Origin: a virus
Reading direction: 5' to 3' (one strand)
Virus record (IMG/VR): IMGVR_UViG_3300045988_056849
DNA length: 64,000 nucleotides
In this document: one piece after another, positions 1 to 64,000 of the stretch
Layout of the letters: each line of letters opens with the position of its first letter
Position numbering within the stretch: the stretch's first letter is position 1
Made by a program: the position numbers and the translations under genes
Notes under the pieces: generated by a model
The model's database searches: none
Told to the model about the DNA's origin: nothing
Seen by the model: the letters and a program-made list of their open reading frames with translations, nothing else

Positions 1-980
1 TTGCTGCTATTCGTGGCGTTTCTCCGAGATTTGGTGCGGCAGCAAGTTCTACTTATGTACGACTTATTGCTGATGAGGGAACAACTTATTTGAAAGACGT
101 TCATACATTCACCAGTACTTCGGGAATAACATTCTCATTGGAAGAGGACGTTGTAATTGGTGTGAATGGATATGCTTATGCGAAGGTACGTTGCGACCAA
201 GAAGGACTTGATACCAACGTTGACCCTTTGTCTATCAATAAAGTCAATCCGATACCGACTGGTCATTTGACTTGTACCAATGAATATCGAGCGACTGGTG
301 GACGAGATGAGGAAGATGATGATTTGTTTCGTCAGAGAATTAAGGACAGTATCAATCAGTTAGCAAGAACAACTCTATCTTACTTGGAGCAAGTGTTTAT
401 GAAAATCAATAATAATGTATTGAGACTTCATAAAGGCGGTATTGATACTGATGGACGATTGAACTTGATTGTTGTATCGGTAAACGGACAAGACTTTACA
501 GATGACGAGTTCAACGAAATATTGAGCCGTTCGGAGGAGTATTTGTCACTGTCGGAGCTTCTAAGGAGTTCAACCGATTATGCTTTGAAACTAAACAACG
601 TTGATTGGCTGCCTGTCGATGTTGAGTTCCGAGTAGATATTGACCCTGCTTATGACCAAGACCGAGTGCGAAGGGAAATACAAATTCAGATGTCGAAGTT
701 GTTTGACTATCGTTTTTGGGAGTACGGTGATAAGGTTGAGTGGGAAAACTTATTGTTTGCTGCTAAGAATGTAGATGGAGTTCGATACGTGCCTGATACG
801 CACTTTTATCCTCACGCTGATATAAACGTACCTAAATACCGACTTCCACGTGTAAGAGGGTTTGTAATGCGTGACCTTGATGGCAATATCATAGAAGATA
901 ACGGAGGAGTATTGGCTGAGGTTTATTATCCGAACGAAATTGATACTTCATTCCAGTCATCTGTATTAACAACTATCTGA
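1..980 (+). CDS. Baseplate J-like (P2 gpJ / T4 gp6 family) baseplate protein, 5'-truncated by window edge
   Basis: The same frame is open from base 3 with no stop, so the TTG at 90 in the ORF track is not the true start. 'ATGGRDEEDDDLFRQRI' matches the conserved GG-x-D-x-E...LR-x-R block of Baseplate_J proteins. It lies in a tail/baseplate gene block. Confidence 0.6.
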   Translation, partial: AAIRGVSPRFGAAASSTYVRLIADEGTTYLKDVHTFTSTSGITFSLEEDVVIGVNGYAYAKVRCDQEGLDTNVDPLSINKVNPIPTGHLTCTNEYRATGGRDEEDDDLFRQRIKDSINQLARTTLSYLEQVFMKINNNVLRLHKGGIDTDGRLNLIVVSVNGQDFTDDEFNEILSRSEEYLSLSELLRSSTDYALKLNNVDWLPVDVEFRVDIDPAYDQDRVRREIQIQMSKLFDYRFWEYGDKVEWENLLFAAKNVDGVRYVPDTHFYPHADINVPKYRLPRVRGFVMRDLDGNIIEDNGGVLAEVYYPNEIDTSFQSSVLTTI

Positions 981-981
981 T

Positions 982-1290
982 ATGAGAACACAAGTAAGCG
1001 TAAAGACTATAACAGAGGTTGAGCCATCAAGTGGTTTATTCTTAATCAATTGTTTTTCGGATATGAATGACGATGGCTCAACCACTCCTTCTATATATAA
1101 ATCTCAAGTATTGGAGAAACCTATGATTGTTGATAATACTTCTGGGAAAGAAGGTGAGCTGCTACTGTCTCACAGTGGAAATACTGTTGGTAACATAAAT
1201 ATCGATGGAGAGTTGGTAATTGAGCCCGAAGGAGACGATGCTAACAAGTATGAAAAAGAACAAGAAAACTTGACGTATAATGAAGGATAA
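982..1290 (+). CDS. Small baseplate-module protein, function unknown
   Basis: ATG 2 nt after the upstream stop, 102 aa, tight same-strand packing. No recognisable motif. Confidence 0.45.
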   Translation: MRTQVSVKTITEVEPSSGLFLINCFSDMNDDGSTTPSIYKSQVLEKPMIVDNTSGKEGELLLSHSGNTVGNINIDGELVIEPEGDDANKYEKEQENLTYNEG

Positions 1291-2959
1291 TTTATTGAAT
1301 GCAATTGGGGACGTGCTACTGATAGATGTAACGCCTCAAATAACAGGGAAAGTTCATTTGACTGACTTTTCCGATGTTGTTGAAGGAGTTACCGATACAC
1401 GCACCGTTCATAAGGAGTTCCGAATTTCACCTGATGGAGTTTTTTGGAACGATTGGCAAGAGCTAACGTCATCAAACCTTTCTTCGGATGATTATATTGT
1501 TGATAGTTCTTTGACTATTCAATTAAGATATACAAGGACTGGTTCTGATAGTACGGGAGTTATTGAGTTCAAAAGCATTGACTTTATGGGCTCACGAGAG
1601 GCAATTCAATTTGTCGCTCCTACTATCAGTTCCAGTATTTTTGCTAACATAATTGGTACGCCAGAGATGAAGGCTTTGGAAGAAAACATCTTCAAAAAGT
1701 TGTATTATCGTGGTATCGTACCAAATTATATTCCGAGAGCCGAAAACTCTGACGAGAAGGAAGACAAAGACTATATTGACTTGTTCTTTTCGGTTGCGAG
1801 GTTTTACAGTATGTTCATTCGTTTCTTCAAGAGGTTTGAAAACTTCCAAGACGATTTTGACCTCATGAGAGAGCAAGTGAGACAATATGGAATATACTTC
1901 GATGAAGCAAACATTACTCTTGAAGACCTTCAATATTTGGCTCAAAATCTTTATGACCAAATACGTCAAAGAGGAACGGAGATGATATTCAAGCGTAAAG
2001 GTTATTTGCTGCCTAACGGAGAGACTTTACAGATTGACGGAGAGTTTATCAGATTGGTAAGGAGCAAGGTCAGCGATGAGCTTTTATACGAAAATATACC
2101 ATTGGAGAAAGTAGGTTGGTGTATGAGACAATGTTCTCCGATGTATCGGGGGACAGGTATGTCGAAATATCTGAATAAAACCAAGGAACTATCGGAGGAC
2201 TTTGAAGACCTTTCGGACTTTGTTTTATCACGTACAGGCAATTCAAGTTATTCTATTAGAGAATATGATGGCAAGAAGATATTAGACTTGAAAGCTCAAA
2301 GCTACGGTAAAACTGGATTGGGGAGACAAAGCGAAGACACAGATGTTTCTGACAATATATATGTAGTAGATTCAAGACTTGATTATGAAATAACATTTGC
2401 TTTCCAAGTTATCGGAAATTCTAAACAAGACGCCACTTTGATATTTGGAGTTGAGGGTTTTGATTCTTTGAAAAATAAACTTGATGATGCCTTTATAACT
2501 CCGAACGGTTTTTCAGTATCAGATACTTTCTTTGAAATTAAAACAATCAATAAGAAAAATTCTGTTTGGTATTACGTCAGAGGTATAATACATGCTTATT
2601 CTACGGCAAATGTTGAAAGCAGTCCTACGAACATAGGAGAAGGAACGAATTTGTATTTCAACAATTCATTTGTAAAATACATTCTTCCTAAAATTCAAAT
2701 AACGAGCTCATCTGTATCGGAAATTGGTATATGGAATTACAAAATTCGACCACTGGTAAGAGGAACGAATATATTGCCTTTGAAAGACGGCACTACCAAC
2801 TCTCATAGTTTAGGTTTCATCCAAAGTTCACGCATATTTTATTCCTACGTCAGAAATAATAACAATAGCCAATCGCAGGATGAAATTACAGATATTATAG
2901 AGAAGTATTTGTTACCATTCAATATGACGGATATATTTGTATTCATGAGTAATTATTAA
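1280..2959 (+). CDS. Tail/baseplate structural protein (559 aa), function unknown
   Basis: Long uninterrupted ORF overlapping the upstream stop by 11 nt. Position after baseplate J resembles the P2 gpI/gpH region. No catalytic motif seen. Confidence 0.5.
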   Translation: MKDNLLNAIGDVLLIDVTPQITGKVHLTDFSDVVEGVTDTRTVHKEFRISPDGVFWNDWQELTSSNLSSDDYIVDSSLTIQLRYTRTGSDSTGVIEFKSIDFMGSREAIQFVAPTISSSIFANIIGTPEMKALEENIFKKLYYRGIVPNYIPRAENSDEKEDKDYIDLFFSVARFYSMFIRFFKRFENFQDDFDLMREQVRQYGIYFDEANITLEDLQYLAQNLYDQIRQRGTEMIFKRKGYLLPNGETLQIDGEFIRLVRSKVSDELLYENIPLEKVGWCMRQCSPMYRGTGMSKYLNKTKELSEDFEDLSDFVLSRTGNSSYSIREYDGKKILDLKAQSYGKTGLGRQSEDTDVSDNIYVVDSRLDYEITFAFQVIGNSKQDATLIFGVEGFDSLKNKLDDAFITPNGFSVSDTFFEIKTINKKNSVWYYVRGIIHAYSTANVESSPTNIGEGTNLYFNNSFVKYILPKIQITSSSVSEIGIWNYKIRPLVRGTNILPLKDGTTNSHSLGFIQSSRIFYSYVRNNNNSQSQDEITDIIEKYLLPFNMTDIFVFMSNY

Positions 2960-2973
2960 AAAACTAAGATAAT

Positions 2974-4425
2974 ATGTCAAGATTAAAATTCAGCGAAAAC
3001 TTGTTTTTGGAGGTCAATGAACTTCAAAGATTAGTTAAGTTTTTAGCCGATGACGGGTATAAACTGGCAATCAAGTCTATGTCAAAATCTTTTGGAATAG
3101 TAGAGAATTCAGGAAATACTTATTTCAAAGTAACCGCCAAGGCTGGAACTGCTAATATCGTCATCATCAACCCTGGAATTGCCTTCACTACGGATGTTGA
3201 TGCAATTGTAATGGAAAATGCTGTAGAGATGCAAATTCTTAACACTGGCATTAACCGTTGGCTGGTGCTTTCTCGTGACGTTAAGAATATCGAAACAGGA
3301 ACTGTTACCATTAACACTGACGGTTCATTATCGGGCATTGGAACGGAGTTTACAAAAGTCCTACGAGGACAGCCCAACTTCCCTACTAAGGTAAAGTTTG
3401 AATCAACTCTGAATTCTGGTGAGTACGAGGTTGTGAGCGTTGTCTCTGATACTTCTGCTATTCTTGCTGGTTCGTTCGTAAACGAAAACAATTTGAAATA
3501 CTCCGTGATAGGAACATTCACACCAGGGTTCCAACCGCTTGCTGCTAATAAAATGATATACGAGTATGATTCATACAATATCCGTATTGTTGATTCAGCA
3601 GACAAACCTTCTCTTTCAGCCAATGAATTTATCATTGCTGGAATATCGTTTGACGACTCAGGAGGAATGAGCATTTCTGATGAGCGTATCTATTCAATGT
3701 TCAATAATCCTTATGTTCAACAAGGTAGTAGTTCAGATGCTGCTTCAAAAAATCCATTAGCAAGTCTTTTGAGCGTTGCAGCTATCGGAGGTATAAATGC
3801 TGTTAACACTGTATCAGTTGATTTAGAATTGGTGGTTGAACACGGATATACGATAACGAAGTTTGAGTTGGTAACAACTTCTACTTCTAACTCATTCAAT
3901 ATCCTTTCGGGGTCAAGTAACTATCTTGGTACTGGCAATATTCCTGACGGACTATTTAACGGTTGGTTATTGGTAAACAGAGCTAATATGAAATATGCTA
4001 AAATTGATAGCAATTCAAATAAGTCTTTGTTTATATCAAATTTAGACACTTCAATGATTTTAGATAATAACAATGATTTTATTGTAGTGCCTAATTTCTT
4101 GGAAATGGAATATGAGGTTAAGTTATCTTCCAATGTCAATTTGCCTTCTAAACCGTTCTACTTCAGAGCTTCTATATGGAATGTGACGGGAAGAATGAGA
4201 GTTTATGCCTTTTTCCCTTCAGTGTCGGGAACATTCACAGATGAGATAACAATTTCCATAGGTTATCGAATGTTGGATAATAGCGGTAAACAATTCCCAT
4301 TTGGAAATCTTGCCATAGCGCAATTTACAAACATTGATGGACAGTCTGAAACTTTATCAGGTAGTTCATTTGTTGTAAATCTTGCTAATATTGAACCTCA
4401 AGCTAAACAACGCAATTACTCTTAA
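2974..4425 (+). CDS. Tail-fibre-like structural protein (483 aa)
   Basis: Long ORF, Ser/Asn/Gly/Thr-rich beta-type composition typical of fibre proteins, in the structural block. Confidence 0.45.
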   Translation: MSRLKFSENLFLEVNELQRLVKFLADDGYKLAIKSMSKSFGIVENSGNTYFKVTAKAGTANIVIINPGIAFTTDVDAIVMENAVEMQILNTGINRWLVLSRDVKNIETGTVTINTDGSLSGIGTEFTKVLRGQPNFPTKVKFESTLNSGEYEVVSVVSDTSAILAGSFVNENNLKYSVIGTFTPGFQPLAANKMIYEYDSYNIRIVDSADKPSLSANEFIIAGISFDDSGGMSISDERIYSMFNNPYVQQGSSSDAASKNPLASLLSVAAIGGINAVNTVSVDLELVVEHGYTITKFELVTTSTSNSFNILSGSSNYLGTGNIPDGLFNGWLLVNRANMKYAKIDSNSNKSLFISNLDTSMILDNNNDFIVVPNFLEMEYEVKLSSNVNLPSKPFYFRASIWNVTGRMRVYAFFPSVSGTFTDEITISIGYRMLDNSGKQFPFGNLAIAQFTNIDGQSETLSGSSFVVNLANIEPQAKQRNYS

Positions 4426-4429
4426 AGTT

Positions 4430-5326
4430 ATGATGATATATTTAACAGGGGCAACAAGCTCATTAGCAAAATCTCAAGACAATCCTCAAACGGATGCTGC
4501 TTTGAGTTTGGGAGGATATATTTCTTCTACCCCAGTTCCAAATGCGGCAATAAACGCTTTGTTCGACATTATTTCTTCTTACACTTTGGACAAAAAACCG
4601 AAGGAAACTATTGCCATTGGACTCATAAATCAATTTGAAGACAAGGTAGCAACAGATGTTGAGATAAAGATAATAACCGATGAAAATCATGAAGCGTTAT
4701 TCAAATTAGCAGCAGTTGCTGTAAGTACGGATAACTATATGATGGAACAAATTGCTAATCGTTATCAAGAACCAATGCTTGCTGAATTTCATGACGCTTC
4801 TTTTTACAGAGCTGCGGTTGATTTAGAAATTAAGCAGTATGCTTCGGCAGGCGAGGAAATTGCTCTGTATCCTTTCAACGTATCTTTCGAGGTAAGAGAA
4901 ACAGGAATTGAAGCCACTTGGTTAGCATTTGAGGAAGCATTTAGCAATGATGAAACTTATACTGTGAAGAGAATATCCGAAACGATATTCAGGATTGAGA
5001 GACGTGACGAAATGGTGCTGGAAACTCCGTTAGAATGCTCTTATATTGCCACCGAAGGTTTCACGGCTAAATTTTTAGGTCAATTAAAAAATAAAGCTGA
5101 CAATTCTTTGTATGTTAAAGATGCGCTTCAACCCAAAGAAGCAGTGGGTTTTTGGATACAAAGAATAATTAAAAAAAATCGTTATCCTACAAACGAGGAG
5201 CTGATAAAAGAGTATAAAGATAAATTTGTACGTGAAAATGTAGAGGGGGTTGAGATAGTTATCAGTTATAATTTAGTTGATGTTAAGAACTATCAAGAAA
5301 CTGATTACAACGAAGATTATTCGTAA
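4430..5326 (+). CDS. Structural-module protein (298 aa), function unknown
   Basis: The ORF-track start 4382 overlaps the upstream gene. The first ATG after the upstream stop (4423-4425) is 4430 (MMIYLTGATSS...), in the same frame. Confidence 0.45.
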   Translation: MMIYLTGATSSLAKSQDNPQTDAALSLGGYISSTPVPNAAINALFDIISSYTLDKKPKETIAIGLINQFEDKVATDVEIKIITDENHEALFKLAAVAVSTDNYMMEQIANRYQEPMLAEFHDASFYRAAVDLEIKQYASAGEEIALYPFNVSFEVRETGIEATWLAFEEAFSNDETYTVKRISETIFRIERRDEMVLETPLECSYIATEGFTAKFLGQLKNKADNSLYVKDALQPKEAVGFWIQRIIKKNRYPTNEELIKEYKDKFVRENVEGVEIVISYNLVDVKNYQETDYNEDYS

Positions 5327-5344
5327 CTTTTTATAATTTACAAT

Positions 5345-8300
5345 ATGGCAGGATATGATGACACCTATCAGATGATTATTTCTACTTTAATGGGGCGACC
5401 TGTTGGAACGGAAATTCAGCCTGATAGTCAGCAAGCATATGAAATAAATATGCTTAACTACATTAGGAGTTTAGAACTTATTGCGAATGGGCCATTGATT
5501 GGTATTGCTGAAGCTAATACACAACCAATTCAACCAAATGACGCAAGAGCTTGTTACATAGCAGGTGTCGCTCAAGACAGAACTGTTACGTTCCAAAACT
5601 TCCGAAACTATTTGGGTCAACCGATTCAGATAACAAATGGGCAAATGGAAGCGTGTTTAGTTATCCTTATTTGGGATACGCAATATTGGTCAGCAACGCA
5701 AGTTCCTACTAATATAATCAGTGCAGCAGAACAAGCTAACTTCTATTACAATTTCAACGTTCGCAAGACATACCCGTCAGTGGCGGCAATGAATGCTGAC
5801 AAAGACAATCCCATTGGAACAGATGGTAAATATATTAATGTTGGCGATATAGTATCTGTGGTTAATACTAATAATTCAACTGAAAACGGATTTTATAGTC
5901 GCATCGAAGGCGGTTGGCAATTCCAATCGTCATTAAATATAACTATTTCTCAGGATTCTGGACTTGACCCTAACGTTGTTATGTCTCAAATGGCGGTTGG
6001 AATTCAAATTAGAAATAATTTTTACCGTCTGTTTGATTATTTGCTTACAAATGAAAATTTGATAGATTCTTCGGCAATAGAAAACGATAAATATATCAAC
6101 GATTCAACTGGTTTAGTCAACAACAAAACAGTTAGTTTACCTTGGGACGGTTGTGCCGTTTCTGGCTTATTAGATGTAAAAGAAGCCGAAACTTACAAGC
6201 TATATTCAATACCTTCAAACACTTGGTTTTACAGTGCTTGGTTTTACGATTCTCAGGGCAATCCGATATCAAAGTCAAGCGGTTTGACCTCCAATGGTTC
6301 TATTATACCAACAAATGCTAAATTTATAAGAATTTGCTGGTTGAAGTCAAGCGGTACTGGTTGGAATATAGATACAATAAAAAATAGTTATGTTTTAAGA
6401 AACATTAAACTTCCAGCTCCTACGATATATGTTCCATATAATACTTTTTATATCCAAGATGATGCATATAAACAATCTGAATATATAAAAAGTATCGCAA
6501 CAGATGTAGCAACAGCTTTAACAGAGCCTTTGTTTGGTGATTTTAGTAAATATTTTGTAACTGACGGCTTGAACTTATTTAATTGGAAATCAGCCATAAG
6601 GGGTTATTATATTTCCTACGGAACATCAACGGGTATAGGCAATATAACTGCATCGTCAAACCCGTTGAATGGAGCCATAAGCGACTTCATTCCAGTAAAG
6701 CCGAATACAACATATACAATAAATTTCGCCATTAATTCTTCGGATAAAGTTGTAGCCTTTTACGATAAAGACAAGAAAGCATTACATGATGGTGTTATTT
6801 TGAGTTCAACAACAACAACAACAACAACAACAACAACTTCCGATACTGCTTATATAGTCGTATCGTTCGGAGTTGCCGCTGTTACTGATGCACAATTACA
6901 GGGCTTACAAGTACAAGAAGGAGAGAGCGTTGTATTGGATGCCTTTTACAAGGAATTTCCCGATTACATTAAAAAACCAAGTACTGGAGACACGTATCTC
7001 GACACGTATCTCGACACGTATCTCGACACGAAGAATTATGCTTCATGTGTTAAGAAAATAGGTAAAAACCTGTTTGATAAAAATAATATTATAGAAGGGT
7101 ATTATATAGGAAGTACACCTGGAACTCTGATAGGAAATTCAGTGTCTGCTATTAGTTCATTGATTCCTATCGAAGAAGGAGAAACATATGCCATTTATAG
7201 GCAATATTCATCTTCTGGTAATATTGCAACACGATGCGTGAGATTCTTACCAGAAGATGGGGTAACTCCTATGAAGCCTATTAACCCAGCAACTGGAGCT
7301 GAGTATGCGAGTTACGAAGTGGGGACATCTAATGGAACTACATTGGTTACAGCTCCTGCGGGAGCGAAGTATATTCAAATGACTCTTGAGTTTAATAGCA
7401 TTTGGTATAATCTTGATACTCTTCAAATTGAAAAGGGAAATTCTTACACTGGTTATGAACCTTATGAAGAAAGATATATTATTGATTATCCTAATTTGCC
7501 GAGTGATTTGAACGGTTTGTCACAAAGAGTGTCTAAACTTGAAGAATCATCAAATATTGATACCATAACAATAGCAAATTCTGATAAGATAGGATTTTTT
7601 TCAAATTCCTTTCTGAATGGGTATTGTATGTTGGGTAAACACGCAATAAACAATTTGTCCATGTTCAGCGATTACATTATGTATAATTATGGACATTCTG
7701 GCGATGACCTTTTGGAATTACTAACGAGAATAAATGCTAACCAAGCTTGGTTAGGAGATGTGCCAGTTCAATCTTGGAACATTAAGTATGGAGTTATTGC
7801 TATGCAGGATAATGACGGAGCTTTATATTCTGCAGCGAGTGATACCTATTATGAAAATGGCAAAAAACTTGCCAACGCTATAAAAGCCATGGGCGGTATT
7901 CCGATATTAGGTTCAGAGCATGATACTTCTTACTACTATTATAATTTCGTGAGACTTGCTCAAGATTTTGGATACATGTTTATGAATTGGGGAAGAACAG
8001 CAGCAAGATTGTTTAACAGAGTTTTTCCGCCATTTTGGAACAATTCTCACCCAGCTACCAGAACTGGTTGGATGTGGACGTATGGTATGAAGACCTATCT
8101 TGATACTTTGCCACGACCTAACAAATCTATGAAATTGTTCCGTGTTAGACCTTCAGTTGATACAACTGATTTGCAAAACTTAATGTATGAAGATATATTG
8201 GGCAGAGCTGAAAGATTCATTGAATTGACTTGCGGAGTTTCAGGACTTACAGAAGCTACTGAAAAATTTTTCGATAGACTTGATTCTGGTTCGACTGCTT

Positions 8301-9475
8301 ATCAAACTTACAAAGATGAATATCAAATGCTTCAGGCTAAATCAGCAAGCGTTTCATTCGGAGATTACGCCTTGATTGATGTAATAACTCCTTATGATAG
8401 AAACAACATAACTGGTTTAACATTGAACATTACAGCATCTGGAATTACCAACGCATATGTTAGGAAGATAAATTCATTGACTAATCCACTTCCAGACAGA
8501 AGATTCATAGCTTTTGGTGTCGTATCTGGTGAATCAATATTAACTCCTGGGACTCAATTCCAAATAACAGGGGGAGTTTTCAGCGACACTCTGCTTGGGA
8601 CTTACACCGTAGAAGATGTTGTAAATGGAGTAGTCGTTACAACTACCACATCAAGTGGAAAAACAACTTCTGGAACTGATAATCCGACTACTAATTTATC
8701 TGGTGTTGTTTTGAAAGGAAGCTATGATTATCCTTCTGCCGATTATATGAATCGTTATAATAAACCCCTTGGTGAATGGGTTGAAGTAACTATACAAAAC
8801 AATTCTTTGGTTTTGGATTCGTTTTTGAATACTTGCATGGATTTTGATAAAATTGGAATTTTATTGAAAGGAAGTTCAATATCAATTTCGGACATAAGTT
8901 GTAAAGTAACTGGAAACATCAAAAAGAATGTTGTTAAATATCCTCTTTATTTAGAAAAGAGGGGAACAAGCGTAATCAATAAAACAACTTTTAATGATGC
9001 TGATACCGAATGGATAGGTTTATCGGATTTAGATAAATACATTCCAGTGGTGTCAACCGTTTCTTCCACCGCAGAAAGTTTACCAGTTGGCATAACTACT
9101 GTAAGAAAAATGAACGAGGGTCAATCAGTTAAACAAGCATTAACAACTGGTTCTATTACTCCAATGGATTATGCGCCAGCAACTCTTCAAATAAAAGTAG
9201 TAGCAAGATATTTCCCAGAATATATTGATGACGATTCAAAATGGGCAAGTTCTCCTATTAGAAGGGGAAGTTTTGATTGTGCAAAATTAGATGTGAAAAT
9301 TGCACAATCAACTTCGGATGCTAATCCTGCAAAAGTAGGAGTTATAACCGTAGGAGCTTGGTGGAATGAATTCATCATAAATACTCCTTATTTTTCAGGT
9401 ACGCACATTATTTTAGAATCAGAAAATAATGACATTCAAATAGCTCAATGCGACGTTGTTTTATTATCCGAATAG
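5345..9475 (+). CDS. Large tail fibre / receptor-binding protein (1376 aa) with three tandem carbohydrate-binding-like modules and a possible SGNH-type esterase segment
   Basis: Last and largest gene of the structural block. It has three related ~120-aa modules (about 6050-6410, 6570-6945, 7064-7465) sharing NL(F/I)D...YI...S..IPV...TY, two of them ending in Q(V/I)(Q/E)(E/K)G. A poly-Thr linker and a DTYL x3 repeat are present. The segment 'GFFSNSFLNG...GHSGDD...MQDNDG' loosely resembles SGNH blocks I-III. Confidence 0.6.
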   Translation: MAGYDDTYQMIISTLMGRPVGTEIQPDSQQAYEINMLNYIRSLELIANGPLIGIAEANTQPIQPNDARACYIAGVAQDRTVTFQNFRNYLGQPIQITNGQMEACLVILIWDTQYWSATQVPTNIISAAEQANFYYNFNVRKTYPSVAAMNADKDNPIGTDGKYINVGDIVSVVNTNNSTENGFYSRIEGGWQFQSSLNITISQDSGLDPNVVMSQMAVGIQIRNNFYRLFDYLLTNENLIDSSAIENDKYINDSTGLVNNKTVSLPWDGCAVSGLLDVKEAETYKLYSIPSNTWFYSAWFYDSQGNPISKSSGLTSNGSIIPTNAKFIRICWLKSSGTGWNIDTIKNSYVLRNIKLPAPTIYVPYNTFYIQDDAYKQSEYIKSIATDVATALTEPLFGDFSKYFVTDGLNLFNWKSAIRGYYISYGTSTGIGNITASSNPLNGAISDFIPVKPNTTYTINFAINSSDKVVAFYDKDKKALHDGVILSSTTTTTTTTTTSDTAYIVVSFGVAAVTDAQLQGLQVQEGESVVLDAFYKEFPDYIKKPSTGDTYLDTYLDTYLDTKNYASCVKKIGKNLFDKNNIIEGYYIGSTPGTLIGNSVSAISSLIPIEEGETYAIYRQYSSSGNIATRCVRFLPEDGVTPMKPINPATGAEYASYEVGTSNGTTLVTAPAGAKYIQMTLEFNSIWYNLDTLQIEKGNSYTGYEPYEERYIIDYPNLPSDLNGLSQRVSKLEESSNIDTITIANSDKIGFFSNSFLNGYCMLGKHAINNLSMFSDYIMYNYGHSGDDLLELLTRINANQAWLGDVPVQSWNIKYGVIAMQDNDGALYSAASDTYYENGKKLANAIKAMGGIPILGSEHDTSYYYYNFVRLAQDFGYMFMNWGRTAARLFNRVFPPFWNNSHPATRTGWMWTYGMKTYLDTLPRPNKSMKLFRVRPSVDTTDLQNLMYEDILGRAERFIELTCGVSGLTEATEKFFDRLDSGSTAYQTYKDEYQMLQAKSASVSFGDYALIDVITPYDRNNITGLTLNITASGITNAYVRKINSLTNPLPDRRFIAFGVVSGESILTPGTQFQITGGVFSDTLLGTYTVEDVVNGVVVTTTTSSGKTTSGTDNPTTNLSGVVLKGSYDYPSADYMNRYNKPLGEWVEVTIQNNSLVLDSFLNTCMDFDKIGILLKGSSISISDISCKVTGNIKKNVVKYPLYLEKRGTSVINKTTFNDADTEWIGLSDLDKYIPVVSTVSSTAESLPVGITTVRKMNEGQSVKQALTTGSITPMDYAPATLQIKVVARYFPEYIDDDSKWASSPIRRGSFDCAKLDVKIAQSTSDANPAKVGVITVGAWWNEFIINTPYFSGTHIILESENNDIQIAQCDVVLLSE
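6807..6836 (+). repeat. (CAA)10 / (ACA)n trinucleotide microsatellite encoding a Thr10 linker
   Basis: Directly visible run caacaacaac... It is in frame with the fibre ORF and encodes SSTTTTTTTTTTSD. Confidence 0.95.
6989..7030 (+). repeat. 12-nt tandem repeat gacacgtatctc x3.5 (encodes DTYL DTYL DTYL DT)
   Basis: Three perfect copies at 6989, 7001 and 7013, plus a half copy. In frame. Confidence 0.95.
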
Positions 9476-9503
9476 TGACCTGAATTCATATACGATAGAT
9501 AGG

Positions 9504-9540
9504 AGAGACGAGAGTGTATTGCTTTCGTCTCTTTTTCTTT
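9504..9540 (+). terminator. Rho-independent terminator after the tail-fibre gene, nested inside a longer 11-bp inverted repeat
   Basis: Stem agagacga (9504-9511) pairs with tcgtctct (9525-9532), followed by ttttctttt. An outer perfect inverted repeat atatacgatag (9488-9498) / ctatcgtatat (9551-9561) encloses it. Confidence 0.75.
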
Positions 9541-9707
9541 TGTATTCGTGCTATCGTATATCGGTGAAGGTAAATTATCACGGTTAATAATAGCAGTGCC
9601 GAGCAAGCATGTAAATCGTTTCGATGACTAACGAGACGCCAAAGTTATACCGAGAGTGTGAACGTATTGACCAGTAACACCAAAGAGGCAGCTCTGTCCT
9701 TGTAACT

Positions 9708-9751
9708 GAGGGGTAACTTCTGACAACTGCCGACTATCATACCCAAGTAAT
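9708..9751 (+). promoter_or_regulatory. G-box unit U1: GAGGGGTAAC-N17-TATCAT-ACCCAAGTAAT
   Basis: Direct repeat of the unit at 9781-9820 with a longer spacer. Confidence 0.4.
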
Positions 9752-9770
9752 TTGTAACAGATGTTTAACA

Positions 9771-9820
9771 AAGGGGGAGCGAGGGGGTAACATTCTCTGT
9801 ATCCTAACACCCCAAGTAAT
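9771..9820 (+). promoter_or_regulatory. G-box unit U2: AAGGGGG-AGC-GAGGGGGTAAC-N8-TATCCTAAC-ACCCCAAGTAAT, ending 10 nt before the ATG at 9830
   Basis: Shares the double G5 box with 46516-46540. Shares the GGGGGTAAC...TATCCTA...CCCA(A)GTA arrangement with 46643-46676. Confidence 0.45.
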
Positions 9821-9829
9821 ATTGAATTT

Positions 9830-10201
9830 ATGAAATCAAAGAAAACAGTTTGGAGTATCTTCCGAGATTATGTCAATAGCAAGCCTATTGGAACGGAGAT
9901 AACAAGGCAAGAAATTTTGAAAGAAATTGAAAGGCATTTTATCAGTAGGGATGTTCAATGTGTTGGTAAAACATTATCTGCACTACCAAGATATTCTCCA
10001 GTTACTTTGGACTACGCACGCAACATGGCGACAGGCAGATATTATCTTGAAAAGACCGAGCGAGTTGGTCACTATAAGATTATTTGTCACTTTCCGTCAG
10101 ATTATACCATTTCGCAATTGAGAAAAGACTATGATTGCGAAAAGCGGATGGAAGCAGAAAGAAATGAACATGGCAGTAGAAATAACAGTAACAAGGATTA
10201 A
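9830..10201 (+). CDS. Hypothetical protein (123 aa), first gene after the non-coding region
   Basis: ATG-initiated ORF following the conserved G-box element. No recognisable motif. Confidence 0.5.
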   Translation: MKSKKTVWSIFRDYVNSKPIGTEITRQEILKEIERHFISRDVQCVGKTLSALPRYSPVTLDYARNMATGRYYLEKTERVGHYKIICHFPSDYTISQLRKDYDCEKRMEAERNEHGSRNNSNKD

Positions 10202-11678
10202 CAATTTTGAATATTCCTTTAAGCTATCGAGCAAGAATGGGATAAGACACGTTGCAAAGGCATTGACTTTTCGCAACCCTGACCCTTTTGCCTATTCGTC
10301 AAAAATAGAGAAGTTTGACAAAAAGAAATTCACTTTCAAAATAGGCATGTTGCCTACGTTGGAAAAGTATATCCGAGTTCACAACCTTTCATATCAGATT
10401 TCAGACTATGATTTTGCTCTTCCCGAAGGCGTGGATATTGATAACCGAATGACTGGGAAGTATATTCACCAACGCAAGGCGGTTGAGGCTTTTTATCGAA
10501 AGCGTTTTGGAATCATAGTCGTACCGACCAGAGGAGGAAAGACCTTCATTGCTTCCGAGATATTGCGTATATTCTTGAATACCGATGATGGTAACTTTCT
10601 GTTCCTTACCGATAACACAACGTTGTTTAATCAAGCTGTAAATGATATCAAGGAGTATTTTCAGCCGTATGGTGGTATAGAGGTAGGAGAAATCAAAGCT
10701 GGCAAGATTGACACTGGCAAGCGTGTAACTGTAGGAATGATTCAAACAATTCAATCTACGTTCTCTGCTCGATGTAAAGACAAGGTAAAGAAAAGGGAGC
10801 TTGATAAGTATTTCAAAACATTGAAGTTTCTTTGTATTGACGAGATACACGACAACTGTTCTGATGCGAAGCTCAAGACCTATAAGAAAGCGAAGAAATT
10901 GGAATACCAACTTTGTCTTTCAGCAACTCCGTATCGAACAGGCACGTTGGTTCAGAACTTGAAGCTCAAAGAATGGAGCGGTGATGTTCTTTACACGATA
11001 ACCGAGAAACGGTTGAGAGAAAGGAAGGTATTGTCAGACTATCGTGTGTTCATGCTACTTATTGACCATAATGATATTGAGTACGACATTGAAGTGGACG
11101 ATTACAATGGTTATCGAAGAGAGTTAATATTTGAATCAAAACTTCGTAACAAGCTCTTGATGCAGGTTATCGGAATACTCCGAGAGTTGAACCTCAAAAC
11201 GCTTGTGTTGTTCCAAAGCGTAGAGCATGGACGCAGGGTGGAACGTCTTTCGGGAATACCTTTTATCAGCGGAGAGAATGACAGCGAGGAGCGTGAGCGA
11301 GCAAAAGAGGAGTTCTTGGAAGGTGAAGGTGGTTTTCTTTTAGCGTCAAATATCTTCAAGAAGGGCGTTACACTTCCGCAGGTTGAAGTCATGATAAACG
11401 TGGACGGAGGTTTGGAGGACGCTAACACTATTCAGAAGAAAGGACGTGTATTGGGAGCAACAAAAACTAAGAGCCGAAGCCTGATAATTGACTTCTTTGA
11501 TTTGTATGACGCTTATTTCTCCGAACACTCTGAAACAAGGTTAAACACTTATATCGGAGCTATCGGTGAGAAGCGAGTAGGCATATTGGATACTTCGATT
11601 GACGATTGGAAAGAAACGATTAAAAGATGGACAATAAAGTGGTTCGACGCAGACAAAGGCTATTCAGATATGCAGTAG
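10131..11678 (+). CDS. SF2 DNA helicase, T4 UvsW-like
   Basis: Walker A-like 'VVPTRGGKTFIA', DEAH-type 'CIDEIHD', motif III 'LSATPYR', motif VI 'QKKGRVLG'. The N-terminal ~100-aa domain is arranged as in UvsW. Start is uncertain (10131, 10164 or 10170), and all options overlap the upstream ORF. Confidence 0.75.
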   Translation: MIAKSGWKQKEMNMAVEITVTRINNFEYSFKLSSKNGIRHVAKALTFRNPDPFAYSSKIEKFDKKKFTFKIGMLPTLEKYIRVHNLSYQISDYDFALPEGVDIDNRMTGKYIHQRKAVEAFYRKRFGIIVVPTRGGKTFIASEILRIFLNTDDGNFLFLTDNTTLFNQAVNDIKEYFQPYGGIEVGEIKAGKIDTGKRVTVGMIQTIQSTFSARCKDKVKKRELDKYFKTLKFLCIDEIHDNCSDAKLKTYKKAKKLEYQLCLSATPYRTGTLVQNLKLKEWSGDVLYTITEKRLRERKVLSDYRVFMLLIDHNDIEYDIEVDDYNGYRRELIFESKLRNKLLMQVIGILRELNLKTLVLFQSVEHGRRVERLSGIPFISGENDSEERERAKEEFLEGEGGFLLASNIFKKGVTLPQVEVMINVDGGLEDANTIQKKGRVLGATKTKSRSLIIDFFDLYDAYFSEHSETRLNTYIGAIGEKRVGILDTSIDDWKETIKRWTIKWFDADKGYSDMQ

Positions 11679-12229
11679 ATACGTTCGTGGAGTTATTGGA
11701 ACAAGTTACCAAAAGGAAAGTTAATTACAAATGTAACAACTCTGATACGGCATGTTGGGATAACTTCATGGACACTTTCTCTGACCTTATCGGAGAAGAG
11801 TTTGTTAGAAAGTTTTGCGAATATGGTATTCAATCTTGGTTTAATTCAGGAGCAAAGAAGGACTATTCACGAGAAATAAGGTTCAATTGGGTGTTCGGAA
11901 AAACCGCCATAGCGAGGTGGAAAAAGTACGATATAGACACCAATGTATACATTACAAGGATTGGACTGAAGAAAGACCATAAAATCAATGTAATAAAGAA
12001 GAAAACTGAAATACCAGCGTTAATATCTACTATCAGACCTGCGGAGGAGAAATTCAAAGCAGCCTACCATAATACCAACAGAGGGTTTTTATGGTGCATA
12101 GCAAATACAACTCTGTATTTTCATAAGAGTTCTAAATGTGCAACTTGTAAATTCAAAAACGAATGTAAGGAGCTTCTGAAAAAGGAGTATCCAAAAATAT
12201 ATGTAAAAAGAGGTTATGGCGAAAAATGA
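11627..12229 (+). CDS. Hypothetical protein (200 aa) between two helicase genes; Cys-rich C-terminus
   Basis: ORF fills the interval between the helicase genes. It could be a helicase loader by position only, with no motif support. Confidence 0.45.
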   Translation: MDNKVVRRRQRLFRYAVDTFVELLEQVTKRKVNYKCNNSDTACWDNFMDTFSDLIGEEFVRKFCEYGIQSWFNSGAKKDYSREIRFNWVFGKTAIARWKKYDIDTNVYITRIGLKKDHKINVIKKKTEIPALISTIRPAEEKFKAAYHNTNRGFLWCIANTTLYFHKSSKCATCKFKNECKELLKKEYPKIYVKRGYGEK

Positions 12230-13589
12230 TGGATTAGCAAGTAACTTCGTTGTTGAGCTTCTTGCGGCTGCGTTAGAGAAAAGAACAGTATTTGAAATTG
12301 TTAGACAATACTTGAAATTCTCTTATTTGCAAATTGAAAGTGAGAAGAAGCTGTGGCAATGGGTTACAAAAAGATACGACCGAACAGGAAAAGTTCCGAC
12401 TATTGGTCAGATTCAGCAACAATTCCAAGATGATGAAAATGTATTAGAGAAACTTGAAGAAATATCCGATGTAGAGATTGACGAGCAGGGCGGTCATGAG
12501 ATGATTGTTGATACTTTCGAGAAGTTCATCAAGAAGATGAAATTTTTGGAAGCTAACGACAAGATTGCTGATTTATACAACCAAGGAAAGAAAGAGCAAT
12601 CTTGGGATATGTTCGTCAAATACGCTGAGGACTTCTCCAAGTTCTCCATTCAGTCTGCTAAGTTTGAAACCGTATTTGGAGACTTTGCCGAACGTCAAGC
12701 AAAAAGGAGGAGCGATGATTGGCAGTTCCGTTATAAGATACCGACTGGTATTGATGAAATAGATTATCGGTTGGGCGGTGAGAACGGTGGCCCAGAGACT
12801 GGTGAGTGCGTTCTTTGGTTGGGAGACTCAGGAGCTGGTAAAAGTCAGGTGCTGGTTTCCGTAGGTATATCTGCTGCCCGACAAGGCTTCAGAGTTGCTC
12901 ACTTTCAGTTAGAAGGTACGAAGGAACAATGTTTGAACCGATACGATGCCGCTTGGACAGGTACGCTTTACCAAGATGTGAAACTTGGTAACATTACCGC
13001 CAAGAAGATGGAGGTGACCAAGCGCATTATTAAGAAGCTCCGAAAGAGTGATATCATTGTAAGCTCCGAAGAAACATTCAACGCTAAGACCTTGCCCGAT
13101 ATTCGGAGAGAGGTCAAGGAAATGGAAAAAACTTATGGTAAGATTGACGTTATCATAATAGACTATTTGGAGTTGTTAGAAGTAGGCGATGGTCATAACT
13201 ATACACCTCACGAGGAGCGTTTCAGACAAGCAAAACTTGCGAAGGGTATGAAGATGCTTGCCATGGAATTCAATGCAGTGGTTCATACAGCTACCCAGTC
13301 AAGTAGTATCGGAGAGGAGCAGAAGAACGACCCAGAGTTTGTTATCACCCGTGCTCAACTTTCGGAGGATAAAGGAAAAATCAGACCGTTTGATATTTTT
13401 ATTACAATCAATCAAACAAGGGATGAGTCCAAAGAAGAGATTATGAGACTTCATACTGATAAGCTCCGAGACTATAAGAATGGAGACCCAATACATATTT
13501 GTAATAATTTCGCATACGCAAGGTTTTATGATAGAAAGCGTACACTGAATACAGATTGGGATGAATATGATAATAACGATAAGGAGTGA
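12216..13589 (+). CDS. DnaB-family replicative DNA helicase (T4 gp41-like)
   Basis: Walker A 'GDSGAGKSQVLV' and Walker B 'VIIIDYLELL' in a C-terminal RecA-like domain after a helical N-terminal domain. Confidence 0.75.
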   Translation: MAKNDGLASNFVVELLAAALEKRTVFEIVRQYLKFSYLQIESEKKLWQWVTKRYDRTGKVPTIGQIQQQFQDDENVLEKLEEISDVEIDEQGGHEMIVDTFEKFIKKMKFLEANDKIADLYNQGKKEQSWDMFVKYAEDFSKFSIQSAKFETVFGDFAERQAKRRSDDWQFRYKIPTGIDEIDYRLGGENGGPETGECVLWLGDSGAGKSQVLVSVGISAARQGFRVAHFQLEGTKEQCLNRYDAAWTGTLYQDVKLGNITAKKMEVTKRIIKKLRKSDIIVSSEETFNAKTLPDIRREVKEMEKTYGKIDVIIIDYLELLEVGDGHNYTPHEERFRQAKLAKGMKMLAMEFNAVVHTATQSSSIGEEQKNDPEFVITRAQLSEDKGKIRPFDIFITINQTRDESKEEIMRLHTDKLRDYKNGDPIHICNNFAYARFYDRKRTLNTDWDEYDNNDKE

Positions 13590-13591
13590 GT

Positions 13592-14359
13592 ATGAAACCA
13601 TATGGATTTATATATAAATTGACTTATTTGCCTACAAAGAAAATATATGTAGGAAGACATAAGTTGAACAGCTGTAAGAATTATCTTGGTAGCGGTTCAG
13701 AAATTAAAGAAATTCAAAGCCGAGATAAAAAGAGATTACCATTACATTGGAGAAAATTATGGAAAAGACAAGTAATTGATTTAGCATATTCCTTTGAAGA
13801 ATTAAGAAAAAAGGAATATGATTGGATTCAAAAGTTAGATGCTTTGAATCCTTTAATTGGTTACAATATATTAGAAGTTGAAAGGATAGGAGGAGTTTGT
13901 TGGCCGAGTGAAGACCCAAGAGTCAGGGAGAAAATAAGAATAAGTCATCTTGGTGATAAAAATCCCATACATAAGCATATCTTTACAAAAGAAGAAAGAG
14001 AGTTAATGAGAAGAAGGAGACTTGGAACTAAATTAAGCAAAGAAGCGAGATTGAAAGTTTCAAAGGCGAGAAAGGGAATTGTTTTATCAGATGATACCAA
14101 AACTAAACTTTCATTAGCTAATTTGGGTGAAAACAATCCTAATTACGGCAAAAGAGTTGAAGAAACTTCTATGTTTGGTAAACATCATACCGACGAGACT
14201 AAAACGAAAATGTCTCAACGAATGAGCGGAAAGAATAACCCAATGTATGGCGTTACTTCTCCTAATAAGGGCAAGAAAATGTCCGAAGAACAAAAGCGTA
14301 AAATATCTGAATCAAGAAAGAGAGGTATATATGAGAAGAAAACCAAGAACAATTTCTGA
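13592..14359 (+). mobile_element. Free-standing GIY-YIG homing endonuclease gene (HEG-A) with NUMOD3-type repeats
   Basis: 'YGFIYKLTYLPTKKIYVGRH' is a GIY...YVG motif. The C-terminal half has repeated 'G(D/E/K)(K/N)NP(I/N/M)(H/Y)GK' and 'S(E/K)E..(K/L)K(I/V)S' units. It is inserted between the helicase and primase genes. A GTG at 13586 is also possible. Confidence 0.8.
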
Positions 14360-15302
14360 TTCAGATTTGAGAGATTTGTTAATCAATCCTAAATTGAATA
14401 GGAGGGGTCAATATGTGTGCGACTGCATCTTTTGCGGCAAAGAGAGACACATGTATGTTAGCAAACAAACTCAGCTTTTTGATTGTAAGAAGTGCGGTGA
14501 ATATGGAAGTATTTACAAACTTCTCAAACAGCTGGATAAAACTTATCTGCTGGGAGGAGCAACGGTTGAAATTCGAGAGACTATTCAGAGCCTTCGGAGT
14601 ATCGTTGCGGAAAGCATAGAGGAGGATGAGGTGACGTTAAAGGAGTTACCTGTTATAAAGATGCCTGTGGGATGGAAAGTGTCCGTAGCAAGCACGAAAT
14701 ACCTATTGGGGCGTGGAATAACTCCTGCCGATTGTAAGCGTTATAATATAGGAGCTACTGATTTGTATCGTAAATACCAAAACTATGTCTTGATACCAAT
14801 TTACGATGGCGGAAAGATACGAGGTTTTTTGGGACGATACGGAGCCAAGAAAGTTCCATCAGACCGATTAAGATACAACAACAGCGTTGGTACGGAGTTC
14901 TCCGAGCTTTTGTTTGGATATGATGAAATAACCGAGAACACTACAACCGTTATATTAGTAGAAGGAATTTTTGACAAGATAGCAGTTGACAAAGTTCTTC
15001 ATCTATGGGATAGCGAGGATATAAAATGCGTTTGTACATTCGGAAAGAAAATCAGTCCAGAGCAATCGAAAAAGTTAATGTTGAAGGGAGTCACAAATGT
15101 CATATTGTTATATGATTTTGACGCTATCAAAGACATCAAAAAGTACGGTTTGGAACTTGAAAATAACTTCGTTACAAGTATTACATATACTACAAAGAAG
15201 GATATTGATGAATGTACGGAGCAAGAAGCATTGGAAGTTTTCACCCACCTTCAGAAACCGAGAGAGTTCAACGAGGATGTAATTGGTAAATTAAAGAAGT
15301 GA
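14331..15302 (+). CDS. DnaG/T7-type DNA primase (Cys4 zinc ribbon + TOPRIM)
   Basis: Zinc ribbon 'CDCIFCGKERHMYVSKQTQLFDCKKCG'. TOPRIM 'VILVEGIFDKIAV' (Glu) and 'ILLYDFDAIKD' (DxD). ATG 14331 (MRRKPRT...) is chosen over the ORF-track start 14247, which lies deep in HEG-A. Confidence 0.75.
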   Translation: MRRKPRTISDSDLRDLLINPKLNRRGQYVCDCIFCGKERHMYVSKQTQLFDCKKCGEYGSIYKLLKQLDKTYLLGGATVEIRETIQSLRSIVAESIEEDEVTLKELPVIKMPVGWKVSVASTKYLLGRGITPADCKRYNIGATDLYRKYQNYVLIPIYDGGKIRGFLGRYGAKKVPSDRLRYNNSVGTEFSELLFGYDEITENTTTVILVEGIFDKIAVDKVLHLWDSEDIKCVCTFGKKISPEQSKKLMLKGVTNVILLYDFDAIKDIKKYGLELENNFVTSITYTTKKDIDECTEQEALEVFTHLQKPREFNEDVIGKLKK

Positions 15303-15736
15303 TGAATATGGATAAGACAAGAAACCTATCAGTAGCAGAATACTTTTTGGTAATACAGAAAGAGTATTTGATTGCTGAATTTAGAAAGAAGATATATTAC
15401 AACCCGAAGGATAAGGCATATTATCAAAGGGTAATGACGCACAAGGCTAAGAAGATAAACGACATTGCTAAACGCAATCGTTTAGATAGCATTCTGAATA
15501 GCTCCAGCAAATTGGAAGAGGTACGGAGCGAGCTATTTGATAAACTTGGCAAACCAAAGTTTGAATTGACCGAGCTTGATGTTGAGAATTATTACGCTAT
15601 CGGGAACGAGTTTTCATTCAAGGGAGGTATATGGATTTTGGACCAAGTTAAGTCCGATGGAACATTGACGCTTTATTCCGCAAAGTTACAAGAATATGAA
15701 GATGCGAATAAAGACGATGTATGTCGAATATTGTAG
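15299..15736 (+). CDS. Hypothetical protein (145 aa)
   Basis: ATGA overlap with the primase stop. No motif. Confidence 0.5.
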   Translation: MMNMDKTRNLSVAEYFLVIQKEYLIAEFRKKIYYNPKDKAYYQRVMTHKAKKINDIAKRNRLDSILNSSSKLEEVRSELFDKLGKPKFELTELDVENYYAIGNEFSFKGGIWILDQVKSDGTLTLYSAKLQEYEDANKDDVCRIL

Positions 15737-15799
15737 AAAATAAAATTTGTAGTTTATCCAATAAAACATTGGGTTTGTCTGGGGTTTTGCTTAACAAAA

Positions 15800-15871
15800 G
15801 TTAAATCTTTGGGCAAACCCAAAAATTTTTTCGATTTTATTTTGCCGTTTGAAAAATTGTCCTTACCTTCG
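15800..15871 (+). promoter_or_regulatory. Class I promoter copy 1: GTTAAAT box, -33 TTTG (15841-15844), 19-nt spacer, -7 TACCTTCG (15864-15871)
   Basis: One of five near-identical upstream regions. Fits the Bacteroidota -33 TTTG / -7 TAnnTTTG consensus with one mismatch. Followed by a tandem ATTGTAAAT pair (15879-15887, 15891-15899) and the ATG at 15904. Confidence 0.65.
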
Positions 15872-15903
15872 TATCAGAATTGTAAATTAAATTGTAAATC
15901 GCA

Positions 15904-16548
15904 ATGGGACAAAAGATGAAAATGTCAGAAAAACTCTATCATAGATATGAGTATCTTGCGAAGAAGTACGCATCCAAGATATTCTCCTATGAAGAACTGT
16001 CCTTTGAATTTGAGGACTTGGTTCAGGAGTTCCGTTTGAAAATCTTTACTTCCATAAAATCATACGGCAGGCGATGGGCCAAATATCGGAGAAACGAAGC
16101 ATCAAAGCCAGTACTAATCCGATTTTATTTGGAAGCAGCTTGTTCTAACAAGTCCAGAGATTTTATGAAGTATATAAGTAGAGAGAACTACAAAACAAGA
16201 ATTGATAAAATCAATTTTGATTATGGTATCGAAGGAGATACACAAATTTCTCCTGAAGTAAACAAGTTTGTACTTAATGGAGTAGATTTGTTGGAAGGAT
16301 TGACGGGCAAAGAAAGAGTTATATTTTCACTTTTCTTGCGAGGTTACAATACAAAAATTCTTAACAAAGTTTACTTTAACAACGAGTCAGAGAAACGAGC
16401 AAGAAAGGAAATCTTGGACAGTGGCGATGAACCAATTGGAGTAGCAGATATAATAGACTTACAAAAGAGTTACTTGATTCAGAAATATGGTAACGAATTG
16501 CTACAACAAAAGAAAGTATTTTCAACTTACAGTTTCGATGAAGAGTAA
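15904..16548 (+). CDS. Sigma-70-family-like (ECF-sized) transcription factor 1
   Basis: 'FEDLVQEFRLKIFTSIKSYG' resembles sigma region 2.1-2.2. 'LTGKERVIFSLFLRGYNTKILNKV' resembles the region 4 HTH. 214 aa. First gene behind a class I promoter. Confidence 0.5.
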   Translation: MGQKMKMSEKLYHRYEYLAKKYASKIFSYEELSFEFEDLVQEFRLKIFTSIKSYGRRWAKYRRNEASKPVLIRFYLEAACSNKSRDFMKYISRENYKTRIDKINFDYGIEGDTQISPEVNKFVLNGVDLLEGLTGKERVIFSLFLRGYNTKILNKVYFNNESEKRARKEILDSGDEPIGVADIIDLQKSYLIQKYGNELLQQKKVFSTYSFDEE

Positions 16549-16554
16549 CGAAAA

Positions 16555-16581
16555 CAGTTTTAACAAATAAATAGTAATCAT
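16555..16581 (+). promoter_or_regulatory. Variant of the CAGTTATAGTA motif (CAGTT-ttaacaaataa-ATAGTAATCAT) upstream of 16598
   Basis: Collinear with 50168-50205 (AAACAGTT...ATAGTAATCAT...TAAAATCGT-ATG) apart from an internal insertion. Confidence 0.35.
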
Positions 16582-16597
16582 TAAAATCGTAAAAGCA

Positions 16598-17998
16598 ATG
16601 GCAACGAAAATGAATGCAGCAACAGCAAAAAGAGTGAAGGCGTTAAAGATTAACGCAAAGAACGAAGAAGAAGCACGTGAGAAACTTCTTGAAATCTTGG
16701 TAGAAAACGGAATTGAAGGAATGGAGGAAGAGGAAACTGATACCCTTCTGGACATTGCTGAATCCTTCGTGGAAGACGACAACTCAGGCGATGACGAGGA
16801 ACAGACCGAAGAGGAAGAAAACGATGAACTTGCCGAGGAAGTTGAAGAAGAGGAGGAAGAAAACGATGAACTTGCCGAGGAAGTTGAAGAAGAGGAGGAA
16901 GAAAAACCGAAGAAACCTGCCAAGAAGGCTTCTAAAAAGGTTGAAGAGCCTGAGGAAGAAGAGGAGGATGACGAAGAAGAAACCGAAGAGGAGGAAGAAG
17001 ATGAGGACGAGGGTGACGAGTTCGCAGAAATGGACAGAACAGCTCTGAAAGCCTACATCAAAGACAATGAGCTTGACATTACCGTTAAGAAGTCTATGAC
17101 TGATGACGATATTCGTGAGGCTATCCGTGCCGAAGTAGGAGAAGATGAGGACGAGGACGAGGACGAGAAACCTGCACCGAAGTCAAAGGCAAGCACGAAA
17201 ACCGCTGAAAAAGCAGCTCCGAAGAAAGAGGATAAGAAAGCTGCTGCACCTGCTAAGAAAGCGGAGAAGAAAGAAACAAAACCTGCTGCCGGCAAACGTG
17301 GAACAAAACTTGACCCGAAGAACAACGAAGATGACCGCAAAGCGTTCGCACCGTTGAAGAAGTTGTTCCCTGAAAGTGAATACGCATATGCTTGGGTAGC
17401 GAGTGCGGGCGTAACTATCAAACACAAAGGCAAAAACTCTCAGCGTTCTATGGTTCTTATCGAGAACTGCTCAAAACAGGCTGACGGCTCTATCAAGTGT
17501 AACTTGTATCTGTTGACCTTCACTAAACAGACCGAGATACTGGACAAAGCAGGTATTGACTACGAGCCTTGCTGGAGTGGAGCACCTCTTATTAAGGGTA
17601 TTACTCTTGATGAAGCTATTGAAATCATCACTGACCTTATGGAGCATATTACGGCAACCGTTCAGAAAATCGACAAGAAGCTGGGCGAAAACCGCAAGAA
17701 AATGGAAGAGAACTTGGACAAAAAGAAACCTGCCAAGAAGTCAACCAAAGTAGAGGAGCCTGAAGAGGAAGAAGATGAGGACGATGAAGAGGAGGAGGAA
17801 GCTCCAAAGAAAAAGACGTCCAAAGCTGCTCCTGCAAAGAAGGCTGCTAAAAAGGTAGTTGAGGAAGATGACGAAGAAGAAGAGGACGATGAGGAAGAAG
17901 AAGAGGACGATGAGGAAGAAGAAGATGAAGCACCAGCTCCGAAGAAGAAAGCTGCTTCAAAATCGGCTCCTGCTAAAAAGACTACCAAGAAGAAATAA
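16598..17998 (+). CDS. Poly-acidic / histone-H1-like (K/A/P-rich) protein with HeH-like module and a central globular domain
   Basis: 466 aa. It has long E/D runs, 'KPAPKSKASTKTAEKAAPKKEDKKAAAPAKKAEKK' and a C-terminal 'APAPKKKAASKSAPAKKTTKKK'. The module 'MDRTALKAYIKDNELDITVKKSMTDDDIREAIR' is shared with the 24448 ORF. Confidence 0.6.
   Translation: MATKMNAATAKRVKALKINAKNEEEAREKLLEILVENGIEGMEEEETDTLLDIAESFVEDDNSGDDEEQTEEEENDELAEEVEEEEEENDELAEEVEEEEEEKPKKPAKKASKKVEEPEEEEEDDEEETEEEEEDEDEGDEFAEMDRTALKAYIKDNELDITVKKSMTDDDIREAIRAEVGEDEDEDEDEKPAPKSKASTKTAEKAAPKKEDKKAAAPAKKAEKKETKPAAGKRGTKLDPKNNEDDRKAFAPLKKLFPESEYAYAWVASAGVTIKHKGKNSQRSMVLIENCSKQADGSIKCNLYLLTFTKQTEILDKAGIDYEPCWSGAPLIKGITLDEAIEIITDLMEHITATVQKIDKKLGENRKKMEENLDKKKPAKKSTKVEEPEEEEDEDDEEEEEAPKKKTSKAAPAKKAAKKVVEEDDEEEEDDEEEEEDDEEEEDEAPAPKKKAASKSAPAKKTTKKK
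16817..16900 (+). repeat. Perfect 42-nt tandem duplication (encodes ENDELAEEVEEEEE x2)
   Basis: gaaaacgatgaacttgccgaggaagttgaagaagaggaggaa occurs at 16817-16858 and again at 16859-16900. Confidence 0.9.
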
Positions 17999-18023
17999 AC
18001 CTGATTGGTAAGCAATAGAGAAG

Positions 18024-18058
18024 AAGGAGAGCGTGTTGAGCGTTCTCCTTTCTTTTTC
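18024..18058 (+). terminator. Rho-independent terminator
   Basis: Stem aaggagagcg (18024-18033) pairs with cgttctcctt (18041-18050, one G-U), followed by tctttttc. Confidence 0.75.
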
Positions 18059-18074
18059 TCCCATAGTTACTAAG
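18058..18074 (+). promoter_or_regulatory. Class II motif copy a: CTCCCATAGTTACTAAG
   Basis: One of four copies of (TTTTT)CTCCCA(T/A)AGTT(A/T)... Each lies immediately 3' of a hairpin and 15-32 nt 5' of a start codon. Confidence 0.45.
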
Positions 18075-18104
18075 GGAGAAGAAACGAAAAGAAAATTTCA
18101 AATA

Positions 18105-19355
18105 ATGATTGATATGAATATTCCGAGTAACAATGTTTGCATTCCTGAGTTGGGAGTAGCAAAAACAGAGACCTTTGCAGCGTTGTACCCTGCTATCAAT
18201 TACTACCTGTTCACCCAGAAGGACTACGAGCCGAGCCGTGACGGAGAAGTTAAGGAGGTGCTTGATTTTAAGACGCAGTTGACCAATCCTTATCGTAGAT
18301 GTGTAGGAGGTTACGAGCGTGATATAAATGTGTTCTTTTTATTGGCTGAAGCGATGTGGATAGCAATGGGAAGAAAAGATGTTCACTTCTTGACTTTGTT
18401 TAATAAGAAGATGGCAGACTTTTCGGATGATGGTGAAACGTTTCACGCTCCTTATGGTTATCGGTTACGTCATTGGGGCATTCGCACCGAAGACAAGTTT
18501 GTAAAAGATAACTTGGACGCAAGTAAGGGGTATGACCAAGTAATTGATGCTATCAAAATCTTATCTGAAAATCCAAACAGCCGTCAGGTAGTTATGGAGA
18601 TTTGGAATCCAAACTTTGACTTGGGATACAAAACCAAAGACATTCCGTGTAACGACATAGTGATGTTGAAGATAAGAGAAGGGAAACTCATCACGACTAT
18701 CGGAAACCGAAGTAATGACCTTCATTGGGGATTGCCGACAAATATCTTCCAATTCAGTTTCTTGACCGAGCTTATGGCGGGTGCGTTGGGCGTAGAACTT
18801 GGAACGCAAACTCATAACTCTCAAAGCCTTCATATCTATGAATGGAACAAGATTGCTAAAACTATGAGCGACTTGTATGCCGAGAAAAGAGGAGGTGGAA
18901 ACGTTATCGGGAATATGTATGAGGATTGCGAAGCCCAAGAACGTAGAATGGATTTCAACTTCAGTCACGAAGTAGCCGTCAACCGTTTCCGTGAGATTGA
19001 ATATAACCTTCAAATCATTATTGATAACCTTATCCGAGTATCGGAGGGAGAAGAGCCGATTGAGGCTGAAATCCAGCAGTTAGCAGACTTTTCTACTTAT
19101 CTGTATAACTCTTACCGACTTCTGAAGATATATTTGGAATACAAGCTGAAAATGACCGTTCTCAAAACTCCTGACGAGAAAGATGTAGCACGTCATACCG
19201 CTATTTCTGAAATCGAAGTCTTGGAAGCTAATATGGAGGATGATAGCGGAACAGGTGCTATGGGCTACAATTGGGATATATCTATGCTTGCTAAGAACTT
19301 CTTTGCCGCAAGGTTATCTAAAAAAGTAGAACATGAATATCTTGGTAAGCTATGA
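18105..19355 (+). CDS. Thymidylate-synthase-family enzyme, divergent and extended (416 aa); candidate dUMP hydroxymethylase or ThyA
   Basis: TS blocks: 'APYGYRLRHWG', 'SRQVVMEIWNP', catalytic Cys in 'DIPCNDIV', 'NRSNDLHWGLPTNIFQFS' (Asn at the pyrimidine-specificity position, as in dUMP-binding enzymes), 'SLHIYEWN'. The ORF-track GTG at 18033 lies inside the terminator, so the first ATG, 18105, is used. The stop overlaps the dnaE start (ATGA). Confidence 0.7.
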   Translation: MIDMNIPSNNVCIPELGVAKTETFAALYPAINYYLFTQKDYEPSRDGEVKEVLDFKTQLTNPYRRCVGGYERDINVFFLLAEAMWIAMGRKDVHFLTLFNKKMADFSDDGETFHAPYGYRLRHWGIRTEDKFVKDNLDASKGYDQVIDAIKILSENPNSRQVVMEIWNPNFDLGYKTKDIPCNDIVMLKIREGKLITTIGNRSNDLHWGLPTNIFQFSFLTELMAGALGVELGTQTHNSQSLHIYEWNKIAKTMSDLYAEKRGGGNVIGNMYEDCEAQERRMDFNFSHEVAVNRFREIEYNLQIIIDNLIRVSEGEEPIEAEIQQLADFSTYLYNSYRLLKIYLEYKLKMTVLKTPDEKDVARHTAISEIEVLEANMEDDSGTGAMGYNWDISMLAKNFFAARLSKKVEHEYLGKL

Positions 19356-22300
19356 CGGAAACATTATCAAAATGGTTAGAAGAAAACAAAATGGTAGTAT
19401 CGGAGTCAGAATTGGATGGCTCCGATATTATTACCATAGAGGAAGTTGGAACATTCCTTTACCTTCAGCCGTTTGACGGGAAAATAATTGATGAAGATTT
19501 TGCCTTTATCCTATCTGATGAGGAGTTTGATATATTGGATGAAAAGAAGGTAAACTACATCTTGTTTGAATTTGGAAGCAAGTTCTATTATTCAGGCATC
19601 AAGAAAGACAAAAACCGTTACAACGAATTGGTATTCAAGCCAGAGTTCAATGACTTCAAATATCTTGGTAAAACGAGCGAGCCGAAAGTCATGGACTTCG
19701 TACACTTGGGGGTACATTCGGAGTATGAAATGATGAACGGTTCAGGCTCCTGCGAGACATGGGCGAAGAAAGCGAGCTTCATGGAATGCAAGGCAGTTGG
19801 TATTTGCGATAAGAATACTATGGCTGGAGTTCTTTCGTTTCAGACTGCTTGCGAAAAGAAGAAAATCAAATCAATAATCGGAGAAACTGTCACCGTGGCA
19901 ATCAATTACTCCGAAGAAAAACAAAACCAAGAAACCTTTGAATTGAAGTTCTTCATCTTGAACTACGATGGTTGGAAGAACTTATTGCTCATCAATAAGG
20001 CTATAAACGTAGATTACAATGGATTCATTCCTGACACGCTTCTTTATACGCTGGGGAAAGGACTTTGCTGCGTAGTGCCGAAGGAGAGCGAATTGAACTA
20101 TGTAAAGGACGACAAGAAAGCTGCTATAAAACTTATAGCAAAATATAAGAAAGTATTTGACCAAGTGTTTTATCAGATAGACACGGTTGAGTACGTTTCA
20201 CAACAACTATTCCGAAAACATCTTGAGAATATAGACACGTATCTTTGTAACTATCGAAAGATGTTGAAGCCTATCTTGATAAATGATTCATATTATCTTG
20301 ATAAGGAAGAAAGCGAGTTGAAGTCAATTCTCAATAAAGTAAACAACAAAGCTACACCAGAGTCAAATGACCAATACTTCAAGAGCGTAGCTGATACCAT
20401 AAACGCCTACGAAGAATGGATTGAGAACGTAGAGCCGTTGTTTGAGGCAATTGTAACTGGTATAGAGAATGCTTCAAAGCTATCCGACTCCATAGACTTC
20501 CGTATAAACACAGGAGAGCGTAAACTGCCTCATTTTGAGGTTAAGGATGTTGAAGGTGCATTCTTTGAGGAATTGGAGAAAGGTATCAACGAACGTCTTG
20601 GTCATCTGAAACCGAAAGAGATGAAGAAGTACATGAAGCAAATTGAAACCGAGTGTTCTGTAATAGTTCCGAACGGTTTGTGCGACTACTTCATGATACT
20701 TTGGGATATTATCAAATGGTGTCACGATAATGATATCAACGTAGGAACAGGACGTGGTTCAGTTTGCGGTAGTCTTGTTGCTTATTGTTTACATATTACA
20801 GATGTTGACCCATTGAAATATGGATTGATGTTTGAGCGTTTCTTGAATGAAACACGTGTATCGGGAGAGCGTGCGAAGTCTGCTGACTCTATGCCTGATA
20901 TTGACGTTGACTTCCCAACCGAGTTCCGTGATGCAGTTAAAGAGTATATCAAAAACAAATACGGATATGCTTACACTTGTAGTATCGGAACGTACACGAG
21001 AATGAAGCTCAAGACTTGTATCAAAGACTTCGGAAAGGTCAAAGGACTTTCGTTTGATATGACCAACAAACTTACGAAGGATATTGACGACCAGATTGAA
21101 TACACTTGGGGAGACTTGATTGAATATGCTTCAAAATCAAAACTGCTTTTCAAATTCGTTCAGGAAAACCCAGAGCTGGTTCACTTGACGAAATATGCTT
21201 TGCTCCAGCCGAAAGCGGAGAGTGTTCACCCTTCTGCTGTCGTTATAGTACCGAAGCATAGAGTTGATGGTAGCAATGCCGAGATTGACTTGTGGGAGTG
21301 GATGCCCGTCAAAAAGATTGATGGAGTGTTAGTATCGGAGTGGGAAGGTAAATACATTGACAAATCAGGCTTCTTGAAGGAGGATATTCTTGGATTATCT
21401 CAGCTTGATAAGTTTAAGAGTATCTTGACTTTGATAAAGAAAAACACGGGCAAAAGTATAGATGTAAACAAGATACCGTTGGATGATGAAGCGACATTTC
21501 GATATTTCAAGCGAGGGTGGAATGAAGATGTGTTTCAGTTCGGTACAACTGGTTTGATGAACTATTGCCGACAAGTGAAACCTGATACGCTTGAAAACCT
21601 CATAGCCATGACGGCTCTATTCCGACCTGGCCCAATGGAAATGAACGCCCATGGTGACTTCTCTGATATTAAGAATGGCAAGAAGAAACCTGTGTATGAC
21701 TTCGGGATGGAAGAGATAACAGGAGAAACATATGGGCTGTACGTTTACCAAGAGCAGATAATGAAAGCCGTTGTAGTAGGAGGATTGACCGAAGTTGAAT
21801 CAGATGTTCTCCGTACTACTATCAAAAAGAAGGACGTGAAAACGCTATCTTCATACGGTGAGAAGTTTAAGACTGGATATGCTAAGTTGCTTGAAAAGAA
21901 CGGTATTGAGAAGCCGAAGGAATATGCCGAACATGTTTGGGATAAACTTCTTGCCTTCTCAGGTTACGGTTTTAACAAGTCTCACGCTGCGGCTTATTCG
22001 ATAATGTCGTATTGGAGTCAATGGTTCAAAGTGAACTATCCATTAGAGTTTTGGACAACGGCTCTTCAATTCTCCAAAGAGGGTGAAGTACCATACCGAC
22101 TTGCCGAGTTGAAGAAAACAGGCGTTGAGGTTGAGATACGTCCACCTGATGTAAACTTTTCCGATATAAATTTCACGTGTGACCCGAAAGAACAACGTAT
22201 CTTCTTCAGCTTGACGAAAATTAAAGGAGTAGGAGAGGTAGCAGTTCAGAATATCATGAATACAAGGCGTGAAGGTGGGCAATTCTATTCGTTAGAAGAG

Positions 22301-22942
22301 TTCCTGAGCCGAGTACCTTCAAAGGTGAATAAAACTGTTGTAAAATGCCTTATAGTGGCTGGAGCGTTCGACCTTCTTGAAGGTATCAAAAATCCAAGAG
22401 ATAGAAAGAAGCTATTGGAGAAGTATCTTGATATGAAAGGTGACACGCTATCGGAGGAGTATTCAACGCCAGATAGTAACTCAAACGCTTTTTGGATTTT
22501 GGAACAAAAACGTCTTACTGGTTTTGGAGAGGTTGATTATGAAAACATGATAAAGGATGCTATACCAAATAAGCGACTTGCTAACATCTTCGTGAATGAC
22601 GTAGAGTTCTTGGCTACTAAGGAGAAGAAGGAAGTTGCTATTGCTGGCAAACTTATCTACTATAAGGAAAAGGACATCAAGACTGGTACCATGTGTACTT
22701 TGAATATAGATTGCAACAATACGATTATCCCAGTACTCATGTGGCCAGATGCTTATGAGAAGATAGGAGAAAATATTGCTGATATAAAGGGATGCGTTGT
22801 TGCCCTAAGTGGTACGGTTGAGAAAGATACTTGGAAAAACGAGAAGAAACTGTTCAGTAACAACAGAACAAAGTTATATGTACTGTCCTACCATAAAACT
22901 AAATCAACAAGGTTTGATGATTGGAAAAATGGTAAATCGTAA
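19352..22942 (+). CDS. dnaE: DNA polymerase III alpha subunit (DnaE-type C-family replicative polymerase) with N-terminal PHP domain
   Basis: 'GVHSEYEMMNGSG' (PHP), 'GRGSVCGSLVAYCLHITDVDPLKYGLMFERFLN', 'MPDIDVDF', 'GFNKSHAAAYSIMSYWSQWFKVNYPLEFW'. 1196 aa. Confidence 0.9.
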   Translation: MTETLSKWLEENKMVVSESELDGSDIITIEEVGTFLYLQPFDGKIIDEDFAFILSDEEFDILDEKKVNYILFEFGSKFYYSGIKKDKNRYNELVFKPEFNDFKYLGKTSEPKVMDFVHLGVHSEYEMMNGSGSCETWAKKASFMECKAVGICDKNTMAGVLSFQTACEKKKIKSIIGETVTVAINYSEEKQNQETFELKFFILNYDGWKNLLLINKAINVDYNGFIPDTLLYTLGKGLCCVVPKESELNYVKDDKKAAIKLIAKYKKVFDQVFYQIDTVEYVSQQLFRKHLENIDTYLCNYRKMLKPILINDSYYLDKEESELKSILNKVNNKATPESNDQYFKSVADTINAYEEWIENVEPLFEAIVTGIENASKLSDSIDFRINTGERKLPHFEVKDVEGAFFEELEKGINERLGHLKPKEMKKYMKQIETECSVIVPNGLCDYFMILWDIIKWCHDNDINVGTGRGSVCGSLVAYCLHITDVDPLKYGLMFERFLNETRVSGERAKSADSMPDIDVDFPTEFRDAVKEYIKNKYGYAYTCSIGTYTRMKLKTCIKDFGKVKGLSFDMTNKLTKDIDDQIEYTWGDLIEYASKSKLLFKFVQENPELVHLTKYALLQPKAESVHPSAVVIVPKHRVDGSNAEIDLWEWMPVKKIDGVLVSEWEGKYIDKSGFLKEDILGLSQLDKFKSILTLIKKNTGKSIDVNKIPLDDEATFRYFKRGWNEDVFQFGTTGLMNYCRQVKPDTLENLIAMTALFRPGPMEMNAHGDFSDIKNGKKKPVYDFGMEEITGETYGLYVYQEQIMKAVVVGGLTEVESDVLRTTIKKKDVKTLSSYGEKFKTGYAKLLEKNGIEKPKEYAEHVWDKLLAFSGYGFNKSHAAAYSIMSYWSQWFKVNYPLEFWTTALQFSKEGEVPYRLAELKKTGVEVEIRPPDVNFSDINFTCDPKEQRIFFSLTKIKGVGEVAVQNIMNTRREGGQFYSLEEFLSRVPSKVNKTVVKCLIVAGAFDLLEGIKNPRDRKKLLEKYLDMKGDTLSEEYSTPDSNSNAFWILEQKRLTGFGEVDYENMIKDAIPNKRLANIFVNDVEFLATKEKKEVAIAGKLIYYKEKDIKTGTMCTLNIDCNNTIIPVLMWPDAYEKIGENIADIKGCVVALSGTVEKDTWKNEKKLFSNNRTKLYVLSYHKTKSTRFDDWKNGKS

Positions 22943-22959
22943 ATTAAAATTGGTAAATT

Positions 22960-23613
22960 ATGTTAGCGAAAATTTTCAACGGAGCTTATCTGAAAAGGCT
23001 TGATAACATCAAGCAATGGCAAGAAATGGACGTTTTCAAAGAGGAAAGCGTGAGTCAACATTCCTACAAAGTATCAATCTTTGGAAGGATATTACTTGAA
23101 GACATATTCGGGTTTGATAACGAGGATGCAAAAGTATTGGCGTTCAAACTTGATTGCGTAGATGCGTTTGCGTTCCACGATTGGGATGAAGCGTTGATAC
23201 TCCGAGATATGTCGCATGAAACGAAGTACAACAATTATAACGGTACGGAAATCAGAACGGCTCTCAATAACCTATCAAGGCATAAAGCAATTGAGGAGTT
23301 CGGAGAAGATGACGGAAACAATTGCGGTAATTGGAGCGCAACCGCTAATATGGTTGTTGGTAACATTACACGTTCAGGGGATGATGTTAAAATCTTTTGT
23401 AAACTGGCTGATTGGTTAGCTCTTGCCTTCTATATGAAGAGAGAACGTGAGCTGGGTAACAAGAGCCTAAGTGCCCAATGGGAGCGTGGTAAGGAAGGAC
23501 TGGAACAGGCGGTTACGAATGTAATTGAAATGTTAAATAGAAAGTTTGAAGGTTATTCTTTGAACTTCTCAGAATTAAATAACTTAATCAAAAATGTGTA
23601 TGGCGAACAGTAA
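22960..23613 (+). CDS. yfbR: HD-domain 5'-deoxynucleotidase, YfbR-like
   Basis: Collinear with E. coli YfbR: 'YLKRLDNIKQWQ', 'ESVSQHSYKVS', 'FAFHDWDEALILRDMSHETKY', 'CKLADWLALAFY'. Confidence 0.7.
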   Translation: MLAKIFNGAYLKRLDNIKQWQEMDVFKEESVSQHSYKVSIFGRILLEDIFGFDNEDAKVLAFKLDCVDAFAFHDWDEALILRDMSHETKYNNYNGTEIRTALNNLSRHKAIEEFGEDDGNNCGNWSATANMVVGNITRSGDDVKIFCKLADWLALAFYMKRERELGNKSLSAQWERGKEGLEQAVTNVIEMLNRKFEGYSLNFSELNNLIKNVYGEQ

Positions 23614-23623
23614 AGGGAAGGAG

Positions 23624-23899
23624 ATGACCAAAGAGAGCATCGATGGCATCTTCGATGGCATGAACGAATTGCTGGTAAAAAAGAACCATGATTACAAGGG
23701 AGCTTCTTTTGACCTTGGGCTGAATGGTAATATGGTTCATCTATGGGACAAAGTTAGTAGATACCGTAACATGGTGGAGAACAAGATGCGTGGAGAACAA
23801 CCAAACTTCGAGGGCATTGAAGATACGTTGAAAGACATTATCGGATATGCGGTGATTGGGCTCCATATCTTGAAAGCCGAAGAAAACGAAAAGGAGTAA
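23624..23899 (+). CDS. Small all-helical protein resembling DUF1599 / MazG-like nucleotide-metabolism-associated proteins
   Basis: 'KKNHDYKGASFDLGLNG...LWDKVSRYRNM...DTLKDIIGYAVIGL' matches the K..DYG...G...DK..R...D...D...YA pattern I associate with DUF1599. ATG 23624 is the first start after the upstream stop. Confidence 0.4.
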   Translation: MTKESIDGIFDGMNELLVKKNHDYKGASFDLGLNGNMVHLWDKVSRYRNMVENKMRGEQPNFEGIEDTLKDIIGYAVIGLHILKAEENEKE

Positions 23900-23903
23900 A
23901 ACG

Positions 23904-24425
23904 ATGAACAAGAAACTCATTACAATTGGTGGTAAAACTTACAAGTTGTTGTTCGACAGCTTTGATGAGGATATGGATATTGATTCTTTATTAAAGATTG
24001 ATTATTCAAACCTTATCGGAGAACTTATCACCTTCCCAGTAATTGTAAACCGATTTGGTCAATTACTTGCTGAAGCTGAATCTCAAGTCGCAGAAGCTAA
24101 ACTCAACTTGGAAGTGTTTGAAGCTAAAACCAAAGAGAGATTGAGAAGTGAATTAGCAGCCGAAAATAACGGCAAAGCTCCTACTGTCGAAGCTCTCAAT
24201 AATGCGGTTGTAGGCAACAAGGCTTACCAAGCAATGAGAAAGAAGTTCATTGAGGTTCAGAAAACAAGAGACTATATCAACTCAATCTTTTGGTCAGCCA
24301 AAGATAAGAGCGAGAAGCTGGACAAACTTTCTCTCACCGTTCAGCAAGGTGATATTGCTGATTCGGTTATCGAAGGGAGAGTGAACAACGTTTTAATAAA
24401 AAGAACGAAAAAATTGATTGATTAA
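23904..24425 (+). CDS. Coiled-coil protein, possible UvsY-like recombination mediator (position-based)
   Basis: 173 aa, helical/coiled composition, directly upstream of the SSB-like and RecA-like genes. Only weak pattern resemblance to T4 UvsY. Confidence 0.3.
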   Translation: MNKKLITIGGKTYKLLFDSFDEDMDIDSLLKIDYSNLIGELITFPVIVNRFGQLLAEAESQVAEAKLNLEVFEAKTKERLRSELAAENNGKAPTVEALNNAVVGNKAYQAMRKKFIEVQKTRDYINSIFWSAKDKSEKLDKLSLTVQQGDIADSVIEGRVNNVLIKRTKKLID

Positions 24426-24447
24426 CAATAAATTGTAGATTACAAAA

Positions 24448-25803
24448 ATGGCAAAGAAAAGTTCAAGTGGAGGTTTGCGTTCACAGTTGAAAGCAACTCC
24501 GATTAAAAAGCTGAAAAAGCGTGTCGATGAAGACAATGAAATGGTAGGAGTTGGTAGCAACGAGTATCTGAATTTGGAAGACGGCAAAACGTTGAAAATT
24601 CGTATATTCCCAGCTCACCCTGGTGTTGAAGACTTCTATATTCCAAAGAAGTGTTACTGGCTTACCGTTGCTGGTAGGGATGGAGACCCAAGACGTACTA
24701 CGGTGCTTGACTCTAAGGTTCACGGAGGTACGAAGTGGGATTTGGTAGAGGAGTATGTAAAATTCGCCAAGAAGAAATGGGCGAAAGATGCGGACAAATT
24801 GGACGCTCTTACAGGTACTGGTCAGAACCAAAACAGCCTCAATCCTTCTTACACTTGGTTATGCTACGCTGCACAAGTTACGGCTGACGAAGAGTTGCGT
24901 GCTAAGTTGTGGGAGTTCAAGAAAATGGTTCGGGATGCGATGAACAAGCTGGCGTTCTCCGAAGATGAGGATGAAGCAATTGAAGTTGACCCGTTCACCG
25001 ACCCAGATGAAGGTCTGCCTATCTTGGTTAAGTACATGAAAAACCCAAACAAGAAAAAGGGCGAAAACTACTATGAAGTATCATTCCCGAAGAAGGTATC
25101 AGCCAGACCGCTTACCGATGAGGAAATTGAGTATTTCATGACTCTGAAACCGCTTACCGAAGTACTGCCGAAATACGGTATGAGAGACTTTGAGAAAGCG
25201 TTGGAAGGCTTGCAGAACTTCGATGAAGAACATGAAATGGAATTGTTCGAGGACGATGCTTGGCTGGAACATGTTGAGGAAATCAAAGCCCAGTATGATG
25301 GCGAAGAGGAGGAAGAAGATGACAAACCGTCCAAAAAGAAAACTTCCAAGAAAGTTACCAAAAAGGTAGTTGAGGAAGAAGATGAGGACGAGGGTGATGA
25401 TGACTCCGATGACGAAGAAGAGGAGGAAGAAAAACCCAAGAAAAAGTCAGCGAAAGCTCCTGCTAAGAAAGCTACCAAGAAGGTAGAAGAAGAGGAGGAA
25501 GAAGAGGAGGAAGAAGATGACGAGGAGCCTGAGGAAGCAGACGATGAAGAAGAGGATGATTCAGATGAAGCTGAAGACGATGGCTTGGACGACATGGACA
25601 GAACTGAACTGAAAAAGTACATCAAGGAAAATGACTTGGAAGTATCGGTTAAGAAGTCTATGACGGATGATGACCTGCGTGAAGCTATCCGAGAAGCTAT
25701 GGGTGGCGATGACTCTGAGGAAGAGGATGACGAAGAAGAGGAGGAAGCACCAAAAAGCAAAGTTTCCCTGAAAGACATCAAGAAGAAACTTGCTGGTAAA
25801 TAA
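24448..25803 (+). CDS. Candidate gp32-like ssDNA-binding protein with a very long acidic / K-A-P tail and HeH-like module
   Basis: N-terminal 'YLNLEDGKTLKIRIFPAH' resembles T4 gp32 '[20 protein letters not shown]'. It has an acidic C-terminal tail as in SSBs and sits next to recA. No gp32 zinc ligands are seen, so the call is tentative. Confidence 0.4.
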   Translation: MAKKSSSGGLRSQLKATPIKKLKKRVDEDNEMVGVGSNEYLNLEDGKTLKIRIFPAHPGVEDFYIPKKCYWLTVAGRDGDPRRTTVLDSKVHGGTKWDLVEEYVKFAKKKWAKDADKLDALTGTGQNQNSLNPSYTWLCYAAQVTADEELRAKLWEFKKMVRDAMNKLAFSEDEDEAIEVDPFTDPDEGLPILVKYMKNPNKKKGENYYEVSFPKKVSARPLTDEEIEYFMTLKPLTEVLPKYGMRDFEKALEGLQNFDEEHEMELFEDDAWLEHVEEIKAQYDGEEEEEDDKPSKKKTSKKVTKKVVEEEDEDEGDDDSDDEEEEEEKPKKKSAKAPAKKATKKVEEEEEEEEEEDDEEPEEADDEEEDDSDEAEDDGLDDMDRTELKKYIKENDLEVSVKKSMTDDDLREAIREAMGGDDSEEEDDEEEEEAPKSKVSLKDIKKKLAGK

Positions 25804-25834
25804 TTTCATCTACTTTCATATTGTTAACAACGAG

Positions 25835-25871
25835 ATAAGCCAGCGGTTGAAATATATCGTTGGCTTATTTC
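25835..25871 (+). terminator. Hairpin / weak terminator
   Basis: ataagcca (25835-25842) pairs with tggcttat (25861-25868), followed by ttcatat. The T-tract is poor. Confidence 0.45.
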
Positions 25872-25889
25872 ATATAAAACAAAAAGTTT

Positions 25890-27026
25890 ATGGCAAAAAC
25901 AAAAAGCATTATTGATAAGATTGTCGACAAGTTCAACTCTGAGGATGTTATTAAGTTCTCCGATAAAGACGGATTCAAAGACGTGAAGAGCTGGGCACAT
26001 ACAGGCAGTCCTACGCTTGATTATAACCTTCGGACTTTCGGACTACCGACTGGTATCATAGAGATAGCAGGCAAGAGCCGTAGTGGTAAAACTACGTTGG
26101 GACTTATGGCGATGAAATACTTTCTTCAAGAAAATCCAGAGGATGGCATTGCTGTTATTCTTTCGAGCGAAAACCGAGACAACAAAGACTACGCATTACA
26201 GCTTGGCTTGCCCGTTCACAGAATAATTATTATCAAGGTAAAATATGTTGAGGCGATGTTCATGCAGGTTAAGAAACTTGTTATGGATGCTGACGAGGTA
26301 TTGAAAGCCGAGAAGATGAAGCCCAAGTTTTTCTTTCTTTGGGATAGTTTGGGAGCAACTCTGTCGAAGTCCGAGCTTGATACAATGGAAGAGAATACCA
26401 AGAGATTGGAAAAGGAGCTTCAGAAAGGTTCAGAGGTTGAGGACATTGAGTTGAAGAACGAGAAGATGATGGCATTTGCGAAAGAAGCTAAGAAGTTTGC
26501 GAAGTCAATCATGTCCGAAATGTACACCCATGTAATGCACTTTGTAATGCTTAATCACCAGTATGATAATACGGCACCTGGTAGTTTCGTTACAACTCGC
26601 AAGTCCACGGGTGGAGAGTGGGTAGAATTGCTCCCATGTTTGCGACTTTCTATGAAATTGAAAACTCATGAAAAGATTGATGACGTAGAAGTGGCTCAAA
26701 TAACTGAAGTTAAGGTAGTCAAAAACGACTTCGGGAGTAGGAAGAAAACCGACATACGAATATTGTTGGGCTATGGCATTATACTTTCTCAGGAAGATAT
26801 TGACTATGCTTTAGAGGCAGGAATTATCAAAAAAGAAGGAGCAAAGAAAATGACCTTCATGAATGGTAAACTTGCTTGGAGTTCTCCGAGAGAATTATTC
26901 AAACATTATTATTCGCACAACAAATTCTTGAAAGTGCTGCATAATAAGATAAAGCGTTCAATGGAAGCCGATTTGGTTGCTTTGAAAGAATCATTAGCAA
27001 AAGACCTTCCTGAACAAGAGGAATAA
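25890..27026 (+). CDS. RecA/UvsX-family recombinase
   Basis: 'GLPTGIIEIAGKSRSGKTTLGL' (Walker A in RecA context), 'FFFLWDSLGAT' (Walker B). 378 aa. Confidence 0.8.
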   Translation: MAKTKSIIDKIVDKFNSEDVIKFSDKDGFKDVKSWAHTGSPTLDYNLRTFGLPTGIIEIAGKSRSGKTTLGLMAMKYFLQENPEDGIAVILSSENRDNKDYALQLGLPVHRIIIIKVKYVEAMFMQVKKLVMDADEVLKAEKMKPKFFFLWDSLGATLSKSELDTMEENTKRLEKELQKGSEVEDIELKNEKMMAFAKEAKKFAKSIMSEMYTHVMHFVMLNHQYDNTAPGSFVTTRKSTGGEWVELLPCLRLSMKLKTHEKIDDVEVAQITEVKVVKNDFGSRKKTDIRILLGYGIILSQEDIDYALEAGIIKKEGAKKMTFMNGKLAWSSPRELFKHYYSHNKFLKVLHNKIKRSMEADLVALKESLAKDLPEQEE

Positions 27027-27043
27027 TTGGCATTAGTTCAATC

Positions 27044-27054
27044 CAGTTATAATA
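27044..27054 (+). promoter_or_regulatory. CAGTTATAATA motif (class IV) 18 nt upstream of HEG-B
   Basis: tCCAGTTATAaTAccgtaa. Compare 30698, 47699 and 50171. Confidence 0.4.
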
Positions 27055-27072
27055 CCGTAAAATTGAATCAAT

Positions 27073-27762
27073 ATGAAAGAATTGTATGGTATTATCTATT
27101 TGACGACTTGTCTTGTCAATAACAAAGTCTATGTGGGACAAACTATCAATTGGCAGGACAAGTCGTATTTAGGAAGCGGAACTGCCTTTGTAAATGCGTT
27201 GAAAAAGTACGGAAGGAAGAATTTCAAACGAGAGACTTTGAAACTTTGTTATTCTCAGGCTCAATTAGATGCTTGGGAAACGGTTATGGTTAGAAAATAT
27301 GATTCAACAAATCCAGAAAAAGGATATAACATATTGCCAGGAACTGCTAACAATTTTGGACAAATAAATCCAGCAAGACTTCCAGAAGTACAAGAAAAGA
27401 TAAGGAGAAAGAAGGTTGGTAAATATAAGGGCAAAAATTGTTATTGGTATGGTAAAACATTGTCTGAAGAAACAAAGAAGAAACTTTCAGACAAAGCGAA
27501 GAAGCGATTATTAGACCCAAGAAACAATCCGATGTACGGCAGATGTCTTTCTGAAGAAGCTAAACGGAAAATATCAAATTCAAGAAAAGGTAAACCGAGC
27601 CCAAGGGCAGGAGCCGAATTAACAGATGAAACGAAAGAAAAATTGAGAAAAGCTAATATTGGTAAACGTGTTATAAATAACGGAGTTGAAAACAAGGTTA
27701 TTAATGGAAATGATACATTACCGAAAGGATGGAATTATGGTAGATGTAAAAAAGAAAAATAA
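27073..27762 (+). mobile_element. Free-standing GIY-YIG homing endonuclease gene (HEG-B) with NUMOD3-type repeats
   Basis: 'YGIIYLTTCLVNNKVYVGQT', 'KKYGRKNFKRE'. Repeated 'G(K)(N)(N/C)(P/Y)(M/W)YG(K/R)..SEE(T/A)K(K/R)K(L/I)S' units. Inserted between recA and sbcD. Confidence 0.8.
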
Positions 27763-28840
27763 AAAAGCAATAGGTTTGCTTGTAAATGACATTCATTTAG
27801 ACAAGGACAACGGTGAGTTGGTGAAAGACATTTTTCGTCAGCTCATCAGTCTTTGTCGGGAATATAACACAAACCGTATATTCTGCGGGGGGGATGTATT
27901 TACCAACCGTTCAGGTCAGCCGTTACAATGTCTGACTGATTGGAAAGAGATACTTGTTATGTTATCCGAAGAGGATATTGAATTACACGTCATTCCAGGC
28001 AATCATGATAAAACGGACAGCGATGATGAGAAAAGTTATTTGGATGTTTATAGTGAGCCTTGTGTGCATCTTTATCGTAACGGTGTACGCAGGTTTATTG
28101 GCGGGGTTGTTATGGCATTCATTCCGTACTTCAAGGATGATAAGTGGCTTGAAGAATATGAGAAGGTTTGGGGTCAAATAGAAGAAAATTTTCAAGACCG
28201 AGATATTGATGCTGATACTCCGTTGATTTTGATAACGCATTCAGGGTTTGACGGAGTAGTAAACAACGATGGGTCAAGAGTATCTTCCATTATCAAACCT
28301 TCGATGTTTGAGAGTTGGACGAAGGTATTGATTGGACATTACCATAATGCTTCTAAGTTAGCGGATAATGTTATATATACTGGTTCTGCTTATCAAAACA
28401 ATTACGGAGAGAATATCACTGATAAGGGTTTCACGGTCATATTCAACAACGGTTCAACCAAATTCGTTCCTTCTAAGTTCCCGAAGTATATCAAGGAAGT
28501 AATTGATGCGAACGACAAGGAAACTTTGATGAACCTTTTGGAAAAGTATGAAGGCGAAGAGTACGACCATATCAGATTTGTATTCACTGGTAAGAAGGTA
28601 GATTGTCAAAAGATAAACATTGCCGAGATACAAGGAAAGTACGGAATTGATTGTAAGTTTGAAGCGACCGAGACAACAGACGCAATCGAAATATCCGAGT
28701 CAGACAGCGTTTTGAGTTACGATAAGAAAACAATAACAAAAGACTTCTTGAAGTTCTGTACCGAGAATGATATCAAGGGCGGTAAGTTCAAGTATGGTTT
28801 TGATTTAATAAAGCAAATGCGGTATGTGGAATCCAAGTAA
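27737..28840 (+). CDS. sbcD: SbcD/Mre11-type nuclease (T4 gp47-like)
   Basis: Calcineurin-like phosphoesterase motifs 'VNDIHLD', 'GGDVF', 'VIPGNHD', 'LITHSG', 'IGHYH'. ATG 27737 (MVDVKKK...) is preferred to the ORF-track start 27686. Confidence 0.8.
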   Translation: MVDVKKKNKKAIGLLVNDIHLDKDNGELVKDIFRQLISLCREYNTNRIFCGGDVFTNRSGQPLQCLTDWKEILVMLSEEDIELHVIPGNHDKTDSDDEKSYLDVYSEPCVHLYRNGVRRFIGGVVMAFIPYFKDDKWLEEYEKVWGQIEENFQDRDIDADTPLILITHSGFDGVVNNDGSRVSSIIKPSMFESWTKVLIGHYHNASKLADNVIYTGSAYQNNYGENITDKGFTVIFNNGSTKFVPSKFPKYIKEVIDANDKETLMNLLEKYEGEEYDHIRFVFTGKKVDCQKINIAEIQGKYGIDCKFEATETTDAIEISESDSVLSYDKKTITKDFLKFCTENDIKGGKFKYGFDLIKQMRYVESK

Positions 28841-30680
28841 GATTGAGATATATAATTTGTTCGCTCACAAGGAGTCAGTATATGATTTCAAGAACAATGC
28901 TTGTACGGTCATCTTCGGAAAGAACGAAACAGACCGTGGGTTAGAGAATAACGGAGCTGGTAAGACTACGTTGTTTGAAGCAATCTGTATAGCTCTTACC
29001 AATGAGAGCCTACGAGCTATCAAGAAAGATAGTTTCATCAATCGGGATGAGGAAGAATGTAAAATTGTATTTCATCTTTACAATCCTGTCTTGAAAATGA
29101 AACTCCGTATCAGTCGTCAATTCTTTCGGGGGAATAAGTCAGCAAAGATTGAGATATGGGAAAACGACAAGTTGAATAAACAAGTTGTATCGGTAAACGA
29201 AGCAAACAAGCGTGTTCTTGAGCTTATCGGAATAAGCCGTGAGGACTTGCTAAGATACTTCATAATCAGTCAAGATAATCGGTACACGTTCTTTACCGCC
29301 AGTGATAGCGAGAAGAAAGAAATCATGAACCGTATTACTTCTGCTGATATGATTAACCCAGTCATTGAAGAACTTGATTTGCGTTACAAAGAAAAGAATG
29401 CCGAATACAAGGAGATTGATGATGAGATAGGTAAGTTATCGGATAAGAAGGAGCTATTGGTGGAGCAAAGAGAAGAAGTGCTTGCTAATGATAATACCGA
29501 AGAAGAGTTGAACGAGCTATCCGAAAAGATAAGCGAAGCCGAAGAAGAGATTGGTGAAATTGACGGTAACTTGGAGAAGTGGAAGAAAGCGGTCAAAACA
29601 AGAGAAGAACAAATTCAAGCGATAACGGTTGAAGATACTACTCAACTGAAGAAAGACCGAAAGAAGCTCAAAGAAGAAATGGAGGAGCTTGATTCAGAAT
29701 TATCCGAGAATAAGAGAATGGAGAAGAAGCTCAAAGCAGAACTTGAAGATACCATAACTTGTCCTAATTGTTCTCATGAATTTATACACGAGTCAGAGTT
29801 GGATTTGTCGGTTGAAGATACAAAGTCATTACTTGCTGAAGCTCAAAGCGAGATTAAGAAACAAACCAAGAAATATGAGGCAAAAGAAACTAAACTCAAA
29901 AATTTCAATAAGAAGATAAAGGAAGCCGAGCGAGCCGAAGAACTTGTTGGAGAGATTGAAGAGGAGAAAAGCGGTTATGAACGTAAAATAAAGAACAAGA
30001 CTCAAGACCGTGCCGACCTTCTTGTAAAGATAGAGAAATGGGAAACTGAGAAGAGAGCTATCAAGAAACGCAAGAAGGACGACAAATTGTTAAACAGTCT
30101 CAACCAGCGTATCGGGGAATGTGATACCGAGATAGAGAAGTTGACCAAACAGCTCTTGCCAATCAGCGAAGAGATGGAGACAATTAAGTTCTGGCAGTTT
30201 AATATGGGACGTTCGGGGTTCATGACTTATCTTGCGAACAAATCAATCAAAATAATCGAAGGTATCACGAACAGCTATTTGAGAAAGTTTGGTGTTGATA
30301 TATCCGTACTCATCAATGGATTTACCATTTTGAAATCAGGTGAGGTGAGAGAAAAGATTGATGTGTTTGTTTTGAATGATGGAGTAACTGCTGAGCAATT
30401 CTTGGCTAAGTCAGGAGGGGAGAGAGGACGTGTTACACTGGCAGGAGTCCTTGGTATTCAACATCTCATAAATCTATCTACTAACGGCAAAGGTTTAAAT
30501 TTGCTTTGCTTTGACGAGTGCTTTCATGGAATGGATAGCAAAGGTCAAGAAAATATCATCAAAATCTTTGAAAAAATGGGCATAACTATTTTGGTGATAA
30601 CCCAAAATGTTAGTGAGTCTTTTAACAATGAGAACACGCTCTATGTGGTTAAAGAGAAAGATGTAAGCCGATATGTGTAA
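28824..30680 (+). CDS. sbcC: SbcC/Rad50-type ATPase (T4 gp46-like)
   Basis: Walker A 'NGAGKTTLFEA', long E/K coiled coil with central zinc hook 'CPNCSHEF', signature 'SGGERGRVTLA', Walker B 'LLCFDECFHGMD'. Confidence 0.8.
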   Translation: MWNPSKIEIYNLFAHKESVYDFKNNACTVIFGKNETDRGLENNGAGKTTLFEAICIALTNESLRAIKKDSFINRDEEECKIVFHLYNPVLKMKLRISRQFFRGNKSAKIEIWENDKLNKQVVSVNEANKRVLELIGISREDLLRYFIISQDNRYTFFTASDSEKKEIMNRITSADMINPVIEELDLRYKEKNAEYKEIDDEIGKLSDKKELLVEQREEVLANDNTEEELNELSEKISEAEEEIGEIDGNLEKWKKAVKTREEQIQAITVEDTTQLKKDRKKLKEEMEELDSELSENKRMEKKLKAELEDTITCPNCSHEFIHESELDLSVEDTKSLLAEAQSEIKKQTKKYEAKETKLKNFNKKIKEAERAEELVGEIEEEKSGYERKIKNKTQDRADLLVKIEKWETEKRAIKKRKKDDKLLNSLNQRIGECDTEIEKLTKQLLPISEEMETIKFWQFNMGRSGFMTYLANKSIKIIEGITNSYLRKFGVDISVLINGFTILKSGEVREKIDVFVLNDGVTAEQFLAKSGGERGRVTLAGVLGIQHLINLSTNGKGLNLLCFDECFHGMDSKGQENIIKIFEKMGITILVITQNVSESFNNENTLYVVKEKDVSRYV

Positions 30681-30697
30681 ATTAAACATAGCACTTC

Positions 30698-30708
30698 CAG
30701 TTATAGTA
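30698..30708 (+). promoter_or_regulatory. CAGTTATAGTA motif (class IV) 17 nt upstream of HEG-C
   Basis: tCCAGTTATAGTAgta. Same position relative to the ATG as at HEG-B. Confidence 0.4.
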
Positions 30709-30725
30709 GTATTCAAAAGAGTATT

Positions 30726-31391
30726 ATGAAACCAATAGGATTTGTTTATTTGACTACTAATATTGTAAATGGAAAGATATATGTCGGTCAATTTAAGTTT
30801 AGTAAACATAAATGGTTCAATGCTAATTATGTAGGAAGCGGAACTGTTATTGAACAAGCTATCAAGAAATACGGACGAAAGAATTTCAAACGTAGAATAT
30901 TGAAGCTGTGTTATTCGATAAATCAATTGAATGGTTATGAGACTTATTACACTTTGAAATACAATCCTAAACTTGACCCGAATATCGGATATAATCAGAT
31001 TATTGGGCCAGTTAGGAGAAGCGGAAACAAAAATCCAATGAGTTATCCGAATGTTGTTAAAAAGATAAGTGGGGAAAATCATTACTTGTTTGGTAAGCAT
31101 TGTTCCGAAGAAACTAAAAAGAAATTGTCTGAAAAGATGTCTGGCGAAAACAATCCTTTTTATGGTAAGACTCATCCAAAAGGCAAGATGTCTAAGATAT
31201 TGAAAGAGTATTATTCTACTGAAAAAGGTAAAAAAACAATTAACAAAGTTAAGAATAAATTGAAAGGACGTAAAATGTCTGAAGAACAAAAAGAGAAAAT
31301 AAGACAAGGTAATTTAGGCGTCAAGCGTTCCGAAGAAACAAGAAGAAGGATGTCAGAGTCAAGAAAAGGTATGAAATATAAAAAGAATTAA
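30726..31391 (+). mobile_element. Free-standing GIY-YIG homing endonuclease gene (HEG-C) with NUMOD3-type repeats
   Basis: 'IGFVYLTTNIVNGKIYVGQ', 'KKYGRKNFKRR'. Repeated 'GE(N)(H/N)(Y/P)(L/F)(F/Y)GK' units. Inserted between sbcC and ruvC. Confidence 0.8.
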
Positions 31392-31392
31392 T

Positions 31393-31887
31393 ATGACTAA
31401 TAAAGAAAGAGTTAAGTTTTGGAAAGACAAGAAGATAATTGCTATTGACCCAGGTAAAAATGGCGGCATAGCAATTTATTCTATTGATAATAATTGTCTT
31501 ATAGAAGTATCGAAGATGCCTGATACTCCATTAGACATATTGAATTTCTTGTCTATGTATTCTCAAAATAGCGTTTGTTATCTTGAGAAAGTAGGAGGAA
31601 TACCAGGTCAAGGTGGCGCAAGTTCTATGTTCAATTTTGGTAAGGGATTTGGATATTTGGAAATGGCTCTTCTGTGTAAGAAAATACCTACTACTGAAGT
31701 AACTCCTCAGAAGTGGCAGAAAGAGTTGCAATTGGGCAATAAGGGCAAAAAATCTTCTACCGAATGGAAGAATAAATTAAAAGCGAAAGCTCAACAACTT
31801 TATCCTAATGTCGGCAAGATAACATTAGCTACCAGCGATGCTTTGCTCATACTTGAATATGCGAGAATAACAGAAAAAAGAAGATGA
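31393..31887 (+). CDS. ruvC: RuvC-like Holliday junction resolvase
   Basis: 'IIAIDPGKNGGIAIY' (Asp), 'CYLEKVGG' (Glu), 'TSDALLILEYA' (Asp). 164 aa. Confidence 0.65.
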   Translation: MTNKERVKFWKDKKIIAIDPGKNGGIAIYSIDNNCLIEVSKMPDTPLDILNFLSMYSQNSVCYLEKVGGIPGQGGASSMFNFGKGFGYLEMALLCKKIPTTEVTPQKWQKELQLGNKGKKSSTEWKNKLKAKAQQLYPNVGKITLATSDALLILEYARITEKRR

Positions 31888-31888
31888 T

Positions 31889-32224
31889 ATGAAATTTGTA
31901 TGTAGAAACGAGCAATGCGAAAAATTCGGCATTGAAGAAGAGTATCTCAGCAATACTTATAAAGTTATCAACGGTAAACTTCAAAGCAATAACGCTCCTT
32001 GTCCTTGTTGTGGACAAATACGAGAGGAAATCAATCCAAATAAGGACATTCCTCTCAGTCAGAAAAATATCGACATTGCTAAGTATTCAAGTGCGTCTCC
32101 TCAGGATAAGAGAGAGATGTTGAAGAAACGTTCTCATGACCATTACGAGAAAGAAATCAAACCTTTCAAGGAACATCAACTGCACGAGACAGTAAAGAAT
32201 TTCAAAGAAGCAAGTAAAAGTTGA
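31889..32224 (+). CDS. Zinc-ribbon protein (111 aa)
   Basis: 'CRNEQC...' and 'CPCCG' cysteine pairs. Function unknown. Confidence 0.45.
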   Translation: MKFVCRNEQCEKFGIEEEYLSNTYKVINGKLQSNNAPCPCCGQIREEINPNKDIPLSQKNIDIAKYSSASPQDKREMLKKRSHDHYEKEIKPFKEHQLHETVKNFKEASKS

Positions 32225-32228
32225 TGAT

Positions 32229-32855
32229 ATGGGATTAGAGAGCATGTACTTCAAAGCCGATTATCATTACAAAGCAAAACTTGTCAATAAGTGGATTGCG
32301 ATAATCAGATACTCACCAAACGAGAAGCGAGTCAAGGCGTATAAGAATTTGGTATTCAAAATGATGAAAGATATTGTCAAGAAGAACATTGCCAATTATC
32401 TCAATCTGCTTAACAATACCGAAGCGAAGGACATGCCCGACAGAGATGAATTGGTTGCTGATTGTTATATCATCTTTGACAAATGTTTAGAAAAATATAT
32501 AATCAAAGGCAATTACAATTTTTATTTCTATTTCAATAAGTCTCTGTCAAGAAATTTTTACCGAGATTATCAGAAAGAGTTACAGAGGAGCAATGGACAT
32601 GTAGAAATTTCAGAAGCGTTGGAGGCAGTGAATAAAGGTTTTCACGATTATCGGGAGCCTGATACAACGGAGCTTTTAATGGAGCGTCTTGGTTTGGATG
32701 AATTAGAAAAGCGGATATGTCGTTCAAGAATGTTGGGTCAAAAAACTTCCGAGTTCTTGAAGGAAAATCCAGAAGTAACGAATGGACAATATTCACGTTG
32801 TCTGAAAAAAATAAAAGAAGTATTAACAACATCTCAAGAGAAAGGAGAAATTTAA
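32229..32855 (+). CDS. Second sigma-70-family-like / RNA-polymerase-associated factor
   Basis: 'RDELVADCYIIFDKCLEKY...FYFYFNKSLSRNFYRDYQKE' resembles sigma region 2. 'LGLDELEKRICRSRMLGQKTSEFL' resembles a region 4 HTH. 208 aa. Confidence 0.4.
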   Translation: MGLESMYFKADYHYKAKLVNKWIAIIRYSPNEKRVKAYKNLVFKMMKDIVKKNIANYLNLLNNTEAKDMPDRDELVADCYIIFDKCLEKYIIKGNYNFYFYFNKSLSRNFYRDYQKELQRSNGHVEISEALEAVNKGFHDYREPDTTELLMERLGLDELEKRICRSRMLGQKTSEFLKENPEVTNGQYSRCLKKIKEVLTTSQEKGEI

Positions 32856-32856
32856 T

Positions 32857-33198
32857 ATGGAAGTCAACATTTATCAAAAGGCTATCGAACAGCTGGTAAT
32901 GGAGGGTTATACAATCCTCCAAGTGGCTACTCCGAACAAGGATGAGTTCTTGTTCTTCAATGTTTACAAGTGGCAAGAAGGCTACTTCAACACCGCTCAG
33001 TCTATTGATTTTAATATGGTAGAAGGTGTAAACATTACAGAGTTCTTAACCAAGAACGCAGCGATGTGCGCTAACAGAACAAACTTCATGTCCTTGTTTC
33101 AAAGGGTAATGGAAGAGGGCGTTTTGGTACGTTGCGAGTTCACGAAGAGCGCAACTTGGTTCAAGTGGGCAGCTCCGAATGGTACAAAGAAACTGTAA
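32857..33198 (+). CDS. Hypothetical protein (113 aa)
   Basis: ATG 2 nt after the upstream stop. No motif. Confidence 0.45.
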   Translation: MEVNIYQKAIEQLVMEGYTILQVATPNKDEFLFFNVYKWQEGYFNTAQSIDFNMVEGVNITEFLTKNAAMCANRTNFMSLFQRVMEEGVLVRCEFTKSATWFKWAAPNGTKKL

Positions 33199-33203
33199 AG
33201 AGA

Positions 33204-34691
33204 ATGAAACCGAGTAGATATCAAACAACGATTTATAAAGTATTTCAAAAGACGAAGAAAGATATCAACATTTCAGCGGTTGCGGGTTCAGGGAAAACTA
33301 CGGTGTTATTGGAGTTATTGAATTTTATTCCGAACGATGCCAGTTCCCTGTTCCTTGCTTTTAATAACTCAATCATTGATGAGTTAAAGGAGCGAAACAA
33401 ACGAAGAGATGTTGAAATCATGACTATTCATTCTTGCGGTTGGCGTTCGATATTGAGCCGATACGGAGGAAGAGTGAAGATGAATCCAAACAAGGGCATT
33501 GCTAAAACGGAGCGAGCGTTGAAGGGTTTTGAAGACATTCCCGAACAGAAGCGAGGTTGGTACTATTTTATCATACCAAAGATACTTGACCTCATGCGTT
33601 GTAATCTTTGCGATAATACCGAAGAAGCAATCAACGAGCTATCCGAACACTATGATTTGAATATCGGAGAAACGGAGGTAAAAGTTGCTATGAAAGCATT
33701 TGAGCTTCTGATTAAGGATAAGGGGCAATTTGATTTCATGGATATGATATATGTTCCTGTGACTGACCCTTCGATACGTTTCAGAAAGTATGACTATGTG
33801 TTTTGTGATGAAAGCCAAGACTTCTCAATATGCCAACACCAGTTCATAAAGAATTGCTTGAACCGAAAAGGAAGATTGGTGACTGTAGGAGACAAAAGGC
33901 AGGCAATATACGGCTTCGCAGGAGCCGACGCAGAAAGTTACGAACGACTGGCGAACATTAACGGGCAAGCAATTAAACTGCCTCTGAGTGTGTCTTATCG
34001 GTGTGCCGTTAATATCGTTAAGGAAGCTCAGAGGATAGTGCCTGAAATATCATACGCTCCGAATGCCGAAGAAGGAACGGTCAAGGATGGAAGTCTGACC
34101 GAGATAGAGCAAGGTGATTGGATACTTTGTCGAAACTTGAAGCCGTTGGTTCAAACTTATCTTTGGTTAATGAAGAACAAAATCAAATCAAAGATACGAG
34201 GAAAGGAGATTGGCGAGGGTATTCTTGGACTGATAAGCAAAACAGGAGCTAAAACAATCAACGGCTTGTTCTCTATGCTTGAGGTTGAAAAGAATAATCT
34301 ATTGAGAAAGCTGGAGAAACGAGGAGTGCGGAAACCGAGCCTACACCCAAAGATGGAAGTGCTTCAACAAAAGATAGAAGTTATTGAATGTCTTTGCGAG
34401 GAGGTTGAAAGTGTAGCCGAATTGAAGAAGCTAATTAACAACATTTTTAGCGATGATATTAAAGGCATAATGTTATCTACTATTCATAAGGCGAAAGGCT
34501 TGGAGAATGACCGCATTTTCTTCTTATGCCCAGAGTTGATACCGAGTAAATATGCTACTCAACCTTGGCAGTACGAACAAGAACAAAATTTGAAATATGT
34601 AGCGATAACAAGAGCAAAGAAAGAACTAATATATGTTTGGGGGAATACTTTCAAACAAGACATCAAAGACAGAGTTATTATTCAAAAATAG
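33204..34691 (+). CDS. UvrD/PcrA-like SF1 DNA helicase, paralogue 1
   Basis: 'AVAGSGKTTVLL' (Walker A), 'VFCDESQDF', 'VTVGDKRQAIYGFAGA', 'LSTIHKAKGLE', 'YVAITRAKKEL'. ATG 33204 (MKPSRYQ...) follows the upstream stop. Collinear with 56397-57878. Confidence 0.75.
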   Translation: MKPSRYQTTIYKVFQKTKKDINISAVAGSGKTTVLLELLNFIPNDASSLFLAFNNSIIDELKERNKRRDVEIMTIHSCGWRSILSRYGGRVKMNPNKGIAKTERALKGFEDIPEQKRGWYYFIIPKILDLMRCNLCDNTEEAINELSEHYDLNIGETEVKVAMKAFELLIKDKGQFDFMDMIYVPVTDPSIRFRKYDYVFCDESQDFSICQHQFIKNCLNRKGRLVTVGDKRQAIYGFAGADAESYERLANINGQAIKLPLSVSYRCAVNIVKEAQRIVPEISYAPNAEEGTVKDGSLTEIEQGDWILCRNLKPLVQTYLWLMKNKIKSKIRGKEIGEGILGLISKTGAKTINGLFSMLEVEKNNLLRKLEKRGVRKPSLHPKMEVLQQKIEVIECLCEEVESVAELKKLINNIFSDDIKGIMLSTIHKAKGLENDRIFFLCPELIPSKYATQPWQYEQEQNLKYVAITRAKKELIYVWGNTFKQDIKDRVIIQK

Positions 34692-34698
34692 AAACATT

Positions 34699-34845
34699 AT
34701 GGAAGATATTGGAAAGAAGGCTCACGATGATGAGTTTAACAAAGGCAAAGAGGATATTGGTAAAGCTCCGAGAAAGTTCATACCAGTTCCCAAAGTAGAT
34801 AAGAAAGGCGACAAGGGCAAGAAACCTGATAAATGTAAGAAGTGA
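34699..34845 (+). CDS. Small Lys-rich protein (48 aa)
   Basis: First ATG after the helicase stop. Internal 'EDIGK' duplication. Short, so weakly supported. Confidence 0.3.
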   Translation: MEDIGKKAHDDEFNKGKEDIGKAPRKFIPVPKVDKKGDKGKKPDKCKK

Positions 34846-35282
34846 TGGACAAACCAGCGAAACCCAAAGACACGTTCTATCTTTTCAGAAGAGAAAGAAC
34901 AAGCGGAGAAGGATATGAATATATTCAACACCTTATTTCTCCGAGTCATGATGACGGCTTATCAACGTCTTGTTATCCAGAGTACGCTTGGAGAGGTCAA
35001 ACGCTTCTTGATATCAAGAAAATGAAATACTTGATAAGCATTCACCGATACTACAAAGATAGCGATTGGGAGCTGGTTAAGTATGAAATGGAGGTTGATA
35101 CTCCTTCTTGGTCACATCAGCCTGAAAGAAAGGAGTATGAATGTTTGAATATCGGTAAATGGTGTAAGTTATCCGATAAAGAGAAACAAGAACTTGAAGA
35201 TTACAAACAATTTGCATTACAAAGATATGATAGCAAAAAGATAAACACTATTATTACAAGGGCAATGAATATGTCGTTGTAG
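34842..35282 (+). CDS. Hypothetical protein (146 aa)
   Basis: ATGA overlap with the upstream ORF. No motif. Confidence 0.5.
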   Translation: MMDKPAKPKDTFYLFRRERTSGEGYEYIQHLISPSHDDGLSTSCYPEYAWRGQTLLDIKKMKYLISIHRYYKDSDWELVKYEMEVDTPSWSHQPERKEYECLNIGKWCKLSDKEKQELEDYKQFALQRYDSKKINTIITRAMNMSL

Positions 35283-35293
35283 GTTTCACGAAG

Positions 35294-35614
35294 ATGAAAT
35301 CAACTCTGGACGGAACATGGGTTGAAGCCGTTCAATACAAGAGAGCAACCGAAGTAGATGACCCGAACGTAGAGCCGTTTACAAGGGAGAAAAGCGACTT
35401 TGAGTACAAGTTCATTCCAGCCGTTCTTGAAATAGATATGGAGATTGTTGCCGTATCTATGGGAAAGCTGGTTGCTGAATATAAAGTTACTGAAGTAGGA
35501 GAAGACAATGCAACAGCAATAAGTCCTTCTGACGTTGAATTGGTAGTATCTAAGAATGTAAGTCCCAATGGCGAAGTTACCAAAGTATCGGGTGGAGTAG
35601 GATTATACTGCTGA
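35294..35614 (+). CDS. Hypothetical protein (106 aa)
   Basis: ORF fills the interval. No motif. Confidence 0.45.
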   Translation: MKSTLDGTWVEAVQYKRATEVDDPNVEPFTREKSDFEYKFIPAVLEIDMEIVAVSMGKLVAEYKVTEVGEDNATAISPSDVELVVSKNVSPNGEVTKVSGGVGLYC

Positions 35615-35624
35615 ATACTATGTA

Positions 35625-35810
35625 ATGATGCCCGATATGAAGAAGCGAGTGAGCAACCGAACGATTATCACCGCTATGTCTTCAGCCTTGTCAGATGCCG
35701 CTGTAAGAGTTCAGCAAATCAGTGCAAGCTCCGAGACTTATGACCTTCAATCGGCTCAAGCATCCATTGACCAGACTTTGCAAATGATATATACTAAGTT
35801 TGGAGTTTGA
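35625..35810 (+). CDS. Hypothetical protein (61 aa)
   Basis: Short ORF followed by a terminator. Confidence 0.4.
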   Translation: MMPDMKKRVSNRTIITAMSSALSDAAVRVQQISASSETYDLQSAQASIDQTLQMIYTKFGV

Positions 35811-35844
35811 TAATGTTTCCATATTCTTGACGTTTTGTTGTGAG

Positions 35845-35879
35845 AGGAGGGTGTCGCAAGGCATTCTCCTTTTATTTTT
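35845..35879 (+). terminator. Rho-independent terminator
   Basis: aggagggtgt (35845-35854) pairs with gcattctcct (35861-35870, with G-U pairs), followed by tttattttt. Confidence 0.65.
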
Positions 35880-35917
35880 ACAAAGTTATTAAATACAAAC
35901 CATTAAATTGTAAAGTT

Positions 35918-36346
35918 ATGTCACGGAAATTTACACCCGAAAGGATTGACGAATTGAAACCAGACGAGATATTTGTCTTTGGTTCCAATATGAATGGGGC
36001 TCATATGGGAGGAGCTGCCCGCATAGCCTACGAGAATTTTGAAGCAACTTGGGGCGAAAGCGAAGGATTGACTGGACGTTCTTATGCTATTCCGACTTTG
36101 GATGAGAACATAGAGAAAGTATCGGAGAGTGCATTGGAAGCGAGTATTGACAAGTTCATAGATTTTGTATTGAATAATCAACAATTGACGTTCTATCTGA
36201 CAAAGATAGGTTGCGGAATTGCTGGTTGGGATATAGAGGACGTGAAAAGGATATTTTGGAAGGTTATCGAAGATTACAAGCCTGACCCAGAGTGTTCTGT
36301 TCCTGCTAATTTAATAATCCCAAAAGAGTTCTATGATGGAAAATAA
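35918..36346 (+). CDS. Conserved phage protein with macro/LOG-like pattern (A1S_2505-type non-structural protein)
   Basis: 'IFVFGSNMNGAHMGGAARIA...GRSYAIPT...LTKIGCGIAGW' is a widespread phage family pattern. The ORF-track GTG at 35840 lies in the terminator, so ATG 35918 (MSRKFTPE...) is used. Confidence 0.4.
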   Translation: MSRKFTPERIDELKPDEIFVFGSNMNGAHMGGAARIAYENFEATWGESEGLTGRSYAIPTLDENIEKVSESALEASIDKFIDFVLNNQQLTFYLTKIGCGIAGWDIEDVKRIFWKVIEDYKPDPECSVPANLIIPKEFYDGK

Positions 36347-37247
36347 AGTTCCGAGAAAGCTCAAGAAAGAGTTGCGCAAGGTTGATTGTTTAGAGACTTC
36401 TCAGCCTTTTATCAAAATGGAACCAAATCCATTTAGTCCTTCCAAAATGATGTTTACTCAAAATTCGAGAGTAAAACTCAAAGAAGGTGTCAAGATAAAT
36501 AAATGGACAAAACGTCTTGTTCGCAATATACTCCGAGAAGTAAGGAGAAATCATAAACGCAACACGGAGCTTGCTATGAAGCGTCAAATGGAATGGATAC
36601 ATAAAGGTATCAATCCAATAAATAGTTATGAAGAAATGTTGCGTTCAAAGTCTCAAGAAGAGTTCCGAAGAGAGTATATGAATGAACCTATATTACCAAG
36701 AGACTTGGATGGGTTAAGACCTTCTTGCGTAATAATAGACGATATGGGAGAACAATGGCAACCTGCTAATCGTAGAGAGGTTGAGGAGTTTATGCGTAGA
36801 TGTAACATTTGGCCTCACGTTCAGGAGCCTGACGGAAACGGAGTTGCTATTTTGAAACTTCCTTCCTTATCGAAGGAGAAACTTGAGGAGTTCAAAACCG
36901 AATGGGAGAAATGGTCAAGGAGTGCTCAACCGATAACAGTAATTGACCCTGAAGCAAGCATAGAGTTCATTCCAGCGAAAAGACCTCACCGACTTCATAA
37001 TCATCCAAGAATGGAAGTTGAACTTGGTTTGAACGAAAGAGAAGTAATTGTTGACCAAGAGTTCGTACACTTGTTCAGAAACGCTTACCCAGTACGAGGT
37101 AGGAGAAGAGAAGTTGGCGTTGACCATTTCATAGTTAGCAAGAAAGAATTTTTGGAACGGATGGAAGAGTCAGGGGGGGCAACAGATGAACCTGACGACC
37201 TTCTCAGACCGAGCTACGAAAGAAAACGCATTAAAAGACGTTTATAA
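36333..37247 (+). CDS. Hypothetical protein (304 aa)
   Basis: Long ORF, basic N-terminus. No motif. Confidence 0.5.
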   Translation: MMENKVPRKLKKELRKVDCLETSQPFIKMEPNPFSPSKMMFTQNSRVKLKEGVKINKWTKRLVRNILREVRRNHKRNTELAMKRQMEWIHKGINPINSYEEMLRSKSQEEFRREYMNEPILPRDLDGLRPSCVIIDDMGEQWQPANRREVEEFMRRCNIWPHVQEPDGNGVAILKLPSLSKEKLEEFKTEWEKWSRSAQPITVIDPEASIEFIPAKRPHRLHNHPRMEVELGLNEREVIVDQEFVHLFRNAYPVRGRRREVGVDHFIVSKKEFLERMEESGGATDEPDDLLRPSYERKRIKRRL

Positions 37248-37455
37248 CGTGCTTGTAAACTCATATAGGAGCGTTGCGGGCGGTTTTCTTTATCAACCGT
37301 TAGACTTATTATCAAAACCGAATACAACGTGGCATACGTGCCTACAAAATGGGAAACTGAAATGTGTAATGATTCACAAAGAAACCCACGTTGGTAAGAA
37401 GGTTATAATGTGCGGTTGCGACGGTACGAGGGAGGGGAAAGAAAGCGTTGCTTGA
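37186..37455 (+). CDS. Hypothetical protein, possible N-terminal half of a split gene
   Basis: 89 aa. It overlaps the upstream gene by 62 nt and ends 8 nt inside the next ORF, which lacks an ATG start. Confidence 0.35.
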   Translation: MNLTTFSDRATKENALKDVYNVLVNSYRSVAGGFLYQPLDLLSKPNTTWHTCLQNGKLKCVMIHKETHVGKKVIMCGCDGTREGKESVA

Positions 37456-37696
37456 AATTCTCTTGAACTGTTTAACAGATATAAAAGAGCATTACTGGTG
37501 TGAAGCGAGCGATGCAATTGAGCATTGGTTAGTTAAGCACGGCATGGAAGCTCACCCGAACGAATGGTGTGCGGAATTGTTAGAGAAGGAAGGAGAAAGG
37601 ATTGAGTATTGCGATGATGGAATACATTACATTCGTCATATAAACGGAGTACCAAAGGTAAAAGCCATTTATGGCAATTTAACAAATAATAATTAA
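37448..37696 (+). CDS. Hypothetical protein, possible C-terminal half of a split gene (TTG start only)
   Basis: 82 aa in the +1 frame relative to 37186-37455. No ATG near its 5' end. Confidence 0.3.
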   Translation: MLEILLNCLTDIKEHYWCEASDAIEHWLVKHGMEAHPNEWCAELLEKEGERIEYCDDGIHYIRHINGVPKVKAIYGNLTNNN

Positions 37697-37702
37697 CAAT
37701 TC

Positions 37703-37924
37703 ATGGTAAAATTAAAAGCAAAAAGAGCCGTAACGGTTACGATGACCGTAAACGGAGAAGCGTCAACCGCTGAGAGTTTGAAACTCAAGAAAGGTGAAAC
37801 AATCGAAGGAGACTTCCAGTCAGAAAACCTTGCAAACGGCAATCCTACTTTGGTAGTGAACCGTGACGGAGGTTCAAGAATCATTGAGTACTTGGAAGCC
37901 GACTTTGAAGAAGTAGCCGAGTAA
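37703..37924 (+). CDS. Hypothetical protein (73 aa)
   Basis: ATG ORF followed by a strong terminator. Confidence 0.45.
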   Translation: MVKLKAKRAVTVTMTVNGEASTAESLKLKKGETIEGDFQSENLANGNPTLVVNRDGGSRIIEYLEADFEEVAE

Positions 37925-37947
37925 AAACAAAGTACATCTTGTAGAAT

Positions 37948-37979
37948 AAGGAGCGATGGAAGTTGCTCCTTTTCTTTTA
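37948..37979 (+). terminator. Rho-independent terminator
   Basis: aaggagc (37948-37954) pairs with gctcctt (37965-37971), followed by ttcttttat. Confidence 0.75.
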
Positions 37980-37994
37980 TAAACAAAGAAGGAT

Positions 37995-38276
37995 ATGAAG
38001 CGACTTGATAAAGAAAGTATATTGAATGGTGAACCGCTGTTTCCGTTATCCGAGCCGATTGTTGAAAGAAGCAAACCAAAAGTAAAGATTAAGCAAGTAC
38101 CAACTACTTGTCATACAGGCAAGCTATCTTATCCAACGGCAGAAGATGCGGAAAGAGCCACAAAGTTATTAAAGAAGAAACATAAAGGAGGAACGAAATG
38201 GTACAAGTGCGAATATTGCTGGCAATACCATTTGACTTCGATTAAGAAACAACGTAAAGGAAAGATGAGGTTTTGA
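37995..38276 (+). CDS. Small basic protein with C-terminal C-x2-C...H motif (93 aa)
   Basis: 'KWYKCEYCWQYHLTS'. Function unknown. Confidence 0.45.
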   Translation: MKRLDKESILNGEPLFPLSEPIVERSKPKVKIKQVPTTCHTGKLSYPTAEDAERATKLLKKKHKGGTKWYKCEYCWQYHLTSIKKQRKGKMRF

Positions 38277-38277
38277 T

Positions 38278-38544
38278 ATGCAACAAATGGTAATACCGTC
38301 AGGACAATTTGTAACAATGCCGAAGCGAGGGTTGGAAAGAGTAAAAGAATTGGTAAGCAATATGAATGATTTTGAATTCAAGCAAAATACTTCTGCTAAT
38401 TATCTTGCTTACCAAGAGCTAAGACGTCAATTGTCGGCTGAATTTAACTACCTTCTTTTGTCAGACGAAGAAGAATGGAAAGAGGCAAACCGATATATTG
38501 AGGATAATCTGAAAATGTTAGGTGCGGAGGGTAAAATATATTGA
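38278..38544 (+). CDS. Hypothetical protein (88 aa)
   Basis: ATG 2 nt after the upstream stop. Confidence 0.45.
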   Translation: MQQMVIPSGQFVTMPKRGLERVKELVSNMNDFEFKQNTSANYLAYQELRRQLSAEFNYLLLSDEEEWKEANRYIEDNLKMLGAEGKIY

Positions 38545-38545
38545 T

Positions 38546-38842
38546 ATGGACAATAGCAAAGAATATCTGCTTTGTGCAGCAATTCGTAGAGTAGAGCCGA
38601 GAGATTGCCCGAAAGTATATTGGGAACAATTCCACGACATCTACAAAATAGAATTGGGTTGGAGACATCCAGATATAATGCACCGATTTGGGAAGGAAGT
38701 ATCACGCAACCTGAATGACCAAGGCTTCTACACTTCCAAAGGACGTTTCGTGACAAGAGAGGAAGGATTGGAGATAGCAAGAGCCGCAGGTCAGGTTGAT
38801 AAGATAATTGGAGGAGTATTAACAAGTGAAGATTTATATTGA
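38546..38842 (+). CDS. Conserved phage protein (98 aa), function unknown
   Basis: ATG 38546 (MDNSKEY...) follows the upstream stop. The pattern 'CAAIRR...GWRHPDIM...QGFYTSKGRFVTREEGLEIARAAGQV' recurs in many phage hypothetical proteins. Confidence 0.45.
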   Translation: MDNSKEYLLCAAIRRVEPRDCPKVYWEQFHDIYKIELGWRHPDIMHRFGKEVSRNLNDQGFYTSKGRFVTREEGLEIARAAGQVDKIIGGVLTSEDLY

Positions 38843-39318
38843 TGCCTAAGATAATAATTTGTAGAGGTCTGCCAGGGTCAGGTAAAACTACTTGGGCGAA
38901 AGATTATGTTCAACGCAATATCTTCAATCCTGCGGTAAGAGTAAACCGAGACGACATAAGGAAGATGCTTGCTATAACATATAATACTTTGACCGAAGAG
39001 TTTGTGAAGGGAATGGAGCGAGATATGATAACAAACGCTCTAAACTTTGGATTTGACGTTGTAGTTGATGATACTAACATATATACTTCGGCAGCAGAGC
39101 TTATAGTAGCAGCCATAGAACAATCCGATTGGGAAACGGTAAAAGTTGAGGTCAAAAGTTTCTTTGATACTCCAATTGAAACTTGCGAAGATAGACAAAT
39201 GGAACGAAGTCCTCAAGAACGAGTACCAGACTATCGAATCAGGCAACTCATGGATTATTATGAGAAGTACGGAAAGAGATTTGAAAACTATATAAAAAGA
39301 AGTGAGTGTGTAATATGA
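38839..39318 (+). CDS. P-loop kinase of the T4 polynucleotide-kinase (Pnk kinase-domain) type; candidate 5-hmdU DNA kinase
   Basis: 'GLPGSGKTTWAKDY', 'VNRDDIRKML', 'VVVDDTN' are collinear with T4 Pnk 'GCPGSGKSTWA', 'INRDDYR', 'ISDTN'. No phosphatase domain. 159 aa. Confidence 0.65.
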   Translation: MMPKIIICRGLPGSGKTTWAKDYVQRNIFNPAVRVNRDDIRKMLAITYNTLTEEFVKGMERDMITNALNFGFDVVVDDTNIYTSAAELIVAAIEQSDWETVKVEVKSFFDTPIETCEDRQMERSPQERVPDYRIRQLMDYYEKYGKRFENYIKRSECVI

Positions 39319-39521
39319 AAGCAACCGATAAACAAAAACAGATTTGCGACCTTGTTATTCAGCAAGCGAGCTTTTGGAAGAGTTCTAATGATATAGATAG
39401 TCCAACCCATTATTGCGATAATTCCGAGAGCGTGAGAAGTCTTGAGCTATCAGAAGAAGATGAAGAGGACTTGACAAACTTTCTTGATAACTTGTTAAAT
39501 TTTGTAAAGGAAAAGAAATGA
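39315..39521 (+). CDS. Hypothetical acidic protein (68 aa)
   Basis: ATGA overlap with the kinase stop. Confidence 0.4.
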   Translation: MKATDKQKQICDLVIQQASFWKSSNDIDSPTHYCDNSESVRSLELSEEDEEDLTNFLDNLLNFVKEKK

Positions 39522-39796
39522 CACTGAAGGAGCTTGAAGATAATTTATTGCTAAGAGACGAGAATGTAGAATTGAAAGAAGATACGTTTTTGTCTTTTCG
39601 CATATTTATATATTCGCTAATGGGTAAGAGAAAGATATTGACATTTATGGATAAACAAAAAGAGTTCCGAGTGACCAAAATATCCGACTACCCAGACCAA
39701 GGCAAACAATACCCTATTTGTGTATTAAGAGTAGAAAGATTGCGCTTGAAGAAAAAAGTAGTGAAAGCGAAGAGAAGCGCAGCCGATAAGACTTGA
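39518..39796 (+). CDS. Hypothetical protein (92 aa)
   Basis: ATGA overlap with the upstream ORF. Confidence 0.4.
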   Translation: MTLKELEDNLLLRDENVELKEDTFLSFRIFIYSLMGKRKILTFMDKQKEFRVTKISDYPDQGKQYPICVLRVERLRLKKKVVKAKRSAADKT

Positions 39797-39841
39797 TACG
39801 CAAATATAAGTATAGGTAATGAATTGTAATCGCAAATAGAA

Positions 39842-41074
39842 ATGGATAAGAGTAAACAAATAACTATTCCAGAGGACGTAGTAAACCCAACGGAGTATAA
39901 GAAGATGCTTGCCTTGGAGAAACATCCAATAATTCGCAACACTATCTATATAAGTAGTGAAGGAGACGAAATCAATATTGGAATGTTACCTCATAGGTTG
40001 GCAAAACATATAGAACATCTCAGTAGCAAAGAGCAAGAAGACATATTGGAACTCAAGAGAAAGTATAATCAGCTCCGAGCTAAGATAAGCACCGCAAAGT
40101 CTCTTGCCTTTGGGAGAGCAGGAAGGTATGGAGGTAAGAGCAAGGATGAATTAGCCGTATATAAACTCAGTCCGTTTGAGGAGGATATTATTGAGCTACT
40201 TGGGCGTATGTTTACCGTAGCAGAGGTTGTAAAGATAATGGGCGAGGATAACGGAGTAATTGTCAACGAGGACGATGTCAAGGGAATACTGAAGAAGCAT
40301 ATCGTTGAGATAGAGCGAAAGCGTGAGGAGTTCCGAAACCGAGTAGCAGATGTCCGACTGTATAACAAAAGACCGAGACTTGAGGAGCTTGCTTGGATGT
40401 ATTCCAAAATGAAGAATAAGTATATTGCTCTCAATTCGATTGACTCTTACAACGCAATGCTTCGTACTTTGGAGCAGATACGCAAGGAAGCAGAAGGAGA
40501 CATACTCAATATAAACGGAGTAGTTGATGTCAATATCGAAGTAACAATACAAAATCATATTCAGAAGGAAATACTCAAAACGATAAACCTCAAAGAGATT
40601 ATCTTGGGGCGTGTCGCAGCACGTATGAATTATGACCCGAAGAAATTGGTTGCTGGTTTACATAATAGCTACTATGCGAAGTTTGTCGATATATCGGGAG
40701 ACTATGACGAGAATGCTGAAATGAGCTATCCTTCCAACTCAGCTTATGACTTTGCTATGATAGAGCGTACCGCTGGACGAGAGGTAATGGATGTCAAGGC
40801 AGAAGATGTTACCGAAACGGAACACTCCTCAGCTACAAATGTCAAAGACTTGTTCTTGTCTAAGATACGCAAGCAAAAGCAAGATATGGAAGCACGTCAG
40901 GCAGGATGGGACGCAGAAGCCGAAAGGAAAAGACCTGTTGCGGAGGATGAAACTCCAATAGACCGTAGTACGAACGGACGAGGTAAAGACAAGATACCAC
41001 CGAGCAAGACGAAGGCTGGGCAGCGCAAGAATAAAGATAAGCCGTATGGTAAAGAGATAAAGACGAAGAAATAA
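39842..41074 (+). CDS. HTH-containing protein (410 aa), possible DNA-binding / small-terminase-like
   Basis: 'SPFEEDIIELLGRMFTVAEVVKIMGEDNGV' looks like an HTH. Basic C-terminal tail. Assignment is speculative. Confidence 0.3.
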   Translation: MDKSKQITIPEDVVNPTEYKKMLALEKHPIIRNTIYISSEGDEINIGMLPHRLAKHIEHLSSKEQEDILELKRKYNQLRAKISTAKSLAFGRAGRYGGKSKDELAVYKLSPFEEDIIELLGRMFTVAEVVKIMGEDNGVIVNEDDVKGILKKHIVEIERKREEFRNRVADVRLYNKRPRLEELAWMYSKMKNKYIALNSIDSYNAMLRTLEQIRKEAEGDILNINGVVDVNIEVTIQNHIQKEILKTINLKEIILGRVAARMNYDPKKLVAGLHNSYYAKFVDISGDYDENAEMSYPSNSAYDFAMIERTAGREVMDVKAEDVTETEHSSATNVKDLFLSKIRKQKQDMEARQAGWDAEAERKRPVAEDETPIDRSTNGRGKDKIPPSKTKAGQRKNKDKPYGKEIKTKK

Positions 41075-41098
41075 ATCATTGTAAAAGGCATGTAAATA

Positions 41099-41434
41099 AT
41101 GTGTACCGTTAAACCGTTCTACAAACATTACTTCTCACGAATAGATAAATGGGATGATAAGATAGCAAACAACTTTCTTGAGCTTGGTTACGCTGTTAGT
41201 ATCGTAGTACCGTTGGAGAAAGTAAAGATATGTCAACTCATTTATCAGTATATCGAAAACGACCAAGGGCGTTGGCTTGCTAAGTCCGTTATGTTTGTAG
41301 ATTTGAATTGGTACGTTCAATATAAAGCAAGGAGACTTGAGGAGCAATTCAGTAACGGAGCTTTGTCAATAGAGGACTTACAAATAACAGCTTGGGAGTT
41401 AAACAAGCAATATGATAATCTATTAAACAGTTAA
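41099..41434 (+). CDS. Hypothetical protein (111 aa)
   Basis: ORF fills the interval. No motif. Confidence 0.45.
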   Translation: MCTVKPFYKHYFSRIDKWDDKIANNFLELGYAVSIVVPLEKVKICQLIYQYIENDQGRWLAKSVMFVDLNWYVQYKARRLEEQFSNGALSIEDLQITAWELNKQYDNLLNS

Positions 41435-41438
41435 AGTT

Positions 41439-41651
41439 ATGGACATTCAAAAGTTTATTCAAGATAATGTTCCCAACGTAGAAGCGAGGGAAGAATTTGC
41501 GAAGTATAAGACATTGAAAGAATGTCTTGCTAACCCGAAGTTGTACGACCGTACTCAGGCAGCTTCTTTGTTTGATGAGTTCCTATATGTAAAGGATAAG
41601 TTGTTTGGGGAGGCAATGGACAATTGGTTAAAGAAACGAGGGAGTAAATAA
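41439..41651 (+). CDS. Hypothetical protein (70 aa)
   Basis: Short ORF followed by a terminator. Confidence 0.4.
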   Translation: MDIQKFIQDNVPNVEAREEFAKYKTLKECLANPKLYDRTQAASLFDEFLYVKDKLFGEAMDNWLKKRGSK

Positions 41652-41677
41652 GCAACTTTGATATTCTATATTGTAAG

Positions 41678-41707
41678 GCTCTGGGCTGCGAAGTTCGGAG
41701 CTTTTTT
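41678..41707 (+). terminator. Rho-independent terminator
   Basis: gctctgggc (41678-41686) pairs with gttcggagc (41693-41701, with G-U pairs), followed by tttttt. Confidence 0.7.
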
Positions 41708-41740
41708 ATTGGTAAATTATACACCTTTTGCTAAATAAAA

Positions 41741-41822
41741 GTTAAATATTGCCCAAAATTAAAATTTCTCCAAAAATAATTGGTAAAAAATTTTGCCGTT
41801 TCGCAAGAAGTTAGTACCTTCG
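41741..41822 (+). promoter_or_regulatory. Class I promoter copy 2: GTTAAAT box, -33 TTTG (41792-41795), 19-nt spacer, -7 TACCTTCG (41815-41822)
   Basis: The 24-nt string ataaaagttaaatattgcccaaaa is identical to copy 5. Confidence 0.65.
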
Positions 41823-41871
41823 TACTGTAATTGATAACGAAATAAGTTTAACAATCAAAAAATACAAGGTC

Positions 41872-43140
41872 ATGAAAGCAATCGAATTAACAAAGAACGA
41901 AAGAGAAATTTTGAAAGCAATCGTAGCTAACGCAAAGAAGGTAGGTGATTCAGGAGTTGAGTTCATTCTTCAGGACGTAGCGAGAGAAACTGGTAAATCT
42001 ATCCGAAGCGTATCAGCAACAACTGGAAGCCTTGCTAAGAAAGGTATGTTGCTAACCGCTAATGGAGACAGCTACTTCGATGGAGAACTCACAGAAGCTG
42101 GACTTCATGAAGTAGAAAGTAGCAAGGTTAATAACAATCAAGAAGTAAAAACTCAATCAAATAAATCAAAGAATATGGCAACAAAAGCAAACAAGACCGT
42201 AAAGGTGGAAGACAGCAAGAGTGTAACGAACGCAGTTGATAACTTCGATGCTCCTGTAATGGACGAGCGTATCTTGAAGTTGAACGAATTGAAAGCTGTG
42301 AAGATGGCTAACCTATCGAAAGGCAAAAGACCTGCTGCAAAGGAAGCAAAAGAACTTGCTACCTATATTCTCAACAACTGGGATAATCTTGCCGAGTTGA
42401 AGAATATCAAGAGCGAGGATGTAACGAATGAAGACCTTCAGAATATCTTGTCCAGTCGTTTGAAGAATTTTGAAGACGCAAGCAAAGCAGCGGAGAAAGC
42501 GGTCAAAGAAGCAGAAAAGGCTGAGAAAGCTCCGAAGGCGAAAACCGAGAAGAAGGAAACGAAGAAAGCTGCCCCTGCTAAGTCAAAGAAGGCTGATAGC
42601 AAGAAAGCAGAGCCGAAAGCGAAGGAAGAGAAGAAGGATGAACCGAAGGTGGCTAAAACTGCCCGCAAAGTGGGAGACGTTCACCCGAAGCACCCGACTT
42701 GGGTATGGACTGAGTACGCTGAAGGAAAGTTCGATTGGAGAACCAATCCAGCCGACAAGAAGCAAGGTCAGAGAACGGACAAGGCAGCGACTTCTGAAAT
42801 GAAGTCCGAGCCGAAAAAAGCAGCCGTGAGTAAGAAGGCTGTTGCTAAGGAGACAAACAAAAAGGTGGCCAAAGGTGGTAAGGTTGAAAAAGAAGCTCCG
42901 AAGGAATTGACAATTGACGAGTTCGTTGCTTTACCTTCTAAGAGTGCGAGAGGCAACAAGAAACCGAGCGAAGCCCAAAAGGAAGCATTAAAACTTGTTA
43001 TGAAAGGCTACCGAGTAACCGCTGACCATAAGTTCTTTGAGAACGCAGAAGGTGATAAGAAAGCGTGTAATTGGGATAGCGTAGTTGCTATGCTGAAGAG
43101 ATACGGAATGGAGTACATACCAGTTGGACTTGTAAAGTAA
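41872..43140 (+). CDS. Winged-helix (MarR-like) N-terminal domain fused to a long histone-H1-like K/A/E-rich region
   Basis: 'LTKNEREILKAIVANAKK...ILQDVARETGKSIRSVSATTGSLAKKGML' is wHTH-like. It is followed by 'KAPKAKTEKKETKKAAPAKSKKADSKKAEPKAKEEKK'. Behind a class I promoter. Confidence 0.5.
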   Translation: MKAIELTKNEREILKAIVANAKKVGDSGVEFILQDVARETGKSIRSVSATTGSLAKKGMLLTANGDSYFDGELTEAGLHEVESSKVNNNQEVKTQSNKSKNMATKANKTVKVEDSKSVTNAVDNFDAPVMDERILKLNELKAVKMANLSKGKRPAAKEAKELATYILNNWDNLAELKNIKSEDVTNEDLQNILSSRLKNFEDASKAAEKAVKEAEKAEKAPKAKTEKKETKKAAPAKSKKADSKKAEPKAKEEKKDEPKVAKTARKVGDVHPKHPTWVWTEYAEGKFDWRTNPADKKQGQRTDKAATSEMKSEPKKAAVSKKAVAKETNKKVAKGGKVEKEAPKELTIDEFVALPSKSARGNKKPSEAQKEALKLVMKGYRVTADHKFFENAEGDKKACNWDSVVAMLKRYGMEYIPVGLVK

Positions 43141-43628
43141 TGATAGCAACAAAAGAAAATAGCCTGATTGTAGAACTCCGCACCTTTGCTAAGCTAATAG
43201 GAGAAGAAGGAAGACAAGCGGAGTTCTACCGTCAGATGCTAAAAGACGCAAAGCCCATAGAGGTTGTACGATTATCGGATGTATTCACGGAAACCGAGAT
43301 AAAAGCAATAAAGAAGTTCGTCAAGCCTCAAGTCAAGGAATGTTTCCGCAACGCAACTCTATTCGCTCATATCTTCCCAGAGGTCAAATATGTCGAAGGC
43401 AAGATGACGGTTTGCGGTACGTTCGGAACGGAGCATGCTTGGAATAAGGTAGGCGACAAGTACGTTGATATCACTATGGAGCTTGCTTTACAACGAGACC
43501 CAACGAAAGAGGAGTATATGGCTTTGGGAGAGTATGACCAAGAAACCGTTGTTAGCATCTGTTCTGAGGTAGGCTTCTATGGTAGTGTGTATCCGATATT
43601 GTATAACAAACAAAATTCCGAGAAATGA
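43140..43628 (+). CDS. Transglutaminase/papain-like cysteine peptidase fold candidate (possible endolysin)
   Basis: Ordered Cys-His-Asp pattern: 'KECFRNATLFAHIF', 'GTEHAWNKV', 'KYVDIT'. Directly upstream of small membrane/lipoprotein genes. Confidence 0.3.
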   Translation: MIATKENSLIVELRTFAKLIGEEGRQAEFYRQMLKDAKPIEVVRLSDVFTETEIKAIKKFVKPQVKECFRNATLFAHIFPEVKYVEGKMTVCGTFGTEHAWNKVGDKYVDITMELALQRDPTKEEYMALGEYDQETVVSICSEVGFYGSVYPILYNKQNSEK

Positions 43629-43691
43629 AAAAGTTTGAATATTTGAGATTATCTTACAGCGTAGTTCAACCTTGTAAGAAAGAGGTAAAAG

Positions 43692-43910
43692 ATGGACAAG
43701 AAATATAATATAGCAAAAGCTATCAACATACTGGTATGTATGGGTATAGTAGTAGCGATAATGCTTTGTGCGTACAATGCTTGGAGCCTGAACGGTGAAT
43801 ATACTTTATTCAGTTTCTTTGCTTCTTTGGTAATGCACGGAGGATTGGGAATAATGATATATTGCGGAGTTGATTGGATACTCCGCAGAGTGTTTCACCA
43901 AATTAAGTAA
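43692..43910 (+). CDS. Small two-TM membrane protein (72 aa), holin-like by size and topology
   Basis: Hydrophobic stretches 'AINILVCMGIVVAIMLCAY' and 'LFSFFASLVMHGGLGIMIYCGV', with a basic C-terminus. Confidence 0.4.
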   Translation: MDKKYNIAKAINILVCMGIVVAIMLCAYNAWSLNGEYTLFSFFASLVMHGGLGIMIYCGVDWILRRVFHQIK

Positions 43911-43912
43911 AG

Positions 43913-44158
43913 ATGAAAAAATTGATTATGTTGCTAATGTTAATCATAGCCTCAAGTTGCGGGATTAACAGATACCAACCAGTTCAGAACGAAGAAAGAA
44001 CAGATGTAATAAAACAAGAGATTAAAGAAGAGCCGAGAGAAGGACAAATAACAATAATCGAAGTACCACGTCAGAAGTTTACGAGAGAACAAAGAATAAT
44101 GTTAAACAAAATAAAAGAACAAGCAGAAGATGTCGAATTTGAAGAAATTCAAGGTTAA
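43913..44158 (+). CDS. Small lipoprotein (81 aa)
   Basis: Signal peptide with a lipobox-like 'LLMLIIASSCG'. Confidence 0.5.
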   Translation: MKKLIMLLMLIIASSCGINRYQPVQNEERTDVIKQEIKEEPREGQITIIEVPRQKFTREQRIMLNKIKEQAEDVEFEEIQG

Positions 44159-44315
44159 GTTCTTTGGTAGCAAACACCGTAAAGAACAAATCAAACAAGT
44201 TAAAAATCTTATCGTTGACGCTCCGAAGAGAGAAGCAGTTGAGGACGTTCTGCGTCACCAATACGGCTACGAGGTAATCAACGGATTGAAAATTCACGAT
44301 TATGAAGGAGAATGA
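44130..44315 (+). CDS. Hypothetical protein (61 aa)
   Basis: Short ORF overlapping both neighbours. Weakly supported. Confidence 0.3.
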   Translation: MSNLKKFKVKFFGSKHRKEQIKQVKNLIVDAPKREAVEDVLRHQYGYEVINGLKIHDYEGE

Positions 44316-44769
44316 AAACATTGACCCTATGCTTGAGGCGAAAGCTACTTGCTTGGGAGGTTGTCTGACTATGGTAGTCATGGGCGTATTATTAGCAATA
44401 GTCCTATTCCTTACCAGCTGTAACGGAGCTTTTGAACGCAAAGACCCAAGGGCAGTAACGTATCGGGAGAAGGTAAGTGATACAGATACTTCGGATATAT
44501 GGAGAAACGTCACCTATGAGCTTGTAAGTGTGTCGTATGATACTGTTCCGAAGGTACGGAGGGAACGAAGTACCATAGAGCCTGAAATTTTAGCTCCGAA
44601 GGTTCAGACCATACCGAAAGACCGTGTTGATTTGAACGATTATCTTGGAGACCCAGACGATGGTACTGATTGGAATTACACCGAGATAGACGAAGAGGCA
44701 GAAAAGTATCTTGATGACTTGGGAATTTATTGGGATAGCGACAAAGAATATTGGAGGAAAAGAAAATGA
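44302..44769 (+). CDS. Membrane-anchored or lipoprotein-like protein (155 aa)
   Basis: The hydrophobic segment 'LTMVVMGVLLAIVLFLTSC' ends in an L-T-S-C lipobox-like motif. The remainder is acidic. Confidence 0.45.
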   Translation: MKENENIDPMLEAKATCLGGCLTMVVMGVLLAIVLFLTSCNGAFERKDPRAVTYREKVSDTDTSDIWRNVTYELVSVSYDTVPKVRRERSTIEPEILAPKVQTIPKDRVDLNDYLGDPDDGTDWNYTEIDEEAEKYLDDLGIYWDSDKEYWRKRK

Positions 44770-45050
44770 GCAAAATCTACGGAGTTTATATGGCGTACAC
44801 TAAATATGAAGTATTGCCTGATGAGGAGTGCAACAATCCAGACATTCCTAAATACCCACCCGAAATAGCGAGAGTGAGAATGTACGACAATAAGCAAGCA
44901 CAAATGGATGCTTATGCTAATACGATGTGTCCTGCTTCTCAATGTTTTGAAGCCGATACGAAAGAAGAGGCAGACAAAATAGTTGAGGACTACAAAAAGA
45001 AGTTCCAAGATAAGGCTTGGCTTGAGGAAAACATAGAGCCGTATATTTGA
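44766..45050 (+). CDS. Hypothetical protein (94 aa)
   Basis: ATGA overlap with the upstream stop (MSKIYGVY...). Confidence 0.45.
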   Translation: MSKIYGVYMAYTKYEVLPDEECNNPDIPKYPPEIARVRMYDNKQAQMDAYANTMCPASQCFEADTKEEADKIVEDYKKKFQDKAWLEENIEPYI

Positions 45051-45059
45051 TATCAAAGC

Positions 45060-45151
45060 GTTAAATTTTGGGCATTTTTAGTTAAAAGCGAAATTTCTAC
45101 AAAGATTTTTCGCTTTTTATTTTGCCGTTTGCGAAATAGTTTCTACCTTCG
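45060..45151 (+). promoter_or_regulatory. Class I promoter copy 3: GTTAAAT box, -33 TTTG (45121-45124), 19-nt spacer, -7 TACCTTCG (45144-45151)
   Basis: tcgctttttattttgccgtttgcgaaatagtttctaccttcgtaccag is nearly identical to copy 1. Confidence 0.65.
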
Positions 45152-45179
45152 TACCAGATAACAATTAAAACATACGGTT

Positions 45180-45539
45180 ATGGCAGTTTATAGAGAAGGT
45201 TACAAAGCTATCGAAGCTATCGAAGCTATAAAAAGAGCAAGTAAGAGAATTTACAATGACGCTTGCGACTATGGTGCTCCAACCAAGAAAGGAGACGTGA
45301 TTTGGAACTATGCTAAACAACTATGCGATTGGTACGGAGTAGAGGGAACAAGGAAGGAGAGCCGATACAGCACTGGTTGTACTCTTACTCAGGACGTAAA
45401 ATTGATAGACGAATGGGCTGTAAGTGACGAACGCAAGACTTTATCTCAAGCGACCGAGATTTATACAGTTACCTTCGTGACTTGCTCAGATGGTCAATGT
45501 AAAGGCATGAACGGATATATTTACATAACAAAGAAATAA
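45180..45539 (+). CDS. Hypothetical protein (119 aa)
   Basis: First gene behind class I promoter copy 3. Confidence 0.5.
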   Translation: MAVYREGYKAIEAIEAIKRASKRIYNDACDYGAPTKKGDVIWNYAKQLCDWYGVEGTRKESRYSTGCTLTQDVKLIDEWAVSDERKTLSQATEIYTVTFVTCSDGQCKGMNGYIYITKK

Positions 45540-45543
45540 ACAT

Positions 45544-45846
45544 ATGGGACTTATTATTTTGAACGAACAGGAAAAGAAGGATTTATTGGTATTGTTGAAA
45601 AGCTCCGATAACGAGTGTTATGATAACATTATCAAGAAACTGAGAAAAAAGCCTATTTGGAAACGTATCTTGTATGTACTTGACGGGCGTTTCGGCAATA
45701 AAGTATTAAAGGAACAATACAGAGGATGGTGGCGACTATTCACCTATGGTACATTGGTTATCCTATTTATAAGGTTTGTAATGTTTCCTTTCTTTCAATG
45801 GTGGGATGGAGTTGTAAGTTTTCTGAACTATGTAATTTGGGGATGA
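45544..45846 (+). CDS. Membrane protein (100 aa)
   Basis: C-terminal hydrophobic segment 'LFTYGTLVILFIRFVMFPFF'. Confidence 0.45.
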   Translation: MGLIILNEQEKKDLLVLLKSSDNECYDNIIKKLRKKPIWKRILYVLDGRFGNKVLKEQYRGWWRLFTYGTLVILFIRFVMFPFFQWWDGVVSFLNYVIWG

Positions 45847-45847
45847 T

Positions 45848-46147
45848 ATGACTCATAAGGAAATACTATCCGAGATTGATTGGGAGGTAAAGAAGCAAGA
45901 ACGCTTCTTGAACCTTGTAGGCAGAGCCAATCGAATGAAGCCCAAAGATAGGGAAGCCGTTTTGAAGAACGCTTGTTGGGTAGATGGTACGGTTGAAGGA
46001 CAAGTCCAGTATTGTTTAAGGAAGAGAGAAAAACTGCTGAAGGCTTATAGAAAGTTATATGATAAGTGGATTAATATAAAAAGACCATTCAAATACTCAA
46101 TATTTGATGATAAAACAAAAAAAGATGATTTGCGAGACAAACATTAA
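45848..46147 (+). CDS. Hypothetical protein (99 aa)
   Basis: ATG 2 nt after the upstream stop. Confidence 0.45.
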   Translation: MTHKEILSEIDWEVKKQERFLNLVGRANRMKPKDREAVLKNACWVDGTVEGQVQYCLRKREKLLKAYRKLYDKWINIKRPFKYSIFDDKTKKDDLRDKH

Positions 46148-46364
46148 ACCGCTTCTTCATCAACTTCAAACTTGGGAAGAAACTGATGACCCAAACATTA
46201 GAGTTTTGAAACAAACTAAAACGGTTTATGTTGATAATAGATACGAAGCTAAATTGAGATTATTCAATTATATACGTTATACCAAAAACGGTTTAGAAAT
46301 CCCAAAATATGAACCTTATAAAAATACTGAAATAGGTAAAACAGTTCCCATACTTAATTTTTGA
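46104..46364 (+). CDS. Hypothetical protein (about 80-86 aa)
   Basis: Overlaps the upstream ORF. An alternative ATG lies at 46125. Confidence 0.35.
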   Translation: MMIKQKKMICETNIKPLLHQLQTWEETDDPNIRVLKQTKTVYVDNRYEAKLRLFNYIRYTKNGLEIPKYEPYKNTEIGKTVPILNF

Positions 46365-46383
46365 ATCCAAACACATAGCAAGG

Positions 46384-46450
46384 TTGCTCGTGAACTCCAA
46401 CCTTCGGGGTGATAAAAGACTTCGGAGGAGAAAGCGGAACTCACGAGCAA
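46384..46450 (+). other. 67-nt compound hairpin with two CTTCGG (UUCG-tetraloop-type) motifs; possible small structured RNA or protein-binding site
   Basis: Perfect 10-bp closing stem ttgctcgtga (46384-46393) / tcacgagcaa (46441-46450). Inner CTCC/GGAG pairing. CTTCGG at 46402-46407 and 46420-46425. No T-tract follows, so it is not a standard terminator. Confidence 0.5.
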
Positions 46451-46515
46451 TCATATTTTAATTGCCTGACGAAACGTAACAATACCAAAGATAACCGCCA
46501 AAATAATTTTGCTAT

Positions 46516-46540
46516 AAGGGGGTGTTTAGGGGGATATTCT
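46516..46540 (+). promoter_or_regulatory. Double G5 box AAGGGGG-tgttt-AGGGGG-atATTCT
   Basis: Matches AAGGGGG-agcg-AGGGGG-taacATTCT at 9771-9796. Confidence 0.4.
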
Positions 46541-46614
46541 GCGTGAGCGTACATGTACATACGTAAGCAAAAAAACTTTCTTATCAGAAATAAAGACATA
46601 ACAAATAATTGAGA

Positions 46615-46635
46615 ACTTTCTTTGCTACTTTCTTT
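46615..46635 (+). repeat. Iteron-like direct repeat ACTTTCTTT x2 (12-nt period), with a third ACTTTCTT at 46575-46582
   Basis: aACTTTCTTTgctACTTTCTTTgg is read directly from the sequence. Confidence 0.6.
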
Positions 46636-46642
46636 GGTTCAT

Positions 46643-46676
46643 AAGGGGGTAACCATCAAAGTTATCCTACCCAGTA
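46643..46676 (+). promoter_or_regulatory. G-box unit U3: AAGGGGGTAAC-N9-TATCCTAC-CCAGTA, ending about 20 nt before the ATG at 46696
   Basis: Same ordered elements as unit U2 at 9781-9820. Confidence 0.45.
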
Positions 46677-46695
46677 TGTATAAAAAATTGTAAAT

Positions 46696-47274
46696 ATGAA
46701 TTGGATTAAGAAATTTGCTCAATGGCTTCTATCGGAGGAACTTGCCGAAGAAAGGAAGCATTATCAGAAAATCAATGACGACCTACGAGCCGACAAGGAA
46801 GCATTGGAAAAATCGAACGAAGGTTTGAGACGTTTAGCATTCGGGAGACGTAAACACCTTGTATCTCAATTAATGCTTGAGTGTATAGTAAAGTGCTTAC
46901 CAGACCCAAATGCCGTAGGAACAGGAGGCATAACCGCTTCGGACATCAAATTGCGTAACATGGGTTTTGTAGATGAGATTGGTGGAAGGAAGTACGACCA
47001 TAAGTGCTTCGTCAAGGAAATAACAGCTCACGAAGGAGAGCGAGGAGCGATTGTCCACATAACCGACTACAACATGAATATCTTCATTCCGCTGAGAAAG
47101 GAGAATGTCAGTTATGAGATGTACGGTGTTCAAACCGCAATTGAGACTTACTTCTGGGACTTTTATGGAGCAGGGTTAAGGATGTTAAGTGCGGAAGCAT
47201 GGGCGATGGCTACGGAGTTCATACGAGCACAAAACAATGTATTGAAAGAATTTAGAGAACAAGGATTGTTATGA
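46696..47274 (+). CDS. Hypothetical protein (192 aa), first gene after the second non-coding region
   Basis: ATG ORF with an N-terminal coiled segment. No motif. Confidence 0.5.
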   Translation: MNWIKKFAQWLLSEELAEERKHYQKINDDLRADKEALEKSNEGLRRLAFGRRKHLVSQLMLECIVKCLPDPNAVGTGGITASDIKLRNMGFVDEIGGRKYDHKCFVKEITAHEGERGAIVHITDYNMNIFIPLRKENVSYEMYGVQTAIETYFWDFYGAGLRMLSAEAWAMATEFIRAQNNVLKEFREQGLL

Positions 47275-47693
47275 AAGTAAGAGTCAGTCAAATACCCGAA
47301 GAAAGCGGCAAGCCGAAGTATCAAAAGAAGATGAAAACCACGACAAAGAAGGCAAAGGACTTCGATGACGAGGAAGATGATGACGACTTTGGAGAGGAGC
47401 CTGAGGAGGACGAGCCGAAACGGTTGAAGAAAACAATGATTAACTTCGGAGAGGAGGGAATTGTTATATCAGCCTACGATTTGAACTGCATTGAGAAGGA
47501 TATGCGATTTGTAGAGAAACCGACCGCTCACTGGGAGTTCGGTATCACGATAAACAAAGGACTCAATCCAGGGCAGTTCATCAACAAAACGGACTTATCT
47601 ATGTGGTATATCAAGGAGGAAGTCAGAGACCGAAAATGGGACAGACTGATGGAACTCCTGAAATTAGAAGGTCTCAACGTTATTGAAGTGTAA
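47271..47693 (+). CDS. Hypothetical protein with acidic N-terminal region (140 aa)
   Basis: ATGA overlap. 'DFDDEEDDDDFGEEPEEDE'. Confidence 0.5.
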   Translation: MKVRVSQIPEESGKPKYQKKMKTTTKKAKDFDDEEDDDDFGEEPEEDEPKRLKKTMINFGEEGIVISAYDLNCIEKDMRFVEKPTAHWEFGITINKGLNPGQFINKTDLSMWYIKEEVRDRKWDRLMELLKLEGLNVIEV

Positions 47694-47698
47694 GTAAA

Positions 47699-47709
47699 CA
47701 GTTATAGTA
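47699..47709 (+). promoter_or_regulatory. CAGTTATAGTA motif (class IV) 35 nt upstream of the HU gene
   Basis: aaaCAGTTATAGTAccgtta. Compare 27044, 30698 and 50171. Confidence 0.4.
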
Positions 47710-47744
47710 CCGTTACATTTTGTTAAATTTAATTGTAAAGAAAA

Positions 47745-48047
47745 ATGAAAAAGTATGAATTGGTAGCCGCAGTGGCTAAGGAAACTGGGATGACCCAGAC
47801 AGACGTGAACAAAGTAATCGACGCAATGTGTCCTGTAATCGTAAAGGCTTGCGTTGAGGATGGTGACGAAGTGAACCTGCCTACTCTTGGTAAGTTCAAA
47901 CAGAAGGTCAACCCTGCTCGCAAGGGCATCAATCCGTTGACCAAGAAACCGATGGATGTGCCTGAGAGTCATACGTTGAAGTTCACACCGACAACAACTA
48001 TCAAGAAGGTTATTCAGCCCAAAGCAGCAAAGAAAGCTAAAAAGTAA
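47745..48047 (+). CDS. hup: HU/IHF-family histone-like DNA-binding protein
   Basis: 'MKKYELVAAVAKETGMTQTDVNKVIDAM' and the beta-arm 'GKFKQKVNPARKGINPLTKKPMDVPESHTLKFTP' with the conserved R-x-G-x-N-P. Confidence 0.8.
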   Translation: MKKYELVAAVAKETGMTQTDVNKVIDAMCPVIVKACVEDGDEVNLPTLGKFKQKVNPARKGINPLTKKPMDVPESHTLKFTPTTTIKKVIQPKAAKKAKK

Positions 48048-48113
48048 GCGAATACCCGAATGACGAGAGAATGGAGATTGGCGAATAATGTTTGCTTTTC
48101 TCCGTTTCTTTTT

Positions 48114-48130
48114 CTCCCAAAGTTTATAAT
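48114..48130 (+). promoter_or_regulatory. Class II motif copy b (degenerate): CTCCCAAAGTTTATAAT
   Basis: Preceded by tctttttc and a weak hairpin. 26 nt before the ATG at 48156. Confidence 0.35.
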
Positions 48131-48155
48131 TACAATTTAACAAAAGCAGAATGTA

Positions 48156-48446
48156 ATGAAAGCAATAACAACGAAAGAAAAGTTACCAAAGTTTCTTGTA
48201 GTGAATGCCGAAGCTCCGAGCAAGCCTTGGAATAAGTATTTGCTGAAACCTTACGAGAAAGGTGAAATTGTGAAAGTCGCTCCGTTTGAAGAACAAGTAT
48301 CTCACCCCAGCGTTGGTTCAACTCCTGAACAGTTCCGCAAAAGATACGTTGTTATATATCGTAAAGATGAAGAAGGCAAATGGACGCTGAAATATACACA
48401 AGGATGGGAATCATTTGATTTATTAACAACAATAAAAAAGAAGTAG
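48156..48446 (+). CDS. Hypothetical protein (96 aa)
   Basis: ATG ORF. No motif. Confidence 0.45.
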   Translation: MKAITTKEKLPKFLVVNAEAPSKPWNKYLLKPYEKGEIVKVAPFEEQVSHPSVGSTPEQFRKRYVVIYRKDEEGKWTLKYTQGWESFDLLTTIKKK

Positions 48447-48447
48447 T

Positions 48448-49083
48448 ATGAAACGTTTGAAAAGATTTATTTTGAGCTTGTTGCTCACGAAACAGGAACG
48501 AGTTATGATTTGGAACGCTCTTTGGTTCTCTAATCATACCTACAGGAGAAGGGGAAATGTAGATGGTGCTGCCGCAGTACAGATGGTGATGAACAGAACT
48601 GAGGGGTTGATTGTACCGAAAGGCAGAAAATACTCCGAGAAAGAACTTGTCGAGATTGTTGAAGGAATTATCAACGAAGCGGCAAAGGCAAGCGAGGAAG
48701 TAACAAGACATGTTGCCCGTCAAGAGTTCAACAAAGGCTATCGGAAAGGTAGAAGCGAAAGAACGCTTGAAGAGATTGCTGAACCACTCAGACCTTTCGG
48801 CAGAGCCGTACACGTTGAGGAGAAAGACGGCAAATTGGAAGTTGATATGGAACTCAACGAAGGTATGGAGATTGACCGTGAGAAGTGCGAAACATGCGAT
48901 GCTCGTGAAGGCTGTATTATCTTCGCTATGATATTTGGTCAGGACAAAGAAGAGGATGCCGAGGGCAGCGATTCAAAGCCGACTGAAGGCGAAGATACCG
49001 AGAAGGAGGAGAAAGATGAAGAGCAAGCACCCGAAGGCACTGAAGGACATCACGAAGCTCCGAAGGAAGATGAGGGCAAATAA
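48448..49083 (+). CDS. Hypothetical protein with acidic C-terminal tail (211 aa)
   Basis: ATG 2 nt after the upstream stop. No motif. Confidence 0.5.
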   Translation: MKRLKRFILSLLLTKQERVMIWNALWFSNHTYRRRGNVDGAAAVQMVMNRTEGLIVPKGRKYSEKELVEIVEGIINEAAKASEEVTRHVARQEFNKGYRKGRSERTLEEIAEPLRPFGRAVHVEEKDGKLEVDMELNEGMEIDREKCETCDAREGCIIFAMIFGQDKEEDAEGSDSKPTEGEDTEKEEKDEEQAPEGTEGHHEAPKEDEGK

Positions 49084-49163
49084 AATTCTTTGATTGTCTA
49101 TATAGAAACCGTGCGGCAAGGTTAATAACTAAGTCACACGGTTTCAACATTTAATAACAAGAT

Positions 49164-49826
49164 ATGATAAAGAGTAATTACATAGTATTTGACTGCGAAA
49201 CAGGTGGGTTATATGAGGACAAAAATCCAATAACCCAATATGCTGCGGTTGTTCTTGACGGCTCTACTTTGAAAGAGATAGACCGTTGGGAAACTTTCGT
49301 CAAGCCTTATGCTGATTTAGTTATCGAACAGGATGCGTTGGATAGGACTATGGTGAGTATGTCCGATATAAACAAGGGCATGAGCATTAAGGAGTTTATA
49401 TCAACCGCTACGGAGTTCTGGGAAACTCATAGAGCAAAGTCCAAGAAGAAGGAAATGGGACGGCTTGTACCAGTAGGTCATAACGTTCCTTTTGATATTC
49501 GGTTTTTGAATTACGCTCTTTCTCTTCAGAAGAAGGATGATGTTGAGTTTTGGATGTATCCGAATATCATTGATACCTTTCCGCTTGCTAAGTTAGCGTG
49601 GGGAATTAATGGAGACGAGAAAATCAACTTGGGAGCTTCTTGCGAGAGGGCAAAGATACGACTTACAGATGCTCACGGAGCGATGAATGACGTAGAAGCG
49701 ACAGCCGACCTTCTAAGATGGTATATGCGTAAACTCCGAGCGAAGAAAGGAGAAGGAGCGGCAGAAGCTACTCAGGGCAGAGCGAAGGGAGATGAGTTCT
49801 TTGAGTTCAAATGTGGAGCAAAGTAA
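49164..49826 (+). CDS. dnaQ: DnaQ-like DEDDh 3'-5' exonuclease (candidate proofreading subunit)
   Basis: ExoI 'FDCETGG', ExoII 'VGHNVPFDIRFL', ExoIII 'HGAMNDVEATADL'. Confidence 0.75.
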   Translation: MIKSNYIVFDCETGGLYEDKNPITQYAAVVLDGSTLKEIDRWETFVKPYADLVIEQDALDRTMVSMSDINKGMSIKEFISTATEFWETHRAKSKKKEMGRLVPVGHNVPFDIRFLNYALSLQKKDDVEFWMYPNIIDTFPLAKLAWGINGDEKINLGASCERAKIRLTDAHGAMNDVEATADLLRWYMRKLRAKKGEGAAEATQGRAKGDEFFEFKCGAK

Positions 49827-49848
49827 TTTTCACAAAGTTTATAATAAT

Positions 49849-50169
49849 ATGAGCAAAGAAACGTTTGATTTAGCTTCTAATTTAGAACAAGCATTTAATA
49901 GTATTGGAACATCAATGATGTCTTTGAATTTTGCTTCAAAATTGCTTGCTTATGTAGCAGTAATGGGCGGAGGCAATGAAGCAGTTACTATGCACGAAGG
50001 TTTGAACGCTGGTATAGCAATAGCTCAAAGGAAGTTCAATATATTTGGCGGTGAAGTTCCAGATTATAAAGGAATTATTTGCATCAGAGCTTTCATTAAT
50101 GAGCTTGAAAGGAAGGGTGATAAAACTCCTTGGTTAAAGGAAATATATGACCGTTATAATTTGAAATAA
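49849..50169 (+). CDS. Hypothetical protein (106 aa)
   Basis: First ATG after the upstream stop (MSKETFDL...). Confidence 0.45.
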   Translation: MSKETFDLASNLEQAFNSIGTSMMSLNFASKLLAYVAVMGGGNEAVTMHEGLNAGIAIAQRKFNIFGGEVPDYKGIICIRAFINELERKGDKTPWLKEIYDRYNLK

Positions 50170-50170
50170 A

Positions 50171-50181
50171 CAGTTATAGTA
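50171..50181 (+). promoter_or_regulatory. CAGTTATAGTA motif (class IV) 24 nt upstream of 50206
   Basis: aaaCAGTTATAGTAatcat. Confidence 0.4.
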
Positions 50182-50205
50182 ATCATAAATGTAAATTAAA
50201 ATCGT

Positions 50206-50964
50206 ATGTCTGAAACAAATGAAACTCCGAAACGTAAACGGAGAACAAAAGAAGAGATTGAAGCTGCTAAGGCAGCAGGCACTTACAAGCCGAGAACAAG
50301 AAAGAAAGTTGAGGAAGCTCCGAAAGAGGAAACAGCGAAAGCTCCTGAGGAGTTCCAAGCAAAACCTACGAAACTGCCTGCTGAACAATCCGTTCTGATT
50401 ATGGCTTGCCTTCAGCCTGAGGTTTCAAAGAGAGCTATTGAAGCGGCAAAGGAGAAAGGCGTTGAGGTTGTAATTCTTGAAGACCGAGTAATTCACGACT
50501 ACTTGAGCGTGCGTGATAAGGATAACAAAGAAGCAAGAAGTTTGGGAGACTTCCTGAATGATACTTCCAATCGTTTGCATGCTGAAGACCAATGCGTGAA
50601 GTTATGGATGATACTTACGAAGGGTCAACCGATTGAGAACGCAGAGCAACGTGTATTCACGAGAACGGAGGTTGTTAAGTCAACTAATCTATCTCACGGA
50701 AAAGCTGACCAAGTCTTTCAGTTACTCCGAGCCTTCGGAATGTTACGTTTCACGAAAGGAACGCACGAGTTTGTTCTCAACTTCAGCAAGAAGAAATGTC
50801 ACGATACTATCAAAACAGAAGTTCTTGCGATGTGCAAAGCGTTGAGCAACGACATTCTCCGTTACAAGGCATCAATTGAAGCCGATACTGAATTGACGAA
50901 AGAGCAAAAAGATGAAATGTATAAAGAGTTACAAAGAGCCGTTGACGAGACAATCGAGTATTAA
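50206..50964 (+). CDS. Protein with basic K/A/E-rich N-terminus (252 aa), directly upstream of the large terminase (small-terminase candidate by position only)
   Basis: 'KRKRRTKEEIEAAKAAGTYKPRTRKK'. Followed by a strong hairpin and then terL. Confidence 0.35.
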   Translation: MSETNETPKRKRRTKEEIEAAKAAGTYKPRTRKKVEEAPKEETAKAPEEFQAKPTKLPAEQSVLIMACLQPEVSKRAIEAAKEKGVEVVILEDRVIHDYLSVRDKDNKEARSLGDFLNDTSNRLHAEDQCVKLWMILTKGQPIENAEQRVFTRTEVVKSTNLSHGKADQVFQLLRAFGMLRFTKGTHEFVLNFSKKKCHDTIKTEVLAMCKALSNDILRYKASIEADTELTKEQKDEMYKELQRAVDETIEY

Positions 50965-50992
50965 GCGGAAACAACCATAAAAAGAGTTTGAG

Positions 50993-51023
50993 AGCTAACA
51001 GGGTACAATCCTTGTTAGCTTTT
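50993..51023 (+). terminator. Hairpin / terminator
   Basis: An 11-bp stem agctaacaggg (50993-51003) pairs with ccttgttagct (51010-51020, one G-U), followed by tttg. Confidence 0.6.
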
Positions 51024-51043
51024 GTCGTATAAAGAGGATTGAT

Positions 51044-52762
51044 ATGATAGCAACAGTACCAGACATAATTGCGAAAGCTCCTGTGACCTTGTTACAGTCT
51101 CCAATGCATCAATTGGAATGTCTCAATATAGTAGATGAGATAATTGACGGCATGGACGACAAGGGAATATTGGAGCTCATGCAAGGTTCAGGAGGAGACT
51201 TGGATTGGGTATTAGATAACTTGATGAAAGATACTTATCAGGTTATGTACACGGGTGACCCAAACATTGACTTCGCTCCGAAATATACAGATAGACTTTC
51301 ACAGTCTATCGAAGAAACATTGCGGACACGCAACCTTACTTACTTTATTACTTCGGTAATGCCCGACTTTCAATTGTCTTGGCATCATTTGGAATGGGGA
51401 GACTTGGTACACCGATACAATAAATTATGTATCAACGCTGCCCGTGACCATGGTAAGTCGTATTATTTCTCAAATGCCTATTGTGCTTGGAAGCTCTATT
51501 CCTACGCAAAGCCTAAATCAAGTGTATTCTCTGCCCGACCTACGAAGAGCAATTCCAATCGTGGGTATTTGTTTAGCTTCTCACTCCAGCAGTCCGTTGA
51601 CCTTATGGAGATTTTGAAAGGAACGATTGAGAGCAACGACATTCTCAAAGACAGATTGTATCCTGATTCAAGAAATAGCGGAGCGTGGGCGAGTACGAAC
51701 ATAGTATGTAGGAACGGAGCGAGGTTGACGTGTAAGGGATTTGGGTCATCAGTACGTGGTGCTCACCCATACTGGATAGTAGTAGATGATGGACTGAAAG
51801 ATAACGTCATATACAGTGCCCTACAAAGGCAGAAAAGTATAGACTATTTCCACGCTGTTATTATGAACATGCTCGTGCCAGGAGGACAAATCATTGTCGT
51901 TGGTACTCCGTTCCACGCTTCGGATTTATACGGAGACTTGAGAAGCAAGAGCATATTTGCTACACATAATAAGAAGGGTTGGTTTGTAATTGAATATCCT
52001 GCTATCTTCCCTGACGGACGTATATTGTGGCCACAGCGTTGGAGCTTCTTCGATTTGATGGACAAGAAAGCAACGCAAGGTAACATCATCTTCAGTCGTG
52101 AGAACTTATGCCGACCTATTACCAATGAGGCTTCTATATTCCCATTGAAAGTTTTGGAACGCTCTTTGGTACGTATGGAGAACTACACGTTGGTACGCAA
52201 TCGGGATGACTTCCCAATCAAGTTTAACAAAGTTGTTACAGGCTGTGACTTCGCAATATCTGCTAACGTAGGAAGCGACTACACCGTGTTCACGACTTGG
52301 GGAGTAGATGACGAAACAGGAGAGCGTTGGTTGCTAAACTTTTACCGAGATAAGGGCAAGACCTTCCACGAACAGATGCAAATATTGAAGGGAATCAACG
52401 CAAGATTCAGACCTGATAGCATGGTGATGGAGCAAAACACATTCCAACAGATATTCGTTCAGGAAAGCGATAAACAGGGGTTGCCAGTTATAGGACATAC
52501 CACTGGAATAGATAAGTACGACTTGAAAACAGGCTGGCCAGGATTGGCTATTGATTTTGAGAGAGGTAAGATACATATACCAACTGGAGATAAGTATTCA
52601 CAAGATGTAAAAGATTTGATTTTCTCTGACCTTGGTTCGGTAGCCTTTACGGATAAAGGACTTGAGTCAGTAGGAGAACATGACGACATCTCATCCAGCT
52701 TCTGGCTTGCTAAGTTAGGTGCTAATCTTATCACGACTGGTTTCAAATATACTTTCCTTTAA
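51044..52762 (+). CDS. terL: Terminase large subunit
   Basis: 'AARDHGKSYYFS' (Walker A-like), 'YWIVVDDGL' (Walker B), 'VVGTPFH'. C-terminal RNase H-like nuclease 'VTGCDFAIS...DYTVFTTWG'. Confidence 0.75.
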   Translation: MIATVPDIIAKAPVTLLQSPMHQLECLNIVDEIIDGMDDKGILELMQGSGGDLDWVLDNLMKDTYQVMYTGDPNIDFAPKYTDRLSQSIEETLRTRNLTYFITSVMPDFQLSWHHLEWGDLVHRYNKLCINAARDHGKSYYFSNAYCAWKLYSYAKPKSSVFSARPTKSNSNRGYLFSFSLQQSVDLMEILKGTIESNDILKDRLYPDSRNSGAWASTNIVCRNGARLTCKGFGSSVRGAHPYWIVVDDGLKDNVIYSALQRQKSIDYFHAVIMNMLVPGGQIIVVGTPFHASDLYGDLRSKSIFATHNKKGWFVIEYPAIFPDGRILWPQRWSFFDLMDKKATQGNIIFSRENLCRPITNEASIFPLKVLERSLVRMENYTLVRNRDDFPIKFNKVVTGCDFAISANVGSDYTVFTTWGVDDETGERWLLNFYRDKGKTFHEQMQILKGINARFRPDSMVMEQNTFQQIFVQESDKQGLPVIGHTTGIDKYDLKTGWPGLAIDFERGKIHIPTGDKYSQDVKDLIFSDLGSVAFTDKGLESVGEHDDISSSFWLAKLGANLITTGFKYTFL

Positions 52763-52807
52763 TCAGCGTTTTATAAGGAGAAACTGTTCAATTTAATAAC
52801 AATAAAT

Positions 52808-53257
52808 ATGAAACAAAGAAAAGTAAACATTATCATCAAAGGCTACGGCAAAAAGCCTTTGTATGCGACTTCACATTCAGCAGGAGCTGACTTATATTCA
52901 GCCAACGCTTCGGATATTGTTCTTCAGCCGATGGAACGCAAAATCATTCCCACGGGTTTGTTTTTGGAACTTCCTATTGACGCTGAAGCTCAAATAAGAC
53001 CGAGAAGCGGATTGAGCGCAAAGAAAGGAATTGTAGCAATTCTTGGAACCATTGATGCCGATTATCAAGGAGAAGTTGGTATCATAGTAATTAATCTAAG
53101 CGATGAAGCGTTTGTAATCGAAAGAGGAGAACGACTTGCTCAGATGGTTCTGAATGGAGAAGGAGGATTGTTCCAAGGAGACTGGGTTGAGGTTGAAGAG
53201 TTTTCCAGAGAGAGCGAACGAGGAGCAGGTGGATTTGGACATACAGGTACAAAGTAA
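52808..53257 (+). CDS. dut: Trimeric dUTPase
   Basis: 'SAGADLYS', 'IRPRSGL', 'GTIDADYQGEV', C-terminal 'RGAGGFGHTG'. Confidence 0.9.
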   Translation: MKQRKVNIIIKGYGKKPLYATSHSAGADLYSANASDIVLQPMERKIIPTGLFLELPIDAEAQIRPRSGLSAKKGIVAILGTIDADYQGEVGIIVINLSDEAFVIERGERLAQMVLNGEGGLFQGDWVEVEEFSRESERGAGGFGHTGTK

Positions 53258-53499
53258 TGAACCAGTTCAGACAGTTCACTAACGGCAAAGGTTTGTTTAT
53301 CGGGGTTGACTTTGGCTTTGGTAACGACTTTGCCGTTGAAACTCAAATACAGAAGCAGCCTGACGGGAGCTTGAAAATACTTTCGAGCAATATCATTGGA
53401 CGTGCCAAAGATTACAAGAACGAAGAAAAGAGAGAACAAATTTGTAAGGAATATGAGAGATTATGCAATCAAGAAACCGTTGAGCAAAAATCAACTTGA
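53257..53499 (+). CDS. Hypothetical protein (80 aa)
   Basis: ATG overlapping the dut stop. No motif. Confidence 0.35.
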   Translation: MNQFRQFTNGKGLFIGVDFGFGNDFAVETQIQKQPDGSLKILSSNIIGRAKDYKNEEKREQICKEYERLCNQETVEQKST

Positions 53500-54016
53500 C
53501 GATTTGACTAATGGGCTTGTTAATGCTATGCGTTATTCCGACCCAAATGTTGAATACCCAAGTTACGATAAGGCGAAACAAGATGATGGGGTAATGGCTG
53601 AATGGTTTTATCCCATTTTCAATGGTACCAATGACTTCTCCGAGCTTACAGCCATTCATATGTACACTACTCAGGAAGCTACGTTTGAGAACGTAGGTGA
53701 GCTGCTATTGGGCATTGCTTTGACTGAGATGAAACACTACGATAAGCTGTCAGACTTTATCCGAAAGATAGGAGGAAAGATTGACCAGAGATATAACAAC
53801 TCAGGCGTTACCGTAGGAAAGACCGCAGAAGAAGCGATTGAAATAGCAATCGGTGCGGAGGAGAAAACAATTGACTTCTATGAGAACTTGCAAAAGAAGC
53901 TCTTGAAGTTACAAGAAACGGAGACAATCAAGATAGCTCTTCAACTGCTTGCTAAATTAGTAGCGGATGAGGTAGTTCATCTGAAACTATTAAAAGAACA
54001 ATTAAAGAATGATTAA
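53453..54016 (+). CDS. Ferritin-like di-metal protein (Mn-catalase/CotJC/rubrerythrin-like)
   Basis: 'SELTAIHMYTTQ', 'ALTEMKHY' (E-x-x-H), 'AIGAEEKTIDFY', 'VADEVVHL' (E-x-x-H). Start is uncertain (53453 or 53528). Confidence 0.5.
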   Translation: MRDYAIKKPLSKNQLDDLTNGLVNAMRYSDPNVEYPSYDKAKQDDGVMAEWFYPIFNGTNDFSELTAIHMYTTQEATFENVGELLLGIALTEMKHYDKLSDFIRKIGGKIDQRYNNSGVTVGKTAEEAIEIAIGAEEKTIDFYENLQKKLLKLQETETIKIALQLLAKLVADEVVHLKLLKEQLKND

Positions 54017-55946
54017 CAAAATGAAATGTAACGGTATTGATTTGTTAGCAGACTATGTGTTCTTGTCTAAATACTCTCAAAGACGAGAGGATGGACGACT
54101 TGAACACTGGGATGAAACTATTGACCGTATCTACGAGATGCACAAGGTCAAGTTGAAACAGTTAGGTCTGCTTGGTGAAGAAACGGTTGCTATGATAGAA
54201 GAAGCAATGCGTTTGGAAGTTGATAAGAAAATCTTGTCTTCCCAGCGTGGGCGTCAGTTCGCTTCTCCTTCGGTAACGAGTGGAATATTGAAGCATGAAG
54301 CCAAGTTATACAATTGCTGTTCTACCTACGTTGACCGTGTAGAAGTATTCAGCGAAATCATGTATTTGCTTCTTTGTGGTTGCGGCGTTGGTTATTCCTT
54401 ACATAAGGAGTACATTGACAAGCTACCAATAGTCAAGCCGTATAACGGAGACCAAAGACCTCAATTTTTTGTTGAAGATAGTATCGAAGGATGGGCTGAT
54501 TCAATCCGAGAGCTTATGACGGCTCTATTTGAAGGCAAGTCCGCTGATATAGTCTTTGACGCTATCCGACCAGAAGGAGCGTTGATTGACGGTAAGTTCC
54601 TTGCACCTGGCCCAGAGCCGTTAATAAAAGCCCATAATCATATCAAAGAAGTCATGAAAGTCGCTCAAGGCAGAAAGCTCACGAGTATCGAAGTTCATGA
54701 CATTATTTGTTATATAGCCGACAGTGTTGTGAGCGGAGGGGTGAGACGTTCTGCTATGATAGCCTTGTTCGACAAAGACGATGAGTTGATGCTCCGAGCT
54801 AAGACAGGAAGCTGGTGGACGGACAATCCTCAAAGAGCTATGGCAAATAATAGTATTCTTGCTACTCTATCTGACCCACTGGGTTACGAGGAAATGAAAG
54901 ACAAGTTACAAGTTATCCGTCAGTTTGGAGAGCCAGGTTTTGTAAACGTAAAGAGTTTCAAATATACAGTCAACCCTTGCGGTGAGATTGTAATGGAGCC
55001 TGCTATCAACGGCAAGTCTGGATTTGCGTTCTGCAATCTTGTAGAGATAAATGCCGAGCGAGTTAAAACCAAAGAGGAGTTCTTGGAAGCGTGTCGTGTA
55101 GCTTCGTTCGTAGCAACCGTTCAGGCTCTTTATACTGACTTCAAATATCTGTCTCCTGCTTCACGGGAAATAGCCGAGCGTGATAGAGCTATCGGAGTGA
55201 GCATAACAGGCATATATGCCAATCCTATCCTTCGGGGTGAGGTATTAAGAGAAGGTGCGAAGGTAGTTTCAGAAACCAATGCGGAATGGGCAGCAATATT
55301 CGGTATAAATAAGAGCCGTACTTGTACGACAATTAAACCGAGCGGCAATGCTTCTTCTATTCTTGGTTTGTATTGTAGTGGCATTCATCCAGCTCATGCT
55401 GAAAAATATCTGCGTAGAGTTCGCATCAAAACTTATAGCCCAGAGTTCCTTGCTTTGAAAGATACTCCGTTGGTAAAAGTTCTACGAGGGGATGAGGCTG
55501 TGATAAGTTTCCCAATTGAGTCTGATGACCCGAATATGATATTCAAAGACGAGGTATCATCCGTTGAGCATCTCAAGTTTATCGGTATGGTAAAACATTA
55601 TTGGATAAACAAAGGAAGCGTTAATACCAAAGCCGTTGCTAACAATATATCCGCAACCGTTGAGGTGAAAGATGATGAGTGGGACGAAGTAGCAGCTGTT
55701 CTGTTTACCAACGATTATCTATTCACTGGCGTGAGCTTGTTACCGAAGATGGGCGACCAAATTTATGACAACGCTCCATTCCAACGTTTATCTTCCTCAG
55801 AAGTCGAAAGTGAGTACAATGCTATCAAAGAGTATCTTGATACCCACGAAGTAGATTTCAACGAGATAATGAGCGACCGTGAGAACTTCTATTCAGGCGA
55901 CATGGTAGCCGTAGGATGTTCGGGAGGAGCCTGTGAATTGAAATAG
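54009..55946 (+). CDS. nrdJ: Adenosylcobalamin-dependent (class II) ribonucleotide reductase, monomeric RTPR-like
   Basis: 'TVNPCGEIVM' and 'FCNLVEIN' active-site blocks. The C-terminal 'GCSGGACELK' resembles the 'CEGGACPIK' redox tail of Lactobacillus leichmannii RTPR. Confidence 0.7.
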   Translation: MINKMKCNGIDLLADYVFLSKYSQRREDGRLEHWDETIDRIYEMHKVKLKQLGLLGEETVAMIEEAMRLEVDKKILSSQRGRQFASPSVTSGILKHEAKLYNCCSTYVDRVEVFSEIMYLLLCGCGVGYSLHKEYIDKLPIVKPYNGDQRPQFFVEDSIEGWADSIRELMTALFEGKSADIVFDAIRPEGALIDGKFLAPGPEPLIKAHNHIKEVMKVAQGRKLTSIEVHDIICYIADSVVSGGVRRSAMIALFDKDDELMLRAKTGSWWTDNPQRAMANNSILATLSDPLGYEEMKDKLQVIRQFGEPGFVNVKSFKYTVNPCGEIVMEPAINGKSGFAFCNLVEINAERVKTKEEFLEACRVASFVATVQALYTDFKYLSPASREIAERDRAIGVSITGIYANPILRGEVLREGAKVVSETNAEWAAIFGINKSRTCTTIKPSGNASSILGLYCSGIHPAHAEKYLRRVRIKTYSPEFLALKDTPLVKVLRGDEAVISFPIESDDPNMIFKDEVSSVEHLKFIGMVKHYWINKGSVNTKAVANNISATVEVKDDEWDEVAAVLFTNDYLFTGVSLLPKMGDQIYDNAPFQRLSSSEVESEYNAIKEYLDTHEVDFNEIMSDRENFYSGDMVAVGCSGGACELK

Positions 55947-55948
55947 AT

Positions 55949-56245
55949 ATGAAGATTGAAAGTTTTATATTAAGTATTCTCAAGAAGATTGAAGAGTCAT
56001 GGCCAGGAGTTATTTGCTATGCTTATAAAACTGGTAACGCTCCGATGACCTACGTTTGGTGGGAAGTCTCCGTTTCAGATTTTGATTTGTATATGCACGA
56101 TAAGCGTTTCAAAACTCTTACCAACGCTTGGCATAAAGCAGCGAAAGCTCAAGGGCATAAGATAATCTTTGTTTGTGGTTGGAAGCCTACGGAGGAGAAA
56201 CTTGTCAAACTGATGGAAGAGGATAATTTGATATTGAACGTGTAA
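55949..56245 (+). CDS. Hypothetical protein (98 aa)
   Basis: ATG 2 nt after the RNR stop. Confidence 0.45.
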   Translation: MKIESFILSILKKIEESWPGVICYAYKTGNAPMTYVWWEVSVSDFDLYMHDKRFKTLTNAWHKAAKAQGHKIIFVCGWKPTEEKLVKLMEEDNLILNV

Positions 56246-56275
56246 TTTAATTGTCTCATTTAAGTATGATTTGAG

Positions 56276-56309
56276 AGGAGCTACTTGTGAAAGTCGCTCC
56301 TTTCTTTTT
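56276..56309 (+). terminator. Rho-independent terminator
   Basis: aggagc (56276-56281) pairs with gctcct (56296-56301), followed by ttcttttt. Confidence 0.65.
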
Positions 56310-56316
56310 AACAAAA

Positions 56317-56370
56317 GTTAAATTTAGCAAAGTTTCTTATAAAAAGTTTTGCGGTTATAAAATAACTTCG
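56317..56370 (+). promoter_or_regulatory. Class I promoter copy 4 (variant with 8-bp deletion): GTTAAAT box, TTTG (56348-56351), -7 TAACTTCG (56363-56370)
   Basis: Shares aaaagttaaat, gttttgcgg and cttcgtaccagata with the other copies. The -33/-7 spacing is 11 nt rather than 19. Confidence 0.45.
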
Positions 56371-56396
56371 TACCAGATAATCAATATAACAAAGTC

Positions 56397-57878
56397 ATGG
56401 GAGCATTTATACCAAGTAAATATCAAAGAGCCGTTTACATCTATATTGAGAAGGGTAAAGGCAATGCGGTTATAGACGCAGTAGCAGGTTCAGGAAAATC
56501 TACAACGATTGTGAATGCGTTGAAACTTATTCCGAAGAACAAGCGAGTATTGTTTTTGGCGTTCAACAAGGCAATCGTAGAGGAACTGAAAATCAAAGTA
56601 GGTAATCTCAACAATGTAGATATTAAAACGCTACATAGTTTGGGAGCTTCGGCAACTATGCGAGCTTTGAACTCTCAGCTTCAGGTTGATAAATATACGG
56701 CTTGGGTTAATAATGGTATCAAATACTCTTCCCTTTCTCCGAAGTCAGACTTGTTACCTGAACAGATGTCAACTTGGAAAGGCAATATCTTGAAGCTCAT
56801 TGACCTTGGTAGAGTAAACTTGGTTAAGTCCGAGAAGGAATTGGAAGAGCTTGCTTGGAAACATAATATTGATTTGGAAGATAACGAGGTTGATATTGCT
56901 ATTAAGGGTATCAATTGGGGCGAAAGGGAAACGCAAGTCATAGACTTCACAGACATGATATACTTCCCGAACGTCAAACAGATAAAGATGTTCCAATACG
57001 ATTGGGTATTCATAGACGAGTGTCAGGACTTGAACGCTGCCCAAAGAAACTTGTTCTTGAAATGCTTGAAACCTAATGGTAGATTTGTAGCTGTTGGAGA
57101 CCCACGTCAGGCAATCTATGGTTTTGCTGGAGCGGACGTTGAAAGTTTCAACCTTTTGAAGAGACTTCCGCACACCGTGAAACTTCCTTTATCCGTATGT
57201 TACCGTTGCGATGGAGATATAATCGGAATGGCCAAAGAGATAGTGCCTCAGATAGAAGCAAGAGCAGGTGCGCCAGCAGGTGTAGTTAGTCGGGAGAGCG
57301 TTATGGCGGATGTTAAGGATGGTGATATGATACTTTGTAGGGTTTCAGCTCCGTTGGTTAAATTGTGTATGCAATATATCGGGAGAGGGGTGAAAGCGTA
57401 TGTGAAAGGAAGGGATATTGGAACCAATCTTATTAACATGATAAAGAAAACCAATCGCAAGCAGATTAAGGACGTAATGGAGAGACTTGAAAGGGAATTA
57501 TCACGGATAATCGGAAAGGTGGTAGCAAAGCAGGGATGCACCGAAGCTGAAGCGAAGGAACATGAAATGTATAAGAACTACGAGGACAAGTTGAGAGCAA
57601 TCGAAGTTCTTTCAGAAGGGTTGGCAACTTCCCAAGAAGTGATTGACCGCATAGACATGATTTTCTCCGATGATAACAAGAACGGTATTTGTTTGAGTAC
57701 GATACACAAGTCAAAAGGTTTAGAGAGCGACCGAGTATTCATCATATGTGAAGATAAGCTCTATTTGAAATATTGTATGACCGTTCCGTGGATGGCGGAA
57801 CAAGAACGCAACCTTGTCTATGTTGCGATAACAAGAGCCAAGCACTTTTTAGGATATATTCAAGACTTTGTAGCATAA
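56397..57878 (+). CDS. UvrD/PcrA-like SF1 DNA helicase, paralogue 2
   Basis: 'AVAGSGKSTTIV', 'VFIDECQDL', 'VAVGDPRQAIYGFAGA', 'LSTIHKSKGLE', 'YVAITRAKHFL'. Block-for-block collinear with 33204-34691. Confidence 0.75.
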   Translation: MGAFIPSKYQRAVYIYIEKGKGNAVIDAVAGSGKSTTIVNALKLIPKNKRVLFLAFNKAIVEELKIKVGNLNNVDIKTLHSLGASATMRALNSQLQVDKYTAWVNNGIKYSSLSPKSDLLPEQMSTWKGNILKLIDLGRVNLVKSEKELEELAWKHNIDLEDNEVDIAIKGINWGERETQVIDFTDMIYFPNVKQIKMFQYDWVFIDECQDLNAAQRNLFLKCLKPNGRFVAVGDPRQAIYGFAGADVESFNLLKRLPHTVKLPLSVCYRCDGDIIGMAKEIVPQIEARAGAPAGVVSRESVMADVKDGDMILCRVSAPLVKLCMQYIGRGVKAYVKGRDIGTNLINMIKKTNRKQIKDVMERLERELSRIIGKVVAKQGCTEAEAKEHEMYKNYEDKLRAIEVLSEGLATSQEVIDRIDMIFSDDNKNGICLSTIHKSKGLESDRVFIICEDKLYLKYCMTVPWMAEQERNLVYVAITRAKHFLGYIQDFVA

Positions 57879-57880
57879 AA

Positions 57881-57953
57881 GTTAAATATTGCCCAAAAAT
57901 AGAAAAAAGTTTGGAAATTATTTTTGCCGTTTGAAAAATACTCCGTACCTTCG
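57881..57953 (+). promoter_or_regulatory. Class I promoter copy 5: GTTAAAT box, -33 TTTG (57923-57926), 19-nt spacer, -7 TACCTTCG (57946-57953)
   Basis: Followed by a tandem ATTGTAAAT pair (57961-57969, 57974-57982), as in copy 1. Confidence 0.65.
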
Positions 57954-58004
57954 TAGTGTAATTGTAAATAAAGATTGTAAATCAAACAGTAAATTTCAAA
58001 GAAT

Positions 58005-58786
58005 ATGGAAGCAACAAATCAGAATTTAGACAGCGTATTAAAGAAGCTGAGAAAGTTACAAAACCTTTACGAAGGTGCAAAGAAAATCAACTCTGAAGGA
58101 GAAGCGAACGCAGCTGCTGCGGCTATACAAAGACTTCTTACCCAGTACAACTTGTCTATGGATGAGATTGGAACGGACGAGGAGAAAGCAAAAGATACTG
58201 TGTTTGAAGAGAAAGTGGACGGATTCACCTACAAGAGAGTATCGGAGGAGAATGGGAGTTCCGTTTGTTATACGTTCTTTGTAAATGGAATTTCTGCAAA
58301 TGTTTTCAAGTAGGAAGCACTTACAGAAGATTGATGATTTTCGGTAAGAAAGAAAACATTGAGACCGTTAAGTGGTTGCGTGGAATGCTTGCTGAACGTT
58401 TCGTAGCGTTCTCCAAAAATCGTTTCAAGGAGTACAAGAAAACCATGGAGTATGCTATGAAGCCTATCAGTATGGATAAGTATCAGAGAAGTTACTTGAT
58501 GGGCTGTGCAGCTGGGCTGGATGCTAAGCTGAAAGAGGAGAGTGACCGAGAAAAAGCAAAGAATGCCGAATATGGAGCAAAAGTTACAGCTTTGGTAGTT
58601 CGCAATGATACAGCCGTTACCGAGTATATTGAAAACAAGTACAAGGTTGGTAGAGGAAGAGCGAGAAAAGAGAATTTTGATTCAGCCAGAGCCTACGGAT
58701 ATAAGGATGGCAAGAACACGGAGCTTCACAAGCAAGTAAGTGCGGGAGCGAAGAGTCAAGCCGATGGAGTGAAATTGCTTAAATAA
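58005..58786 (+). pseudogene. DUF2786-like gene split into two overlapping frames (58005-58313 and 58208/58265-58786): frameshifted gene or sequencing error
   Basis: The N-terminal ORF has the DUF2786-like helix pair 'VLKKLRKLQNLYEGAKKINSEGEANAAAAAIQRLLTQYNL'. The -1 frame is open from 58208 and continues as 'GGEWEFRLLYVLCKWNFCKCFQ...LMIFGKKENIETVKWLRGML', the usual continuation of such proteins. No slippery heptamer is seen. Confidence 0.45.
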
Positions 58787-58809
58787 ACCATATGACTTTG
58801 ATTGTGATT

Positions 58810-58839
58810 ATGGGGGTTGTCCTTCGGGATGGCTCCCAT
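58810..58839 (+). other. Hairpin with apical C-UUCG-G tetraloop preceding class II motif copy c
   Basis: atggggg (58810-58816) pairs with ctcccat (58833-58839, one G-U). The inner stem tcc-ttcg-gga lies at 58820-58829. Confidence 0.55.
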
Positions 58840-58849
58840 AGTTATTTTA
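58833..58849 (+). promoter_or_regulatory. Class II motif copy c: CTCCCATAGTTATTTTA
   Basis: Overlaps the 3' arm of the hairpin. Upstream of HEG-D (ATG 58886). Confidence 0.4.
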
Positions 58850-58885
58850 CGCAAGTATTAAGTCTTATGAAATAGGTAGTTTAAT

Positions 58886-59650
58886 ATGTCGGGAATAATT
58901 TACAAATTCACTATAATGAGCAGTTTTAGATATTTCGGTCATAAGCCGTTCTATGTAGGACAATTTATGCGGGATGTTTCAAAAGAACAATTTTTGAGAA
59001 ATGATTGTTTTGTATACGATGGTAGCGGTAAGACTTGGGAAAGATTTTGTAAAGGACTCAAAAGAAAGTTTCCAACCTGCTGGCGTAAACTAATCAAACG
59101 AGAAGTCTTGTTTTATTCAGAGAATTGTTCGCAGAAGGCTCTTGATAGAATGGAAGAGTATTTCATCAAACATGAGAAGTCTCATTACTCATACGAGGTA
59201 GGCGGTTGCAACATACTATGGGGAACTGCTAACAAGTTCGGTTCTGGAAGTCCTATGAAAGACCCAATGATTGCGGCTAAAGTTACTAAGCAATTACGAG
59301 GAAGAAGAGGAGCAAAAAGGTCAGAAGAAGGTAAGCGAAACATGTCTATTGCTGCTAAAAGGTCATGGGAGAATGCAAATAAGCGCAGAAGGTTAATTTC
59401 AAAGTCTATGTCTTCATATATGCAGAACGGAGGAAAGGAACATTTGTCCAGAGTTAAGAAAGGAAGAAAGTTCAGCGATGAACATAGAAGGAACATTGCT
59501 TTGAATCATGCTGATATTAGCGGTAAAAATCATCCTTGTTACGGTAAGCATTTCAAATGGATAACAAATGGTTTAGTGGAACAAAGATTGGATGAAGGCA
59601 AATCAATTCCTGAAGGTTTTCAATACGGTAGAATTAAATACAAGAAGTAA
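58886..59650 (+). mobile_element. Free-standing GIY-YIG homing endonuclease gene (HEG-D), divergent
   Basis: 'SGIIYKFT...KPFYVGQF', 'NILWGTANKFGSGSPMKDP', 'GKNHPCYGKH'. Between the split DUF2786-like gene and the FEN gene. Confidence 0.7.
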
Positions 59651-60624
59651 TGAATATAATTTTTGACGGAAACTACGCATTTCACAAATGCTTCAGCGTT
59701 TTTTCTCAATATTACAAAGGTCAAGATATGTCAGACGTATTGAGCGACCCAGAGAAGCAGCAAGTTTTACTGCGTAAATGCATCATAGACATGTGTGCAG
59801 CAATCAAACGGTTTAAGGATATCAAACGAGTGGCATTTGTGATAGATAGCTCTTCATGGCGTTACAGTATCTACGATGATTACAAGTACGCTCTTACGAG
59901 AGTCAGAGACCCATTTTACAAGCATTTCCTGACCGTATTAGATATGTTTGAGGCTCTTCTTCGGAGAAAAGGACTAATCGTCAGTAGAGTCATGGGAGCA
60001 GAGGGGGATGACCTTCTGTACGTATGGGGCTTGTACTTTGGATATTGTTTGGACGAAGAGCTGGTAATAATTACTGGTGATTCCGATATTCGACAAATCA
60101 TGAACAAAAACGTTTCCTTGTTCAACAATAACTCAAAGAACTTGAAGATGTATTGTATCCCAGAGAAGGAAGTGTTTTGGAACGAGTATCTTGAAACTGA
60201 TGTTCAGGTCATACCTACGAAGCCATTTGAGGTTTTGTTATATAAGGTCATTATGGGAGACACTTCTGATAACATTCCTAAGCTCAAAGCAGGGTTTGGG
60301 CCAAAAGCCTTCGACAAGTTCATTGAATCAATCAGTCCTTATCACGAGCCGAAAGATATTGACCTTGTACCGATGGCTCAATGGATTGCCAAACGTTTCT
60401 CCGAGTTTACGAAAATGAAAGAGGAGGAAGTATTGGGACAAGTTTTATTCAATCTGAAGATGACGTGGTTGAACTTGTCTGTATATAACAATACCGATTA
60501 TCAGACTAAGAACGGCAAGAGCCTTCTTGAAAATATGCTTGACGATGTAAACGACCAAAAGAATAAATACAGTTATAGTAAAGCATACACGTTAGAAGAT
60601 TTTTATGGTATGGCAATCAAATAA
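59650..60624 (+). CDS. 5'-3' exonuclease / flap endonuclease (T4 RNase H / Pol I 5'-nuclease family)
   Basis: 'IIFDGNYAFHK', 'VIDSSSWRYSIYDDYKYALTR', 'GAEGDDLL', 'IITGDSDIRQI', 'GDTSDNIPKLKAGFGPKAFDKF'. Confidence 0.8.
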   Translation: MNIIFDGNYAFHKCFSVFSQYYKGQDMSDVLSDPEKQQVLLRKCIIDMCAAIKRFKDIKRVAFVIDSSSWRYSIYDDYKYALTRVRDPFYKHFLTVLDMFEALLRRKGLIVSRVMGAEGDDLLYVWGLYFGYCLDEELVIITGDSDIRQIMNKNVSLFNNNSKNLKMYCIPEKEVFWNEYLETDVQVIPTKPFEVLLYKVIMGDTSDNIPKLKAGFGPKAFDKFIESISPYHEPKDIDLVPMAQWIAKRFSEFTKMKEEEVLGQVLFNLKMTWLNLSVYNNTDYQTKNGKSLLENMLDDVNDQKNKYSYSKAYTLEDFYGMAIK

Positions 60625-60636
60625 ACATTGATAAAT

Positions 60637-60813
60637 ATGAAAAAGAAAACAATCATCTGGGTTGCAATTATTGTAGCCGTAGTTATCGGAGCGTTGGTGT
60701 ATATGCACTACACTCCTGTTTGGGTATCAATCTCAAACGTTGTGAGTTTAGCAATCGGTGTCGTTGTCGGCTGGATTGCTCATGTTTTGTATAACAAATA
60801 TATCAAAGAGTAA
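60637..60813 (+). CDS. Small two-TM membrane protein (58 aa)
   Basis: 'IIWVAIIVAVVIGALVY' and 'VVSLAIGVVVGWIAHVL'. ATG 60637 is preferred to the TTG at 60628. Confidence 0.45.
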   Translation: MKKKTIIWVAIIVAVVIGALVYMHYTPVWVSISNVVSLAIGVVVGWIAHVLYNKYIKE

Positions 60814-60815
60814 TC

Positions 60816-61481
60816 ATGGACGAAATTAGCAAAGCGATTCAAGGAGCGAGAGCTGCTCAGCGAGGACGCATCATGGGAAGTTTCTCAAACTTCCAAGAAG
60901 TAACAGCGGATGACGATGCTATCCGCAAAGGTGAAGAAGTATCGGAGGAAAATCCATTTGACAAAGCTGCCGAAGAAGCGGATGTGGAGAAGTCCGATGT
61001 AATAGATGCTTTATCCTATCAGGGAGACATTAAAGTGTCTAAGACTGGTAAGGAGATTAAAGACCAAGTGGACACCGTTCTGCTGCCTGCTATGACGGCA
61101 GACTTGGCTGTAAAGGAGGCTGAAGCTGATAAGAAGTTGAAAGACTGCGGAACAGCTCCGACCAAAGACCCAGACAAATGGTGGACGGATGGTATCAAGA
61201 TGGACTGCGGTTACAAAATCTATGATTGGGAAGAAACCTATGTTCCTAACAATGACGGAGGAAAGATGATGAGTTCACTTTCGGCTTCGGATGCAGAGGA
61301 CAAGAAAGGTAACGTGCCCGAAAATCAAGAGCAAGCAACATGCCGTAGAGAGTACAACGATATTGTACGAGCTATCTGCAATATCAAAGTTGATATCAAG
61401 GCGTGTGAGATTTTGAAAACTCTTGCTGACAATAAAGAGTTTGAACTTTCACCACGTCAGGTATTAGCATTAAGGTTTTAA
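60816..61481 (+). CDS. Hypothetical acidic protein (221 aa)
   Basis: ATG ORF followed by a terminator. No motif. Confidence 0.5.
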   Translation: MDEISKAIQGARAAQRGRIMGSFSNFQEVTADDDAIRKGEEVSEENPFDKAAEEADVEKSDVIDALSYQGDIKVSKTGKEIKDQVDTVLLPAMTADLAVKEAEADKKLKDCGTAPTKDPDKWWTDGIKMDCGYKIYDWEETYVPNNDGGKMMSSLSASDAEDKKGNVPENQEQATCRREYNDIVRAICNIKVDIKACEILKTLADNKEFELSPRQVLALRF

Positions 61482-61504
61482 CGTGGGGAGGTGTACTGCG
61501 ACTG

Positions 61505-61547
61505 GAGAGGGAATTGAGTTGTGAAACTTGGTTCCCTTTCATTTTTC
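61505..61547 (+). terminator. Rho-independent terminator with apical GNRA-type loop
   Basis: gagagggaa (61505-61513) pairs with ttccctttc (61532-61540, one G-U). Inner stem agtt-gtga-aact. Followed by atttttc. Confidence 0.7.
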
Positions 61548-61563
61548 TCCCATAGTTATTAAG
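61547..61563 (+). promoter_or_regulatory. Class II motif copy d: CTCCCATAGTTATTAAG
   Basis: Identical to copy a over tttttctcccatagtta. 15 nt before the ATG at 61578. Confidence 0.45.
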
Positions 61564-61577
61564 TAAAATGTTACACT

Positions 61578-61919
61578 ATGCCAATAGATAATGATAATCC
61601 ACAAGTATGGAGCTACTTTAAGCGAGGAGATATTGTCAAGGATTCAGAAGATAGTGTTTGGGGCAATACTAAATTTGAAATCACTGGGTTTCATGGTAAT
61701 TGGTACTGTCCTTTATTATCAACGAATATATGCGGCAAGTTCTATCCCAGCGGCAATCCTCAGCGTTGTAATTTAGGAGTGAGAGAAGCAAGGTTAATTA
61801 ACGCAGCTCACCGACCTTTCAAAAGAATGAAAAAAGTTCCTTTGCTGAAACTAATGGCGAAAGGAAACGTGGAAGCGAGGAGAGAATTTGTTATGAGAGT
61901 AAATACAAAAACTTTATAA
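61578..61919 (+). CDS. Hypothetical protein (113 aa)
   Basis: ATG ORF at the head of the operon containing the aGPT-Pplase-like gene. Confidence 0.45.
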   Translation: MPIDNDNPQVWSYFKRGDIVKDSEDSVWGNTKFEITGFHGNWYCPLLSTNICGKFYPSGNPQRCNLGVREARLINAAHRPFKRMKKVPLLKLMAKGNVEARREFVMRVNTKTL

Positions 61920-61922
61920 TTT

Positions 61923-63077
61923 ATGTTTGAACAAGCAGCATGGTATGATAAGCTCCCAAACGAGAGCTTGGAAGTGTACGAGCCTCATTTGAGATTATTC
62001 TTTGAGACTATGTACGAGCGACAAATGATTTGGAAACGTAGGTTCATAGACAAGAAGGAAAGACCTTGGACAGACAACAAGATATTCCAAGAGTCAAAAT
62101 TCACGAACGTGTACCGAGAACTTGACCGAAACAGTCAATGGCAAATCAAAAACATTCTTCTTGATGAAAGTCTTTCTTTGAAGAACTTGGTTTGGAAGAT
62201 GATGGTTTTCCGTTTCTTCAACAATCCTGAAACATTCGAGTTTGAACCGAAGGGAAAGAGCGTTCAACCCAGTCTATTCGGAGCACCTATCAAATCAGGA
62301 CTTAAACAAGCTCAATCTATGGACGAGCTTATTTCAGCCAAGAAATGGAAGAATGGTATTCCCGATTGGGAGGAGTATGACGAAGATGAATTCAGTCGTT
62401 TCATTGCGGGCGTTCGGAGTTCGGGTCAAAATCCATATACAACCGCTTACTTGATAAACTCTCAAGCAACACCTGGTCAGCCGAGAGATTATTGTTACAC
62501 AAGGGTTGTAATACCTCACCTGCATAAGAACGTAGGAAAGCTCATTGCTACGGTGATGAAAGCTAAAAGACCAGAAGATATTATTGAGTATCTGAAAACC
62601 TTCCCTGCGGTGGCGGATTTTATTGCTCATGAGTTCTATCAGGACTTCACATATATACCGAGATATACCAACCGTAAATTTATGAAGTTTGACCAAAACG
62701 ACTTCACGAACGTTGGGCCAGGTTGTAGTATAGGCATACGCCTTATTTATCCGAGCTTGAAAACTGTAAGAGAGCAAAAACAAGCTATCTACTGGTTGAA
62801 GGAAGCAGCAACCGAATGGCTTGAGAAAATTGGTAAAGAGAAGGGTGAGCCGTTTCCGTATCTTGATTGGGACAAAGAGAGTGGAGAATATTACACTTTC
62901 AGTCGCCAAGAGTATGAGGAAGATGAATTGAACCGTGATGTGCTATATACTGAAATAACCCTTCACCAGATTGAGATGTGGTTATGCGAGTTCCAGAAAT
63001 ATTGGAAGATGATTATTGGAGAAGGCAAACAGCGCAGCAAATTTCAACCGAGAAGCAAATCAATTATTTCAAAATAA
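61923..63077 (+). CDS. Alpha-glutamyl/putrescinyl-thymine pyrophosphorylase (aGPT-Pplase)-like DNA base hypermodification protein
   Basis: The N-terminal block 'ERQMIWKRRFIDKKERPWTDNKIFQESKFTNVYRELDRNSQW' matches the W-T-D...F-x-N-V-Y-R-E-x-D-R signature I associate with this family. 384 aa. This is recognition from memory, not a search. Confidence 0.5.
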   Translation: MFEQAAWYDKLPNESLEVYEPHLRLFFETMYERQMIWKRRFIDKKERPWTDNKIFQESKFTNVYRELDRNSQWQIKNILLDESLSLKNLVWKMMVFRFFNNPETFEFEPKGKSVQPSLFGAPIKSGLKQAQSMDELISAKKWKNGIPDWEEYDEDEFSRFIAGVRSSGQNPYTTAYLINSQATPGQPRDYCYTRVVIPHLHKNVGKLIATVMKAKRPEDIIEYLKTFPAVADFIAHEFYQDFTYIPRYTNRKFMKFDQNDFTNVGPGCSIGIRLIYPSLKTVREQKQAIYWLKEAATEWLEKIGKEKGEPFPYLDWDKESGEYYTFSRQEYEEDELNRDVLYTEITLHQIEMWLCEFQKYWKMIIGEGKQRSKFQPRSKSIISK

Positions 63078-63079
63078 CA

Positions 63080-64000
63080 ATGGACAAGAAATTAACAGAA
63101 TTTTTTGAGAAGAAAGAATTTGAGGTTGTAGAAAAGAAAACTACAACCCAAGTTCTTATTCAGAACTTACTTGCGTTCAGTGTACGTGAGAAGAAGGGAG
63201 GGTTGTTTGATATTTCAATCAACATAGTAAAGGACGAAGAAGAAAAGGAGAAGCTGAGAAAGCGTATCAACCGTGAAGGCTCTTCGGAGAACGAAGGTTG
63301 GAACATTGACTTTGAGAAAACTCCGATACTTCACAACGTAACGATAAGCCAATTTGAAGCCTTCTGTAAGCAAACTAAGCTCATTGCTCAGGTGAAACGT
63401 CTTTCGGAGTTCCGAGAGGTACAGAGCGACTTCACGTTGGCAGTAGCAGAAAAGGACGGCAAAACTTTGAAGTGGCGTTCAAACCTTCCTACGGAGAAGC
63501 ATATTGTTGATGCTGTATTCAAAGGCAGCGAGTACACTCACCGTTCAGTAGGTTTGGGCGGTTTAACTCTTACCAAGAAAGACGTTGTATTGGACTTGGG
63601 TGGTAATATCGGAGCTTTCACTTGCGACATCTTCGATAAAGTCAAAAAGGTCATTGTATTTGAACCTGAAGATGTGAACTATGAATTTCTATCTACGAAT
63701 ATAGAAGACAACGGAGCAAAGAACGTAATTGCCCACAAACAAGCCGTAGTTGGTAATGACGATAAGGTGCGTGACTTCTATCTGGGTAAAGCTCCGTATT
63801 ATTATTCATTCTTGGTAAAACATAACCGCAAGCGAGTTCCTGTTGAGTGCGTGAATATCAACGAGGTTATGAAGAAGTACAACCCTACCAAGATGAAGGT
63901 TGATATTGAAGGCTCTGAATGGGAAGTTCTTATCAACTGCACGGACTTCGGGAATGTTGACCAGATAATCTTTGAGTACAACTTCGATATGAATATGGAC
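63080..64000 (+). CDS. FkbM-family SAM-dependent methyltransferase with ~150-aa N-terminal extension, 3'-truncated by window edge
   Basis: Not in the ORF track because it runs off the window. ATG 63080 is followed by 307 open codons to 64000. SAM motif I 'VVLDLGGNIGAFT', 'VIVFEPE', and the FkbM hallmark 'KMKVDIEGSEWEVL'. Confidence 0.7.
   Translation, partial: MDKKLTEFFEKKEFEVVEKKTTTQVLIQNLLAFSVREKKGGLFDISINIVKDEEEKEKLRKRINREGSSENEGWNIDFEKTPILHNVTISQFEAFCKQTKLIAQVKRLSEFREVQSDFTLAVAEKDGKTLKWRSNLPTEKHIVDAVFKGSEYTHRSVGLGGLTLTKKDVVLDLGGNIGAFTCDIFDKVKKVIVFEPEDVNYEFLSTNIEDNGAKNVIAHKQAVVGNDDKVRDFYLGKAPYYYSFLVKHNRKRVPVECVNINEVMKKYNPTKMKVDIEGSEWEVLINCTDFGNVDQIIFEYNFDMNMD

Follow-up and report, generated by a model that had tools for sequence, protein, structure and literature searches.

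Five promoter-like cassettes with a phased upstream GTTAAAT box in a phage of a likely Bacteroidota host

A short sequence found at 15800-15903 in this phage DNA recurs at four other places, each time with a GTTAAAT box some distance upstream of a promoter-like motif, and this raises the question of what the repeats are and what reads the box. The DNA analysed (64,000 nucleotides, here called the window) has 39% G+C and all its genes on the + strand; tail and baseplate genes reach 9475, and afterwards come genes for helicases, DnaB, primase, DnaE, SSB, UvsX, SbcCD, RNR, dUTPase and TerL, as well as many small ORFs. The five copies proposed in the initial annotation were all found at the positions it gave, on the + strand and between genes, each occupying one of the larger intergenic gaps of the window on the coding strand. 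They had been called near-identical, which is true of the conserved blocks but not of whole copies, whose gapless identity over 70 nt is 63-77%. The five repeats are probably promoter cassettes for RNA polymerase carrying the primary sigma factor of the host, of the sigma-A(Bfr) type, with an UP-like upstream region.

The core of the cassettes has the architecture TTTTGCCGTTTG-N12-TACCTTCGTA, equivalent to TTTG-N19-TAnnTTnG, the 19-nt gap being counted from the first TTTG. The gap reported for four copies is exact, with TTTG-N19-TACCTTCG at 15841, 41792, 45121 and 57923; in the window these four matches compare with 0.35 expected, and four were reached in none of 100 shuffles. Elsewhere in the window TTTG-N18-20-TAHHTTYG was not found except for one chance match in coding sequence, and E. 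coli-type promoter matches were not enriched there (76 versus 59±8, 39 versus 30±5 and 26 versus 30±7). In copies 1 to 5, GTTAAAT starts at 15800, 41741, 45060, 56317 and 57881 and the first TTTG at 15841, 41792, 45121, 56348 and 57923, and the distances recounted from these coordinates (41, 51, 61, 31 and 42 nt) agree with those previously counted by hand. By itself GTTAAAT is not enriched in the 64-kb window; half of its ten + strand occurrences, however, fall at most 61 nt upstream of the five cores, a co-location with a probability of about 1e-9 by our own binomial estimate. The upstream box that had been ascribed to every copy includes GTTAAAT in all five, but copy 4 (GTTAAATTTAGCAAAG) is without the TTGSSCA part.

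Read from its upstream end, a cassette would usually comprise a terminator-like hairpin, a GTTAAAT(N1-2)TTGSSCAAAA box, an A/T-tract spacer, TTTTGCCGTTTG, the 19-nt gap, TACCTTCG(TA) and a leader, with 22-47 nt from the predicted start site to the ATG in all five cassettes. In copy 1, which like all the features described here lies on the + strand, the box GTTAAATCTTTGGGCAA (15800-15816) is conserved in orthologues and is followed by an UP-like A/T-tract spacer (15817-15839) that resembles the A/T phase of host promoters, with AAAAA 20-16 nt and TTTTTT 15-10 nt before TTTG. Then come the extended -33 element TTTTGCCGTTTG (15840-15851) and the -7 element TACCTTCG plus TA (15864-15873); the spacing rule of PMC6847099 predicts the start at 15876-15877, 4-5 nt after the element, and the leader lies directly before the start codon of the sigma-like gene (ATG at 15904). 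Copy 2 is preceded by a terminator-like hairpin with a T-run (41675-41710, -17.9 kcal/mol) and consists of the box GTTAAATATTGCCCAAAA (41741-41758) and the core TTTTGCCGTTTC, N12, TACCTTCGTA (41791-41824), in which the 12-mer ends in C; it lies upstream of the gene at 41872-43140 for a 422-aa protein. Copy 3 has tandem boxes 21 bp apart (45060-45087), GTTAAATTTTGGGCA at 61 nt and GTTAAAA at 40 nt, and between these and the -33 element a terminator-like stem-loop AAAAGCGAAA/TTTCGCTTTT (45084-45117, -13.9 kcal/mol) whose T-run adjoins the -33; its core TTTTGCCGTTTG, N12, TACCTTCGTA (45120-45153) is upstream of the 119-aa ORF at 45180-45539. Stems of this type vary in relatives (GCGAAA/TTTCGC, GGAGGAAG/CTTCCTT and GGAGAAA/TTTCTCC), with five compensated pairs. 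Copy 4 follows a terminator-like hairpin with TTTCTTTTT (56273-56304, -20.1 kcal/mol) and has the box GTTAAATTTAGCAAA (56317-56331) and the core TTTTGCGGTT, an 11-nt spacer and TAACTTCGTA (56347-56372), upstream of the UvrD-like helicase gene at 56397-57878. Finally, the box GTTAAATATTGCCCAAAA of copy 5 (57881-57898) begins 3 nt past the UvrD stop codon, and its core TTTTGCCGTTTG, N12, TACCTTCGTA (57922-57955) is upstream of the DUF2786 gene at 58005-58313.

The earlier assignments of UvrD-like and DUF2786 genes behind the cassettes are solid. The sigma-like gene has three weak matches (Sigma70_r2, PHROG 1740 and TIGR02937) and comparison of its product with solved structures gave nothing significant, and the supposed wHTH/H1-like product of 41872-43140 had no family matches.

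The 8-bp spacer deletion described for copy 4 is real and specific to this genome, since five relatives keep the 8 nt and with them the 19-nt gap. Copy 4 reads TTTGCGGTTATAAAATAACTTCGTA in the window, with an 11-nt spacer, and TTTGCGGTTAYAAAATAAGTTCGTAACTTCGTA, that is TTTG-N19-TAACTTCG, in these orthologues; the lost 8 bp are one unit of a direct repeat, TAAGTTCG followed by TAACTTCG. With its spacer shortened by 8 nt, the copy 4 promoter is probably crippled, inactive or weak, in this genome. From GTTAAAT to the -7 element the distances in copies 1 to 5 are 64, 74, 84, 46 and 65 nt, copy 4 being out of register because of its deletion.

The core was also compared in relatives. An exact-pattern scan of viral contigs returned 48 loci, about 42 of them in true relatives (contigs of 50-120 kb) and six chance coding matches. 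As such a scan is biased towards the motif, loci were also collected through the downstream sigma-like protein, and the orthologous promoters obtained in this way (64-99% protein identity) were aligned. Invariant or nearly so in the -7 element are T, A, T, T and (G), in the -33 element TTT, and in GTTAAAT its AAA; the spacing of 19 nt does not change, and either C or T occupies the seventh position of the -7 element (TACCTTTG, TAATTTCG, TACTTTCG). The Bacteroidota primary-sigma consensus is -33 TTTG and -7 TAnnTTTG (PMC6847099, PMC7366714), and the invariant columns of the core are its positions, in orthologues that were found via a protein and not via the motif, which upholds the initial proposal of host-sigma promoters. 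Compared with TAnnTTTG, the elements TACCTTCG and TAACTTCG match five of the six fixed positions, with C at the seventh base, and the spacing to the -33 element is 19 nt in copies 1, 2, 3 and 5 and 11 nt in copy 4 (19 in its five orthologues). In F. johnsoniae promoters 4-5 nt separate the -7 element from the start, and there is no G at -10/-9 (PMC6847099). The cassettes share TTTG, the 19-nt gap, TA..TT.G and the lack of G at -10/-9 with the sigma-A(Bfr) promoters of Bacteroidota (Bayley 2000; Vingadassalom 2005; PMC6847099; PMC7366714), and like them all five are intergenic, face a gene and have a predicted leader of tens of nt. We therefore infer that the polymerase and its sigma factor are those of the host.

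The window copies differ from the sigma-A(Bfr) promoters by a C for T at -6, where F. johnsoniae promoters almost always have T, and by longer conserved blocks (TTTTGCCGTTTG, CTTCGTA). This C, the TA that follows it and the long -33 block, all conserved beyond the host consensus, could reflect recent duplication or an extra reader. The same features might suggest that the cassettes are autoregulated or middle promoters read by the phage's own sigma-like factor instead of the host sigma, for with C at -6 the CGTA resembles the 'CGT' of an ECF-type -10 element, and copy 1 drives a protein with weak sigma-70/ECF matches. However, CGT varies in diverged orthologues (TTTGTA, TTCGCC, TTTTAC) and TA..TT.G does not; an 'AAC'-type -35 element is lacking, and a gene behind its own promoter needs another start-up route. 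Moreover, a phage factor would more plausibly read one of three other conserved motif classes, and we regard control by the phage's sigma as very unlikely. The ECF-type reading of CGTA was itself rejected, as CGTA is not conserved in orthologues.

Three independent kinds of indirect evidence, namely DnaE similarity, start-codon context and the promoter consensus, support a member of Bacteroidota as the host, as had been proposed. The best DnaE matches are to phages of Chryseobacterium, Cellulophaga, Tenacibaculum and Bacteroides (31-35% identity). Start codons are preceded by A at -13 (72%) and -12 (67%) and by a purine at -3 (85%), and Shine-Dalgarno-like 4-mers are rarer upstream of starts (15%) than at random positions (23%); A at -13/-12 without Shine-Dalgarno is the initiation context of Bacteroidetes (Baez 2019). 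Searches of GenBank phage DNA, with either a 7.3-kb piece or the cassette as query, returned no relative, and literature searches for the strings TTTGCCGTTTG, TACCTTCGTA and GTTAAAT returned nothing relevant. Membership of the 'Flandersviridae' was considered and dropped, because that group is partly defined by polA and the phage studied here has DnaE.

The upstream box keeps a stepwise distance from the core throughout the phage family. Among 26 distinct upstream architectures, GTTAA(A/T) lies 31, 40-43, 51 or 60-62 nt before TTTG with no values between, and in the majority of them the proximal box is near 41. Distances of about 61 belong to the outer box of a tandem pair spaced 20-21 bp, an arrangement seen in copy 3 as well as in the sigma promoters of L065 and L070. 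Those of 31 and 51 come from a single lineage each, so that independent architectures are few; taken alone, the phasing in the phage family is suggestive, with p of about 0.01-0.09 by our estimate.

Both the similarity of the copies and their 10-bp steps might instead be products of history, that is, of mobile modules homogenised by recombination, chance indels and a 21-bp duplication. The few independent spacing classes and the wobble of 1-3 nt in orthologous spacings (40-43 and 60-62) fit such an origin, and there are signs of module exchange: relatives have one or the other of two upstream architectures at the DUF2786 gene, and the relative L012 is 99.8% identical to the window as far as 8 nt ahead of the ATG that comes first after copy 3, where the gene is replaced, homology being found again at 45531. 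These two cases, the gene replacement in L012 and the alternative halves at DUF2786, indicate that the cassettes also mark exchange boundaries. Promoter-early stem-loop (PeSL) cassettes of T4-type phages, reportedly described by Arbiol in 2010, are likewise repeated promoter and stem-loop units bounding variable gene modules, and repeated units of this kind do lie at the boundaries of exchanged modules here; the promoter type and the host differ, and recombination in the present phage is deduced from two comparisons only. History would nevertheless leave unexplained the same phase in host genomes (see below), the host-like A/T profile and the lack of intermediate spacings among the 26 architectures. 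As an account of the similarity and the steps it seems rather improbable, and it is in any case compatible with promoter function and does not exclude it.

Bacterial genomes offered a comparison for the phase. One genome per species was scanned for AAGTTAAAT followed after 14-44 nt by TTTG-N19-TAnnTTTGCA, and the matches listed are almost all from Bacteroidota. Among these, the distances of 104 de-duplicated pairs peak at 21-23, 29-33 and 40-41 nt and are scarce at 24-28 and 34-39; for a period of 10, the Rayleigh statistic R is 0.36 (p <= 0.0002). The phase predicted beforehand from the phage (residues 0-2 mod 10) fits 54 of 102 host pairs among the matches listed, versus 32% expected (p = 1.3e-5), and 19 of 93 among those listed for a control word with the letters reversed; this control gave one proximal peak and a flatter tail, and has some positional structure of its own. 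At 45-75 nt the listed host matches show weak bumps at 51-52, 60-62 and 70-72 (p = 0.018). De-duplication of orthologous host sites was imperfect, and at 50% identity the sets shrink to about 20 sites and become uninformative. Genes for tRNA downstream of box-bearing host promoters were considered as a box-specific feature and discarded, since they follow 26 of 120 listed promoters with the box versus 37 of 120 with the control word. The quantised distances across the phage family, together with the same phase for the word in host genomes, support the view that the box is phased and is not spacer noise.

The word was also looked for in host promoters not selected for it. Among the matches listed, 101 strict promoters of this kind show a 2.4-fold enrichment of GTTAA close to the promoter and a periodicity with a phase about 2 nt earlier. 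In a looser set of 272, where AAAAA and TTTTT head the 428 5-mers in periodicity with a period of about 10.5 nt, GTTAA comes 183rd; in such unselected promoters GTTAA is not commoner than its reverse complement. Given the low rank of GTTAA in this unbiased test, the phasing in hosts may be a property of A/T tracts in general and not of a specific GTTAAAT site, and a sequence-specific reading of GTTAAAT is unproven, as the test did not pick it out.

The A/T tracts themselves follow a similar pattern in phage and host. Host promoters are A-rich 4-10, 16-19 and 24-31 nt and T-rich 1-3, 11-13 and 33-34 nt before TTTG, and the profile of the phage family is an exaggerated form of this one, the correlation over 35 nt being r = 0.54 and higher than at any other circular shift; its A-tracts are at 16-20 and 36-38 nt and its T-tracts at 10-15 and 31-33 nt. 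In every box the AAA coincides with the A-phase. The A/T tracts upstream of -33 are in helical register, as in an UP element. The alternation of about 10.5 nt upstream of -33 is shared with the periodic A/T tracts of bacterial promoters (PMC12641261). GTTAAAT and the A-tracts hold the same register upstream of Bacteroidota promoters, and for this reason the box looks like a host-type UP-like element and not like a new system.

Numbered from the predicted start, which would be 35-36 nt past the initial T of TTTG, the A-rich positions come to lie near -42 and -53, and the centres of the boxes near -63, -73, -83 and -93. In E. coli the faces contacted by the alpha C-terminal domains at UP subsites and beside class I activators have this same register, and class I CRP sites are centred at positions belonging to it. 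An UP-like function is therefore the best supported. The likeness to E. coli UP elements and class I spacing (Ross 1993; Estrem 1998; PMC4132738) thus includes the A-rich -42 and -53, which match UP subsites, and the box centres, which fall in the class I register. However, the phylum, the sigma factor and the core promoter differ, and the box here has a conserved G and lies further upstream. In the mechanism that we propose, the hairpin would insulate the cassette from the preceding transcription unit, the holoenzyme would recognise the -33 and -7 elements and start 4-5 nt past the latter, and the upstream A-tracts, including the AAA of GTTAAAT, would recur on the same side of the helix, at about -42, -53, -63, -73, -83 and -93. 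Promoter strength may be raised there by the alpha C-terminal domains or some other host factor common to the phylum, by intrinsic curvature, or by both.

A different view of the box is that a specific regulator binds it, either encoded by the phage or a dedicated factor of the host, acting as a class I-type activator or at an operator, in which case the phasing would reflect a face-specific contact with the polymerase. Several features speak for it: the TTGSSCAAAA half-box is conserved through the phage family and does not follow AAGTTAAAT in host genomes, the G of GTTAAAT is conserved in spite of the AT-rich DNA, pairs of boxes spaced 21 bp are found in three contexts, and TTGGGCAA and TTGCCCAA are reverse complements, as expected of a site usable in either orientation. 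In addition, class I CRP sites occupy positions mirrored by those of the box, whose centres are at about -63, -73, -83 and -93. On the other hand, a candidate binding protein was not found, and two orthologous promoters (L063 and L068) keep the core with the box absent. Dependence on a phage protein would moreover be ruled out if the cassettes are the first used after infection.

It also speaks against such a regulator that GTTAAAT and its phase are present in genomes across the phylum and in an unrelated phage, B124-14. This siphovirus of B. fragilis has no DNA or protein relationship to the phage studied here, yet its promoters share, on the gene strand, a terminator-like stem, then GTTAAAT boxes and then TTTG-N18-19-TAACTTTG, and the 11-mer AAAAGTTAAAT is identical between them and the window cassettes. 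One of them (AAAAGTTAAATtcgtGTTAAAT...TTTG) has GTTAAAT boxes at 31 and 20 nt and another (GTTAAAAcaGTTAATgcacGTTAAAgtaTTTG) GTTAA(A/T) boxes at 28, 19 and 9 nt; they differ from the cassettes in a -7 element with the canonical TTTG and in being without the TTGSSCA half-box. The engineered promoter P_BfP1E6, reportedly made by Whitaker in 2017, is said to derive from strong promoters of B124-14. This derivative has been described as having UP elements (bioRxiv 10.1101/2025.03.18.644028). The initial annotation had left the choice between a face-specific activator and an UP-type site; since box and phase also occur in bacterial genomes phylum-wide and in B124-14, the evidence favours the UP-type, host-read option over a phage-specific activator, and we consider a dedicated regulator unlikely.

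A bolder form of the host-read explanation is that GTTAAAT is a sequence-specific upstream element throughout Bacteroidota, either the phylum's own UP subsite or the site of a conserved factor; this we put forward tentatively, as a possibility below even chance. The element would then act only at integral turns, at about -56, -66, -76, -86 and -96, and unrelated phages would stack GTTAAAT, together with a phage-specific partner TTGSSCA, in assembling the strongest of their host-dependent promoters. The possible novelty would be a phased word, defined in sequence and lying upstream of promoters, that Bacteroidota genomes and their phages have in common; the data for it are suggestive and not decisive. 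Overall the cassettes are of an ordinary kind: phage promoters that are strong, depend on the host and have an enhancer region upstream, here from a host phylum that has been little studied.

The box could also be thought of as a separate upstream promoter for a phage-specific factor, giving tandem promoters, since AAAGTTAAAT shares AGTTA with the motif classes CAGTTATAGTA and CCCATAGTTA. This is extremely doubtful, as transcription from it would run into the terminator-like stem-loop in the hairpin architecture, its spacing to the core promoter is quantised, and the word is found upstream of host promoters as well. That the box is a -33/-7 promoter itself was rejected by inspection, which revealed no properly spaced partner element.

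The cassettes are most likely host-dependent early promoters. They are the only host-consensus promoters in the window and serve short units made up of small ORFs and, in one case, the sigma-like gene, and after each unit come other conserved motif classes; terminator-like hairpins end at least the sigma unit, and the three other conserved motif classes (CCCATAGTTA, CAGTTATAGTA and GGGGGTAAC), conserved in relatives, precede replication and later genes. From these points we infer early timing, after which the phage sigma-like factor would probably read other motif classes.

The cassettes would provide a map of host-dependent transcription units for abundant uncultivated phages of about 50-120 kb known from metagenomes, with a probable Bacteroidota host, and they point to a possible sigma-driven temporal cascade, for which the three further motif classes are candidates. 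They may also offer compact, naturally tuned promoter parts for Bacteroides engineering, in which an insulating terminator and a phased upstream region accompany the core, including the natural 8-bp spacer-deletion variant of copy 4. In the published start-site map of B. thetaiotaomicron the motif search was limited to -50 to +1 (PMC7366714); given the phased upstream word found here, existing start-site data are worth reading further upstream, and the nature of the Bacteroidota UP element becomes directly testable from them.

A separate observation concerns the leaders of copies 1 and 5, which contain two to three AT(T/C)GTAAAT repeats each, spaced 12-14 nt. In copy 1 (15879-15899) these are two ATTGTAAAT repeats (15879 and 15891), conserved in diverged relatives, and in copy 5 (57961-57996) two ATTGTAAAT (57961 and 57974) and one ACAGTAAAT (57988), 13-14 nt apart. 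Of six occurrences of AT(T/C)GTAAAT in the window five are in these leaders, and the repeats are retained in the leaders of diverged sigma genes; they could be an operator or a translational element.

Four intergenic sites of the window (18023-18070, 48080-48126, 58808-58845 and 61505-61558) share a second conserved motif, in which (TTTTT)CTCCCATAGTTA comes after a hairpin that has a T-run; start codons lie 30 to 50 nt downstream, and the relatives have kept the motif. This motif may serve the phage sigma-like factor as a class of promoters that lie directly 3' of the terminators of the early units, the short transcription units inferred downstream of the five host-type promoter cassettes. A third motif, CAGTTATA(G/A)TA, is also conserved among the relatives and is found in very short intergenic gaps at 27044, 30698, 47699 and 50171, where start codons follow within 25-45 nt. 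Two of these four sites are followed by homing-endonuclease genes. The window carries three paralogous genes of this kind (PHROG 314; 13586-14359, 27073-27762 and 30726-31391), interspersed with replication and recombination genes, one of them being located between DnaB and primase.

Two long non-coding gaps (9476-9829 and 46365-46695) both terminate in GGGGGTAAC-N9-11-TATCCTA-N2-4-CCCA, immediately 5' of the genes starting at 9830 and 46696. They contain GGGGG runs and possible structure, and could represent a further promoter class or non-coding RNAs.

Repeats of AT(T/C)GTAAAT, spaced 12-14 nt, occur in 5' leaders (15879-15899, 57961-57996 and 46687-46695), with five of the six copies in the window located 9-44 nt upstream of start codons. 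The leaders of the sigma-like genes of the relatives retain these repeats down to 64% protein identity, and the repeats may act as an operator or as a translational control element. The start codons of the window, taken together, have no Shine-Dalgarno sequences; the context of all starts is A at -13 in 72%, A at -12 in 67% and a purine at -3 in 85%. Judged from this sequence context, translation initiation in the window is Bacteroidota-style.

A-minus-T composition is periodic upstream of consensus promoters of Bacteroidota genomes (loci L072-L455), alternating with a roughly 10.5-nt period over at least 35 nt, AAAAA and TTTTT being the most periodic 5-mers. Promoters with a perfect consensus often belong to tRNA genes, which account for 22-31% of those sampled among the matches listed.

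The fourth phage cassette, which precedes the UvrD-like helicase gene (56347-56372), has lost 8 bp between the -33 and -7 elements, a deletion that five relatives do not share; either the promoter has been knocked down naturally or the assembly is in error. After the third cassette, the first gene, encoding 119 aa, gives way to an unrelated one in the relative locus L012 (45172-45531 of the window versus 4622-5002), with 99.8% identity upstream of the swap and a boundary 8 nt 5' of the ATG.

Two genes contain long low-complexity coding runs rich in Glu/Asp/Lys: the one for a 466-aa protein that follows the sigma-like gene (16598-17998) and the one for the SSB-like protein, in its C-terminal half (25290-25760). 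These runs gave rise to spurious DNA matches to jumbo phages. The large terminase gene (51044-52762) has as neighbours the DNA-polymerase exonuclease, dUTPase and ribonucleotide reductase genes, and is distant from the tail genes, which open the window.

Follow-up and report, generated by a model that had tools for sequence, protein, structure and literature searches.

The end of the window, by which we mean the whole 64,000-nt stretch of viral DNA analyzed here, was found to be occupied by the beginning of a six-gene unit, in which the genes for a small Cys-containing protein (p113), a 384-aa protein of the family PF18723, and an FkbM-family SAM-dependent methyltransferase follow one another on the same strand (Table 1). 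The terminator-like hairpin upstream of p113 marks the start boundary of this unit and recurs identically at positions 1907–1942 of L002, a locus of a public 98.8-kb contig to which the final 4351 nt of the window were 100% identical. The rest of the unit was read from L002, namely, the completion of the methyltransferase gene, three small ORFs (110, 204, and 174 aa) on its 3' side, and a second hairpin (15 pairs and a T-run) located before the portal gene. The terminator-bounded operon starting at 61578 and running past the window end, as proposed in the first-pass annotation, was thereby confirmed; its suggestion to inspect the genes past base 64000 for PLP, radical-SAM, or glycosyltransferase partners led instead to the three small ORFs, the hairpin, and the portal gene. 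Some 150 related loci kept the sequence of genes exonuclease, p221, p113, PF18723, p110, and portal. As for p113, which gave no match in Pfam, PHROG, or NCBIfam, 138 of 154 related loci had its gene adjacent to that of PF18723 by tblastn.

Table 1. Features of the window discussed in the text
Feature	Position	Strand	Remarks
TS homologue, predicted dUMP hydroxymethylase	18033..19355	+	Alternative ATG 18105; Pfam TS 9.3e-25
YfbR-like HD 5'-deoxynucleotidase	22960..23613	+	PF12917 6.1e-11; phrog_7076
Polynucleotide-kinase-like P-loop kinase	38839..39318	+	AAA_33 2e-18; phrog_505 3.5e-28
dUTPase	52808..53257	+	Pfam PF00692, 3.2e-28
Terminator-like hairpin, 16 pairs and T-run	61505..61540	+	Ends upstream unit; just 5' of ATG 61578
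p113, small Cys-containing protein	61578..61919	+	First gene of the unit; directly upstream of PF18723 gene
PF18723 protein, 384 aa, ATG start	61923..63077	+	Pfam 8.3e-49; core gene of lineage
FkbM-family SAM methyltransferase	63080..64000	+	Cut by window end, 307/349 codons; accessory gene

The DNA belongs to a phage with a genome of roughly 100 kb, the host of which is most likely a member of the Bacteroidota and the origin of which is probably the human gut. Metagenomic contigs of its lineage number in the hundreds and come from samples named like those of human-gut cohort studies, and a megablast search of positions 61400–64000 against 50,697 phage records gave no match, no cultured close relative being found.

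The 384-aa protein is a member of PF18723, for which profile, reciprocal, and fold evidence agree. Its ORF, which ends with a TAA stop at 63075–63077, carries PWTDNKIFQESKFTNVYRELDRNSQW as quoted in the first-pass annotation, and the Pfam profile matched it in two stretches separated by an insert (166.9 bits against a cut-off of 25), while PHROG 2396 matched residues 20–377 (5.6e-43). In phmmer searches, proteins of YungSlug (1.5e-29), Cba120 (orf156, 1.3e-21), and M6 (gp55, 7.3e-13) were retrieved, the identity to known PF18723 members being 24–26% and the best protein identity 26%. The AF2 model (pLDDT 90.7) was all-helical, with a GPG hairpin at 265–267 and a disordered insert of ~35 residues (108–145), and Foldseek against BFVD placed the SP10 5-hmdU DNA kinase (F8WQ30) at the top (E = 1e-13, TMq 0.66), with further matches to phiRSL1 and PhiW-14 C9DG43. 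Searches of the PDB gave no match by sequence at E up to 10 and none by Foldseek below E = 1, PUGT (8z2m) ranking only 38th with TM values of 0.22–0.28. In an alignment of 64 diverse homologues, Cys355 and Lys359 were invariant, and Glu351, Glu356, and Tyr360 were near-invariant, all within the motif IEMWLCEFQKY.

PF18723 (Pfam name HMUDK_hel, "5-hmdU DNA kinase, helical domain"), which we take to be the former aGPT-Pplase clade 1, is the Pfam family of M6 gp55, ViI gp160, and the C-terminal half of SP10 gp186. The earlier assignment of the protein to the aGPT-Pplases, for which a profile search had been recommended, consequently stood at the level of the superfamily and not at that of the paralogue class, since the group transferases of proven activity belong to PF18724 (called aGPT-Pplase2) and not to PF18723 (PMC8989533). 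In the literature, no published activity was found for any PF18723 protein; M6 gp55 was dispensable for glycinylation in vitro (PMC8989533), a need for ViI gp160 in 5-NeOmdU synthesis has never been demonstrated in published work, and the SP10 domain is fused to a kinase (Lee 2018).

The PF18724 profile gave nothing against the 384-aa protein at E up to 0.1, nor was the protein matched by M6 gp51 (clade 2) in phmmer. Comparison of the two clades by Foldseek gave E = 6.6e-3, and hhalign of the clade-1 alignment with M6 gp51 aligned 17 columns at the Cys motif with E = 0.3, on account of which homology between the clades is not claimed from our own data. The spacing E-x3-C-x-[FW]-x-K in the 384-aa protein was shown to match the surroundings of the catalytic Cys247 of M6 gp51 (IEMWLCEFQKY versus VETVLCKWKSH), the Cys being invariant and the Glu at least 90% conserved among the 64 homologues, and in M6 gp51 both residues of this motif are essential (PMC8989533).

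The methyltransferase gene begins 2 nt after the PF18723 stop, a spacing like that of translationally coupled genes. As the first-pass annotation had noticed, the frame from the ATG at 63080 stays open to base 64000 and holds VLDLGGNIGAFT and KVDIEGSEWEVL; the whole gene (L002 3482–4531) encodes 349 aa, of which residues 1–155 form an alpha/beta domain and residues 160–349 the FkbM catalytic domain. The FkbM assignment was likewise upheld by PF05050 (E = 3e-7 for the truncated ORF; 5.6e-9 and 36.8 bits against 22.7 for the full protein) and by the NCBIfam model TIGR01444 fkbM_fam (E = 4.9e-19, 69.2 bits against a cut-off of 37.7). Across 48 homologues, D172, G174, N176, G178, and F180 of the SAM motif I (VLDLGGNIGAF) and E195 and P196 of the acidic motif II (FEPE) were invariant. 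An AF2 model was available from an 89%-identical homologue (pLDDT 92.6), and the top PDB fold matches of the methyltransferase model were the nucleic-acid methyltransferases RlmCD, RumA, TrmA, TYW2, and Trm5. FkbM enzymes are O-methyltransferases of small molecules and sugars, the relatives typically acting on sugars or polyketides, and to our knowledge they are not known as DNA methyltransferases.

Elsewhere in the window, the TS homologue scored far under every NCBIfam thymidylate-synthase cut-off, and its best phage matches were SPO1 gp29, the SP82G and SP8 proteins, the SP10 "dUMP hydroxymethylase", and M6 gp58; its identity to SPO1 gp29, the SP10 enzyme, and M6 gp58 was 36–47% (E ~1e-44), and the motifs IPCN and NRSNDLHWGLPTN (Asn, uracil-type) were common to it and M6 gp58. 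It is predicted from this likeness to supply 5-hmdUMP as a dUMP hydroxymethylase. The YfbR-like nucleotidase, which follows in the gene order TS homologue, DnaE, nucleotidase, is plausibly a pool-editing enzyme. The first-pass calls of these two genes (the divergent TS homologue from the ATG at 18105) and of the dUTPase were all sustained by their Pfam matches (Table 1).

To see how firmly the methyltransferase is tied to the PF18723 gene, we turn to the related loci. It was present in 20 of the 77 relatives having the PF18723 gene and missing in the other 57, including L005 and L006, whose PF18723 genes are the closest (93%), and is thus dispensable for PF18723 function; it is an optional, not an obligate, partner. 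Near-identical genomes may differ in it, as do IMGVR 3300045988_057909, which has the methyltransferase, and 3300045988_092360, which lacks it. A 45%-identical orthologue still adjoined PF18723 in L089, with a 4-nt overlap. Other arrangements were PF18723, a TET/JBP-associated glycosyltransferase (TAGT), and the FkbM methyltransferase (L027-29); a radical-SAM/SPASM gene, the methyltransferase, and a TAGT fusion (L091); a glycosyltransferase and the methyltransferase near a TS homologue and dUTPase (L093); and a P-loop kinase, PF18724, the FkbM methyltransferase, PF18723, and the portal (L159). Altogether, the methyltransferase stood beside DNA-hypermodification genes in at least five architectures at 29–58% identity. 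In L166, PF18723 was followed by a methyltransferase of a different family, and a SAM synthetase domain lay close by in L163. The recurrence of FkbM methyltransferases in the hypermodification clusters of relatives partly supports the idea that they act in DNA modification. No paper mentioning both FkbM and hypermodification turned up in a full-text literature search, in keeping with the earlier remark that no characterized pathway was known to pair the Pplase with such an enzyme.

The company of glycosyltransferases in these loci suggested an alternative, which we consider unlikely: 5-hmdU would be glycosylated in a base J-like manner, with the sugar transferred by GT489 and p225 (or by TAGT in relatives) and O-methylated by the FkbM enzyme, leaving the PF18723 protein an auxiliary or a separate role. 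In its favor, p225 and GT489 were conserved just past L002 in nearly all relatives, L091 encodes p225 and a TAGT domain as a fusion, in many loci TAGT genes were no more than 8 kb away from PF18723, the methyltransferase adjoined TAGT or a glycosyltransferase in three architectures, and sugars are typical acceptors of FkbM relatives. The TAGT genes themselves point to glycosylation of a hydroxymethyl pyrimidine in relatives. However, GT489 stayed below threshold against glycosyltransferase profiles (E = 7.5e-4, 19.5 bits versus 26.4) and sits among head-morphogenesis genes, so that it could glycosylate another target; p225 gave no profile match, NCBIfam included; the methyltransferase of L159 is flanked by PF18724 and PF18723, no glycosyltransferase being seen there; and the universal conservation of the PF18723 gene would be left unexplained. 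Sequence searches of the PDB with p225 and GT489 returned only noise. A reading of p225 as an LmbE-like deacetylase, for which a "PHxDD" motif was the sole ground, was set aside as unsupported.

The patchy spread of the methyltransferase would also fit a mobile accessory gene with a non-DNA target, such as a glycan, a small molecule, a protein, or RNA, in which case PF18723 would be the only one of the two neighbors to concern DNA. The same slot held an ordinary Dam-type methylase in L067, and head-fibre-like and other unrelated ORFs in further relatives, and the two genes could be neighbors because the site is a general hot spot for anti-restriction genes. The FkbM genes of HTVC112P and MED4-117 have ParB or DNA methylase genes next to them and no linked TS or Pplase genes, and FkbM membership as such is thus uninformative on DNA. 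On the other side stand the proximity to hypermodification genes across the divergent architectures described above, the coupling-like spacing both here and in L089, and the resemblance of the methyltransferase fold to nucleic-acid methyltransferases, and we regard unrelated neighbors as quite improbable.

Very doubtful, in our estimation, is the canonical route, in which the kinase at 38839–39318 would phosphorylate 5-hmdU, the 384-aa protein would exchange the phosphate for an amine or amino acid, and the FkbM enzyme would methylate the product. The order of kinase and transferase steps is established for M6, ViI, and PaMx11 (PMC8989533), and the kinase is of the broad PNK/AAA_33 P-loop kind, with a faint phmmer match to M6 gp54 (E = 0.0026). 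Nevertheless, it gave no match to PF18748, which M6 gp54 itself matches at 7.7e-18, and its nearest relatives were polynucleotide kinases. Of 32 related genomes, 3 had it at the syntenic place, and the 29 lacking it there include ones that are 97–99% identical around the site and carry the PF18723 gene; contig 057909 has the PF18723 gene and the methyltransferase without the kinase at that place. Together with the PF18724 membership of the proven transferases, these observations make its part in a modification pathway, as advanced in the first-pass annotation, doubtful, and we treat it as a sporadic accessory gene.

The same annotation had seen in the window the full logic of a hypermodification pathway, which was not borne out. 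Among ~45 window ORFs scanned, Pfam detected no PF18748 kinase, and Pfam and PHROG detected no further kinase, glycosyltransferase, PLP, or radical-SAM enzyme. Neither a PF18748 kinase nor a PF18724 transferase was found in the window, L002, or L167, with ~25 kb of the genome lying outside these, and the known activation step is thus left without a candidate. In phmmer searches of the window, L002, and L167 ORFs, TAGT, radical-SAM, and glycosyltransferase queries and the L159 PF18724 protein gave nothing, and the L159 kinase gave nothing convincing; in the window, M6 gp51 as query likewise retrieved nothing. Across ~160 related loci, tblastn with M6 gp51 revealed no PF18724 gene, and a later Pfam scan revealed one, that of L159.

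That the PF18723 protein is a non-enzymatic, DNA-binding or base-flipping "helical domain" serving other enzymes, as its Pfam name, the SP10 fusion to a kinase, and the dispensability of the M6 protein in vitro (PMC8989533) might suggest, is extremely improbable given its invariant and near-invariant residues at the position of the PF18724 catalytic motif and the lack of a kinase partner in the window, L002, and L167.

The reading that we prefer, and whose chances of being right we regard as about even, is a kinase-less variant of thymidine hypermodification with the methyltransferase as a tailoring step. Judging by homology, the TS-like hydroxymethylase would make 5-hydroxymethyl-dUMP, and 5-hmdU would enter the phage DNA. 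From its conserved residues and family context, the 384-aa protein may be a catalytically competent, DNA-glycosylase-like base-flipping enzyme acting post-replication on 5-hmdU in DNA, in which Cys355, with Glu351 four residues upstream, would attack C6 and activate the C5 substituent as the PF18724 transferases do; this step would proceed without a PF18748 kinase or a PF18724 partner. The gene context suggests that the FkbM methyltransferase could be a SAM-dependent enzyme that optionally tailors the same modification, its candidate acceptors being the oxygen of the 5-hydroxymethyl group, the moiety that the PF18723 enzyme attaches, or a sugar from the glycosyltransferases of the lineage, and the outcome would be a methylated thymidine derivative so far undescribed. 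A wider proposal, which we put forward only tentatively and hold to be possible rather than probable, is that FkbM-type methyltransferases constitute an unrecognized tailoring class for hypermodified pyrimidines of phages, here yielding a methylated thymidine derivative by way of a kinase-independent PF18723 enzyme; the product might be, for instance, 5-methoxymethyl-dU or an adduct, glycosyl or amino, that carries a methyl group.

Restriction enzymes are blocked by thymidine hypermodifications, which also provide new DNA chemistry and new enzymes. All of the solved pathways known to us combine a PF18748 kinase with a PF18724 transferase. The present lineage retains the PF18723 paralogue alone plus a predicted hydroxymethylase, while methyltransferase, TAGT, and radical-SAM genes come and go beside PF18723; it therefore offers a natural experiment for PF18723 function and also lets methylation be tested as a new tailoring step. 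If the FkbM-tailoring proposal is true, it would give the "clade 1" paralogue its first function. Moreover, if abundant gut phages carried modified T, virome studies that rely on sequencing, restriction digestion, or nanopore signals would be biased.

Compared with known systems, the 384-aa protein shares its Pfam family, its predicted fold, and the motifs FTNVYRELDR, GPG, and LCE(F/Y)xKY with M6 gp55, ViI gp160 (Cba120 orf156), PhiW-14 gp72, and the C-terminal half of SP10 gp186, and here as in these model phages the PF18723 gene occurs in one phage with a dUMP-hydroxymethylase-like TS homologue. In contrast, the four model phages accompany PF18723 with a PF18748 kinase and a PF18724 paralogue, both of which are missing here, and the disordered insert and the methyltransferase gene next in line set the present protein and locus apart. 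To the PF18724 transferases M6 gp51, ViI gp247, PaMx11 gp46 (PUGT, PDB 8z2m), and SH-Ab 15599 DADT, the kinship is at the superfamily level: both sides have a helical glycosylase-like fold, though the fold matches are weak, and a Glu-x3-Cys at the same C-terminal helix, whereas no profile or sequence match connects them, and the proven enzymes require 5-PmdU from the PF18748 kinase that is absent here. SPO1 gp29, the SP10 dUMP hydroxymethylase, and M6 gp58 have the catalytic and Asn motifs and the C-terminal extension of the TS homologue, although the host phylum of these phages differs from that of the present one; SPO1, from which PPlase genes are missing, stops at 5-hmdU (Lee 2018). As an analogue of the YfbR-like nucleotidase, which here lies two genes after the TS homologue, the HD hydrolase gp59 of M6 adjoins the TS homologue of that phage. 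The likeness to TAGT systems, T4 glucosylation, and base J lies in the relatives, which have TAGT genes beside PF18723 and the methyltransferase; unlike TAGT systems, the window has no TAGT gene, and the hydroxymethyl group would come from the TS-like enzyme and not from TET. In known pathways, for which the literature describes no methyltransferase tailoring step, variable tailoring genes beside the core transferase genes diversify the final base (PMC8989533). The same logic of variable tailoring is seen in gp47/gp48 of PaMx11 (FAD lyase and acetyltransferase), in gp52/gp53 of M6 (PLP and radical SAM), and here, where the variable genes of this phage and its relatives are, in place of the PaMx11 and M6 sets, the FkbM methyltransferase, TAGT, and radical-SAM/SPASM genes.

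According to the first-pass annotation, an aGPT-Pplase-like gene coupled to an FkbM methyltransferase gene within a terminator-bounded operon was predicted to belong to a pathway of thymidine hypermodification. The final 4351 bases of the window were identical to those of L002, a public 98.8-kb ENA metagenome contig (window position = L002 position + 59598), which thus revealed the genes past base 64000. On this contig, the methyltransferase was completed to 349 aa and followed by three ORFs without a match to Pfam or NCBIfam profiles, a 15-pair hairpin with a T-run after the 174-aa ORF, and the portal gene. The hairpin at each end and the L002 gene list therefore showed the operon with its two terminators to be real and to comprise six genes, among which no recognisable enzyme is predicted besides the 384-aa product of ORF 61923-63077 and the methyltransferase.

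Features of the window and of related viral loci (window numbering unless a locus is named)
Feature	Position	Strand	Remarks
1376-aa ORF	5345-9475		no Pfam match
GIY-YIG/NUMOD3 homing-endonuclease-like ORFs	13586-14359, 27073-27762, 30726-31391		scattered among DnaB, primase, RecA, Mre11/Rad50-like and UvrD-like genes
466-aa ORF	16598-17998		directly upstream of TS homologue; no Pfam or PHROG match
Thymidylate synthase (TS) homologue	18033-19355		Pfam TS match
Hypervariable region	36300-39850		kinase and nearby small ORFs gained or lost among genomes otherwise 90-99% identical
Kinase	38839-39318		AAA_33 and phrog_505 "polynucleotide kinase" matches
Terminase-large-subunit-like ORF	51044-52762		weak Terminase_6C match (E 0.0016); amid nucleotide-metabolism genes (dUTPase, ferritin-like, RNR-like); ~13 kb upstream of portal
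Hairpin with T-run	61505-61540		16 pairs; ahead of ATG at 61578
384-aa ORF	61923-63077	+	peptide quoted by the first-pass annotation inside; TAA stop
FkbM methyltransferase frame	63080 to past window end		ATG start; both quoted FkbM motifs inside
Three ORFs	L002, 3' of methyltransferase		110, 204 and 174 aa
Portal gene	L002 6163-7896
PF18723 gene, aligned part	L002 2614-3295		~90% identical to L167
Stretch including final ~120 nt of PF18723 gene	L002 3357 onward		98.7% identical to L167
Candidate hypermodification cassette	L159 1311-4596		IMGVR_UViG_3300033066_000822
Second putative modification island	L167 9971-13072		within head-morphogenesis genes; p320, p225, weak GT-B-like 489-aa protein (GT489)

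In a Pfam scan, the sole family matched by the 384-aa protein was PF18723 (E 8.3e-49), currently named "5-hmdU DNA kinase, helical domain". This family is presumably the "aGPT-Pplase clade 1" of earlier Pfam releases; a BFVD entry still carrying that name supports this equation, together with the membership of M6 gp55 (E 8e-56) and of Cba120 orf156, the orthologue of ViI gp160 (E 1.6e-83), and that of two further proteins placed in the family by Lee 2018, namely PhiW-14 gp72 and, from its C-terminal half, gp186, the kinase fusion of SP10. The aGPT-Pplase assignment thus stood with respect to PF18723, but did not extend to PF18724, the family of the proven group transferases M6 gp51, ViI gp247, PaMx11 gp46, and the 2026 diamine transferase, which the protein did not match in the scan; M6 gp51 as a query found no match anywhere in the window.

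The AlphaFold model of the protein, based on 64 homologues, was all-helical and confident overall (pLDDT 90.7), with low confidence in loop 108-145, which varies in length. Its top fold match among viral models was SP10 gp186 (E 1e-13, TMq 0.66), accompanied by phiRSL1 and PhiW-14 proteins, while PF18724-domain proteins reached E 6.6e-3 at best and solved structures gave no significant match. The family is large: with E values up to 1e-3, it comprised 2321 representatives of sequence clusters. In the 64-sequence alignment, R33, N62, D68, F233, G267, C355, and K359 were invariant, and W49, Y64, R65, R97, N100, G265, P266, E351, E356, and Y360 were at least 90% conserved. A Glu-x3-Cys spacing occurs both in the segment IE-x2-LCEF-x-KY and in VETVLCKWKSH of M6 gp51, which contains Cys247; in M6 gp51, this Cys and the nearby Glu are essential (Lee 2021, PMC8989533); from this shared spacing, we infer that the 384-aa protein is an enzyme with C6-thiolate chemistry.

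As for the neighboring gene, its FkbM assignment proved sound: TIGR01444 scored 69.2 bits against a cut-off of 37.7 and PF05050 scored 36.8 against 22.7, and the SAM-binding residues were invariant in the alignment. An additional N-terminal domain of ~155 residues had no family match. For a homologue with 89% identity, a confident structural model (pLDDT 92.6) was closest to the nucleic-acid methyltransferases RlmCD, RumA, TrmA, TYW2, and Trm5 (E 2e-7 to 4e-6, TM 0.3-0.5), a resemblance suggestive of, although not decisive for, a nucleic-acid target.

The order 5'-3' exonuclease, p221, p113, PF18723, p110, and portal (p-names denote proteins by length) recurs in approximately 150 loci on related viral contigs (39-93% identity), and this conserved arrangement indicates that PF18723 is a core gene of the lineage. 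The proteins p113 and p221, encoded upstream of PF18723, were 100% identical in L007, on the same contig as L167; the contrast with the PF18723 gene suggests allele exchange inside that gene. The methyltransferase was no fixed partner of the Pplase, being found in 20 of the 77 evaluable loci and missing from the two whose PF18723 gene is most similar to that of the window; in minimal genomes, PF18723 leads directly to p110 and the portal. The slot after PF18723 had other occupants as well: in L027-29, a TET-associated glycosyltransferase (PF20691, E 3.4e-10) with the methyltransferase behind it; in L057, a radical-SAM/SPASM gene and then a gene resembling TET/JBP-associated glycosyltransferases (TAGT); in L067, a Dam-type methylase; and in L166, a methyltransferase of another family. 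A SAM-synthetase domain lay near PF18723 in L163. A 45%-identical methyltransferase orthologue overlapped the end of the PF18723 gene in L089, and a catalytic-domain-only form stood beside a glycosyltransferase, dUTPase, and TS homologue in L093. The clearest example was L159: in this locus, whose PF18723 and portal proteins are 46% and 57% identical to those studied here, the order was P-loop kinase (weak PF18748, E 0.0047), PF18724 (26.9 bits against a cut-off of 26.2), FkbM methyltransferase (E 2.8e-9), PF18723, and portal; this compact cassette is a candidate for a complete hypermodification cluster including the methyltransferase. Genomes that match L002 at 98.7% identity have the second putative island, with p225 and GT489, ~8 kb farther downstream, and in some relatives a radical-SAM/SPASM gene precedes it; the THPYCRC motif of p320 looks MuF-like. 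In the 113-kb phage L091, p225 was fused to a TAGT domain, and a 52%-identical FkbM methyltransferase lay within this island, between the radical-SAM/SPASM gene and the fusion.

Among the other proposed pathway genes, the dUTPase and YfbR-like nucleotidase were confirmed by profile matches, and so was the divergent TS homologue, which fell far under all NCBIfam thymidylate-synthase cut-offs. In 50,697 phage records, it was most similar to M6 gp58 and to hydroxymethylases from four 5-hmdU phages, SPO1, SP82G, SP8, and SP10, and it has the IPCN and NRSND...(T/A)N motifs in common with them. In the second motif, the Asn presumably takes the position of Asp in cytosine-specific homologues. The window order of TS, DnaE, and HD-nucleotidase recalls the gp58-gp59 pair of M6. 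The kinase, in contrast to its proposed role in the pathway, did not match PF18748, which M6 gp54 reaches at 7.7e-18, and its nearest relatives were annotated polynucleotide kinases. Of 32 related loci, only 3 had it at the syntenic place; genomes lacking it included ones 97-99% identical around that place and carrying PF18723, and contig 057909 has both the PF18723 gene and the methyltransferase without it. The kinase was therefore rejected as a conserved pathway member. Scans of ~45 window ORFs against Pfam and PHROG found no further kinase, glycosyltransferase, PLP, or radical-SAM gene.

DnaE and the portal both had their nearest match in Chryseobacterium phage MA9V-3; next came Cellulophaga, Tenacibaculum, and Bacteroides phages for DnaE, and SPO1-like Herelleviridae and Bacteroides phages for the portal. 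A host within Bacteroidota is therefore probable, and, judging by their names, the contigs seem to stem from human-gut cohort studies. The best TS-homologue matches among cultured phages were likewise SPO1-like Herelleviridae, which hints at a distant ancestry of the 5-hmdU module common with SPO1-type phages.

Taken together, these data support the general model that phages of this lineage modify 5-hmdU after replication, to which we give roughly even chances. They did not support the complete canonical scheme, with neither a 5-hmdU DNA kinase nor a PF18724 transferase found in the window, L002, or L167. The PF18723 protein would be the conserved DNA-acting enzyme, and the FkbM methyltransferase, TAGT, and radical-SAM genes would serve as interchangeable tailoring modules. 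Activation of 5-hmdU might proceed without a kinase through direct dehydration by PF18723, or rely on a host kinase or on a gene in the ~25 kb of genome outside the sequence seen; the methyl group could go to the oxygen of the hydroxymethyl, to a group that PF18723 installs, or to a sugar.

Through this lineage, the orphan PF18723 family becomes tractable, and its phages, abundant and probably gut-derived, present a candidate for a new tailoring chemistry. In a full-text literature search, PF18723 appeared as a listed paralogue, with no functional work beyond that. The same search found no paper joining FkbM methyltransferases to hypermodification, and in the 2026 paper on the diamine transferase there is no mention of methyltransferases or of clade 1. 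The pairing of TS with PPlase had already been noted in pelagiphages; the system with FkbM, predicted from sequence, would be new.
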